This document shows positions 1-18,102 of a stretch of DNA of 18,102 nt, in pieces. Numbering within the stretch: the stretch's first letter is position 1; the number at the start of each line of letters is the position of its first letter. The stretch lies in assembly GCA_039714075.1 (NCBI GenBank), contig JBDLKA010000076.1:1-18102 (forward strand), in the 5' to 3' direction. The DNA comes from Candidatus Krumholzibacteriota bacterium (lineage in GTDB: Bacteria > Krumholzibacteriota > Krumholzibacteriia > LZORAL124-64-63). A model generated the notes under the pieces. The model was given only the letters and a program-made list of their open reading frames with translations, ran no database searches and was not told where the DNA came from. The translations under genes were made by a program, and so were the position numbers.

Positions 1-273
1 ATTTTCCACCGCCTCGCGCACCGCCGGCAGGTTGTCAAGCTGTTGCGCCAGCCGAATGAATTGGTCGGTACGCGACTTGGAAAAACCCAGCTCGCAGATG
101 GCGTACTGGTTGATGGAAGAGTGCCCCAGAACACGAAACAACCGGCGCCGCATGATCTCGCCGAACCACAACACCGCGCACTGCTTGGCGTCATCCATGA
201 CGGCCAAAGAGCGCTTCAAAGAGGAATGGACTTTGGCGGCGGGTTGACCGGAAACATAGGAAAATGCGGACAT
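1..273 (-). CDS. N-terminal 91 aa of a protein running off the left edge; resembles the helical N-terminus of DUF222/HNH-endonuclease-type proteins
   Basis: Not in the ORF track. My translation from ATG at 273: MSAFSYVSGQPAAKVHSSLKRSLAVMDDAKQCAVLWFGEIMRRRLFRVLGHSSINQYAICELGFSKSRTDQFIRLAQQLDNLPAVREAVEN, open to the edge. AAGGAG(G) RBS at 280-286. The family guess rests on the 'G.SSI.QYA..ELGFS.......RLA..L..LP.VREA' pattern; no catalytic domain is visible. Confidence 0.6.
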   Translation of the reverse strand, partial: MSAFSYVSGQPAAKVHSSLKRSLAVMDDAKQCAVLWFGEIMRRRLFRVLGHSSINQYAICELGFSKSRTDQFIRLAQQLDNLPAVREAVEN

Positions 274-444
274 GGAATTCCTCCTTGATAAGGGTGCATG
301 GGAGGAAACCTCAAGATACGAACAAATGACGAAAACCGCAAGAAAAAAACAAGATAATCACCAATATTTTCAATTGGTTATGGAATTCAACATTCAACCG
401 AAAATCCGTCGGCCAGGCCTCCAGGAAAACCTCCAACGCCCCCC

Positions 445-1128
445 CTACTGCGGTGCCTCGGTCCCCGGATAGGTCGTCATCGAATAGGGAATATGGCCGC
501 TGTCCGCGAAGGCAACCAGCTTCTTCGACCCGTCCGCCCGCACCTGCACGACGGTCAGGCTGCAGTTGGCGATGCTCATCTGCAGCCAGGCCAACCGGTC
601 GACCTCCAGAACCTGCGTCGTGAACCACCGGATCACATTGCCGTGGCAGACGACAATGTCGTATTCGTTCGCGTCACCGGAAGCCGGCACGAAGATCCGC
701 TTCCAGGCCGCCTCCAGATTCGCTTCGCACTCCTCGGCCTCCCCCGGCTCCATGTCGGCCATGACGTCTTCACGCCGCGTGGCAGGCGTACACTCGCGTA
801 TGTCCCGGTGCAGAACCAGCTCCAGCTTCGGAAACGACGAAGCGATGATCTCGCCCGTCTGCCGCGCGCGGGTCATGGCGCTGGCCTGGATGGAAGTGAA
901 TTCCAAAGGCATGGCCTCCAGGCGGTCGGCAACGATCCGCGCCTGCTGCCGGCCCAGGGCCACCAGACCACAGCCTTCATCCTCGTCGCACTCCTGGTCG
1001 TGTTCATATTCCCCGTGACGGATCAAGAAGATGGTGCGCACCGGCTCGTCGCGATCGGGCAGGACCGCGGCGGCGGGCAGGGCGGTCAACAAAGAAAACA
1101 AAACACTGAAAAAAATCAGGCGGCGCAT
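445..1128 (-). CDS. Secreted histidine phosphatase (phosphoglycerate mutase superfamily), PGAM5-like, 227 aa
   Basis: IFLIRHG catalytic motif, LGRQQA, SAMTRARQT, VVCHGNVIR, SIANCSLT. Start moved to ATG 1128 (MRRLIFFSVLFSLLTALPAAA signal peptide; GGGAG upstream). Confidence 0.9.
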   Translation of the reverse strand: MRRLIFFSVLFSLLTALPAAAVLPDRDEPVRTIFLIRHGEYEHDQECDEDEGCGLVALGRQQARIVADRLEAMPLEFTSIQASAMTRARQTGEIIASSFPKLELVLHRDIRECTPATRREDVMADMEPGEAEECEANLEAAWKRIFVPASGDANEYDIVVCHGNVIRWFTTQVLEVDRLAWLQMSIANCSLTVVQVRADGSKKLVAFADSGHIPYSMTTYPGTEAPQ

Positions 1129-1233
1129 GGGAACTCCCGGGGTTGGGGTTGATTGTCCGGGTGATTCTACACTATGTTCCCCGGACGAGCCTAGTCCCAC
1201 GCTTCACAAATACCCTGAAAGGCCGCCTCAGCA

Positions 1234-1617
1234 ATGATCCATATCAAGACCACCTCCAAATCCCTGGCAGACGTAGCCAAGGCCCTGGAAACCGTCGTGC
1301 CCGAGCACAAATTCGGCCTGCTGCATGTCCATGACCTCAAGAAAACCATGGAAGACAAGGGCGTGGAATTCGCCCGGGAATGCCTGGTTTTCGAGGTCTG
1401 CAATCCGCATCACGCCAAAGCGGTACTGGACGAGGATATCCGGGTCAACCTGGCGCTGCCCTGCCGGATCGGGGTCTGGGAGGAAGGCGGGGAAACCAAG
1501 GTGGGAACCCTTTTGCCGACCCAGTTGATGGGAGTCTTCGGCGACGGCCCGGCCATGGATGAAACCGCGGCCGAGGTTGAAAAAACCATGTTGGCAATCA
1601 TCGAGGATGTGCTCTGA
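1234..1617 (+). CDS. DUF302 domain protein, 127 aa
   Basis: FGLLHVHDLKKTM..KG, VFEVCNP..A, LALPCRIGVWE and 'A.EVE..M..II' match the DUF302 pattern. Confidence 0.88.
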   Translation: MIHIKTTSKSLADVAKALETVVPEHKFGLLHVHDLKKTMEDKGVEFARECLVFEVCNPHHAKAVLDEDIRVNLALPCRIGVWEEGGETKVGTLLPTQLMGVFGDGPAMDETAAEVEKTMLAIIEDVL

Positions 1618-1644
1618 GAATCCGGGGTTCAGATCTTCGCCCGC

Positions 1645-4227
1645 TCACTCCACCCGAGTCTTGAAACTCACGCTGAAGCCGGGATGGTTCACCCCGTCCG
1701 AGGCGGCAAACGCACCTTTGGGCACCACGCGCATGTGCGTCACCACGGGGTCGAAACCCAGGACGTCGGGCACTGGCACGTAGTTCCAGGTGGCGCCGCC
1801 GTCGCTGGAAAACTCCAGGTCGTCGGCCGGATCCGCCAATCCGCCGTAGGTGTAGCTCATCCCCCCGGGCGTCACACCGTCCGCGAAAGCTACCGGTCCG
1901 GATCCCGCACCCGCGAAATCACCCACGAAAACCGCCGTGTTCGCCGGGATGGGATCGGTCATGGCCAGGGCGTCGGCGTCGGCCGGACCCGGGCCCGTAT
2001 TGACCGCCGTGATGACGTTCAGAACCACCGCCCCGGGGATGGCCTTGGGATTGGCCAGCAGGTTCACGGGATCCGATTCGGTCACCGTGGTCTTGCTGAC
2101 CAGGATGTTGGGGACCAGCGCGGTCACCGCGGTTACACCGCCGAACTCCGAAGTGGATCCACCCATCGTGGCGGTCATGGTCAGCAGGTCGCCCGTGACC
2201 ACGCCGGCCGGCAGCGGGATCACGAACTGGAAACGGTTGGTGTTGTCCTGGCCGACCGGAACTCCGTTCACCGGCAGGGGACCGTACAGGCTGGTCGTCC
2301 CGTCCAGGTCCAGCGCCGAACCCTCGGTCAGGGTCGTGACGTAGGTTTCCCCTTCCCCCAGGCCCGACGGGTCGGCGGCCGCGATGAACATTTCGATCAT
2401 CGAGCCCGGCCGCGCCCAGCCGCTCAGGGTAAGTTCGCCGCCGACGTTGAGCGCCGATTCCAGCACCGGGAAATTCAAAAGGTCATTGCCGCCCGCATCA
2501 CCGTCGCCGTTGTCGTTCAGGGTATAATAGGGAGCCACGCCGCTACGATCGTTTTCGCCGCCGGCCAGCAGATCGATCCCCACCTGGCCCGTGGGCGCCC
2601 ATCCGCCGGTATTGGTGATGGTGCCGTTCCCGTAAATTGAATTCCGGGTAATGGTCACCGCGTTCGCCGCCGGAACGACCATCACGCCCGCACCGTAATT
2701 CTCGGCCAGGACGTTGCCCTGAACCAGGAGGCCGCCGCTGACAACCCGCACGCCCGGGGTTTCCGTGCCGCCGATCGCGGCCATACCGTTGCGGCGGATC
2801 GTATTATCAAGCAGGGTGATTGCCGCCGAACCGGCCTCCACATCCACCCCCGCGCCACCGTTTTCGTGGATCAGGTTTCCGGTCACCGTGACATTCGAAC
2901 ACCCGTCCAGGCTGAGGCCGTTCTGCGCCCCGTCGGACTGGGCGTTGGCGAAGATCTCGTTGCCTTCGATCAGCCATCCGTCGGTACCCGCCCGCGCCTC
3001 GACGCCGTGCCGGTCGCTGAAGGCGATCAGGTTTCCGTGGAGCGTCCCGCCGGTCGCCCCCGCCAGGGTGATCACCGGCACCGACCGCCAGGCGCCGGGA
3101 TCGGTGAATCCCCCGGGACCCGTGCCCAGGACATTTTGTTCGATGATCGTGCCGGCGCAAGTCTCGACCAGAATGTTCCCCATGGCCGCACTCCAACCGA
3201 AACTCGAAAAGCTGTGGACCGAAAGGTTGCGCACGGTCGTCAGGTCGGCCTGGATGCGCAGTCCGAACAACGTCCCGTTGGAACCGGCAATCTCGAGTTC
3301 GGGCCGGGCGACCGTCGCCACGGCCGCGCCGCTCGTTCCTACCCCTCCTCCGGTTCCCAAAACACCTGGATTCGCATCGAGGATCGCGACTCCGTTCGCC
3401 GCGTCGAAGGCCACGCCGTCCACTGTCGTTCCCGGGTCCGTCAGGGCCGGCAGATTGGCAGTCAGCGACAAACGCCACCACTGTCCTCCACCGCCCGAGG
3501 CATTGGGCGCCACCGCCGGGACGAAGCGCATCACGTTGTCACCCACCATGGCGTTGGCGTTGACCAGGAACTGCCGCAGGCTGCCCTGCACCGCGGTGCT
3601 GCCTCCGCCCAGCGGATTGGTCACCACGGTGAAGCTGAAGCCGAAATCGATATTGTCGGCGTGGGGACCGCTGACGTCCGCCCGGCCCACATGCTGGTAA
3701 ATATTATCCGCCGGATTGGTGCTGCCCGTGTTGAAGCCGTCCGAAACCCCGGGGGTCGCCCCACCGAAGCGCGGCCCCACATCCAGGGCGATGGTGGTGG
3801 GATCATCTCCCACCGTCTGCTGGGCCCAGACGTTCGCCGGGCCGAATCCGCCGTTGAAACCCGCCGAAGGGCTCATGCCCCGGGAATTCACCGCCACCAG
3901 GTAATAATCCCCCGTGGCATTGGTCTCGACCTTGAAATTGAAGGCCCCCGAGGCGTTGGTGGTATGTTCCTCCAGGAAGGTGTCGCCCGCGTCGACCAGG
4001 CCATTGTTGTTGCCGTCCCTGTACAGGCGCACACCCAGCCCGCTGGTTTTAAAGTCGCCCACGAGGGAACCGTCGCCCAGAATGTCCTCGTAGACCGTGC
4101 CGCGCACGGTGCGGCGCCGGGCCTCAGCCGTATCCGCCCAAAGAACCGACCCCGCGACCACCAACAACAACATCATTGCCCGCAGTGCTTTTCCTTTATC
4201 CATGGTCATGCCCATTATCCTATTCAT
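1645..4227 (-). CDS. Exported multidomain surface protein/adhesin: SdrD-B-like N-terminal domain, right-handed parallel beta-helix, Ig-like domain, C-terminal truncated DUF11; putative tip subunit
   Basis: Signal peptide ...LLVVAGSVLWADTAEA. 'VRGTVYED..GDG...V.LYRD.NNNG..D.GD......TNASGAFNF' (SdrD-B/CnaB-like). Repeated 'I.GN.I..N...G' beta-helix turns. 'IDL....TLNDNGDGD.GGN.LLNFPVL'. C-terminal 'ILVSKT...AIPGA....I...NTG......TDPIP'. ATG 4227 overlaps the upstream stop; downstream ATGs (4215, 4209, 4203) are alternative starts. Confidence 0.85.
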   Translation of the reverse strand: MNRIMGMTMDKGKALRAMMLLLVVAGSVLWADTAEARRRTVRGTVYEDILGDGSLVGDFKTSGLGVRLYRDGNNNGLVDAGDTFLEEHTTNASGAFNFKVETNATGDYYLVAVNSRGMSPSAGFNGGFGPANVWAQQTVGDDPTTIALDVGPRFGGATPGVSDGFNTGSTNPADNIYQHVGRADVSGPHADNIDFGFSFTVVTNPLGGGSTAVQGSLRQFLVNANAMVGDNVMRFVPAVAPNASGGGGQWWRLSLTANLPALTDPGTTVDGVAFDAANGVAILDANPGVLGTGGGVGTSGAAVATVARPELEIAGSNGTLFGLRIQADLTTVRNLSVHSFSSFGWSAAMGNILVETCAGTIIEQNVLGTGPGGFTDPGAWRSVPVITLAGATGGTLHGNLIAFSDRHGVEARAGTDGWLIEGNEIFANAQSDGAQNGLSLDGCSNVTVTGNLIHENGGAGVDVEAGSAAITLLDNTIRRNGMAAIGGTETPGVRVVSGGLLVQGNVLAENYGAGVMVVPAANAVTITRNSIYGNGTITNTGGWAPTGQVGIDLLAGGENDRSGVAPYYTLNDNGDGDAGGNDLLNFPVLESALNVGGELTLSGWARPGSMIEMFIAAADPSGLGEGETYVTTLTEGSALDLDGTTSLYGPLPVNGVPVGQDNTNRFQFVIPLPAGVVTGDLLTMTATMGGSTSEFGGVTAVTALVPNILVSKTTVTESDPVNLLANPKAIPGAVVLNVITAVNTGPGPADADALAMTDPIPANTAVFVGDFAGAGSGPVAFADGVTPGGMSYTYGGLADPADDLEFSSDGGATWNYVPVPDVLGFDPVVTHMRVVPKGAFAASDGVNHPGFSVSFKTRVE

Positions 4228-7200
4228 GCGGACCACCCATGAAGGCCTTGAGGATGGTGCCCGCGGTTTCCTGGTCGAATTTCAACCGGAAGCGCAGGAA
4301 CGGTCCCTGGGCCGTGAAATCGGCGGCCGAGAAGTCTGCGTCGTAGAAGCCGATGAAGTTGTAGCCCAGGCTCATCCAGACATTGTTCATCACGTTGAAT
4401 CCGAAAGAACCCCCGGCGCTGTAGTCGATCTGCTTCGCGTACCACGAGTGCAGGCCGCTCAGCCTGAAGCCCAGATCCATCCGCGGGCTCAGGTTCTGCC
4501 GTACTTCGCCGCCGAGCAGATCGGTCAAACCCTTGTAGCGACGGCCGGCGATGTCGTCCTGGTTGTACTTGATCCCGTGCTGCAACGCGATCTGGGTGTT
4601 GCGGCCCGAGTAGTAGGTCAGATTCAGATGATTGACGATGCGCCAACCCGACAGATCGGTCGTCAGCGAGTAGCGTTCCTCGGTTACCCAATCCAGCCGG
4701 TCCAGGATGACCCAACCCTCGCGGTCCGGCCGCAGGGCCAATCCCAGGCGGATGTCGTATTTCCTGCGCCGGGATCCGGCCTCCCCTTCGGTGCCCGCGA
4801 TCCGGGCCTTGCCCGCCACACCCAGGCCCGAGCGGGGTTCCACCAGCACGCTGGGCACCACGGCCCATTTGTCGTCCAGGGCCGAGTTGCGGATCTCGAA
4901 GCGACTGTTCCATTGCCAGCGCTCGGCGTTGTAGCCCACGGCCGTCGAAATTGCCGTGAAACCGGCCAACGCCCCCGAAGCGGGCGGGACGTTTTCGTTG
5001 ACCCGCGGTGTGTCGAAACCCTCGGTCGCTTCGCTGTGATCCAGGCCGAAGTCCATGTTCCAGTGATCGCTGACCTTCCACAACTGGCGCAGACCCAGAT
5101 TGGCGAAGGCCCGCGACCCGTTTTCGGTGAAGCGCCGTTCCCAGCTGCTGGTAACACGTCCGCCGGTCCACGGTTTGGTCTCGAAACCGAACCGGGCGCC
5201 GCGCGTGTCCCCCGCCGCTCCGTTGGTGATTTCATAACGGGACAGCAGGTTCAGGTTGCGGACGATTTCAAAATCGGCGCCCAGCGTGGTCCGCGTGGGG
5301 TAGTCCACGTTGCGGTTCTCTCCATCCAGCGACTGCTCGTGGTCCGCCGAGAATTTCAACCGCCGGTTCCGCGTGCTGATTTCCCCGCCGCCGGTGATCT
5401 GGGTCGAACCGTGGTCGTTCAGGACCGTGAACCTGTCCTCTACCCACCGCCCGCCTGCGTGGATACTGAAGATCGAATCACGCCACTGCAGCTTGCCCTC
5501 GATGTTGTCCCGCCGCGAACCGTTGGCCAGGTTGTCCTGCCGCCAGGTCTGGCTCTTGAAGGTCAGACGGGAATTCATTTTCCAGTCCAGGTCCACCCCG
5601 AGCTTGCGCGTGCCCGCTTCACTCCGGTTCTGCTGGCCCAGCCCGAAGCCGACCTCGTTCTGCCTGACGTAGGCCCGGGCGCCAAACCGTCCCGCGGTGT
5701 TCTTGATTTCCGCCAGGTAGGCGTCGTGCCGTCCGGTCATATCCGTGTCGGTAACGACATACTCGCCTTTCAACTCGGTCTGCGGCCCGAACCGGTAACG
5801 GCCGTCCCAACCGATCAGTTCACCCTTGCCGGCGTTTTCCTCCTGGTGAATGAAGGTCGTGCCCAGCTCCAGCTTGCCGCCGGCCGTGGTGACCGCCCCG
5901 CGACCGCCATAATTGTTGTAATCCCCGTCCCTGCTGCGGGTTTCGTAGTTCACCACGATGAAGATCGGGTTCAGGTTCTCGTCCCTGCTCCAGATGGGCT
6001 CCTTGAAGTAGAGCGAGCCGTCCTCATGATCGATGCTGTAGTCCAGATGGCGGGTCAGCTTCCGCGAACCCAGGATGACCTCGCTGCGGAACCGGTCCCG
6101 CACCTCGATCGTGATCTCCTCCGAGTTGATCACCAGGTCACGGCGCGTCAGGTAATACATGCCGCTGGTACCGTCGCCGCGGATCTCATCACGCATATAA
6201 CCGTGGCCGGTCTGGTTGGCGAACAGGTTCAGACCCACGTGTTCGGACTTCAACTCGGACTTGATGCCGTTGAAGTTTCGCGTGTAGCCCGCCAGCTCAT
6301 TGATGGACAGGCCCGTATTGTAGTCACCGAACAGGGCATAGAACTGGCGGCGTTCGATCTTGACGTAGAGCTTGCGCGAACTGGACGCATCGTAGTCCTG
6401 CCGCGAACCGTCGCCGTACAGCGTGAAGTACTGGTCCGGGTCGATCTCCTGGTACAGGGCGCCGGTGTCCCCGTCCCAGTCCTTGCCGGTGTCGAAGGCC
6501 AGGGTCGCCAGCCACTCGCCCCTGATGCTGCCCTTGGCGTAGAAAGCCACCCGGCCGTCGCTGTACCACCTGTCGTCCGGCGCGTTGCCCTGCAGGGGTT
6601 CCATGTTTCCGTTCAAGGTGTTGTAGCCCACGGTTCCCTCGGCCAGGCCCACCAGGATCCAGTCACGGGCGCCGGGTTCCAGCCAGGTTCGCATTTCCTG
6701 CTGATGGCCCTGGAAATGGAAGTGCAGGACGGTTTCGCCCGTCTTGGTCGTGGGCTGCAGCCTGACATGCGCAACCCCGTCCGCTCCCACCACATAGCTG
6801 GGTCTCTGGCGTCGCATTCCGACCAACGGATCCTTCTGGAAATCCTCGAATTCCTGTTGGGACATGTGGGGTGCGTCCACCGTGAATTCCCCGATGATTC
6901 CTTCACGCGCGGGCTGCCCGTCGCGGTCGGTCAGACGCACGGCGATCACGGGCAGGGTCTTTCCGTCCGCCGTCAGGGTCGACTGTTCGGGCAGCATGGT
7001 CGCCAGGACCGGCGGGCTGGCGTAGTGGACATAGCGCGCCTTGCGCCACAGTTCCTTGCCCTTTTCATCGCGCCCGACGGCCACGAACAGGTTCTCCCCT
7101 TCCTTGAGATCGATCCCCGTCCAGATACTGACCGCCACCATGCCGTCATTACTCGCTTTGACGCCGTCGAAATTCACCGCCTCGACCGGCCGGCCGTCCT

Positions 7201-10153
7201 TGATCAGATCGACATGCTTGGCCTCGCTGTGCTGAACGGCGATATCCAGGCTCGGTATCGACGGCCGGTGGTCCACCGGCGGCCACACCCAACCGTCCAC
7301 CGGATCCGCCGCATCCAGCCAGGCCTTGTCGATGTCCGGCATCACCGGAGGCGCCTGGGGTTTGGGCTTGGCTTCCTCCGCACGCAGCCGTGCTTCGCTG
7401 GCGGTGATGCCCACCGTCGGCGTGGTCGTGTGTTCGACCCGGGACACGGTGTCGGTGCTGGCCTGGTTGAACTTTTCGGCCGTGACCACTCGCAGTTCCA
7501 CCCGCCGGTTGAGTTGCCGGCCCTCGCGGGTGTTGTTCGGCGCCACCGGGTTGTCGGGACCCTGGCCAACCAGGGTTATCTGTTTCGCTTCCAGGTCCAG
7601 CGCCGCGCCCAGATACTCCCCGATAGACCGCGCCCGCGCCATCGACAGGACGTAGTTGTCCGCCCAGGTCTTCTGCCCCCGCGGGGTGATGGGCACGTTG
7701 TCCGAATGGCCGGTCACGTGCATGTGCAGCACCTGTCGCGACTTAAGCAGGTCGGCCAGCTGGTTCAGTTCCTGGTAATAGTCCTCGTGAACCGTGGCGC
7801 TGAACGTCTTGAAGCGCGGACGCAATACCACATCCGGCTTCAGGGTCAGCATCTCGTCCAGTTGTAGGCCGACGATCGTGGTGATCGGATCGGTGCGCCG
7901 GATTTCACCGTTGGGCATGGTGAAGGTCAGCTGCGCACCCACCGGCAGGTCACGGCTTTCACTCAGATTGGTCAGATCGGACTCGAACCGCAGCACCAGG
8001 TTCGAATCGGCGTCCGCGCCATCCAGGCCAAAGGTCAGAAAATTGTCCTGGATGTCGGGATCCCCGCAGACTTCGCCGTCCAACCTGGCGCTGCCCGTGC
8101 GGTAGGCCACCCCATCGGGCAGGATCACGGTCAGGACAAGTTTTTCGAGATCGATGGAACCCTCGTTGATGTTCATGCGGCAACTCAGGGTCGTCCCTGT
8201 CCGGGAGGTCGCCAGTTCCAGTCCGACCTCCCCTTCGGGGATGGGTTCGGGGATGAAGTGCAGGTTGAAGTCCGCCCGCCACAGGGTTCCACCCTGGATA
8301 TCGACGAAGCGCGAATAGGGCCGGCCCGCGGAACGTGTGTCGTCCACGCAGGCCAGGGGTTCATGGCGGTCGGGCAAAGTGGCCACGTCGATCTGGACTA
8401 CGTGCGCTCCCGCAGGTACGCCCTCGAAGTGGTAACGCCCGCCGTCGTCGGTGACGCTGAAGGATCCATCCTCCAGGAAAACCCGCACGCCGGGCACGCC
8501 CACCCTTTCCTCGTCGCGAGACAGTTCGCATTCACCCACCACCACGCGCCCGGTGATGAAGCCGGTGTCGCGGAAGTAGGCGTCACGGACCTGGGTGTAC
8601 ACCACGGCTTCGCCGGAGGAAACCCCCTCCTCCGCCTTTGCCCGCGCGGTGCTGACCACCTCGCCGGGGCGGGACCCTGCGGCAACCTCTATCACGTACT
8701 GGATCTGGATGACTCCGAAGATGGGAATGTCACCCAGGTCGAAGTACAGGGTCCGGCCGTCCGCGGACATCCGCGGGATGATGGTCCCACCGCCTTCGGT
8801 GGTCGCGGAACCGTCCTGGAAAGCGAAGCCCGGCGGCAAATTGTCCGTGATGACAGTCTGCAGCGCCGTGCCGACGCCCCGGTTCTGCAGGCGTATGGTG
8901 TATTGCAGGAAATCACCCTGGCTCACCAGATCGCGGTCGGCGGTTTTGGTCAAGGCCAGCTGGTCCGAGGTCGGTATCGGGTCCATCGGCACGTCAAGAT
9001 TGAGCGCGGGACCGGGATTGACGGAGAACGGTTCGCCCCGCGAACCCGGTTCGGCGATGGCGAACGGCGCGCCGGGCAATAGCTGGAGATTGGCGGTCGG
9101 AACGTTTGACGGAGCCGTGTAGGCCAGCGGACTTTCTATCTCCAGGCGATAGTCTCCGACCACCACGAACGGGAACCGGAATCCACCCGGCGGGAAATCG
9201 TACTGGTGTCCCCCGGTGTCCACCACGGTGCCGCCCGAAGTGATGGTCGCGGGGAAGATGCTGGCCCCGTCGTCACCGAACACCACCGCGGGAAGTCCCG
9301 TGGCGGTATTGATCATGGTGATCACGGCCCCGTCGACCGGCAGGCCGGTGACGCTGTCGAACACATGGCCGGTGGGGTCGATCAGGGCGGTCACCGAAAC
9401 GTTGTCGGTGGGGTCGAGGACATCCACGTAGGACGCCTCGGCGGTCTGGTCGGGTTCCACGGTGAGCATCGGATCCAGGGCCCGCGGCGCAATGCCGCCT
9501 TCGGTCTGGACATAACCGACGAATTCACCGGTGTCGGGACCGGTTTCCGTCACCTGAAGCAGGATGTCGTCCCCATCCGCCAGGACTTCCACCCTGATGA
9601 TGACCGTTTCACGCACGGCCGGATCCAGGTTCTGGTCCAAATCTCCCACCCGAATGAAAACGGGTTCACCCTGATGGATCAGGGTCCGCGCCGTCAGCGG
9701 CAGCGGTTGGCTCAGGTCGAGCGGCTGGACCCTGCCCGGCGGCACCGGCGGCGGCAGCGCCATGAACACCCCGGTGGGCGTCCCGTCGGTGCTGTATGAC
9801 GTTTGCGCCACGTTGACCATTTCGGCGTCGGTGCGATTCGGCGCGTACTGGAGAAGTTCAATGGCGGCCGGAGTCCGCAAATCGACCGTGACGATGGTCA
9901 CCAGATTGGACTCGGCGAAAAGGTTGTCGGTGCCGTCCACGGAATAGTTCGCGGTGGCGATGTTGTCGATGATCGTCCCGGGCGGGCTCTGGGCGAACCC
10001 CCGGGTCGGCGCGGCCAACATCCCCACTGTGAGAACGAAAAGCCAAAGGGCGAATGCCGTGGTCCTGAACAGACGGACGCCCGGACATGTCTGAATGACA
10101 CTTCCGGGACGCCCGAACCTGTTCATGTTGCTAAACCGTTTTGCCACTGGCAA
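4220..10153 (-). CDS. Very large outer-membrane protein: N-terminal Ig/CarboxypepD-like and DUF11 domains, central OmpA-like peptidoglycan-binding domain, Ig domains, C-terminal large beta-barrel
   Basis: 1977-aa ORF with signal peptide ending RGFA. 'GHVFDSVTGLPVDGAVITM'. DUF11 'LALTKTADRDLVSQGDFLQYTIRLQN...ITDNLPPGF'. OmpA-C motif 'VTGHSDN...DNYVLSMARA...GPDNPVAPNNTREGRQLNRRVE' (~7480-7830). About 800 aa of amphipathic beta-strands ending 'GPFLRFRLKFDQ'. Start uncertain (TTG 10153 or ATG 10126). Confidence 0.88.
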   Translation of the reverse strand: MPVAKRFSNMNRFGRPGSVIQTCPGVRLFRTTAFALWLFVLTVGMLAAPTRGFAQSPPGTIIDNIATANYSVDGTDNLFAESNLVTIVTVDLRTPAAIELLQYAPNRTDAEMVNVAQTSYSTDGTPTGVFMALPPPVPPGRVQPLDLSQPLPLTARTLIHQGEPVFIRVGDLDQNLDPAVRETVIIRVEVLADGDDILLQVTETGPDTGEFVGYVQTEGGIAPRALDPMLTVEPDQTAEASYVDVLDPTDNVSVTALIDPTGHVFDSVTGLPVDGAVITMINTATGLPAVVFGDDGASIFPATITSGGTVVDTGGHQYDFPPGGFRFPFVVVGDYRLEIESPLAYTAPSNVPTANLQLLPGAPFAIAEPGSRGEPFSVNPGPALNLDVPMDPIPTSDQLALTKTADRDLVSQGDFLQYTIRLQNRGVGTALQTVITDNLPPGFAFQDGSATTEGGGTIIPRMSADGRTLYFDLGDIPIFGVIQIQYVIEVAAGSRPGEVVSTARAKAEEGVSSGEAVVYTQVRDAYFRDTGFITGRVVVGECELSRDEERVGVPGVRVFLEDGSFSVTDDGGRYHFEGVPAGAHVVQIDVATLPDRHEPLACVDDTRSAGRPYSRFVDIQGGTLWRADFNLHFIPEPIPEGEVGLELATSRTGTTLSCRMNINEGSIDLEKLVLTVILPDGVAYRTGSARLDGEVCGDPDIQDNFLTFGLDGADADSNLVLRFESDLTNLSESRDLPVGAQLTFTMPNGEIRRTDPITTIVGLQLDEMLTLKPDVVLRPRFKTFSATVHEDYYQELNQLADLLKSRQVLHMHVTGHSDNVPITPRGQKTWADNYVLSMARARSIGEYLGAALDLEAKQITLVGQGPDNPVAPNNTREGRQLNRRVELRVVTAEKFNQASTDTVSRVEHTTTPTVGITASEARLRAEEAKPKPQAPPVMPDIDKAWLDAADPVDGWVWPPVDHRPSIPSLDIAVQHSEAKHVDLIKDGRPVEAVNFDGVKASNDGMVAVSIWTGIDLKEGENLFVAVGRDEKGKELWRKARYVHYASPPVLATMLPEQSTLTADGKTLPVIAVRLTDRDGQPAREGIIGEFTVDAPHMSQQEFEDFQKDPLVGMRRQRPSYVVGADGVAHVRLQPTTKTGETVLHFHFQGHQQEMRTWLEPGARDWILVGLAEGTVGYNTLNGNMEPLQGNAPDDRWYSDGRVAFYAKGSIRGEWLATLAFDTGKDWDGDTGALYQEIDPDQYFTLYGDGSRQDYDASSSRKLYVKIERRQFYALFGDYNTGLSINELAGYTRNFNGIKSELKSEHVGLNLFANQTGHGYMRDEIRGDGTSGMYYLTRRDLVINSEEITIEVRDRFRSEVILGSRKLTRHLDYSIDHEDGSLYFKEPIWSRDENLNPIFIVVNYETRSRDGDYNNYGGRGAVTTAGGKLELGTTFIHQEENAGKGELIGWDGRYRFGPQTELKGEYVVTDTDMTGRHDAYLAEIKNTAGRFGARAYVRQNEVGFGLGQQNRSEAGTRKLGVDLDWKMNSRLTFKSQTWRQDNLANGSRRDNIEGKLQWRDSIFSIHAGGRWVEDRFTVLNDHGSTQITGGGEISTRNRRLKFSADHEQSLDGENRNVDYPTRTTLGADFEIVRNLNLLSRYEITNGAAGDTRGARFGFETKPWTGGRVTSSWERRFTENGSRAFANLGLRQLWKVSDHWNMDFGLDHSEATEGFDTPRVNENVPPASGALAGFTAISTAVGYNAERWQWNSRFEIRNSALDDKWAVVPSVLVEPRSGLGVAGKARIAGTEGEAGSRRRKYDIRLGLALRPDREGWVILDRLDWVTEERYSLTTDLSGWRIVNHLNLTYYSGRNTQIALQHGIKYNQDDIAGRRYKGLTDLLGGEVRQNLSPRMDLGFRLSGLHSWYAKQIDYSAGGSFGFNVMNNVWMSLGYNFIGFYDADFSAADFTAQGPFLRFRLKFDQETAGTILKAFMGGPHE

Positions 10154-10186
10154 CCCGCCCGGATGACTCCCGGGACAGGAATCCTT

Positions 10187-11275
10187 CTAGTCGATAATGA
10201 CCGAGAAGGTTTCCGTCGCTGCCGATGCGGCGGCCACGGTGAGGTAGACCACCCGGACATCGGTCACGGCGGGGTCGGTTCCGTTGGCGCCGGGCACCGG
10301 ACCATAGGCCCAGGTCGCACCGCCGTCGTTGGAGTAGGAAACCACCGCGGCCGGAACCGTGGCGACCGATCCCACCAGGAACGCGCTGTTGGCCGGGACC
10401 GAATCGATGACCTCGACGTTGTCCGCGGCCAGGGTACCGGAGTTGGTCACCAGGATCGTATAACCGACCGTTGCGCCCGGAATCGCCTTCGGGTTCACGG
10501 CCAGGTTGAAGGGATCGCTGATCACGCTGGTCGTCTTCATGGCGGTCAAGGTGGTGGTGATGACCTTGTATCCGTCCTTGCTCGAGAACCGGCCGTCGGT
10601 AGCTCCGTCGGCCGTACCGGCGCCGTCGCCGAACACGATCTGGATCAGGGCCGGGTCGTCGGCCGCGGCCGCGTCATCGGCGAGGATGTCCGCGCCCTGG
10701 GCGCCACCGGTGCCGCCGGCGGCGGTCTGTGCGATCAGGTCGTAGGAAGCGACATCGTTGTTGACCTGGACCAGCGGGATATCGGACAACACGAACACCG
10801 TGATGGAGGCCCCGGAAGCCAGTTCGTCGATATAGGTGTCGGTGTCGGCGGCGGTGTAGGTGTTGTCGGCGTCGGTATCGACGTAGACGTTCACGTTGAC
10901 CGCGTTGAAGGTCTCGACCTCACCGAAGGCACCGGTGGGCGAATTCAAGGCCGACAGGGAGTAATCCTGCACCGTGTTACCGTTATTGGTCACGGCATAG
11001 GTCAGGACCTGGGCTAAGCCACCGGGAATCACGGCAACGATGGCAGCATCGACCGTGGTCACGGTCAGGTCGACCTTGTTGTCCACCAGGAAACTGGCGA
11101 TGTTGCTGACCACCTGCGTCTGCGGCGTACCGCTGACGGAGAAGTCGAGGGTCGCCGTGTTGTTGATCGGCGTGCCCGAAGGGGTGTTCTGTGCCAGAGC
11201 GATCGAGGACAGACCGAACACCAGGGCGCCGGCCAGCAGGATCACGAACAGGTTCTTTTTGCTACGGATCGTCAT
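10187..11275 (-). CDS. Exported DUF11-family protein, 362 aa; candidate major fibre subunit
   Basis: ATG 11275 with AAGGAGG RBS. Signal peptide ending SIALA. N-terminal 'TPSGTPINNTATLDF'. Middle Ig domain 'IPGG...LTYAVTNNGN'. C-terminal DUF11 'LTAMKTT...AIPGATVGYTILVTNSG...VIDSVP...TFSVIID'. Confidence 0.88.
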   Translation of the reverse strand: MTIRSKKNLFVILLAGALVFGLSSIALAQNTPSGTPINNTATLDFSVSGTPQTQVVSNIASFLVDNKVDLTVTTVDAAIVAVIPGGLAQVLTYAVTNNGNTVQDYSLSALNSPTGAFGEVETFNAVNVNVYVDTDADNTYTAADTDTYIDELASGASITVFVLSDIPLVQVNNDVASYDLIAQTAAGGTGGAQGADILADDAAAADDPALIQIVFGDGAGTADGATDGRFSSKDGYKVITTTLTAMKTTSVISDPFNLAVNPKAIPGATVGYTILVTNSGTLAADNVEVIDSVPANSAFLVGSVATVPAAVVSYSNDGGATWAYGPVPGANGTDPAVTDVRVVYLTVAAASAATETFSVIID

Positions 11276-11305
11276 TTCAAGCCTCCTTGCCAAAATGGCT
11301 TAGGT

Positions 11306-11779
11306 TTACTGCAACTGTGCCCGGAAGGACACGCTTCCCTCGGCGCCCGGCTCCAGAGGATTCTGGAAGGTCCAGCGCACGTGGGTGAAATCGGACTCCT
11401 TGGCAGGGCGCGGTTGGCCCTTGGCGTCCGTGACGGTCAGGTTCCGAGGCGCGTCGTAGCGTGACCCGCCGTCAGCCGACATGCTGACGGTGGCCTGGTA
11501 CGGGCTGTCCTCCACCTGGGTGAAGACCATGTGGTCGGGGATGGGATTGGTGATCACGACGTCCGCCGCGGGTTCCGTCCCGTGGTTGGCGAAAGTGATC
11601 GTGTAGATGACCTCGTCGCCGGGAACGACCTTGCCGGCCTCCACGCGCGTGGTCACTTCCTGCCCCTCTTCATCGGTCGTGGTGATTTCCGTAAGGGCCA
11701 CGGTGTTCAACTCGACGGCCGCATTCGCGACGCCGGCCGACAACAGGACCAGAACGGTGATGGTTAGCACTCTTTTCAT
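11306..11779 (-). CDS. Small exported single-DUF11 protein, 157 aa
   Basis: ATG 11779 with GGAGGAG RBS. Signal peptide ending VANA. 'VVPGDEVIYTITFANHGTEPAADVVITNPIP...VRWTF..LEPGAEGSVSFRAQLQ'. Confidence 0.9.
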   Translation of the reverse strand: MKRVLTITVLVLLSAGVANAAVELNTVALTEITTTDEEGQEVTTRVEAGKVVPGDEVIYTITFANHGTEPAADVVITNPIPDHMVFTQVEDSPYQATVSMSADGGSRYDAPRNLTVTDAKGQPRPAKESDFTHVRWTFQNPLEPGAEGSVSFRAQLQ

Positions 11780-11808
11780 GACTTTCTCCTCCTTCTTTGG
11801 TTCAACGT

Positions 11809-12798
11809 TCAATCAATCGTGACAGTGAATGTGATCGTCTGTCCGGGACCGCCGACGGCCACGTCACCGATTGCCACGGTGATCGTGCCCGATGTTGTGC
11901 CGCCCACATCACCGTTGTCGCCGTCGAGGGCGTCGGTGACGGAGGCTCCGTTCAGCATCAGGGTGCCCGGGTTGTAGGTTGTGTTCAGGGGAATGTCGTC
12001 GCTGATCACGACGTTACTGGTTGTGCCCGTTCCGGTTGCGGTCACGGACAGCTCATAGGTGATGGTGGCTCCGGTTACCGGCCGCGATCCCCCGAAGGGG
12101 TCGACCACCACGGCGGATTTGAGAATGGCCAGCTGCGCGGACAGGGGCACGATGCGGTAGGTTCCCCGATCGTCCGCCAGGCCTCCACCGGCGCCCACCA
12201 CCGCATCCACGCCCATCTCTCCCGCCCCGACGATGACCTCCCCGGGGTTTCCGCTTCCCGTATTGGAGACGACGTCCAGACGGCTGTCCCCCAGCTGGTC
12301 CACGAGGGCGCCGGACGGGATGTCGTTCAGCAGGAACAGCATGGTGAAGGCGTCCGCGGCCAGGACCGGGTCATTGCCGCCGGGGATGTAGAGTTCGTCG
12401 CTGCCCGGGTCGAAGCTGCCGTTCCCGTTGGTGTCCAGGTGGATGTTCGTCAGGTTGGGGTCGAAGTCGTCGCCCGTCAGCGTGCTGAGGCCCGTCAGCG
12501 CGTAGGAGTCGCTGCCGTTGCCGATGTTGGTCAGCCGGAAGGTCAAGGCCTGGCCACCGGCGCCGGGCTGGACCGCAACCGGCGCGGCGTCCTGCCACAC
12601 CAGGCTGAGATCAAGCACCTCGGCCACCGACGTGGTCACGGTGTTGCTGACACCGGAGTAACCAGTACCGGTGATGGTGTAGTTGATGATCGCCTGGCTG
12701 GTGATGTCGGTACCCGCGGGCGTGCCGCCGGCAAAGGCGCAAGCGGCCCCAGCCAGGCAGAAAACCGTTACCGGAATCAGGCGAGAAATAAGCCTCAC
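11809..12798 (-). CDS. Exported DUF11-family protein, 329 aa; candidate minor/adaptor subunit
   Basis: GTG 12798 with GAGGGAAGGA upstream. Signal peptide ending ACAFA. N-terminal 'GTPAGTDITSQAIINY'. 'VQPG....LTFRLTNIGNGSDSY'. C-terminal DUF11 'LAILKSA...TGATITYELSV...VVISDDIP...ITFTVTID'. Confidence 0.87.
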   Translation of the reverse strand: MRLISRLIPVTVFCLAGAACAFAGGTPAGTDITSQAIINYTITGTGYSGVSNTVTTSVAEVLDLSLVWQDAAPVAVQPGAGGQALTFRLTNIGNGSDSYALTGLSTLTGDDFDPNLTNIHLDTNGNGSFDPGSDELYIPGGNDPVLAADAFTMLFLLNDIPSGALVDQLGDSRLDVVSNTGSGNPGEVIVGAGEMGVDAVVGAGGGLADDRGTYRIVPLSAQLAILKSAVVVDPFGGSRPVTGATITYELSVTATGTGTTSNVVISDDIPLNTTYNPGTLMLNGASVTDALDGDNGDVGGTTSGTITVAIGDVAVGGPGQTITFTVTID

Positions 12799-13182
12799 GA
12801 AATCGGATCCTTCCCTCGGCAAATGACGGCGCCCCGGACGAGGGATGGACCCGTCCCTGGGGCGTTCGGGTCCAGCGCCGATCCTTCGGCGCGTAACCCA
12901 TTACTGGCTCTTGTTTTTTCGGGAATTCAAGGGGACGGCTTTAGGGGGATATTCGCTGGGAGGGCACAAGGAACTATAATAATTGCAGGATTTTATCTTA
13001 TTTCTTGGTTTTTTGCATTTTCATTATCGCCCCAGGCCATTTCGATTCTTTGCGAGTCGGGATTCAGGAGGATTTTTGTCGTGACCGGCTCGATATTCTC
13101 AATTAGGATTCGGTTCAACATCATTGAATGACACATCTCGCTCAGAACATTGGATTCGAAAAAACCCTGGAGGGAGTCACTC
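12799..13182. promoter_or_regulatory. Divergent intergenic control region: AT-rich core plus GC-rich hairpins in the DUF11-operon leader
   Basis: Non-coding gap between divergent starts. AT-rich 12970-13030. Inverted repeats gcgccga/tcggcgc (12875-12892) and cgcccc...ggggcg (12830-12864). Exact promoter boxes not assigned. Confidence 0.55.
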
Positions 13183-13719
13183 ATGTTCAAGAAAATCCTG
13201 TTCCTCACGTTGGTGACCGCGGTCCTGTGCCCCCTGACGGCCATGGGCAGCATCTACTTCGGAGCCGGCATCGGAAACTCATGGCAAAGCGCGACCGTCG
13301 AGGCCGGTGATGTATTCGACGAGGTATCGGAGATCAGCCAAAGTTCAACCGGTTGGAAGATTTTTGCCGGTTTCAAGAGCGAGAGCATTTTCGGCATCGA
13401 GGGCGGTTACCGGGACCTGGGCAAGGTCGAGTCCCCGTTTGCCGGATTGAATTACGGGATCAGCAGCGACGGCTGGGACATCGCCGCCATGGGCCACCTG
13501 GAAATCGCGATCATCGATCTCTTCGCCAAGGCGGGCGCCTTTTTCTGGTCCACCGATTCCAACTTCATCGGTGACGACAGCGGGACCTCCTTCCTGTGGG
13601 GTCTGGGTGCGGGGGTTTCCCTCGGGCCGGTCGGTATCCGGCTCGAATGGGAAAGCATGGAGGTTGGATCGATGGACAATCTCTCGATGTTGAGCCTGGG
13701 GGCAACTTTCGGGTTCTAG
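13183..13719 (+). CDS. Small outer-membrane beta-barrel protein (OmpA transmembrane-like / OMP_b-brl), 178 aa
   Basis: ATG 13183 after GGAGGGAG. Signal peptide. 'IYFGAGIG', 'GWKIFAGF....FGIEGGYRDLG', 'DLFAKAG', 'WGLGAG', 'IRLEWE', C-terminal 'LSLGATFGF' BAM-type terminal Phe. Confidence 0.9.
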   Translation: MFKKILFLTLVTAVLCPLTAMGSIYFGAGIGNSWQSATVEAGDVFDEVSEISQSSTGWKIFAGFKSESIFGIEGGYRDLGKVESPFAGLNYGISSDGWDIAAMGHLEIAIIDLFAKAGAFFWSTDSNFIGDDSGTSFLWGLGAGVSLGPVGIRLEWESMEVGSMDNLSMLSLGATFGF

Positions 13720-13732
13720 GCTTGGCTAGGGT

Positions 13733-13758
13733 GACGGCCGCCTGAAAGGGCGGCCGTC
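13733..13758. terminator. GC-rich hairpin between convergent genes, probable intrinsic terminator
   Basis: gacggccgcc-t-gaaa-g-ggcggccgtc: 10-bp perfect stem plus U-G pair with GAAA tetraloop, 14 nt after the OMP stop. Only a short T run follows. Confidence 0.7.
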
Positions 13759-13802
13759 CATTTACCGAAGGAACTCAGCCCACGAATCCCAGGCAGGTCA
13801 TT

Positions 13803-14615
13803 CTACTGGTCGAAATTTCCTTCAGTGGACTTTTCCCTGGTTCCGAAGGGAAGATGATACCGCAACCCCATGGCAAAACCCCCTTCAAATAGACTTTCCG
13901 TTGAACCAAGGCGTACGCTTAGATCCAGATCAAACCGATTCGAAAGCGGCAGGAACACCTGCTGAACAAAGCCAAGACCATCATAAAAACCGGCCGACAA
14001 TCCGGAAAACAGTCGCGCTTTGGAACCAACGGGATAGCCCATGCCAATTTTGAAATAGCCTCCCCCTGAAGCCAACGGGAGATCCTCGTTCAATGAAGTC
14101 TGGAAATTTGCCTTATGGTAGTTTCCGATACGGAGGTGAGAACTCATGGGAAGGTTGTCTGAAGAATCCCCAAAGGTGAAAGGAATTTCACTGCTCAAAT
14201 ACCCGGCCCCGATTCCGATATACTTGCTTTCCATCGCTGCATATGGGTTGTAGTAGCTGTAGGAAACCGATTGTTCATAACTATCACTTATCTGTGCCCC
14301 ATCAACATAGCTGGACAGGGGCATCCGTGCATTGGAATCCAGATTGCCGCCCCGAACGCCCAGGGCGAAAATGACACCACTTTCAGAACAGTGGCTAACC
14401 TGCACCGACCCGGCCATGTCTACGAATTTGTTTTTTTCCGACGCGATGGGATTGCCGGAGCAATCCCGAATGACCGAGACCACCTGGCCGACACCCCCAT
14501 GGGCACTGACCGTTAATTCATCGGGATGTTCCGGGTCGATCCGTATTCCGATGGGCATGACAATTATGAACAACCACAAGGTCGTCCGACGTAATTTGTA
14601 GGCAAATCCACCCAT
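13803..14615 (-). CDS. Hypothetical protein, 270 aa, possibly an outer-membrane beta-barrel
   Basis: AAGGGGG RBS, N-terminal hydrophobic stretch, Gly/aromatic alternating strands (YIGIGAGY, YFKIGMGY, FDLDLSVRLG, FAMGLRYHLPF). Confidence 0.6.
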   Translation of the reverse strand: MGGFAYKLRRTTLWLFIIVMPIGIRIDPEHPDELTVSAHGGVGQVVSVIRDCSGNPIASEKNKFVDMAGSVQVSHCSESGVIFALGVRGGNLDSNARMPLSSYVDGAQISDSYEQSVSYSYYNPYAAMESKYIGIGAGYLSSEIPFTFGDSSDNLPMSSHLRIGNYHKANFQTSLNEDLPLASGGGYFKIGMGYPVGSKARLFSGLSAGFYDGLGFVQQVFLPLSNRFDLDLSVRLGSTESLFEGGFAMGLRYHLPFGTREKSTEGNFDQ

Positions 14616-14632
14616 TATGGCCCCCTTGTTTT

Positions 14633-15502
14633 CTACTGATCACGACTCCCTTTTTGAACGCGCTTGAAGCTGTTGAATCTTGTCAATAAAGCATCGAACC
14701 CGGCTTTCTCGTGCGTGGAAAGTCCGTTCAGCCGCGAGCGATGGTCCTGCGGCTGAGGCAGGATCCGCCAGTTTTCACCTTCCAATACCAGGAAGGCTTT
14801 TTCCAGTTCATACTTTTCCGGAAAGTCCGGGGACGTCTGCTCGAAAGCACAAAGGGCCAGGCGCCCGTCAGCAATGGTTTCAACCACCCGGTTGATGATC
14901 CGGTGGTCGGCGAAAAACACCACTCCTTCCTCGACAAACCTGCTCACAGCCTTTTTCTGATCGGGGTTATGCATCAGGAACAATTCCGGTGCTTCACCGG
15001 CCTGCCCGTTCTGAAGCAGATCAAACAGATGCTGAAGAACACTATCTGCGGGACACGCGGCCATCGTCGTTGTTTCGGAGGCGGTGGGGGTTTCCTGTTC
15101 GGGGATTCCGGCCCCCTGTGCGCTGTCAACGGAACTGAAAACGGTATAATAGACAAGACCCGCTATCGACCAGAATACGATCCAGCTCAGGTGTTTTCCC
15201 TTTGATGCCGCCAGGGCCATCGCACCACTGAGAAAAAACACGGCACCGACAGTCAACAAAACCACCCGCGCCGGGTCAGCCGTTTCGCGGGAAACGGACC
15301 ACACCAGAAAACCCAGACCCCACCAGGCGACGGTTGTCAGGTGCCAGGCAAACCGAAGGGTTCTTTTGGTGAAGAAGTCACTGCCGAAAAGATGTGGAAT
15401 ACGCGAACTCCGAAACAGGCGTATCAGGATGAAGCGCTCGCCCAGGTACGAGTGGACAACTCCAATGGCGAAGCAGAGTATGGCTGCCGTCAGCAATACC
15501 AT
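14633..15502 (-). CDS. Hypothetical protein, 289 aa: ~122-aa four-TM membrane domain, linker, soluble C-terminal domain; lies directly after an attC site
   Basis: GGAGGGA RBS. 'GVVHSYLGERFILIRLF...FTKRTLRFAWHLTTVAWWG...KHLSWIVF' hydrophobic domain, then PEQETPTASETTT linker and a hydrophilic domain. Confidence 0.75.
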   Translation of the reverse strand: MVLLTAAILCFAIGVVHSYLGERFILIRLFRSSRIPHLFGSDFFTKRTLRFAWHLTTVAWWGLGFLVWSVSRETADPARVVLLTVGAVFFLSGAMALAASKGKHLSWIVFWSIAGLVYYTVFSSVDSAQGAGIPEQETPTASETTTMAACPADSVLQHLFDLLQNGQAGEAPELFLMHNPDQKKAVSRFVEEGVVFFADHRIINRVVETIADGRLALCAFEQTSPDFPEKYELEKAFLVLEGENWRILPQPQDHRSRLNGLSTHEKAGFDALLTRFNSFKRVQKGSRDQ

Positions 15503-15537
15503 TGTAAAACCATCCCTCCGGGATCCATTTCAATTCC

Positions 15538-15635
15538 AACAAACTTTGGGCCCATCCGCGAAATCGATTGGTGGGAAACTGGCGAAAGCCGGATGCGTGA
15601 CAAGCGGCTTTGTCAGGTGCAAGCTCCTGTTAGCC
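15538..15635 (-). mobile_element. Integron attC site (degenerate right half), 98 bp
   Basis: Minus strand: R'' GGCTAAC (contains the upstream gene's TAA), AGGAGC, L'' TTGCACCTGAC, 52 nt, GCGGATGGG, CCCAAA, GTTTGTT. Gap-free colinear with the attC at 16656-16753. Confidence 0.75.
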
Positions 15636-16640
15636 GTTCACAGACACTAACGCCAACTCCAGCTCATGCGCTTCGTCAGGCTGGATGCCCACCGCACGAA
15701 CCCTTCGACATGTCCCATACGGTCCTTGCACATATACCGCCTCTGAGAAAATAATCCAATGCGTAGGCGGGCCAATCAGTTTGAGATTTAGGGATTCCTT
15801 ACCAAATTCTGGTTGCTTGCTGCAAATTTCGGAAATCTCGGACCGCGAAACATCCATAGTATATCGGAGCCCACTGCGGATCAGAACACGCTTTTCGCCA
15901 ACTAGAATCGGGCGAAGCACCGTTGCGCGATAGTCGGCAACCATCCACAGTGCTCCGTATGCGGAGCTAAGAGTGAAGAGCCACGCCGCGGCCGAATTCC
16001 ACATGGAGAGCAACAAATGTACAGCGAACCCCTCAACCGCCAAAAGCACGACAAAGCCTAATACGATTCCTGCCTGACCACTTCGACGGTGGTGGGTGAA
16101 CGCTGCTGTACCTGCAAGATCGTGGGGTACCGACCGCCACGCGCCCAACGCGTAATAGAAGATTCCAATTTCGGAAGCGAATACCCCTGCTGCTCGATTG
16201 TTGCGCAACAACCCAAAGGCCGCGCTCCGGAATTGTTCAAGGGGGTCCAGGGCTACACTGCGTCGTGCTTCACGCAATGCCCTTCCGGCACGCCAAATGA
16301 TCCACCCCAACAAACCTAATTCTGCGGGGACAACAATTGCTTCAAGAAAATGTAGCGTCCGTTGGTGACCGGAAGGAAGCACTATGGAGGCTACCAGCAA
16401 GCTGGCCACTACAACGGGGGCCAACCTGAAAATGGAGTGCCCGGCCCGACGTACCAAAAGAAAGTAAAATGCCAGCGGGACCAGGATAACCATGTCAATT
16501 GTCAGCCCAATGACAACAACACCAGCGCTCTCGATGCTAGACAGCCGACTAACTACGGTCAAAGCAGTTGCATAGACCGCCGTTACGACGCCCAAGAACA
16601 ATAGGAGTGGCATACGTTGATTTGGTATGGCTTGAATCAA
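15630..16640 (-). CDS. Multi-pass membrane protein of unknown function (gene cassette), ~336 aa
   Basis: Several hydrophobic helices. Start placed at TTG 16640 (GGAGAGGG upstream) or ATG 16613, because the ORF-track extension to 16721 runs through an attC. The stop lies inside R'' of the next attC. Confidence 0.8.
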   Translation of the reverse strand: MIQAIPNQRMPLLLFLGVVTAVYATALTVVSRLSSIESAGVVVIGLTIDMVILVPLAFYFLLVRRAGHSIFRLAPVVVASLLVASIVLPSGHQRTLHFLEAIVVPAELGLLGWIIWRAGRALREARRSVALDPLEQFRSAAFGLLRNNRAAGVFASEIGIFYYALGAWRSVPHDLAGTAAFTHHRRSGQAGIVLGFVVLLAVEGFAVHLLLSMWNSAAAWLFTLSSAYGALWMVADYRATVLRPILVGEKRVLIRSGLRYTMDVSRSEISEICSKQPEFGKESLNLKLIGPPTHWIIFSEAVYVQGPYGTCRRVRAVGIQPDEAHELELALVSVNG

Positions 16641-16655
16641 AATTTTTCCCTCTCC

Positions 16656-16753
16656 GCCGGACGTTGGGTTCACCTGCAAACGTGTTTGGCACGAACCTGG
16701 CGCCAGCACGGTGAGTGCCAAGTGGCTTTGTCAGGTGGAAGCTCTTGTTCGCT
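16656..16753 (-). mobile_element. Integron attC site, 98 bp
   Basis: Minus strand: AGCGAAC, AAGAGC, TTCCACCTGAC ... TTGGCAC/GTGCCAA stem ... GCAGGTGAA, CCCAAC, GTCCGGC. L''/L' pair with extrahelical bases; R' has GTC instead of GTT. Confidence 0.85.
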
Positions 16754-16784
16754 GAACATGCCACAGCGAATTGGACAAAACCGC

Positions 16785-17078
16785 CTACCCCAGTATCGAA
16801 TCCAAGTCCTGGGCCGCGCCGAGAATGCGTGCTATTTCTACGGGCTTGCTTCCCGATATGTAAACAACCATGTAGGAATAAACTGGAAAGAACCTAACAG
16901 CCCGAGATGTCAAGTCATCGCGATAGTGCCCAGCCTCGGGATTCTCAGCCAGCAGTTGGAATACTTCAAAAAACCGAGCATGAACATCAAGCGCTGACTG
17001 GACGTTATCTGCTGCAATGTACTCCAGTATTGCATCGAAGTCGGCTTCAGCCTCATTCGAGAAAATATAATCGGACAT
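16785..17078 (-). CDS. parE: Type II toxin, RelE/ParE family, 97 aa
   Basis: 'FSNEAEADFDAILEYIAADN..A......F..LAENPEAGHYRDDL....RFFPVYSYMVVY......IARIL' ParE pattern; starts 1 nt after the antitoxin stop. Confidence 0.9.
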   Translation of the reverse strand: MSDYIFSNEAEADFDAILEYIAADNVQSALDVHARFFEVFQLLAENPEAGHYRDDLTSRAVRFFPVYSYMVVYISGSKPVEIARILGAAQDLDSILG

Positions 17079-17079
17079 A

Positions 17080-17337
17080 TCAGCTCAACCGCGAGAGCAA
17101 TTTGGCCTTGAGCTCAGCCATTACAGTTTCGCCGTCACGCAATTCGCCACGTTCAACCTGGTCAATTCCTTTTTGAATCTCGCCTCGGATAGACTGTAAC
17201 CTCGCCTCAAACAGTTGCTCCTTCTCACGCATTAGCCGAAGGCCATCACGAACGACCTCACTGACGGAGGCATAGTCGCCAGACTCGACCTTCGCGCGGA
17301 CATATTCTTCGAATTCTCGCCCAACAGAGACATTCAT
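17080..17337 (-). CDS. parD: Type II antitoxin, ParD family (ribbon-helix-helix), 85 aa
   Basis: 'MNVSV..EFEEYVRAKVESGDYASVSEVVRDGLRLM...L..IR.EIQKG' signature; GGAGG RBS before ATG 17337. Confidence 0.92.
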   Translation of the reverse strand: MNVSVGREFEEYVRAKVESGDYASVSEVVRDGLRLMREKEQLFEARLQSIRGEIQKGIDQVERGELRDGETVMAELKAKLLSRLS

Positions 17338-17369
17338 AGCCTCGCCTCCCATAGCTGATGTGTGGTCTC

Positions 17370-17408
17370 AGCATACAGCAACACGGCAACAATGTCAATT
17401 TTTGACAT
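17370..17408 (-). promoter_or_regulatory. Sigma70-type promoter of parDE with overlapping palindromic operator
   Basis: Minus strand TTGACA (17398-17393), 17-bp spacer, TATGCT (17375-17370). Palindrome ATGTCAA-N3-TTGACAT at 17392-17408 covers the -35 box. Confidence 0.8.
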
Positions 17409-17465
17409 CGGCTTGATCACCCGGCCGCCAGGCCAACGCCTTGAGAGAAGCTAACTCTTTACCCA

Positions 17466-17564
17466 ATACAATGTTGGGTTCATCTGCAAACGTGTTTGGC
17501 GGGCGCTTGGAGCACGCCAAGCGCATGCCAAATCTCGTTTGTCAGGTGGAAGCTCCTGTTAAAC
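17466..17564 (-). mobile_element. Integron attC site, 99 bp
   Basis: Minus strand: R'' GTTTAAC (perfect RYYYAAC), AGGAGC, TTCCACCTGAC, AAACG..TTTGGC..GCGCTTGG/CCAAGCGC..GCCAAA..CGTTT long stem, GCAGATGAA, CCCAAC, ATTGTAT. Begins 8 nt after the doc stop. Confidence 0.87.
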
Positions 17565-17572
17565 TGATTCCC

Positions 17573-17971
17573 TCAGTCCGTCGACTCCGTAAGGAATTTC
17601 TCAAAAAACTCAACCACTTGGTCCTTGGACAATTGACCTGAAGCAACCCCCAGGGTGAGTTCTTCAATTTCGTCGTCAGTGGCCGACAACTCGTGGCCGT
17701 TGATTAGCAAAAAGACTTCTGAAGCCGCCACAGCAACCCGCTTGTTGCCATCAACGAACGGATGATTTGCACACAGGTGAAAGTGGTATGCCGCCGCCTT
17801 GCCGGCTAAACCAGCATGAAGCTCATTGCCACCAAAAGTTGATTGCGGCATAGCCGCTGCAGATTCAAGTAATCCACGATCGCGGAGGCCTGAGTCCCCA
17901 CCGAATTCTTCAATTACACGGCGATGAACCAGCAGGACGTCGTCTACTGACAAGAAAGCTACTAGCTGCAT
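17573..17971 (-). CDS. doc: Death-on-curing (Doc/Fic family) toxin, 132 aa
   Basis: 'VLLVHRRVIEEFGGDSGLRDRGLLESA', 'KAAAY..HL..NHPFVDGNKRVA' (Doc-type HPFxDGNKR). Confidence 0.93.
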   Translation of the reverse strand: MQLVAFLSVDDVLLVHRRVIEEFGGDSGLRDRGLLESAAAMPQSTFGGNELHAGLAGKAAAYHFHLCANHPFVDGNKRVAVAASEVFLLINGHELSATDDEIEELTLGVASGQLSKDQVVEFFEKFLTESTD

Positions 17972-18102
17972 TACTGGGCCAACCGCTTCAAGACGTCCTT
18001 ACGTTTCTTGATGACGTACTCGAGCTTTTTGCTCATTTCCTCAGGGCTGACGAGGGTCGGCCGAGCCGGCGTAACGATCAGATTCCCGTCTTGGATCGTG
18101 AG
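17971..18102 (-). CDS. C-terminal 43 aa of the antitoxin paired with Doc, probably AbrB/MazE family (partial)
   Basis: My translation: LTIQDGNLIVTPARPTLVSPEEMSKKLEYVIKKRKDVLKRLAQ*. TAATG stop/start overlap with doc. 'DG.LIVTP' AbrB-like strand and 'L.RLA' end. Confidence 0.8.
   Translation of the reverse strand, partial: LTIQDGNLIVTPARPTLVSPEEMSKKLEYVIKKRKDVLKRLAQ

Follow-up and report, generated by a model that had tools for sequence, protein, structure and literature searches.

We describe a five-gene operon, in an 18,102-nucleotide stretch of DNA from a Candidatus Krumholzibacteriota bacterium (the window), an uncultured organism with two membranes, whose products share a DUF11/CLIPPER domain cut in two, such that the N-terminal hairpin of one subunit very probably completes the C-terminal half-domain of the next. 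We consider it fairly likely that the operon builds a donor-hairpin surface fibre, probably covalently locked, with a variable adhesin at the tip and an OmpA-bearing barrel as anchor. All five open reading frames, here called A to E, lie on the minus strand within 1645-12798 (Table 1), with intergenic gaps of 0-60 bases, and the stop of the barrel gene, D, overlaps the start of the next gene, E. Their positions, four C-termini and three N-terminal segments agree letter for letter with those given in an earlier reading made from the DNA alone (the sequence-only reading). The database version of D has 1968 aa and starts at an ATG. Promoter and terminator predictions gave nothing above shuffled sequence, and an Rfam search was without match.

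Table 1. Features of the operon in the window, with their contents or the basis of their assignment
Feature	Coordinates	Strand	Contents or basis
Gene A, 329 aa	11809..12798	-	signal peptide, donor hairpin 24-60, Ig middle domain with DxNxNG loop, acceptor half-domain K227/D267
A donor hairpin, DUF11 strands F-G	12619..12729	-	profile positions 93-125
Gene B, 157 aa	11306..11779	-	signal peptide and acceptor half-domain only; long extra hairpin 28-47
Gene C, 362 aa	10187..11275	-	signal peptide, donor hairpin (N39), Ig middle domain 66-240, acceptor half-domain (K247, D291)
C donor hairpin with Asn39 (codon 11161-11159)	11084..11191	-	profile mapping, two-copy model
C acceptor half-domain, Lys247 (10537-10535), Asp291 (10405-10403)	10190..10555	-	PF01345/TIGR01451 matches, profile mapping, two-copy model
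Gene D, 1977 aa from TTG	4220..10153	-	donor hairpin, Ig-like domains, one complete DUF11, OmpA domain, C-terminal outer-membrane barrel
D donor hairpin with Asn64	9878..9991	-	Asn in 64/69 relatives; profile mapping
D complete internal DUF11, K403, D437, with Ser501 in place of the Asn in this genome	8579..8965	-	profile mapping
D OmpA-family (peptidoglycan-binding type) domain, residues 781-883	7505..7813	-	PF00691, E 5e-13
D predicted beta-barrel, about residues 1162-1957	4283..6670	-	structure model
Gene E, up to 863 aa	1645..4236	-	signal peptide, beta-helix (best stretch 353-488), acceptor half-domain 708-863 (K715, D761), no donor

The cut was mapped on a reference profile of 136 positions, built from 211 complete tandem DUF11 repeats in 42 unrelated giant proteins. 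The C-terminal halves of A and C cover positions 2-90 and 4-89, respectively, and the N-terminal segments of A, C and D cover 93-125 (single-sequence E 3e-5 to 2e-4); the internal domain of D spans 4-110 and beyond, continuing past the cut point as the sequence-only reading had noted. The halves of B and E align only piecemeal because of insertions, and match the half of C in profile comparisons (probability 98.3 and 99.95). TIGR01451 scored above its cut-off in A, B, C and D, and PF01345 in B, C and D. A, B, C and E all end after strand E, at about position 90, with the stop five residues past the strand-E aromatic in 244 of 252 complete relatives (exactly so in 58/62, 70/72, 74/75 and 42/43 for the four proteins), a constancy that exceeds chance across these sequences. 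The piece absent from the cut domains is a two-strand hairpin bearing the isopeptide Asn. None of the four thus holds Lys, Asp and Asn in one continuous domain, and a whole domain with the full triad was found only in the internal copy of D, in relatives. Profile mapping of the halves and the conserved stop therefore bear out the proposal that the C-terminal DUF11s are incomplete and that the N-terminal segments supply the lost part. In the resulting pattern, A and C have both donor and acceptor, D has a donor and no open acceptor, and B and E are acceptors only. The polarity scheme proposed earlier keeps its donor-only, both and acceptor-only classes, but it had left out B, a second acceptor-only protein, and gave it no role.

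Modelling two copies of C, with an alignment built in this analysis, placed the hairpin of one copy in the groove of the other in a one-way head-to-tail arrangement, as foreseen for this homodimer; its complex score of 0.67 (best of three controls, 0.00) clears a threshold that 20 of 30 solved homo-pairs also cleared, as against 1 of 23 single chains, a result that may reflect likeness to solved Ig/CLIPPER domains, since completed split folds tend to pass. The runs had at least 96% of contacts in common, with a partner pLDDT of at least 91. The modelled interface sets the acceptor of copy 1 (among others, mature 219 = K247, 263 = D291) against the hairpin of copy 2 (among others, mature 11 = N39), and both outer ends are left open. 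Three natural tandem fusions of 696-700 aa show the same layout, with acceptor 1 joined directly to donor 2 at the spacing of a complete domain and the outer ends likewise open; being mutually 69-76% identical, they count as one event. Coevolution gave no standout donor-acceptor signal (best pair, rank 79), and paired donor-acceptor tests were not above shuffles. The top coevolving pair between the middle domain and the acceptor, T226-F256 (rank 32), lies on opposite sides of the modelled interface and comes from the same alignment that was fed to the model. Profile mapping, fusions, triad conservation and the two-copy model together uphold the central claim of the sequence-only reading, that one subunit's hairpin completes the next subunit's domain.

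To examine conservation, we collected loci with patterns containing none of the three triad residues, obtaining 458 related stretches from the species-genome collection. In the 60 fully seen loci, C is accompanied by B and D in all 60, by A in 54 and by E in 39, so that the gene set is conserved; the donor-only, both and acceptor-only pattern, for which the sequence-only reading had proposed a synteny survey, also held up. These data bear on fibre length. C-C completion with both ends open, the tandem C-C fusions, and the absence of A from 6 and of E from 21 of these loci, which makes a fixed hetero-order unnecessary, favour an exported fibre that extends beyond some fixed small number of subunits, which we regard as likely. 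The same complementation could instead form a short fixed stalk (e.g. D-C-A-E, with one or a few copies each), a fibrillar adhesin divided into exportable modules rather than a long pilus. Tandem stalks are the known role of the CLIPPER domain in the account consulted (PMC12617251), the D donor, being attached 1:1 to the pore, might halt growth early, and some relatives have multi-domain subunits of 890-1130 aa with donor and acceptor ends; weighed against the C-C evidence, we find a short stalk unlikely.

The cut also splits the isopeptide triad, leaving Lys and Asp in the C-terminal acceptor half and Asn in the N-terminal donor hairpin. The CLIPPER/DUF11 domain (PF01345; PDB 9IFR), as described in PMC12617251, is an isopeptide domain of fibrillar adhesins that forms an intramolecular bond and builds tandem stalks; its crystal structure has spacings of +33 from K to D and +91 from K to N, as compared with +34 and +91 in complete DUF11 repeats. 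The triad is kept in C relatives (K 140, D 139 and N 134 of 141), in A relatives (K 92, D 91 and N 76 of 96), in E-like proteins (K 59 and D 58 of 63) and in relatives of the internal DUF11 of D (K 113, D 114 and N 104 of 116). A covalent C-C bond is, in our judgement, quite likely. A non-covalent donor-hairpin fibre, with the triad a relic or a folding aid only, would fit the Ser34 at the donor Asn position of A in this genome, the lack of Lys in B and the loss of Asn, in several Campylobacterales loci, from the donors of both C and D, and BsaA oligomers without Asn are reported to remain SDS-stable until heated (bioRxiv 10.1101/2024.11.04.621531). However, the triad is retained in more than 90% of C relatives across many phyla despite being split between gene ends, and all three residues fall within the modelled interface, which makes a purely non-covalent fibre improbable. 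Covalent locking is nevertheless not universal, as Asn is also missing from A in 20 of 96 relatives (the position holds N in 76, S in 13 and T in 4), and the A-donor link in this genome is probably non-covalent because of Ser34. Among loci without Asn in A, E lacks Lys/Asp in 2 of 11, as compared with 1 of 38 among those with Asn, counts in which kin are not independent; this co-loss is suggestive that the A donor may pair with the E acceptor. The split triad had gone unnoticed in the first reading.

The barrel model of D is middling (pLDDT 70, pTM 0.54; under 50 at residues 122-238 of the modelled fragment) and has 31 well-modelled strands after a plug-like insertion (about residues 1318-1405, coordinates 5939-6202) and about seven poorly modelled strands before it, so that the predicted barrel would have at least 31 strands. 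Neither fold searches nor the atlas placed it in a named family, no solved fold came close, and the D profile matched only OmpA domains among solved structures. On this middling model, PapC ranked 47 among generic barrels (Z 11.2, rmsd 7.7, 318 aligned), and SprA (6h3i) was a generic match only (TM 0.27, Z 12.5, rmsd 14.4). The D donor is N-terminal of the OmpA-type periplasmic domain, and such a tethered donor poses a kinetic puzzle for assembly. That placement would also suit a periplasmic chain or envelope tether growing from the periplasmic arm of D, with another job for the barrel, whose part in export is presumptive and for which fold searches and the atlas named no family. But the N-termini of E-like proteins vary widely, like tip adhesins, the barrel gene accompanies C in every fully seen locus, and no OmpA domain is listed for 22 of 120 D relatives; a periplasmic tether thus appears very improbable, and we presume that the barrel exports a long fibre.

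Circular permutation, in which each hairpin fills its own C-terminal half and the genes encode separate secreted adhesins, could draw on the C monomer model, confident throughout including the hairpin (pLDDT 97.5), but is largely refuted and hardly credible: B and E lack a donor, D lacks an open acceptor, the Ig middle domain of C is an end-to-end fold with hardly any linker, the monomer superposes in line on tandem Ig arrays (e.g. S. mutans P1: 233 aligned, residues 19-334; Z 7.6, rmsd 5.5), and both the fusions and the two-copy model show pairing between units, with no folding back of the N-terminal strands within a chain, the outcome that the sequence-only reading had set against itself.

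B carries Thr26 and Asn78 in place of the triad Lys and Asp, and its relatives have K in 0, D in 27 and a donor hairpin in 0 of 139; judged by these residues, B is a non-reactive acceptor. We lean slightly towards a chaperone role, in which B, incapable of forming the bond, would mask donor hairpins in the periplasm; otherwise it may be a cap or an assembly factor. C is probably the major subunit, and A, a paralogue of C by profile comparison (probability 100, 29% identity), probably an adaptor or minor subunit. E is probably the tip adhesin, its N-terminal part differing between loci, with very different beta-helix and lectin-like parts in E-like genes. In the fibre that we propose, the hairpin of each C would occupy, head to tail, the groove of the C that follows, and the rebuilt domain would, from CLIPPER chemistry, form its own Lys-Asn isopeptide bond, now between two chains; with such a bond at each joint, the C polymer would become one covalent chain. 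The architecture suggests the order E at the tip, A, a shaft of C and the D donor as base link, with the D barrel anchored to the cell wall through its OmpA domain and doubling as export pore. Growth might occur by addition at the base, ended by the D donor, as in chaperone-usher pili, or might be primed by the D donor and ended by E.

Several known systems share parts of this design. Jo-In, engineered from RrgA (PDB 5mkc), is likewise a CnaA-like domain in two pieces with a Lys-Asn bond; the present pair is natural and has donor and acceptor on one chain, making polymerisation possible. The acceptor half aligned weakly with the 5mkc fold (Z 6.8, rmsd 2.1, 91 aligned). SpyTag and DogTag are further engineered split isopeptide pairs. 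The donor polarity of type V pili contrasts with the N-terminal donor found here. Type V pili, in what PMC9715654 relates of them, are also strand-exchange pili of two-membrane bacteria without an usher but, unlike ours, are made from lipoprotein precursors with protease activation; the family consensus here is a plain Ala-x-Ala signal peptide followed by Gly/Gln, with no conserved Cys at +1. The archaeal thread Saci_0406 (same source) combines donor-strand complementation with an inter-subunit isopeptide bond for which no enzyme is known, but its Asn bonds the N-terminal amino group of subunit n+2, and there is no outer membrane or barrel. In C. perfringens BsaA, according to the preprint (bioRxiv 10.1101/2024.11.04.621531), an Asn-bearing donor strand forms a self-made isopeptide bond with the receiving subunit's Lys; by analogy BsaA is a precedent for a donor strand with such an inter-subunit bond, although it is monoderm, SipW-processed and TasA-like, with a single strand, a Glu catalyst and no dedicated barrel. 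The TasA family and SipW gave nothing above cut-off in the five proteins or scanned neighbours (the only TasA-related match of B scored 13.1, cut-off 60). Chaperone-usher pili (Fim, Pap), as presented in PMC13721041, have an N-terminal donor completing the neighbour's Ig fold, as sequence and model suggest here, an acceptor-only tip adhesin and a plugged outer-membrane barrel in the operon; our system differs by a two-strand donor, the CLIPPER fold, a probably covalent joint, at least 31 modelled barrel strands rather than 24, and a candidate chaperone that would accept rather than donate strands. Usher PF00577 (also without match in D), PapD-type chaperone PF00345 and sortase PF04203 had no match in the genome (92% complete), confirming the earlier impression that such genes are lacking, and the subunits end on a bare beta-strand with no sorting signal. 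CLIPPER 9IFR itself shares the domain family, triad and spacing, and a complete copy lies inside D, but the domain is whole in that account, whereas here it has its break between strands E and F, its parts lying on separate chains. CryoSeek TLP-1, CPR Pam pili, tafi and the Litorilinea hook are, by the descriptions seen, other systems.

We did not find a published description of this split-domain system in the literature searched. We suggest, with more doubt than confidence, that it represents a widespread, undescribed class of pili in two-membrane bacteria: an enzyme-free covalent Tag/Catcher polymer, with B as a reversed chaperone (a dead acceptor masking donor hairpins) and with export and anchoring both provided by a barrel that is formed from one chain, has as many as about 38 strands and ends or primes the fibre with its own donor hairpin. 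If true, Gram-negative biology would gain both a class of pilus and a machine for outer-membrane export, thousands of 'DUF11 / OmpA family' annotations would be accounted for, covalent enzyme-free polymerisation would extend beyond monoderms and archaea, and nature would supply a ready library from which Tag/Catcher pairs and self-locking fibres could be drawn.

When A, C, the C profile, a fusion and the internal domain of D were searched by sequence against solved structures, none had a relative there, and the B profile gave weak matches only, to GhpA (E 0.0034) and 9IFR (E 0.35). Fold searches with C returned generic Ig matches, none standing out, with 9IFR not among the matches listed; TTHA1873 (7wrk), which the acceptor had matched by fold, was dropped, being absent from the B profile search. 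No viral relatives were found and a plasmid search had no near-full match; cultured, harmless carriers of related loci include Sphingomonas kyeonggiensis, Novosphingobium and Marinobacterium.

The products of genes A (329 aa), B (157 aa), C (362 aa), D (1977 aa, with an OmpA domain and a predicted barrel) and E (863 aa), co-oriented on the minus strand from 12798 to 1645, were mapped on a DUF11 profile of 136 positions. The profile was built from 211 complete tandem repeats belonging to 42 unrelated giants; 459 repeats had been detected in 61 giant proteins, and no protein contributed more than six. The acceptors at the C-terminal ends of A and C span positions 2–90 and 4–89 of 136, and the two-strand donor hairpins with which mature A, C and D begin span positions 93–125. 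The internal DUF11 of D continues across the cut between strands E and F, and the halves of B and E matched that of C in profile-profile comparison. In 80 genome loci, excluding ORFs truncated at a locus end or out of length range, the stop codon lies five residues past the strand-E aromatic in 58/62 A, 70/72 C, 74/75 B and 42/43 E-like genes. The D-donor profile matched the N-terminus of A (93/96) and C (128/141), of no B (0/139) and of 5/63 E-like proteins, two of these five being C genes translated from an upstream start. Together, half mapping, stop position and donor counts indicate that the donor-only, both and acceptor-only pattern proposed in the sequence-only reading is real and general.

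That the halves complete each other between subunits, as also proposed there, is supported by three lines of evidence. First, three proteins of 696–700 aa consist of two fused C units, in which acceptor 1 continues into donor 2 without a signal-peptide remnant; the junction scores as one complete domain (profile 5–111 to 5–120), and the outer ends, donor 1 and acceptor 2, remain open. Being 69–76% identical, these fusions represent a single event. Second, in the monomer model of C (pLDDT 97.5, pTM 0.85) hairpin, Ig domain and half-domain follow one another in a row, and the chain aligns in line with tandem Ig arrays, which is indirect support. Third, homodimer modelling of mature C, suggested earlier as a check, placed the hairpin of copy 2 against the acceptor of copy 1, scoring 0.67 (0.66–0.69; best of three controls, 0.00), with at least 96% of contacts common to the runs and partner pLDDT of at least 91. 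The mark for this score, reached by 20/30 solved homo-pairs and 1/23 single chains, is approximate for the author-built alignment used here. The modelled interface is one-way (residues 212–269, 319 and 333–334 of copy 1 versus 1–39 of copy 2), with antiparallel strands (259 pairs with 17, 261 with 15), and takes in K247, D291 and N39 (mature 219, 263 and 11). Such a pass can arise from resemblance of the completed split Ig fold to solved domains; a sequence search of the structure bank found no relative of C, and coevolution tests added no firm support.

PMC12617251 renames DUF11 as CLIPPER and describes a crystal structure with a Lys715-Asn806 isopeptide bond and Asp748 as presumed catalyst. 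Complete repeats, selected for the Lys, carry, counted from this residue, Asp at +34 in 208/211 and Asn at +91 in 209/211, and the operon cut separates Asp from Asn. Among 160 loci, partly kin and picked via C using patterns free of triad residues, Lys, Asp and Asn occur, respectively, in 140, 139 and 134 of 141 C and in 92, 91 and 76 of 96 A; E-like acceptors have Lys in 59/63 and Asp in 58/63, and B in 0/139 and 27/139. The D donor has Asn in 64/69, and its internal whole domain has Lys in 113/116, Asp in 114/116 and Asn in 104/116, with 3/119 relatives giving no match. Against a split triad, Ser replaces Asn in the host genome in the A donor and the D internal domain, and Asn is absent from C and D donors in some Campylobacterales loci. 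Loss of the donor Asn in C, and in D where visible, was seen in Campylobacterales loci L040, L041, L050, L052, L060 and L068, and A lacks Lys and Asp in L044, L051 and L054. Loci with either loss possibly encode non-covalent variants.

Subunits, with signal peptides recognised by eye, would be secreted by Sec and fold with the groove open and the hairpin free; the groove of one would take the hairpin of another, and the rebuilt CLIPPER core would bond Lys to Asn, releasing ammonia. E would form the far end and the D hairpin the base. Either subunits would add at the base until the D hairpin terminates growth, as do chaperone-usher terminators, or this hairpin would prime growth and E cap it. 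B, unable to bond, would most simply hide hairpins during transit; it shows conserved residues of its own (E31, G39, S101-D103-G105, R124, R135-W136) and a long additional hairpin. E-like proteins have only the acceptor in common, and their variable N-termini would fit tip adhesins. The middle domains of A (residues 122–129) and C (133–140) contain DxDxD/N-type loops similar to calcium-binding loops; D133 of the C loop couples strongly with neighbouring positions.

The model of D residues 1040–1977 (40 alignment rows; pLDDT 70, pTM 0.54) contains 31 strands of at least 8 residues between 1414 and 1957. A compact insertion occupies about 1318–1405 and is itself preceded by about seven poorly modelled strands, for an estimated total that may reach about 38. 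Generic barrels were the sole fold matches, and atlas neighbours carried no names. Profile searches of the genome (92% complete; controls detected) found no usher, PapD or sortase families, confirming genome-wide the earlier view that PapC/PapD-like and sortase genes are missing. The operon resembles chaperone-usher pili (PMC13721041) in polarity, and BsaA of C. perfringens (bioRxiv 10.1101/2024.11.04.621531) and the archaeal thread Saci_0406 (PMC9715654) in its lock, but falls outside each family by its defining tests. The literature covered, mostly other than subscription papers, gave no account of such an operon, nor of isopeptide bond, donor strand and DUF11 together, although one may exist elsewhere.

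Sequence comparisons and models support well a real and widespread system. In the host genome, PF01345 and TIGR01451 matched the operon locus only (whole-genome profile search). The nearest labelled relatives of C are from Candidatus Krumholzibacteriia genomes (73–78% identity), and the distribution within the phylum is patchy (12/151 genomes). Record titles of 80 loci, retained from 458, name Krumholzibacteriota, Eisenbacteria, Zixibacteria, Campylobacterales, Myxococcota, Desulfobacterales, Spirochaetales and alpha-, beta- and gammaproteobacteria. Where at least 3 kb upstream of C and 6.5 kb downstream were visible (60 loci), B and D were present in all 60, A in 54 and E in 39, and the commonest gene orders were ABCDE (20) and ABCD (20). 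A same-class variant operon (L014:1413-14694) encodes B, a D 25% identical, a 1485-aa protein and a multi-domain subunit of 900 aa that carries both a donor and an acceptor end. Five related proteins of 885–1126 aa (P0415, P0428, P0410, P0444 and P0452), two of them labelled Deinococcus and Thermaceae, share the donor start and acceptor end, indicating that the split design reaches past the operon's own subfamily.

The window is the entire contig, and its Fic/Doc and parDE stretch has a GC content of 51–55%, versus 61–66% in the operon.

Genes flanking the operon
Feature	Position	Strand	Source
Histidine phosphatase gene, downstream of operon	445-1200	-	Pfam
DUF302 gene, downstream of operon	1234-1617	+	Pfam
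Small OmpA-like transmembrane barrel gene, pointing away from operon	13150-13719	+	Pfam
ORF without Pfam match, resembles outer-membrane barrel by eye	13803-14615	-	
ORF without Pfam match, resembles membrane protein by eye	14633-15502	-	
ORF without Pfam match, resembles membrane protein by eye	15630-16721	-	
ParD antitoxin and ParE toxin pair	16785-17352	-	
Fic/Doc family gene	17573-17971	-

Follow-up and report, generated by a model that had tools for sequence, protein, structure and literature searches.

Described Systems for Strand Exchange and Isopeptide Bonding

SpyTag/SpyCatcher and related pairs are CnaB-type domains of Gram-positive adhesins that were cut in the laboratory. For the type V pili of Bacteroidota, no covalent link between subunits is known. 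These pili are built from lipoprotein pilins that are primed by proteolysis and carry C-terminal donor strands (Xu 2016, Shibata 2020).

The DUF11 (“CLIPPER”) domain has been solved and is CnaA-like, with a Lys-Asp-Asn triad whose isopeptide bond links the first and penultimate strands (PMC12617251). In structure 9IFR, the triad consists of Lys715, Asp748, and Asn806; the source protein, an adhesin of Acinetobacter silvestris, is 2129 aa long and has an OmpA-like anchor (PMC12617251). That survey covers intramolecular bonds, and its accessible portion describes no split form. Threads of Sulfolobus combine donor-strand complementation with a proposed intersubunit isopeptide bond, in which Asn57 of subunit n-2 is bonded to the N-terminal amine at Asp24 (PMC9715654). 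The closest precedent for the system considered here is the “exchange and lock” principle, as tested in BsaA of Clostridium according to the accessible text of that preprint (bioRxiv 10.1101/2024.11.04.621531).

A Five-Gene Cluster with Truncated DUF11 Domains

The window analyzed is an 18,102-nucleotide stretch of DNA from a Candidatus Krumholzibacteriota bacterium, and its ORF listing includes five adjacent, close-packed ORFs on the minus strand, whose products are all predicted to be Sec-exported. The p1 protein (ORF 11809-12822; GTG start at 12798, 329 aa, 11809..12798) carries a signal peptide, a candidate donor hairpin, a DUF11-like middle domain, and a truncated acceptor DUF11. The same plan is seen in p3 (ORF 10187-11293; ATG start at 11275, 362 aa, 10187..11275). 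Between them lies p2 (ORF 11306-11812, 168 aa; feature 11306..11779, 157 aa), a single truncated DUF11 with a signal peptide and with neither hairpin nor Lys. The cluster is completed by p4 (4220..10153), a 1977-aa candidate base protein, and p5 (1645..4236), an 863-aa acceptor-only protein with a variable head and a C-terminal acceptor domain.

A survey of 77 loci finds the p1-p2-p3-p4 order, together with a variable-head p5, in the majority; the loci span many phyla, including Krumholzibacteriota, Eisenbacteria, Nitrospirota, Campylobacterales, Alpha-, Beta-, and Gammaproteobacteria, and others. Plain p1-p2-p3-p4 patterns account for 27 + 11 + 9 of 78 sources, and most of the remaining sources are variants. 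An initial sequence-only reading of this DNA had assigned a donor alone to p4, both donor and acceptor to p1 and p3, and an acceptor alone to p5; this pattern is kept across phyla. The same reading had seen no PapC/PapD-like or sortase gene, and chaperone, usher, and sortase families were indeed found neither in the window nor as conserved neighbors. No further conserved neighbor gene of any kind was found across the loci.

Family profile searches yield DUF11/TIGR01451 matches in p1, p2, p3, and p4 (TIGR01451 E 3.5e-9 for p1; Pfam DUF11 8.8e-8 for p2). The C-terminal domain of p5 is not matched by the Pfam DUF11 model and is recognized through the profile of the p3 C-terminal domain (p3C), which it matches end to end (P 8e-36) with both finishing at the last column. 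As the earlier reading had noted, the four smaller proteins end at one DUF11 strand, with C-terminal strings as it quoted them, and the internal DUF11 of p4 runs past that strand (IQYVIEV...VSSGEAVV, p4 residues 484-518). This complete domain (8588..8959, minus strand; Pfam 1.2e-9) provides the uncut reference, with K403, D437, and, in place of Asn, S501. Profile-profile alignment shows where the truncated domains stop relative to the whole internal DUF11 found in p4 homologues (144 columns): p1C finishes at column 98 (hhalign P 1.4e-14), p2 at 97 (P 4.8e-10), and p3C at 98 (P 1.8e-9). This is where the IQYVIEV strand ends, and approximately 32 residues (p4 491-522) have no counterpart in the truncated domains. 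Throughout the families, the common end column is observed for p3 (80/80), p1 (93/95), p2 (61/61, with a second sample giving 117/117), and p5 (23/23). Judged from these alignments, the C-terminal DUF11 of p1 (11812..12138), p3 (10190..10552), and p5 (1648..2109), all on the minus strand, stops after the antepenultimate strand.

Candidates for the missing portion are located on the minus strand at the mature N-termini of p1 (12625..12729), p3 (11084..11191), and p4 (9884..9991), exactly where the earlier reading had placed them, and only there. Among ORFs of the 77 loci plus the window, a hairpin profile matches 83/90 of the p3 class, 59/66 of the p1 class, and 35/84 of the p4 class, the last count including many fragment ORFs; an independent library gives matches in 90/132 long p4-family representatives. 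The same profile finds no hairpin in the p2 class (0/76, and 0/117 in the second sample) or the p5 class (0/32). Nearly all matches directly follow the signal peptide. Because the hairpin precedes differing domains, DUF11-like in p1 and p3 and another domain in p4, it behaves as a separate module.

Comparative evidence backs the earlier claim that these N-terminal segments match the missing DUF11 part. In an uncut DUF11 of locus L035, the hairpin profile matches the segment right after the equivalent strand (GTSPGTPIDNTATVT, i-E 0.0029). By direct comparison, the hairpin resembles only weakly the strands beyond the truncation point in the internal DUF11 of p4 itself (10 columns aligned by hhalign, P 0.027), and the short hairpin pieces by themselves give 0/3 Pfam matches. 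Couplings in p3 set the hairpin register as N38-S61, T40-I59, and S46-P51 (P0001 numbering). These results support the interpretation that the hairpin corresponds to the penultimate and last strands of a split DUF11.

A Split Isopeptide Triad

A profile built from the complete DUF11 domains inside p4 homologues matches 9IFR (E 3.6e-7), with its Lys column at chain K10 and the Asn of its N-x-A motif at chain N101, a Lys+91 spacing that agrees with the published triad (PMC12617251). The p4-internal homologues retain Lys in 37/38, Asp in 37/38, and Asn in 34/38 cases. In the cluster, as read from the alignments, the triad is divided such that the first-strand Lys and the Asp reside in the truncated C-terminal domains and Asn resides in the N-terminal hairpins. 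Acceptor Lys is present in p3 (80/80), p1 (95/95), and p5 (21/23), as is Asp (80/80, 94/95, and 21/23), and the p5 losses of the two residues coincide in the same two proteins (L003 and L004). The corresponding window residues are Lys235 (12118-12120) and Asp275 (11998-12000) in p1, Lys253 (10535-10537) and Asp297 (10403-10405) in p3, and Lys715 (2092-2094) and Asp761 (1954-1956) in p5. Donor Asn is found in p4 (33/33 in A3, and 42/42), p3 (74/80), and p1 (51/60), and the Ala of the N-x-A motif is present in 80/80 p3 hairpins. In the window, the Asn is Asn64 (9962-9964) in p4 and Asn45 (11159-11161), within N-x-A, in p3, and the position is occupied by Ser42 (12697-12699) in p1. Since p5 has Lys and Asp without a hairpin and p4 has only the Asn hairpin, this distribution argues for pairing between proteins.

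The split triad was absent from the sequence-only reading, and we regard it as the strongest argument available.

The p2 family departs from this arrangement. Lys is missing from all members (0/61, and 0/117 in the second sample) and Asp from most (present in 4/61 and 8/117), and Asn89 (11546-11548) replaces the catalytic Asp in the window. Thus p2 looks like a dead acceptor and is no ordinary tip acceptor. Most likely, it would act as a reversible, noncovalent hairpin binder, either a cap or a chaperone-like holder.

Candidate Base and Tip Proteins

The p4 protein has a signal peptide, the hairpin, about five beta-sandwich domains, an OmpA-like peptidoglycan-binding domain (7505..7813, minus strand; Pfam OmpA 5e-13), two Ig-like domains, and then a region of about 830 aa; it has no detectable truncated acceptor domain. 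This C-terminal region (4223..6706, minus strand) has many amphipathic beta segments; searches find 3355 clusters at E<=1e-3 and no sequence match in Pfam, NCBIfam, or PDB. Some of its relatives carry the annotation TonB-dependent receptor, and relatives also show sub-threshold matches to the barrel families DUF2490, BBP2, and Opacity. From these features, the C-terminal 800-830 or so residues probably form a large outer-membrane beta-barrel. The p5 protein has an SdrD_B-like start and a right-handed beta-helix at 2773-3180 (Beta_helix 3e-17), and heads in its class span 232 to 1945 aa.

A Proposed Fiber and Its Alternatives

We consider it moderately likely that the cluster encodes a self-contained surface-fiber system based on a naturally split DUF11/CLIPPER isopeptide domain, which joins donor-strand complementation to an autocatalytic covalent lock. 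The donor hairpin of one protein would enter the truncated domain of the next, and the completed fold would form the Lys-Asn isopeptide bond by itself, such that subunits become covalently locked. We propose the polarity of chaperone-usher pili, wherein p5, with its variable head and acceptor only, would be the tip, p3 would polymerize as the fiber body, and p1 might be a second shaft or adaptor subunit. As the donor-only protein, p4 would end the fiber and anchor it through binding of peptidoglycan by the OmpA-like domain, and the probable barrel may double as an export pore. The placement of the OmpA-like domain between the N-terminal rod and the probable barrel counts against this topology. 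If the proposal is true, fiber assembly of this kind would be new for double-membraned bacteria.

It is also conceivable, though in our estimation rather unlikely, that p1 and p3 each represent a circular permutation of DUF11 into which a middle domain has been inserted, with an intramolecular isopeptide bond stapling the chain to its own hairpin. Interchain pairing would then be limited to the p4 hairpin, which would attach one p5 (or p2) to the outer-membrane anchor, and the product would be a covalently anchored adhesin and no polymer. An AF2 monomer of p3 (pLDDT 92.9, pTM 0.73) gives the hairpin a pLDDT of 94-95, which indicates that it is docked somewhere in the single chain, possibly on its own C-terminal domain. 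The tolerance of CnaA/CnaB folds for domain insertions (PMC12617251) makes such self-completion plausible, and no minimal hairpin-plus-acceptor pilin that would exclude fold-back was found (14 matches, all on contigs <6 kb). Couplings do not discriminate intrachain from interchain contacts and fit both arrangements equally well. In favor of the hairpin completing the acceptor domain, p3 residues 235-254, the acceptor first strand, have the most top-200 couplings to the hairpin (6-7 pairs, where a 14-residue window averages 1.07; hypergeometric p 0.005). However, 13/15 p1 and p3 proteins that lack their own Asn retain their own Lys and Asp, and fold-back would leave acceptors unpaired, given two acceptor-only families (p2 and p5) versus one donor-only family (p4). 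Furthermore, p1 and p3 form separate clades (one split parts 140/141 sequences, support 1.0) and are ancient paralogues that are always retained in the operon, and they share their break point and hairpin motif with proteins that are obliged to pair between chains.

The sequence-only reading had proposed strand complementation alone, which amounts to a noncovalent link. Its complementation component is partly backed by the split DUF11; the link needs revision and is probably covalent. That Lys, Asp, and Asn are structural and form no interchain bond strikes us as improbable, because the three positions align to the solved 9IFR triad, exceed all other donor and acceptor residues in conservation, and show joint loss of Lys and Asp in p5 of L003 and L004 and in the whole p2 family. 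Consistent with noncovalent association, Asn is absent from 9/60 p1 and 6/80 p3 proteins, Ser occupies this position in the window's p1, and BsaA N35A oligomers are reported to be SDS-stable until heated, so strand exchange alone can hold subunits (bioRxiv 10.1101/2024.11.04.621531). Still less probable, in our view, is that the C-terminal domains are complete, compact seven-strand DUF11 variants, that the hairpin belongs to the domain that follows it, and that the genes encode separate envelope proteins. DUF11 domains have seven to nine strands and DUF7507 has seven (PMC12617251), and the ESM Atlas model of p2 alone (pTM 0.77, pLDDT 0.83) is confident enough that a truncated domain may be stable by itself. 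Moreover, the strongest single coupling that involves the p3 hairpin, S33-T101 (rank 1), connects it with the middle domain, and the top 200 pairs, which again do not separate contacts within and between chains, include 13 between hairpin and middle domain and 8 between hairpin and C-terminal domain. Against this explanation, the hairpin precedes unrelated domains in p4 and in p1/p3, and p4, without any truncated-type Lys/Asp partner domain of its own, never varies at the N-x-A Asn. In addition, p5 retains reactive Lys and Asp without an Asn-bearing strand, and all four families break off at one and the same column.

Comparison with Known Systems

The proposed covalent fiber resembles BsaA in having Asn on an N-terminal donor segment and Lys plus an acidic catalyst on the acceptor, in the order of strand exchange and autocatalytic interchain isopeptide bonding (predicted here), and in the absence of a sortase. 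In contrast, BsaA, as presented in the accessible text, has an unrelated TasA-like fold and family with an N-E-K triad that uses Glu, a single-strand donor rather than a two-strand hairpin, and a single-membrane host with SipW signal peptidase; no outer-membrane component, separate tip or anchor proteins, or dead-acceptor paralogue is described there for its operon. Single-chain DUF11/CLIPPER fibrillar adhesins share the domain family, the Lys/Asp/Asn triad positions, and the stalk role, and the 9IFR adhesin also shares an OmpA-like anchor in a Gram-negative host. Their domain is whole and its bond is intrachain (PMC12617251); in the cluster, the domain is interrupted ahead of the penultimate strand, and its pieces lie on different proteins. 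For Sulfolobus threads, the likeness is donor-strand complementation plus an intersubunit isopeptide bond, both of which are proposed for the cluster; these threads differ in being archaeal, with another fold, no Lys/Asp triad as far as described, and no outer membrane (PMC9715654).

Chaperone-usher pili (type 1 and P pili; PMC11821415) have a two-domain tip adhesin without a donor, a terminator or anchor at the base, and assembly at an outer-membrane protein, features that the proposed fiber would share. The cluster differs in having no PapD-like chaperone and no member of the PapC/FimD usher family, in its two-strand hairpin donor and predicted covalent lock, and in combining candidate base, peptidoglycan anchor, and putative pore on one polypeptide (p4). 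Type V pili would share with the proposed fiber strand exchange without a classical chaperone-usher pair and anchor subunits at the outer membrane; the cluster contains no FimA/Mfa family match. As in SpyTag/SpyCatcher, a catcher with Lys and an acidic catalyst would react with a tag strand that bears the partner residue, but the cluster would represent a natural split of a CnaA-type domain that is used for assembly.

Gene content of the cluster

Five closely spaced minus-strand genes make up the cluster, and their products are here called p1 (11809-12798, 329 aa from a GTG codon), p2 (11306-11779, 157 aa from an ATG codon), p3 (10187-11275, 362 aa), p4 (4220-10153, 1977 aa), and p5 (1645-4236, 863 aa). 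Judged by eye, all five begin with a type I-like signal peptide. The DUF11 model TIGR01451 recognizes p1 through p4 with 36.5, 41.8, 33.5, and 54.3 bits, respectively, all above its cut-off of 24 bits, and the Pfam DUF11 model (PF01345) accepts p2, p3, and p4, with p1 falling below its threshold (14.9 vs. 24.6). The C-terminal domain of p5 reaches an E value of only 0.031 with DUF11 models; the same protein carries a right-handed beta-helix at residues 353-488 (Pfam, E 3e-17).

Searches of p1-p5 and 12 flanking ORFs with Pfam and NCBIfam models revealed no PapD-like chaperone, PapC/FimD-family usher, or sortase, and an Rfam search and a promoter/terminator scan gave no matches. The flanking ORFs encode a histidine phosphatase, a protein of the DUF302 family, a divergent small barrel of OmpA type, ParDE, and a Fic/DOC protein, the rest being without assignment. 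The barrel gene (13150-13719, plus strand, 189 aa) is of the eight-strand OmpA_membrane/OMP_b-brl type (Pfam 1.7e-13, with a weak match to the AcfA family); it is transcribed away from the operon start, in the opposite direction, and is not a conserved neighbor at other loci. Also on the minus strand are three ORFs of 270, 289, and 363 aa without a Pfam or NCBIfam family (13803-16721) and, upstream of the operon, the ParE/ParD toxin-antitoxin pair and the Fic/DOC protein (16785-17352 and 17573-17971). The G+C content is 0.62-0.66 inside the operon (1645-12900) vs. 0.51-0.55 upstream (13000-18102), a difference that could reflect the Gly/Ala/Thr/Val-rich proteins of the operon or a separate origin of the cluster.

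DUF11 domains cut at a common strand

The N- and C-terminal peptides that the sequence-only reading had cited for a donor-strand-complemented pilus lie exactly where it placed them. We compared the C-terminal domains with a reference profile of 144 columns, made from 38 complete internal DUF11 domains of p4 homologs. When aligned with hhalign, the profiles of the p1, p2, and p3 C-terminal domains match this reference with P values of 1.4e-14, 4.8e-10, and 1.8e-9, respectively, and the last column of each falls at 97-98 of 144, which is the end of the strand reading IQYVIEV. The p5 and p3 C-terminal profiles align with each other end to end, both halting at the last column (P 8e-36). This common stop is found in 80/80 family members of p3, 93/95 of p1, 23/23 of p5, and 61/61 of p2 (117/117 in a second sample). 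The missing portion amounts to about 32 residues, or two strands, equivalent to residues 491-522 of p4. The C-terminal domains of p1, p2, p3, and p5 are thus cut at one column, and the internal copy in p4 is the only complete DUF11 in one continuous segment.

The mature N termini of p1, p3, and p4 carry a two-strand hairpin. Pfam matches none of the three hairpin peptides when they are searched alone, and hhalign places the hairpin Asn on the Asn of the complete DUF11 with weak significance (P 0.027). The hairpin profile also matches GTSPGTPIDNTATVT, which comes right after the corresponding strand in an uncut DUF11 at L035, a related locus in another genome (i-E 0.0029). Because the domain downstream of the hairpin is of one kind in p1 and p3 and of a different kind in p4, the hairpin behaves as a separate module. 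Among 150 p4 representatives, no uncut junction fusing an acceptor to a donor was found beyond the ordinary internal DUF11.

Conservation of the cluster in many phyla

In a sample of genome contigs restricted to one genome per species, relatives of p3 occur at 199 places, and 77 loci were kept. The closest belong to metagenome-assembled genomes of Candidatus Krumholzibacteriia (78-79% identity). Others lie in Eisenbacteria, Nitrospirota, Campylobacterales, Spirochaetales, Asticcacaulis, Burkholderiales, Gallionella, Woeseiaceae, and Steroidobacteraceae, in the Sphingomonadales genera Novosphingobium, Erythrobacter, Qipengyuania, and Porphyrobacter, and in further groups. The gene order p1-p2-p3-p4 is nearly universal, occurring alone in 27 sources, followed by p5 in 11, and preceded by p5 in 9, and most other sources hold variants of this order or truncated contigs. 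Beyond these genes, no neighbor family is conserved among the 77 loci, the best being a response regulator found in 22/77 at mixed positions.

Across these loci and the window, the hairpin profile matches 83/90 p3-class proteins, 59/66 of p1-class, and 35/84 of p4-class, the last count including many fragment ORFs, whereas p2-class (0/76) and p5-class (0/32) proteins lack matches. Nearly all matched hairpins start between residues 20 and 80. In an independent library, the hairpin is present in 90/132 p4-family representatives of at least 1450 aa, and several of those without a match show a degenerate copy by eye. The cut C-terminal domains and matching hairpins, read originally from one cluster as a pattern of donor-only, dual, and acceptor-only proteins, are therefore a property of these families rather than a quirk of the window.

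The families themselves differ in character. The p5-class proteins have only the C-terminal domain in common, their heads ranging from 232 to 1945 aa, and the p2 family (313 clusters) is very uniform in length. The p1 and p3 proteins are ancient paralogs, with one split of support 1.0 dividing 140/141 sequences.

An isopeptide triad divided between proteins

A 2025 survey renames DUF11 as CLIPPER and describes it as CnaA-like, with an intramolecular isopeptide bond that forms autocatalytically; in CnaA-like folds, this bond joins the first and penultimate strands (PMC12617251). The survey gives the triad of the 9IFR crystal structure as Lys715/Asp748/Asn806, in a domain spanning residues 708-828. 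Our profile of the complete p4-internal DUF11 retrieves 9IFR from the PDB with an E value of 3.6e-7; a phmmer search of the PDB with the p4 DUF11 returned 9flp alone (E 0.69), and the whole p3 profile retrieved nothing relevant from this database. On the 9IFR chain, the Lys column of the profile falls on K10 and the Asn of an N-x-A motif on N101, or Lys+91, as in the numbering available from the survey. The profile Asp is the Asp of “LND” in 9IFR, at Lys+34 by our own count vs. +33 from the survey numbers. Complete p4-internal domains retain the Lys in 37/38 sequences, the Asp in 37/38, the Asn in 34/38, and an Ala two residues after the Asn in all 38.

In this cluster, the DUF11 triad is divided between proteins. 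The acceptors, as we call the cut C-terminal domains, carry the Lys in p3 (80/80), p1 (95/95), and p5 (21/23), and the Asp in 80/80, 94/95, and 21/23 of the same families. The hairpins carry the Asn in 74/80 p3, 51/60 p1, and 33/33 p4 sequences (42/42 in a second alignment), and the Ala of the N-x-A motif is present in 80/80 p3 hairpins. The triad positions are the most conserved residues in both the acceptor and the hairpin. Because the triad is divided in this manner, the hairpin can be assigned as the penultimate and last strand pair on a far firmer basis than raw similarity provides.

In this genome, Ser occupies two of the Asn positions, namely, residue 42 in the p1 hairpin (12697-12699, minus strand), where a close relative at locus L002 also has Ser, and residue 501 in the internal DUF11 of p4 (8651-8653, minus strand). 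The middle domain of p3 (10565-11110, minus strand) is itself DUF11-like (LTYAVTNNGNTVQDY). Pfam does not recognize this domain, which seems to include final strands of its own. Its Asp is invariant (80/80), and its Lys position is occupied by Lys in 46/80 and Arg in 31/80 sequences. Given that the Lys is not conserved, this domain probably forms no isopeptide bond.

p2 as a predicted inactive acceptor

The p2 protein is universal in the cluster, is cut at the common strand, and has no hairpin. Its Lys position holds Ala or Val, with Lys in 0/61 sequences and in 0/117 of a second sample, and its Asp position is Asp in 4/61 and Asn in 53/61 (108/117 in the second sample). Because the Lys is always and the Asp mostly replaced, we predict that p2 is a catalytically dead acceptor. 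The more likely of two roles is that of a reversible holder or cap for donor hairpins, the inverse of a chaperone in the chaperone-usher pathway; we prefer this role because an irreversible reaction needs control. A function as a noncovalent distal cap would also fit. Modeled on its own, p2 has a fairly confident Atlas structure (pTM 0.77, pLDDT 0.83), so the protein may be stable by itself.

These results confirm the cut domains and hairpins of the sequence-only reading and partly support and sharpen the complementation it proposed, in that the divided triad points to a covalent lock and p2 has the features of a dead acceptor.

Pairing within one chain or between chains

The hairpins of p1 and p3 may pair with another chain or may fold back to complete the C-terminal domains of their own chains. 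The AF2 monomer model of p3 agrees with folding back, since it is confident throughout (pLDDT 92.9, pTM 0.73), including the hairpin (pLDDT 94-95), and so docks the hairpin within the chain. Foldseek comparison of this model with the PDB yields only generic tandem Ig matches with TM scores below 0.33 and lists SafDAA-dsc no higher than rank 35 (TM 0.28). Moreover, PMC12617251 notes that CnaA/CnaB folds accept inserted domains, and a search for a minimal pilin, made of a hairpin and an acceptor with a geometry that would bar folding back, gave only 14 matches, all of them fragments on short contigs. However, p5 retains Lys and Asp and never has a hairpin, and p4 has an invariant Asn hairpin, a complete internal DUF11, and no detected truncated acceptor. 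Likewise, of 15 p1 or p3 proteins that lack their own Asn, 13 retain their own Lys and Asp, as expected if these residues react with the Asn of another protein. The position of the hairpin, as a separate module ahead of different domains in p4 and in p1/p3, also argues for pairing between chains.

Residue couplings give the same signal whether a contact lies within or between chains. In a mean-field analysis of 189 p3-family sequences (effective number 136), the couplings reproduce the hairpin register, and the segment most coupled to the hairpin among the top 200 pairs is 235-254, the first acceptor strand with the Lys (6-7 pairs, where a window has 1.07 on average; p 0.005). The strongest single coupling of the hairpin links its base to the middle domain (S33-T101). 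One possibility that would reconcile both sets of observations is that subunits travel self-complemented and then swap hairpins at the assembly site.

Exceptional loci hint at which proteins pair. Only two p5-class proteins lack the Lys, at L003 (16817-18622; Lys to Ser and Asp to Asn) and likewise at L004 (9857-11680), and their joint loss shows that the two residues are functionally tied. At these same loci, the p1 hairpin (L003 8386-9381 and L004 1394-2389) has lost its Asn, to Ser or Cys, and the p3 and p4 hairpins keep theirs. Loss in p5 thus accompanies 2/7 losses of the p1 Asn vs. 0/11 otherwise (Fisher p ~0.14), which is not significant, and the two lineages are related. This co-occurrence is a hint that p1 might be the partner of p5.

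p4 as a candidate outer-membrane anchor

The mature p4 chain opens with the donor hairpin, which is followed by about five beta-sandwich domains (residues 91-760), an OmpA-like peptidoglycan-binding domain (PF00691, residues 781-883, E 5e-13, 49.7 bits vs. a cut-off of 27.2), and a low-complexity linker. Two Ig-like domains follow that resemble the C-terminal Ig domain of GH2 enzymes (E 3e-4), and these are the only matches of the last ~1080 residues to Pfam, NCBIfam, or PDB sequences. The C-terminal ~830 residues, which close with FLRFRLKF and a short tail, are rich in amphipathic beta segments; this part (4223-6706, minus strand, residues ~1150-1977) has no match to a Pfam-A or NCBIfam model at E ≤ 5. 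It defines a large family, with 3355 clusters (50% identity) at E ≤ 1e-3, or 1358 if the limit is set to E ≤ 1e-30, in which the domain is almost always C-terminal in proteins of 1000-3000 aa.

Distant plasmid-borne relatives are named TonB-dependent receptor, outer membrane protein transport protein, or OmpA family protein, names taken from the plasmid annotation, and show sub-threshold Pfam matches to the barrel families DUF2490, BBP2, and Opacity. One of them, a 1118-aa protein on a Devosia neptuniae plasmid (locus L079, NZ_CP104964.1), aligns with 72% of the query at 25.7% identity. It is annotated as a TonB-dependent receptor and has weak barrel-family matches, none reaching a Pfam cut-off; its gene adjoins one for a very large SdrD B-like protein. 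Among the Atlas neighbors of the domain is a cluster named “outer membrane protein,” and DUF2490 occurs in 14% of its members. Based on these annotations, sub-threshold matches, neighbors, and amphipathic strands, the C-terminal part of p4 is likely an outer-membrane beta-barrel. If the OmpA-like domain binds peptidoglycan, then the p4 rod would have to exit through the putative barrel or meet the fiber at its periplasmic mouth. The domain deserves its own family model whatever the fate of the fiber hypothesis.

A distant variant of the cluster lies on an Acinetobacter haemolyticus plasmid (L078, CP085288.1 187501-208437). There, a 2008-aa protein combines an N-terminal N-x-A hairpin with a p4-type C-terminal domain, and the OmpA-like domain resides on a separate 360-aa gene. 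The first gene is p2-like, the last is p5-like (978 aa), and the small subunit genes are broken into short ORFs.

A proposed route of assembly

Beyond the split domain and the divided triad, we infer every step of the following scheme. Assembly might proceed tip first, as in chaperone-usher pili, with the truncated domain of p5 completed by a hairpin from an adaptor or shaft protein, tentatively p1. Each incoming p3 would then insert its hairpin where an acceptor is still free at the base, the completed domains would lock themselves through a Lys-Asn bond, and the hairpin of p4 would stop growth and tether the fiber to an outer-membrane protein anchored in peptidoglycan. The Lys-Asn bond, being irreversible, is a possible driving force, a role played in chaperone-usher pili by high-energy subunits held by the chaperone.

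We have moderate confidence in the full model, in which chains pair with one another, polymerize, and become covalently bonded. A more ambitious form is somewhat doubtful and is offered tentatively: that bacteria of many phyla with two membranes build a covalent pilus without sortase or chaperone, using a CnaA-type domain split by evolution into a C-terminal Lys/Asp “catcher” and an N-terminal Asn “tag” hairpin. In the periplasm, which lacks ATP, the irreversible bond would drive assembly. The tasks of usher, terminator, and peptidoglycan anchor would be combined in p4, a protein of a new kind, and p2 would be a dead catcher that holds hairpins until they are handed over to a reactive acceptor.

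If true, this would add another widespread route of fiber assembly in Gram-negative-type bacteria and would be the first case of a CnaA-type isopeptide domain split in nature. It would explain how a stable fiber can be built past the inner membrane with no ATP, no chaperone, and no sortase, and it would assign a function to many proteins annotated as “DUF11 domain-containing” or “OmpA family.” Furthermore, the p1, p3, and p4 donors and the p1, p3, and p5 acceptors might offer natural, mutually distinct catcher/tag pairs for protein ligation, with p2 as a nonreactive binder. The hypothesis is directly testable, and harmless carriers in culture exist in Novosphingobium, Erythrobacter, Qipengyuania, Porphyrobacter, and Asticcacaulis.

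Comparison with known fiber systems

Chaperone-usher and type V pili share the logic of complementation and its polarity with the proposed fiber, but the genes and families that define them are missing from this cluster. Subunits of chaperone-usher pili lack one strand and provide a single N-terminal donor strand, whereas two strands are missing in this cluster, and the Pfam Fimbrial family has no match in the five proteins. Type V pilins are lipoproteins with a C-terminal donor; in contrast, the donor here is N-terminal, the signal peptides appear by eye to be type I, and Pfam gave no match to the FimA/Mfa families. Sortase-dependent pilins have an LPXTG-type signal, whereas all four acceptor-bearing proteins of the cluster end directly after a beta strand.

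A closer mechanistic parallel is BsaA of Clostridium perfringens. In that system, donor strand exchange followed by a lock has been tested: the donor carries N35, the acceptor carries K74 and E56, and oligomers are lost when Ala is substituted (bioRxiv 10.1101/2024.11.04.621531). However, the BsaA fold is unrelated, the host has a single membrane, and SipW is used. Neither p1-p5 nor the flanking ORFs match a TasA/camelysin-type family or SipW in Pfam or NCBIfam, and the triad is N-E-K in TasA/BsaA vs. N-D-K in the CnaA-like fold here. Thus, the cluster is not a member of that group. In archaeal threads, complementation goes together with another type of proposed bond (PMC9715654).

In the openly accessible main-text literature, we found no account of a DUF11 that is cut and has its pieces on different proteins, nor of a split-DUF11 fiber in articles that discuss DUF11 together with pili, donor strands, isopeptide bonds, or OmpA. 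What is known is the whole DUF11 domain with an intramolecular bond (9IFR), whereas in this cluster the domain is cut and its pieces reside on separate proteins. We would class the system as a new example of a mechanism of known kind, drawn from protein families not linked to it so far.

Follow-up and report, generated by a model that had tools for sequence, protein, structure and literature searches.

An operon of split CLIPPER (DUF11) domain proteins in diderm bacteria: candidate components of a self-ligating surface fibre

The window analysed here, 18,102 nucleotides of a contig from a Candidatus Krumholzibacteriota bacterium (JBDLKA010000076.1), carries on its minus strand a five-gene operon. 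The predicted products are a putative minor pilin, a 'dead-acceptor' protein, a putative major pilin, a 1977-aa protein that combines a donor segment with an OmpA-like domain and a giant beta-barrel, and a beta-helix protein that is the candidate tip (Table 1). The gene of the candidate major pilin has an AAGGAGG Shine-Dalgarno sequence 7 nt ahead of its ATG at 11275. Scans of the window for promoters (0 promoter-like sites against 2.4 expected) and terminators (10 terminator-like sites against 12.3 expected) were uninformative. The 13 window ORFs scanned include no sortase, in keeping with the proposal of a first-pass annotation of this DNA that none would be needed, and their family matches include neither a PapD-like chaperone nor an usher (PF00577).

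Table 1. Genes of the operon and predicted segments of the 362-aa protein within the window
Feature	Position	Strand	Remarks
362-aa candidate major subunit gene (P0001)	10187..11275	minus	ORF with Shine-Dalgarno site
Signal peptide, aa 1-28	11192..11275	minus	Predicted cut after Ala26-Leu27-Ala28, read from sequence
Donor segment, aa 29-67	11075..11191	minus	Two strands resembling the last two of an intact DUF11
Acceptor domain, aa 239-362	10190..10561	minus	DUF11/CLIPPER without its final strands
337-aa paralogue gene (putative minor or adaptor pilin)	11809..12822	minus	Start codon uncertain
168-aa 'dead acceptor' gene	11306..11812	minus	Start possibly Met12
1977-aa gene (donor-only, putative anchor or pore protein)	4220..10153	minus	Start possibly Met10
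863-aa gene (acceptor-only, putative tip)	1645..4236	minus	Beta-helix head and C-terminal acceptor domain

The 362-aa protein consists of a signal peptide, a donor segment, a middle Ig-like domain and a C-terminal acceptor domain, and its AF2 monomer model has a pLDDT of 92.3 and a pTM of 0.73. Its sole Pfam match (E up to 0.01) is DUF11 (PF01345), which spans positions 10-70 of the 114-position profile at 25.3 bits against a cut-off of 24.6; TIGR01451 reaches 33.5 bits, where the cut-off is 24. The signal peptide is modelled as a helix at residues 3-21 with low pLDDT at 24-26; it ends in Ala-Leu-Ala followed by Gln29, with no lipobox cysteine, and in alignment A1 A26 is invariant and A28 at least 90% conserved. 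The donor stands at the predicted mature N-terminus, 5 residues past the Ala-x-Ala site, and contains Asn39 (codon 11159-11161) in the motif INNTA as well as A41, which is invariant in the same alignment. The acceptor domain contributes Lys247 (codon 10535-10537) in AMKTT and Asp291 (codon 10403-10405) in IDSVP, a pair that, read from the sequence, is spaced as in the intact DUF11 that the 1977-aa protein contains, save for an insert of about 10 aa. Neither an LPXTG motif nor a hydrophobic tail is found at the C-terminus. A Foldseek search with the monomer model was uninformative, as it matched nothing but unspecific arrays of Ig domains (integrins, antigen I/II) with TM below 0.3; a sequence search of the PDB with the family profile and with the acceptor domain alone found no related chain, only chance matches with E of 0.4 or worse.

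The partners carry the same two kinds of end in different combinations. The 337-aa paralogue, which the first-pass annotation had counted as 329 aa from a later start, matches the 362-aa protein over its full length (27% identity, E 5e-20). Its acceptor contains Lys235 in ILKSA and Asp275, by alignment the first D of SDDIP; across the family the Lys is kept in 64 of 69 and the Asp in 63 of 69 members. In its donor Ser42 stands where Asn would be expected, a position occupied by N in 44, S in 10 and T in 4 of 63 family members. Since the donor of the window has Ser and 19 of the 63 orthologues lack Asn, some junctions cannot be covalent. The claim that the 362-aa protein alone has all three residues therefore holds within the window and fails in general, given that 44 of the 63 orthologues of the paralogue have the Asn.

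The 168-aa protein consists of a signal peptide and one acceptor-type DUF11 domain (32.9 bits, with TIGR01451 at 41.8 bits) and has no donor. Its profile can be aligned with the 362-aa acceptor right to the end of each (Prob 98%, E 2e-14), and all 75 family members stop at one column. It has Asn89 at the position of the catalytic Asp (ITNPIP), and the Lys column of the family is occupied by K in 25, T in 14, R in 14 and N in 5 of 75 members. The motif LNTVA of this protein was considered as an Asn donor and rejected, because its column is K/T/R in the family with Asn in only 5 of 75; LNTVA is the counterpart of the 'l-x-l-K-t' motif on strand A of an acceptor domain that has no donor.

The 1977-aa protein comprises, in this order, a signal peptide, a donor, Ig-like domains including an intact DUF11, CarboxypepD_reg, an OmpA-like domain, more Ig-like domains and a C-terminal giant beta-barrel, as called from Pfam and NCBIfam matches (DUF11 aa 399-507, OmpA-like aa 781-883). 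Its donor has Asn64 (codon 9962-9964) in IDNIA, the internal DUF11 has Lys403 and Asp437 with Ser501 at the Asn position, and the protein lacks an open acceptor. The donor Asn is present in 28 of 28 alignable N-termini of the family; among 57 full-length relatives the donor motif directly follows the signal peptide in 33, and 24 give no match to the regular expression used. The AF2 model of residues 930-1977 (pLDDT 83, pTM 0.76) contains more than 30 long antiparallel strands. Its best Foldseek matches are large outer-membrane barrels at TM of about 0.2, with FimD at 0.17-0.22, and the ESM Atlas matched the barrel region only to unnamed clusters. The 863-aa protein has a beta-helix head (Beta_helix PF13229, E 3e-17) and a C-terminal acceptor 41% identical to that of the 362-aa protein over 132 columns (E 3e-17), with Lys715 in VSKTT and Asp761 in TDPIP; its first 150 aa contain no match to the donor expression. 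In the tip family, in which a variable head is joined to a conserved acceptor, 40 of 41 proteins are likewise free of a donor motif over their first 150 aa, and the acceptor Lys and Asp are kept in 29 and 30 of 36 members. The motifs quoted by the first-pass annotation for the 362-, 337-, 863- and 1977-aa proteins each occur once.

It had also stated that many DUF11 domains bear a Lys/Asp/Asn triad, which agrees with the solved CLIPPER structure 9IFR (Lys715/Asp748/Asn806; PMC12617251), and had placed Lys and Asp in C-terminal acceptors and Asn in N-terminal donors. Profile comparison, C-terminus positions and triad counts bear out this division. In an hhalign comparison the acceptor of the 337-aa paralogue matches template columns 5-100 of the DUF11 that lies intact within the 1977-aa family (Prob 97%, E 1e-10); the match runs out where the paralogue itself ends, immediately ahead of the Asn strand in the template. 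In 84 of 86 proteins of the 362-aa type the acceptor stops 5 residues beyond strand F (5 aa after the Phe357 column), and the same exact spacing is found in 62 of 69 proteins of the 337-aa type and 29 of 36 of the tip type. The C-terminal DUF11 of the 362-aa protein thus has the profile score, the first-strand Lys and the 'D-x-x-P' Asp of a CLIPPER domain and lacks the late Asn-bearing strand of the intramolecular form. At the level of sequence, these comparisons establish that the DUF11 domain is split, the acceptor ending where an intact domain would start its Asn strand. The short donor profiles do land on the last strands of intact DUF11, as weak matches (E 0.01-0.15, probability below 4%).

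The reactive residues are conserved across this split. Among the ORFs of 80 related loci, members of the 362-aa family keep Lys247 in 86 of 86 cases, Asp291 in 86 of 86 and the donor Asn39 in 74 of 79. When relatives are clustered at 50% identity, which gives 109 distant representatives with a median identity of 39% to the 362-aa protein, 100 of them have the complete triad, and Asn is present in 101, Lys in 106 and Asp in 108; 9 of the 109 lack part of the triad, and in 3 of those 9 two residues are missing together. Judged on the alignments, conservation of the triad is beyond chance. The operon is conserved as well: 55 of the 80 loci have the core set of four genes complete, and 53 keep the order 337-168-362-1977. 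Carriers include Krumholzibacteriia, Zixibacteria, Eisenbacteria, Fibrobacteres-like bacteria and Myxococcota as well as Desulfobacterales, Campylobacterales, Gamma- and Betaproteobacteria and Sphingomonadaceae, with cultured Novosphingobium and Sphingomonas strains among them. Among the families flanking the operon, a hybrid histidine kinase (CHASE/MASE1) recurs most often, in 18 of the 80 loci; a search of these loci for a conserved accessory enzyme turned up no further flanking family in more than 7.

That the donor of one subunit would enter the acceptor of another had been suggested at the outset, and structure prediction is in line with it. A two-copy model of the 362-aa protein (ESMFold2, own alignment) gave an ipSAE of 0.71 against 0.00 for the best of three controls, on a scale whose mark is reached by 20 of 30 proteins with a solved structure of two like chains and by 1 of 23 solved as single chains and serves as a rough guide only for this run, which used its own alignment and lies outside the calibration. 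The arrangement was in trans in 3 of 3 runs, with at least 97% of contacts in agreement and a partner pLDDT of at least 92. In the model residues 29-67 of copy 2 touch residues 239-297, 347 and 361-362 of copy 1, the predicted interface includes residues 243-251 and 282-292, donor residues 41-47 run antiparallel to 283-290, and the invariant pairs 264/265 and 64/65 are in contact. The register of the contact list (i+j about 330-332) would be compatible with Asn39 facing Asp291 to Val293. Because the PDB holds no chain related by sequence, it is unlikely that the model draws on memory of a close homologue. Three natural fusions of about 700 aa (P0121, P0122 and P0128), which are all of the homologues found at 635-1000 aa, are two-module tandems with 5 residues between the end of the first acceptor and the second donor motif, and in all three the N-terminal donor stays free and the C-terminal acceptor open. 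The two-copy model, the acceptor-only and donor-only proteins of the operon and the three fusions thus all support the idea that subunits complete one another head to tail.

The most probable reading of these results is a covalently chained surface fibre, assembled from split CLIPPER (DUF11) domains, with the 362-aa protein as its major subunit. Following Sec export and removal of the signal peptide, the subunit would consist of a donor of about 39 aa with Asn39, the Ig-like middle domain and an open C-terminal DUF11. The donor would carry the last two strands of the domain, and the acceptor Lys247 on strand A and Asp291 on the 'D-x-x-P' strand. Subunits would join head to tail, the donor of subunit n+1 entering the open acceptor of subunit n and completing its fold, and this insertion would put Asn39 beside Lys247 and Asp291. 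A Lys-Asn isopeptide bond could then form autocatalytically, as it does in intact CLIPPER domains; we infer this intersubunit bond from CLIPPER homology and from the conservation of the residues, and it would turn the fibre into a single covalent chain without a sortase. The acceptor-only beta-helix protein would cap the distal tip and the 337-aa paralogue may be a pilin of minor or adaptor type. With the donor at its own N-terminus the 1977-aa protein would both terminate the fibre and anchor it, its OmpA-like domain holding peptidoglycan and its giant barrel, probably the export pore, sitting in the outer membrane. The 168-aa dead acceptor might take up donor strands and release them again, in the manner of a chaperone or cap. 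The order of assembly and the membrane topology set out here are likewise predictions.

Two other readings keep the split domain and dispense with an intersubunit bond. The N-terminal strand might fill the C-terminal domain of its own chain, making the protein a circularly permuted CLIPPER with an intramolecular Lys247-Asn39 staple, monomeric and either surface-exposed or periplasmic, with no polymer. The pLDDT of about 93 at residues 31-50 in the AF2 monomer implies a strand packed within a single chain, so that it may be able to fold back in cis, and isopeptide domains interrupted by inserted domains are known, for example GBS104-like_Ig (Table 1 of PMC12617251). We nevertheless rate cis completion as improbable, as it would leave the acceptor-only proteins of the operon (40 of 41 of the tip type, and the 168-aa family) incomplete and would give the donor of the 1977-aa protein no open acceptor of its own to fill, while the fusions place the donor straight after the acceptor of the preceding module and the two-copy model is in trans in every run. 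The strands might alternatively be exchanged between subunits with no bond at all, Lys, Asp and Asn being kept for folding or hydrogen bonding. Tolerance of Asn-less junctions in the 337-aa family (Ser in the window), a 168-aa family that retains its fold without Lys and Asp, and a report that oligomers of BsaA N35A are SDS-stable without the bond (10.1101/2024.11.04.621531) would all suit such an arrangement. It is at odds with the near-invariance of precisely the three residues that react in CLIPPER (100 of 109; Lys and Asp 86 of 86) at about 39% overall identity, and with the joint loss of two of them in a third of the triad exceptions, and on balance it appears unlikely.

A third possibility concerns the length of the chain rather than its chemistry. 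One tip, one adaptor, one 362-aa protein and one anchor could be linked in a daisy chain whose composition is fixed, so that the barrel protein would bear a short covalent stalk comparable to a multi-chain fibrillar adhesin. The donor and acceptor ends of each protein type do suffice for a single ordered chain, and no filament has been observed. A reactive donor and a reactive acceptor on the same 362-aa protein, the homotypic two-copy model with its score well above the controls, and two-module fusions that keep both free ends argue instead for open-ended repetition, and we give a fixed stalk only a slight chance. The covalently chained fibre is the preferred reading.

Covalent pili are a textbook trait of monoderm bacteria and depend on sortases. 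The routes given for diderm pili in the available text of a 2026 review are chaperone-usher, type IV, type V and curli only, and these are held to be non-covalent. If the proposal is right, a pilus that ligates itself, present across many phyla of diderms, would bring in a mode of assembly for which the support so far is mutagenesis of one Clostridium matrix protein and which has been proposed for archaeal threads. Diderm bacteria would thereby have their first covalent pilus that needs no sortase, in effect a natural SpyTag/SpyCatcher polymer, and protein ligation would gain natural, mutually diverged tag/catcher pairs on a CnaA-like fold; this operon alone has three donor types and four acceptor types. 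The 1977-aa protein further points to a large outer-membrane barrel without a close structural relative (best TM about 0.2). A literature search found no description of the system of this operon, which is possibly a new pilus class. The chances appear evenly balanced that the class is widespread in diderms and combines split-CLIPPER complementation, a Lys-Asn lock, the 1977-aa protein as exporter and covalent anchor with an outer-membrane barrel of a new type, and a dead-acceptor chaperone. The idea is open to laboratory test, given that the operon is present in cultured strains of Novosphingobium and Sphingomonas.

Several known systems resemble parts of this scheme, the nearest being the intramolecular bond of CLIPPER, the exchange-and-lock assembly of BsaA and the archaeal threads. 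In CLIPPER the Lys/Asp/Asn bond has been seen by crystallography in a recombinant domain (PDB 9IFR; PMC12617251). The domain family and the residues are the same, and both systems concern secreted surface proteins of diderm bacteria, but the CLIPPER triad lies in one domain of one chain whereas here the Asn strand is on the N-terminus of another subunit; the available text of PMC12617251 describes no split or trans form. BsaA of Clostridium perfringens, of the TasA family, assembles by 'donor-strand exchange and lock', and mutation of any one of its three triad residues is reported to abolish oligomers (10.1101/2024.11.04.621531). An N-terminal donor strand with Asn, an acceptor with Lys and an acid, and a sortase-free intermolecular isopeptide bond form a layout to which that of the 362-aa protein is analogous, its own bond being proposed. 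The fold family differs, as the 362-aa protein matches DUF11 and not TasA, and BsaA uses a catalytic Glu in place of Asp, belongs to a monoderm host and, as far as the available report describes it, comes without a set of outer-membrane barrel, tip and anchor. In the archaeal thread protein Saci_0406 the N-terminal alpha-amine (Asp24) is joined to Asn57 of subunit n+2 (PMC9715654), so that donor-strand complementation and a proposed intermolecular isopeptide bond again give a sortase-free filament; unlike the present system, this archaeal, glycosylated protein is described with no Lys/Asp/Asn triad and no Pfam domain. The DUF11 literature on haloarchaeal tafi and Litorilinea hooks concerns other systems.

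The sortase-assembled pili of monoderms are covalent isopeptide chains in which Ig-like pilins serve as tip, shaft and base (PMC13721041). Their bond runs from Lys to a C-terminal Thr, whereas the bond proposed here would be autocatalytic and link side chain to side chain; the 362-aa protein has no LPXTG, ending 5 aa past strand F, and the window ORFs scanned include no sortase. In the non-covalent chaperone-usher pili such as Fim and Pap, an incomplete Ig-like pilin is made whole by the N-terminal extension of the next subunit. Shared with the present operon are the strand-completed Ig fold, a tip adhesin of two domains with an acceptor only, a barrel in the outer membrane and the logic of the gene cluster, and strand completion of this type in the 362-aa protein is indicated by the model and by comparative evidence, namely the two-copy score and the fusions; chaperone-usher assembly is also summarised in PMC11821415. 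The barrel protein of this operon differs in adding a donor strand and an OmpA-like domain, and the machinery differs in that neither PapD-like chaperone nor usher was recognised among the window ORFs scanned and FimD is only distantly similar to the barrel. Type V pili of Bacteroidota have a lipoprotein signal peptide and a protease-released N-terminal strand, and the 362-aa protein lacks the lipobox Cys of such a precursor. A further parallel comes from protein engineering. In SpyTag/SpyCatcher a peptide with one reactive residue docks into a truncated Ig-like domain that holds the other two, and ligation is spontaneous; pairs of this type, to which DogTag/DogCatcher is related, were made in the laboratory by cutting CnaB-type domains. 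In the operon described here it is a CnaA-like CLIPPER domain that is split, and the split would be natural and serve polymerisation.

The 362-aa protein, the presumed major subunit, carries behind its signal peptide a donor segment with Asn39 (aa 29-67) and at its C-terminus an acceptor, a DUF11/CLIPPER domain with Lys247 and Asp291 (aa 239-362). The first-pass annotation had stated that many DUF11 domains contain a Lys/Asp/Asn triad, and had proposed that here it is divided between the two ends of the subunit. The triad it named is correct: in the solved CLIPPER domain 9IFR an intramolecular isopeptide bond joins Lys715, Asp748 and Asn806, according to the available excerpts of the source (PMC12617251). 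Each quoted motif occurs once, at the protein end named for it, and motif positions and profile alignments together confirm Lys and Asp in the acceptor and Asn at the N-terminal end.

By its sequence, the DUF11 domain of the 362-aa protein is split, with what appears to be the missing part at the chain's opposite end. The match at the C-terminus, which holds Lys247 and Asp291, covers only profile positions 10-70 of 114 (Pfam). In profile-profile comparison across related loci, the acceptor of a 337-aa paralogue aligns (Prob 97%, E 1e-10) with the intact DUF11 found inside proteins of the 1977-aa family. The match ends exactly where the paralogue does, at template column 100, and past this point the template goes on to its Asn strand and then a final strand. 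The truncation is precise, falling exactly 5 residues past the conserved strand-F Phe in 84/86 ORFs of the 362-aa type, and likewise in 62/69 of the 337-aa and 29/36 of the tip type. The donor in turn has a G-T-x-I-x-N-x-A motif 5 residues past the Ala-x-Ala signal-peptide site and then a further strand with S-N, and reads like the last two strands of intact DUF11 (G-E-x-V-N-T-A ... S-N-x-A). Short donor profiles match these strands weakly (E 0.01-0.15), a match that is at most suggestive of the same resemblance.

The triad is strongly conserved. Relatives of comparable length number 232 in a word-indexed search. Across an alignment of 50 of these, Lys247, Asp291 and Ala41 never vary, and Asn39 is kept in at least 90%. 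Scanning one genome per species by pattern gave 471 loci with relatives, 80 of which were kept for analysis, and their ORFs of the 362-aa type have Lys in 86/86, Asp in 86/86 and Asn in 74/79. When 1.84 billion cluster representatives were searched exhaustively with a profile, 19,218 matched at E up to 0.001, and 1,907 at up to 1e-30; both counts are swollen by giant proteins of repeated DUF11 whose match is confined to the acceptor part. Among the best 150 of the 19,218 matches, 109 are 320-450 aa long (median 39% identity to the 362-aa protein); 100 of these combine Asn, Lys and Asp, and 104 stop 5 aa past the Phe. In three of the nine with an incomplete triad, two of its residues are lost jointly.

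In principle the N-terminal strand could complete the C-terminal domain of its own chain, and the AF2 monomer (pLDDT 92.3, pTM 0.73), which places residues 31-50 confidently, may point to such a fold-back. However, modelling two copies of aa 29-362 (ESMFold2, own alignment) favours completion in trans, with a predicted ipSAE of 0.71 in each of three runs against 0.00 for the best of 3 controls. The mark passed here is reached by 20/30 proteins solved as one-chain pairs and 1/23 solved as single chains, a rough guide in this case with our own alignment used. At least 97% of contacts are common to the runs, and the partner's pLDDT is at least 92. In the model, residues 29-67 of copy 2 lie in residues 239-297, 347 and 361-362 of copy 1, donor 41-47 runs antiparallel to acceptor 283-290, and the interface takes in both the acceptor C-terminus (361-362) and the donor N-terminus (29-31). 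Two invariant stretches that otherwise lack an explanation, 263-268 (NPKAIPGA loop) and 64-65 (VD), touch across it. Asn39 would come to lie opposite Asp291 to Val293, given the register (i+j about 330-332) and the alternation of conserved I37/N39/A41 and V287/V289/D291/V293. The model is support for head-to-tail contact, not proof of binding.

The division of labour within the operon also speaks against completion within one chain, since acceptor-only proteins (the tip type and the 168-aa family) would stay unfinished without a partner. The 41 tip-like proteins of related loci share the conserved acceptor but have unrelated heads at the N-terminus, and only 1/41 has a donor-like motif in its first 150 aa. 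The donor Asn is present in 28/28 alignable N-termini of the 1977-aa family, and the donor motif directly follows the signal peptide in 33/57 full-length members. Finally, three relatives of ~700 aa (P0121, P0122 and P0128, from a longer-relative search and a profile search) each hold two modules in tandem: 5 residues after the first acceptor ends, a second donor motif begins, aligning from Gly34 of the 362-aa protein, and each chain still has a free donor at its start and an open acceptor at its end. Both intact DUF11 and the head-to-tail model have this connectivity, whereas a fold-back does not; these proteins may be double-length subunits. Model, division of labour and natural fusions are three independent lines that favour completion between subunits.

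Features of the five-gene cluster and its surroundings
Feature	Position	Strand	Remarks
histidine-phosphatase-family ORF, secreted	445-1200	minus	PF00300, E 2.9e-20; downstream of operon
DUF302 ORF	1234-1617	plus	E 1.9e-17; downstream of operon
863-aa ORF	1645-4236	minus	17-nt overlap with 1977-aa gene
1977-aa ORF	4220-10153	minus	fourth of five
362-aa gene	10187-11275	minus	single ORF; third of five co-oriented genes
168-aa ORF	11306-11812	minus	4-nt overlap with stop of 337-aa gene
337-aa ORF	11809-12822	minus	first of five co-oriented genes
small OmpA_membrane-type barrel protein	13150-13719	plus	E 1.7e-13; directly upstream of operon
270-aa ORF	13803-14615	minus	no family match; directly upstream of operon
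ParD-antitoxin-like ORF	17080-17352	minus	PF03693, E 6.8e-09; ~220 bp downstream of Fic/DOC ORF
Fic/DOC-family ORF	17573-17971	minus	PF02661, E 4.9e-19

The ATG of the 362-aa gene, at 11275, is preceded by an AAGGAGG ribosome-binding site 7 nt before it. Pfam and NCBIfam detect DUF11/TIGR01451 in the 168-, 362- and 1977-aa proteins, the last of which also matches OmpA and CarboxypepD_reg; in the 337-aa protein TIGR01451 alone is above cut-off, with a sub-threshold DUF7507 match, and the 863-aa protein has a Pfam Beta_helix match. The 337- and 362-aa proteins are paralogues over their full length (27% identity, E 5e-20). The 337-aa family keeps the acceptor Lys (64/69) and Asp (63/69); its donor position is Asn in 44/63, but the Krumholzibacteriia-like lineage, the window included, has Ser, Thr or Cys there. 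Two Asn positions are Ser here, as in loci L001-L005 and others, with the partner Lys and Asp kept: 12697-12699 in the 337-aa donor and 8651-8653 in the Asn strand of the intact 1977-aa DUF11, the latter being Asn in 13/21 elsewhere. The alignment of the 168-aa family with the acceptor of the 362-aa protein runs through to the final residue (Prob 98%, E 2e-14). The family is a bare acceptor lacking a donor, with I-T-N-P-I-P placing Asn at the catalytic Asp position and a variable Lys position; it is read as a dead acceptor to which donor strands might bind reversibly, in the manner of a chaperone or cap. In the 1977-aa protein, the C-terminal 1048 aa are predicted to form Ig-like domains and then >30 long antiparallel strands (AF2, 41-sequence alignment, pLDDT 83, pTM 0.76). 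Structurally this region comes closest to large outer-membrane barrels (SlpA, SprA, MtrB, LptD, TonB-dependent receptors and FimD), all at a TM of about 0.2, so none is a close relative; with its OmpA-like domain the protein is the obvious choice for the anchor and a candidate pore.

An Asp-box-like hairpin, S-x-D-G-G-x-T-W, occurs in the 362-aa acceptor (about 10310-10345, aa 311-322) and in the 863- and 168-aa proteins, and weakly matches sialidase BNR repeats in a PDB search (E about 1). ORFs of up to 1256 aa run antisense to the 1977-aa gene (e.g. 4097-7867, plus strand) and were judged not to be genes but the artefact that is usual where coding sequence is rich in G+C. In 1-kb windows G+C is 61-66% across 1001 to 13000, spanning the cluster, and 51-55% across 13001 to 18000; the shift may mark an acquired island or just different gene content. 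The Fic/DOC and ParD-like pair, possibly what is left of a toxin-antitoxin module, would have no connection with the pilin system.

All four genes (337, 168, 362 and 1977) are found in 55 of the 80 loci and stand in the order 337-168-362-1977 in 53, many loci being cut by contig ends; a tip-like gene adjoins the cluster in 42. The closest loci belong to Candidatus Krumholzibacteriia MAGs (73-79% identity for the 362-aa protein), and others to Zixibacteria, Eisenbacteria, Fibrobacteres-like bacteria, Myxococcota, Desulfobacterales, Campylobacterales and Gamma- and Betaproteobacteria; cultured Novosphingobium and Sphingomonas strains are among the carriers. In the vicinity of the operon, 18/80 loci of several phyla (e.g. 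L059:3869-7114) encode a hybrid histidine kinase (MASE1, CHASE, PAS, HisKA, HATPase_c, receiver), which may be a regulator, or may cluster there just from the commonness of signalling domains. No other flanking family occurs in more than 7 of the 80 loci, and the two ORFs directly upstream of the operon are absent from the conserved neighbours.

Overall, the proposal of the first-pass annotation that subunits are joined through the split domain ends is supported by all available computational tests. Head-to-tail strand complementation is highly probable; the full covalent polymer, for which we infer the bond, the sequence in which it assembles and what the accessory proteins do, is reasonably likely; and there is an even chance that the system is a new pilus class of diderm bacteria. 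The accessible text of a 2026 review gives no covalent pilus route for diderms (PMC13721041), and no description of the system was found in the full-text literature searched, which includes a minority of the subscription journals, so that one may exist elsewhere. The gene-cluster logic is like that of chaperone-usher pili and the proposed covalent chain like that of sortase pili, yet the former's hallmark chaperone and usher families are absent here, as are the sortase and LPXTG of the latter; no sortase, PapD-like chaperone or usher family appeared among the window ORFs scanned. For archaeal threads, excerpts of the paper propose a different intermolecular isopeptide bond (PMC9715654). The chemistry matches that of CLIPPER domains, whose bond is described, in the excerpts cited, only as intramolecular (PMC12617251). 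The principle of an Asn donor and a Lys/acid acceptor is that of BsaA, a TasA-family protein of a monoderm, in which, according to the available part of the preprint, an Asn donor strand locks onto the Lys/acid pair of the next subunit, with support from mutagenesis (10.1101/2024.11.04.621531).

Follow-up and report, generated by a model that had tools for sequence, protein, structure and literature searches.

CLIPPER domains of adhesin stalks, in the available part of their description, are whole domains with an intramolecular Lys-Asn bond (PDB 9IFR; PMC12617251), in which the cross-link joins Lys to Asn, with Asp presumed to act as catalyst (PMC12617251, section 2.4). In PapD/FimC-type assembly, according to the accessible part of the source, the chaperone donates its G1 strand to the groove of a subunit (PMC13721041). 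ElrE of the Enterococcus Elr pilus is presented in the available portion of the preprint as a chaperone, anchored in the membrane, which primes the pilin by donor-strand complementation (bioRxiv 10.64898/2026.10.17.759780). For BsaA of Clostridium perfringens, an 'exchange and lock' mechanism combines donor-strand exchange with an intermolecular Lys-Asn isopeptide bond, the acidic catalyst lying in the recipient; the word chaperone is absent from the accessible part of that text (bioRxiv 10.1101/2024.11.04.621531).

The window, that is, the whole stretch of 18,102 nucleotides of a Candidatus Krumholzibacteriota contig (JBDLKA010000076.1) analysed here, carries an operon of which no description was found in the literature searched. 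One of its genes (11306-11779, minus strand) encodes a 157-aa acceptor-only DUF11/CLIPPER protein, recognised by its open reading frame, family matches, profile alignment and AlphaFold model. Its sequence places it within DUF11; it is neither a CLIPPER isopeptide domain nor a PapD chaperone. The initial annotation suggested a chaperone or a cap, and its chaperone inference appears partly supported: an exported half-domain of this kind, without the reactive Lys and catalytic Asp, is likely a soluble periplasmic chaperone that binds donors non-covalently, a reading favoured here over a cap with a probability of roughly 55%.

Compared with CLIPPER, the 157-aa protein is a free half-domain that lacks the Asn strand, Lys and Asp and carries two inserted hairpins. 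As in PapD/FimC systems, so far as the cited source covers them, the proposed periplasmic partner would stop donor-strand subunits from joining before the outer-membrane barrel, but it would receive subunit strands and the fibre would be covalent. Instead of the two Ig domains PapD_N and PapD_C, it has one domain of 137 aa, and it gave no PapD or usher family match in Pfam and NCBIfam at E 0.1. No PapC/FimD usher is encoded alongside; the giant protein of the operon consists of OmpA, DUF11 and unnamed barrel-like parts, with no usher match. ElrE is comparable in that it, too, stands outside the PapD type, and it guides the donor-strand exchange of a pilus unrelated to this one, although in its available description it is Gram-positive and membrane-anchored, donates a strand and serves a pilus with sortase anchoring. 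Archaeal threads reportedly also lock donor-strand exchange by an intermolecular Lys-Asn isopeptide bond. These threads and BsaA differ from the present system in their TasA-type or thread folds and the lack of an outer membrane, and no decoy acceptor is described in the portions of text available. If the chaperone reading is true, a decoy acceptor would be the opposite of the strand-donating PapD/FimC and ElrE, as the accessible accounts depict them, and suited to irreversible joints; it would show periplasmic control of a self-welding polymer without sortase and provide natural tag-catcher modules as a matched set, one covalent and the other non-covalent. Since the operon is present in cultured cyanobacteria, Novosphingobium and Pacificitalea, with Picosynechococcus NIES-970 and Kovacikia among the cultured carriers, the idea is directly testable.

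The operon and its predicted fibre

The genes follow one another on the minus strand. A 337-aa pilin-like gene (11809-12822) is separated by 29 nt from the 157-aa gene, whose stop comes 30 nt ahead of the ATG (11275) of a 362-aa gene (10187-11275), which confirms its annotated place just upstream of the putative major subunit. Next come a gene for up to 1977 aa (4220-10153) and an 863-aa beta-helix gene (1645-4236). The major subunit comprises a donor hairpin, a middle Ig-like domain and an acceptor; its Asn39 (11159-11161), Lys247 (10535-10537) and Asp291 (10403-10405) are invariant in all 37 aligned sequences. The upstream protein, probably a minor pilin, has an N-terminal donor hairpin and a C-terminal acceptor with Lys235 and Asp275. 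The 863-aa protein, a putative tip adhesin, has a beta-helix head and a C-terminal acceptor with Lys715 and Asp761, and no donor match was found in it.

The giant protein, a candidate assembly platform and anchor, contains a donor hairpin with Asn (9962-9964), a whole DUF11, a carboxypeptidase-regulatory-like domain, an OmpA peptidoglycan-binding domain and, probably, a C-terminal outer-membrane barrel, a prediction for which the lead came from ESM Atlas names and a Porin_4 share of 33%. Its donor is probably periplasmic, being placed before the peptidoglycan-binding OmpA domain. The pilins thus show the order donor-middle-acceptor, the tip has only an acceptor and the giant protein only a donor; from this order, a chain of tip, minor pilin, n copies of the major pilin and barrel protein, each accepting the donor of the next, is possible.

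The minor pilin donor carries Ser (12697-12699) in place of the reactive Asn, which might make the link with the tip a non-covalent one in this lineage; among 36 relatives, Asn occurs in 26, Ser in 9 and Cys in 1. The whole DUF11 of the giant protein (8650-8960, minus strand) keeps Lys and Asp and has VVSTARA at the expected Asn site, and for this reason it probably forms no internal bond. A gene for a small OmpA-like eight-stranded barrel (13150-13719, plus strand) is transcribed away from the operon. Three short genes at 16785-17971 (minus strand), in a stretch of lower GC content, presumably represent a toxin-antitoxin pair of the ParE/ParD type together with a Doc-like gene.

Structure of the small acceptor protein

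The 157-aa reading frame starts with ATG and encodes a 20-aa signal peptide ending in ANA (Sec type, read by eye) followed by a mature domain of 137 aa. It matches Pfam DUF11 (PF01345) with E 4e-8 and 33.9 bits, above the curated cut-off of 24.6, over model positions 3-54 of 114, and TIGR01451 with E 7e-11 and 42 bits (curated cut-off 24); both matches cover the N-terminal half of the models. The protein has the CnaA-like Ig beta-sandwich of DUF11/CLIPPER and lacks the last two strands of a complete CLIPPER domain: in a profile alignment built on 800 of 3187 canonical DUF11 repeats, its last aligned model column is 86 of 111, short of the Asn strand and the very point at which the pilin acceptors stop, and its last strand in the AlphaFold model is 147-156. 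The donor profile matches this absent Asn strand (E 3e-4). A pattern test found the donor motif in none of 241 database relatives, in agreement with the annotation of a single truncated DUF11 without an N-terminal donor. The closest named relatives, with 82-87% identity, come from Candidatus Krumholzibacteriia bins. TTHA1873 of Thermus thermophilus (PDB 7WRK, 7WWN, 7WWO), which stands alone as a protein and has a dimeric crystal form, was among the top fold matches, its score tied with those of unrelated Ig folds, and it gave no sequence match to the small-protein family profile at E up to 10; its kinship to the family is a lead only.

Most, although not all, of the groove-lining positions stay hydrophobic among the relatives. 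Positions 22, 59, 61, 74 and 76 are hydrophobic in 86-100% of sequences in four sub-families, which counts for a chaperone. Two hairpins are inserted in the domain. The first, residues 29-47 (11639-11695, minus strand), lengthens the first strand (model strands 22-35 and 41-47; coupled pairs 29-45 and 31-43), and the second spans residues 113-126 (11402-11443, minus strand; model strands 115-117 and 123-125; coupled pairs 116-124 and 31-124).

These hairpins raise the possibility of an assembly factor acting through another surface, either with hairpin 29-47 filling the acceptor groove of a pilin, in the PapD direction, or as a plug or adaptor of the barrel. The hairpin is long and exposed in the AlphaFold model, Glu31 (35/36) and Arg124 (36/36) are conserved in operon copies and relaxed in stand-alone ones, and the linkage, composition and ribosome-site data given below fit equally well. 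Such a factor would also protect the open groove of the pilin, whereas in the donor-binding model the pilin's own open acceptor is left unprotected in the periplasm, which counts against that model. Hairpin 29-47 is, however, unlike the donor profile (hhalign probability 0.65%), and a hydrophobic, client-dependent groove of the protein's own would be unneeded, so this alternative is rather unlikely.

Reactive residues

Both cross-linking residues had been reported as lost, which is correct for Lys. The first strand, VELNTVALTE, has no Lys, and the residue standing for it varies with the method: Thr26 (11702-11704, minus strand), the best-supported counterpart, by coevolution transfer, Ala28 (11696-11698, minus strand) by MAFFT and Thr30 (11690-11692, minus strand) by hhalign with low column confidence. 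The motif ITNPIP indeed has Asn78 (11546-11548, minus strand) where pilins carry Asp in the alignment, but Asp is the presumed catalyst and not a cross-linker; the cross-linking Asn is gone with the missing strands. Because CLIPPER cross-links Lys with Asn and Asp is presumed to catalyse, what the truncated chain has lost at these two positions is one cross-linker and the catalyst, and with Thr26 (or Ala28/Thr30), Asn78 and no Asn strand it has no Lys-Asp-Asn triad.

Conservation of the loss in orthologues, which had been suggested as a check, was found for the pair and, in the best-supported register, for Lys, and not for Asp. The complete Lys and Asp pair is absent from at least 492 of 503 relatives, whichever alignment register is used. 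Lys does not occur at position 28 in any of 503 relatives, nor at position 26 in any of 497, a count that does not amount to 497 independent votes since the loss may be one ancestral event. Under the hhalign register, 209 of 503 relatives keep a Lys, including all 120 cyanobacterial copies, and 11 of the 503 combine Lys30 with Asp/Glu78. The loss of Asp is incomplete (Asp or Glu kept in 25/503) and lineage-dependent, with 9 of 20 members of one subtype keeping Asp.

Lys and Asp are invariant in 37/37 major and 34/34 minor pilins and kept in 8/8 tips. This bears on the cap reading, in which the protein would sit non-covalently, as cap or nucleator, on the donor left free at the fibre's far end, and the number or length of fibres would be set by how much of it there is relative to the major subunit. 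Its acceptor-only topology is that of a tip, and in many loci no tip gene lies within the flank that was retrieved, a tip match being present in 7 of 56. On the other hand, dedicated tips retain the chemistry, from which a cap would benefit as well, the 157-aa protein has no adhesin head, and pilin-bearing genomes hold more acceptor-only matches elsewhere. An acceptor without chemistry would fit a part that must release, while the tip retains it; a reactive tip is already present for the cap role, which counts for the chaperone.

Linkage to pilin genes

Among 56 GTDB loci of the small gene, 44 adjoin pilin genes, 11 are isolated copies and a contig end truncates the remaining 1; these and the following counts include kin, and hence non-independent loci. 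All 43 pilin loci in 151 Steroidobacteraceae-family genomes adjoin the small gene. In the same phylum, Krumholzibacteriota (151 genomes), all 10 genomes that carry a short-type major have it adjacent, and 20 of 20 further small-gene loci have a long major adjacent, one of them split. Another class, sampled with 300 genomes, gave 17 donor-positive ones, of which 16 have it, the exception lying at a contig end. Annotated plasmids of two cyanobacteria and of two alphaproteobacteria carry it beside the major.

Several arrangements deviate from the one in the window. In Chromatiales-like loci (L015, L019, L025, L027, L031, L035), which follow flagellin/fliD/fliS-like genes, the small gene is first, the minor pilin is missing and position 78 is Ile or Met. 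At L185/L192 (G570:C36), two divergently oriented small genes that differ in subtype lie on either side of a single promoter region, each by donor-bearing genes. Some pilin-bearing genomes also encode, far away from the operon, proteins of about 860-1060 aa whose C-terminal part matches the acceptor (G089:C1:3478644, 2633636; G148:C1:3266272, 197290); these are possibly interchangeable tips encoded in trans. Locus L066 (G003:C8:863500-883400) has a related OmpA-plus-barrel protein and one 2119-aa repeat adhesin without donor pilins, and is a two-gene relative of the platform.

Ribosome-binding sites and composition

The strong ribosome-binding site reported for the 157-aa gene was recovered as GGAGGAG at 11786-11792 (minus strand), 6 nt 5' of the ATG; its duplex energy of -11.7 kcal/mol is about equal to that of the major subunit (-11.4). 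With the start taken from about two to three candidate sites, the best being chosen, median Shine-Dalgarno energies are -9.6 kcal/mol for the small gene, -10.0 for the major, -6.4 for the minor and -3.8 for the giant gene (n = 46, 42, 36 and 21). In 20 independent loci the values are -11.6 (small), -9.1 (major) and -6.7 (minor). Parity with the major fails in a set of 29 loci (-6.9 versus -8.0, minor -6.6) and in a fourth set (-6.5 versus -8.0 kcal/mol), and both failures count against a chaperone. Judged from these predicted energies, the ribosome site exceeds the need of a one-per-fibre part. Mature small proteins contain 16.8% Glu+Lys+Arg (11.7-24.1, n=43), three to four times more than the two pilins (4.3% and 4.8%, maximum 9.2%), and the ranges do not overlap.

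Parity with the major in two of the four sets would suit a subunit, structural or decorating, that is present stoichiometrically over the length of the fibre. Such a role is highly improbable: the protein has no donor for chain extension, each pilin in this genome has a single donor match, which a linear chain uses up, and the composition differs from that of pilins. The family does not display the marks of a pilin or tip, a donor hairpin and/or Lys with Asp, the former occurring in 0/241 and the latter in at most 11/503 relatives. For the cap, too, the charged composition is unlike that of fibre proteins, and the ribosome site is far stronger than that of the giant gene in 20 of 21 paired loci, which leaves the cap clearly unlikely. 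Taken together, gene order, ribosome-site strength, composition and the retained hydrophobic groove favour a chaperone rather than a cap.

Proposed mechanism

When an acceptor with Lys and Asp receives a donor, the Lys-Asn isopeptide weld would be irreversible, and free donors would therefore need masking in the periplasm. The 157-aa protein would present an equal groove without the chemistry and keep the N-terminal donor hairpins of the pilins in a reversible complex up to their assembly at the predicted outer-membrane barrel; the reactive acceptor of the last-added subunit would displace it. Possibly, it also binds the donor of the barrel protein itself, delaying termination. More speculatively, the two inserted hairpins might form a surface for docking to the platform.

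Stand-alone copies

In the Steroidobacteraceae sample, 46 of 89 small-gene matches have no adjacent pilin, which counts against the chaperone. Ten genomes have both kinds of copy, and in 36 a full pilin is absent at E 1e-10. This cut-off overlooks long-type majors; one genome affected in this way has a separate operon that includes a small gene of its own. A donor was not found in three of four orphan-only genomes examined, one of them nearly closed. All 32 orphan loci examined occupy one chromosomal site, flanked by what we take to be a divergent PEP-carboxykinase-like gene and a run of DinG-like helicase, tsaB-like and phoB/phoR-like genes. The clade (L041, L044-L046, L048-L052, L054, L055, L127-L146) contains 30 of 31 distinct orphan sequences with support 99/94 and is nested among operon copies, so the orphans are derived.

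Pairwise identity of the groove is 0.42 in orphans versus 0.66 in operon copies (other core positions 0.65 versus 0.69), a divergence that may be inflated as 20 orphan loci were hand-picked from lower-scoring matches. Asn78 is found in 2 of 31 orphans versus 28 of 36 operon copies, and orphan ribosome sites are weak (median -3.3). The loss of groove conservation in copies parted from pilins supports, at the level of sequence, a groove that depends on its client. The orphans are under purifying selection, dN/dS being 0.13-0.50 in nine of their pairs as compared with 0.08-0.37 in eleven pairs of operon copies; given this and the lack of a donor in three of four orphan-only genomes, the DUF11 half-domain fold has a second use beyond the chaperone model.

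A pilus-independent envelope function, with the small gene merely travelling with the operon, would explain a clade fixed at one site under purifying selection, and other stand-alone copies adjoin motA-like genes. It is nevertheless very unlikely, as the orphans are derived, with weak ribosome sites and degenerate grooves, and the small gene is kept beside the major pilin across cyanobacteria, alpha- and gammaproteobacteria, Nitrospirota and Krumholzibacteriota. The chaperone reading can be extended to a wider proposal, tentative and somewhat short of even odds: an undescribed isopeptide-welded pilus made from a split CLIPPER domain would exist in diderms of many phyla, the 157-aa protein would represent a new kind of chaperone, in which an acceptor devoid of catalysis masks the donor hairpin as a natural reversible catcher beside natural covalent ones, and a derived clade would have been reused pilus-free.

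Further stand-alone copies were seen at L177, L179 and L184; two of them lie upstream of motA/motB-like genes and keep Asp78.
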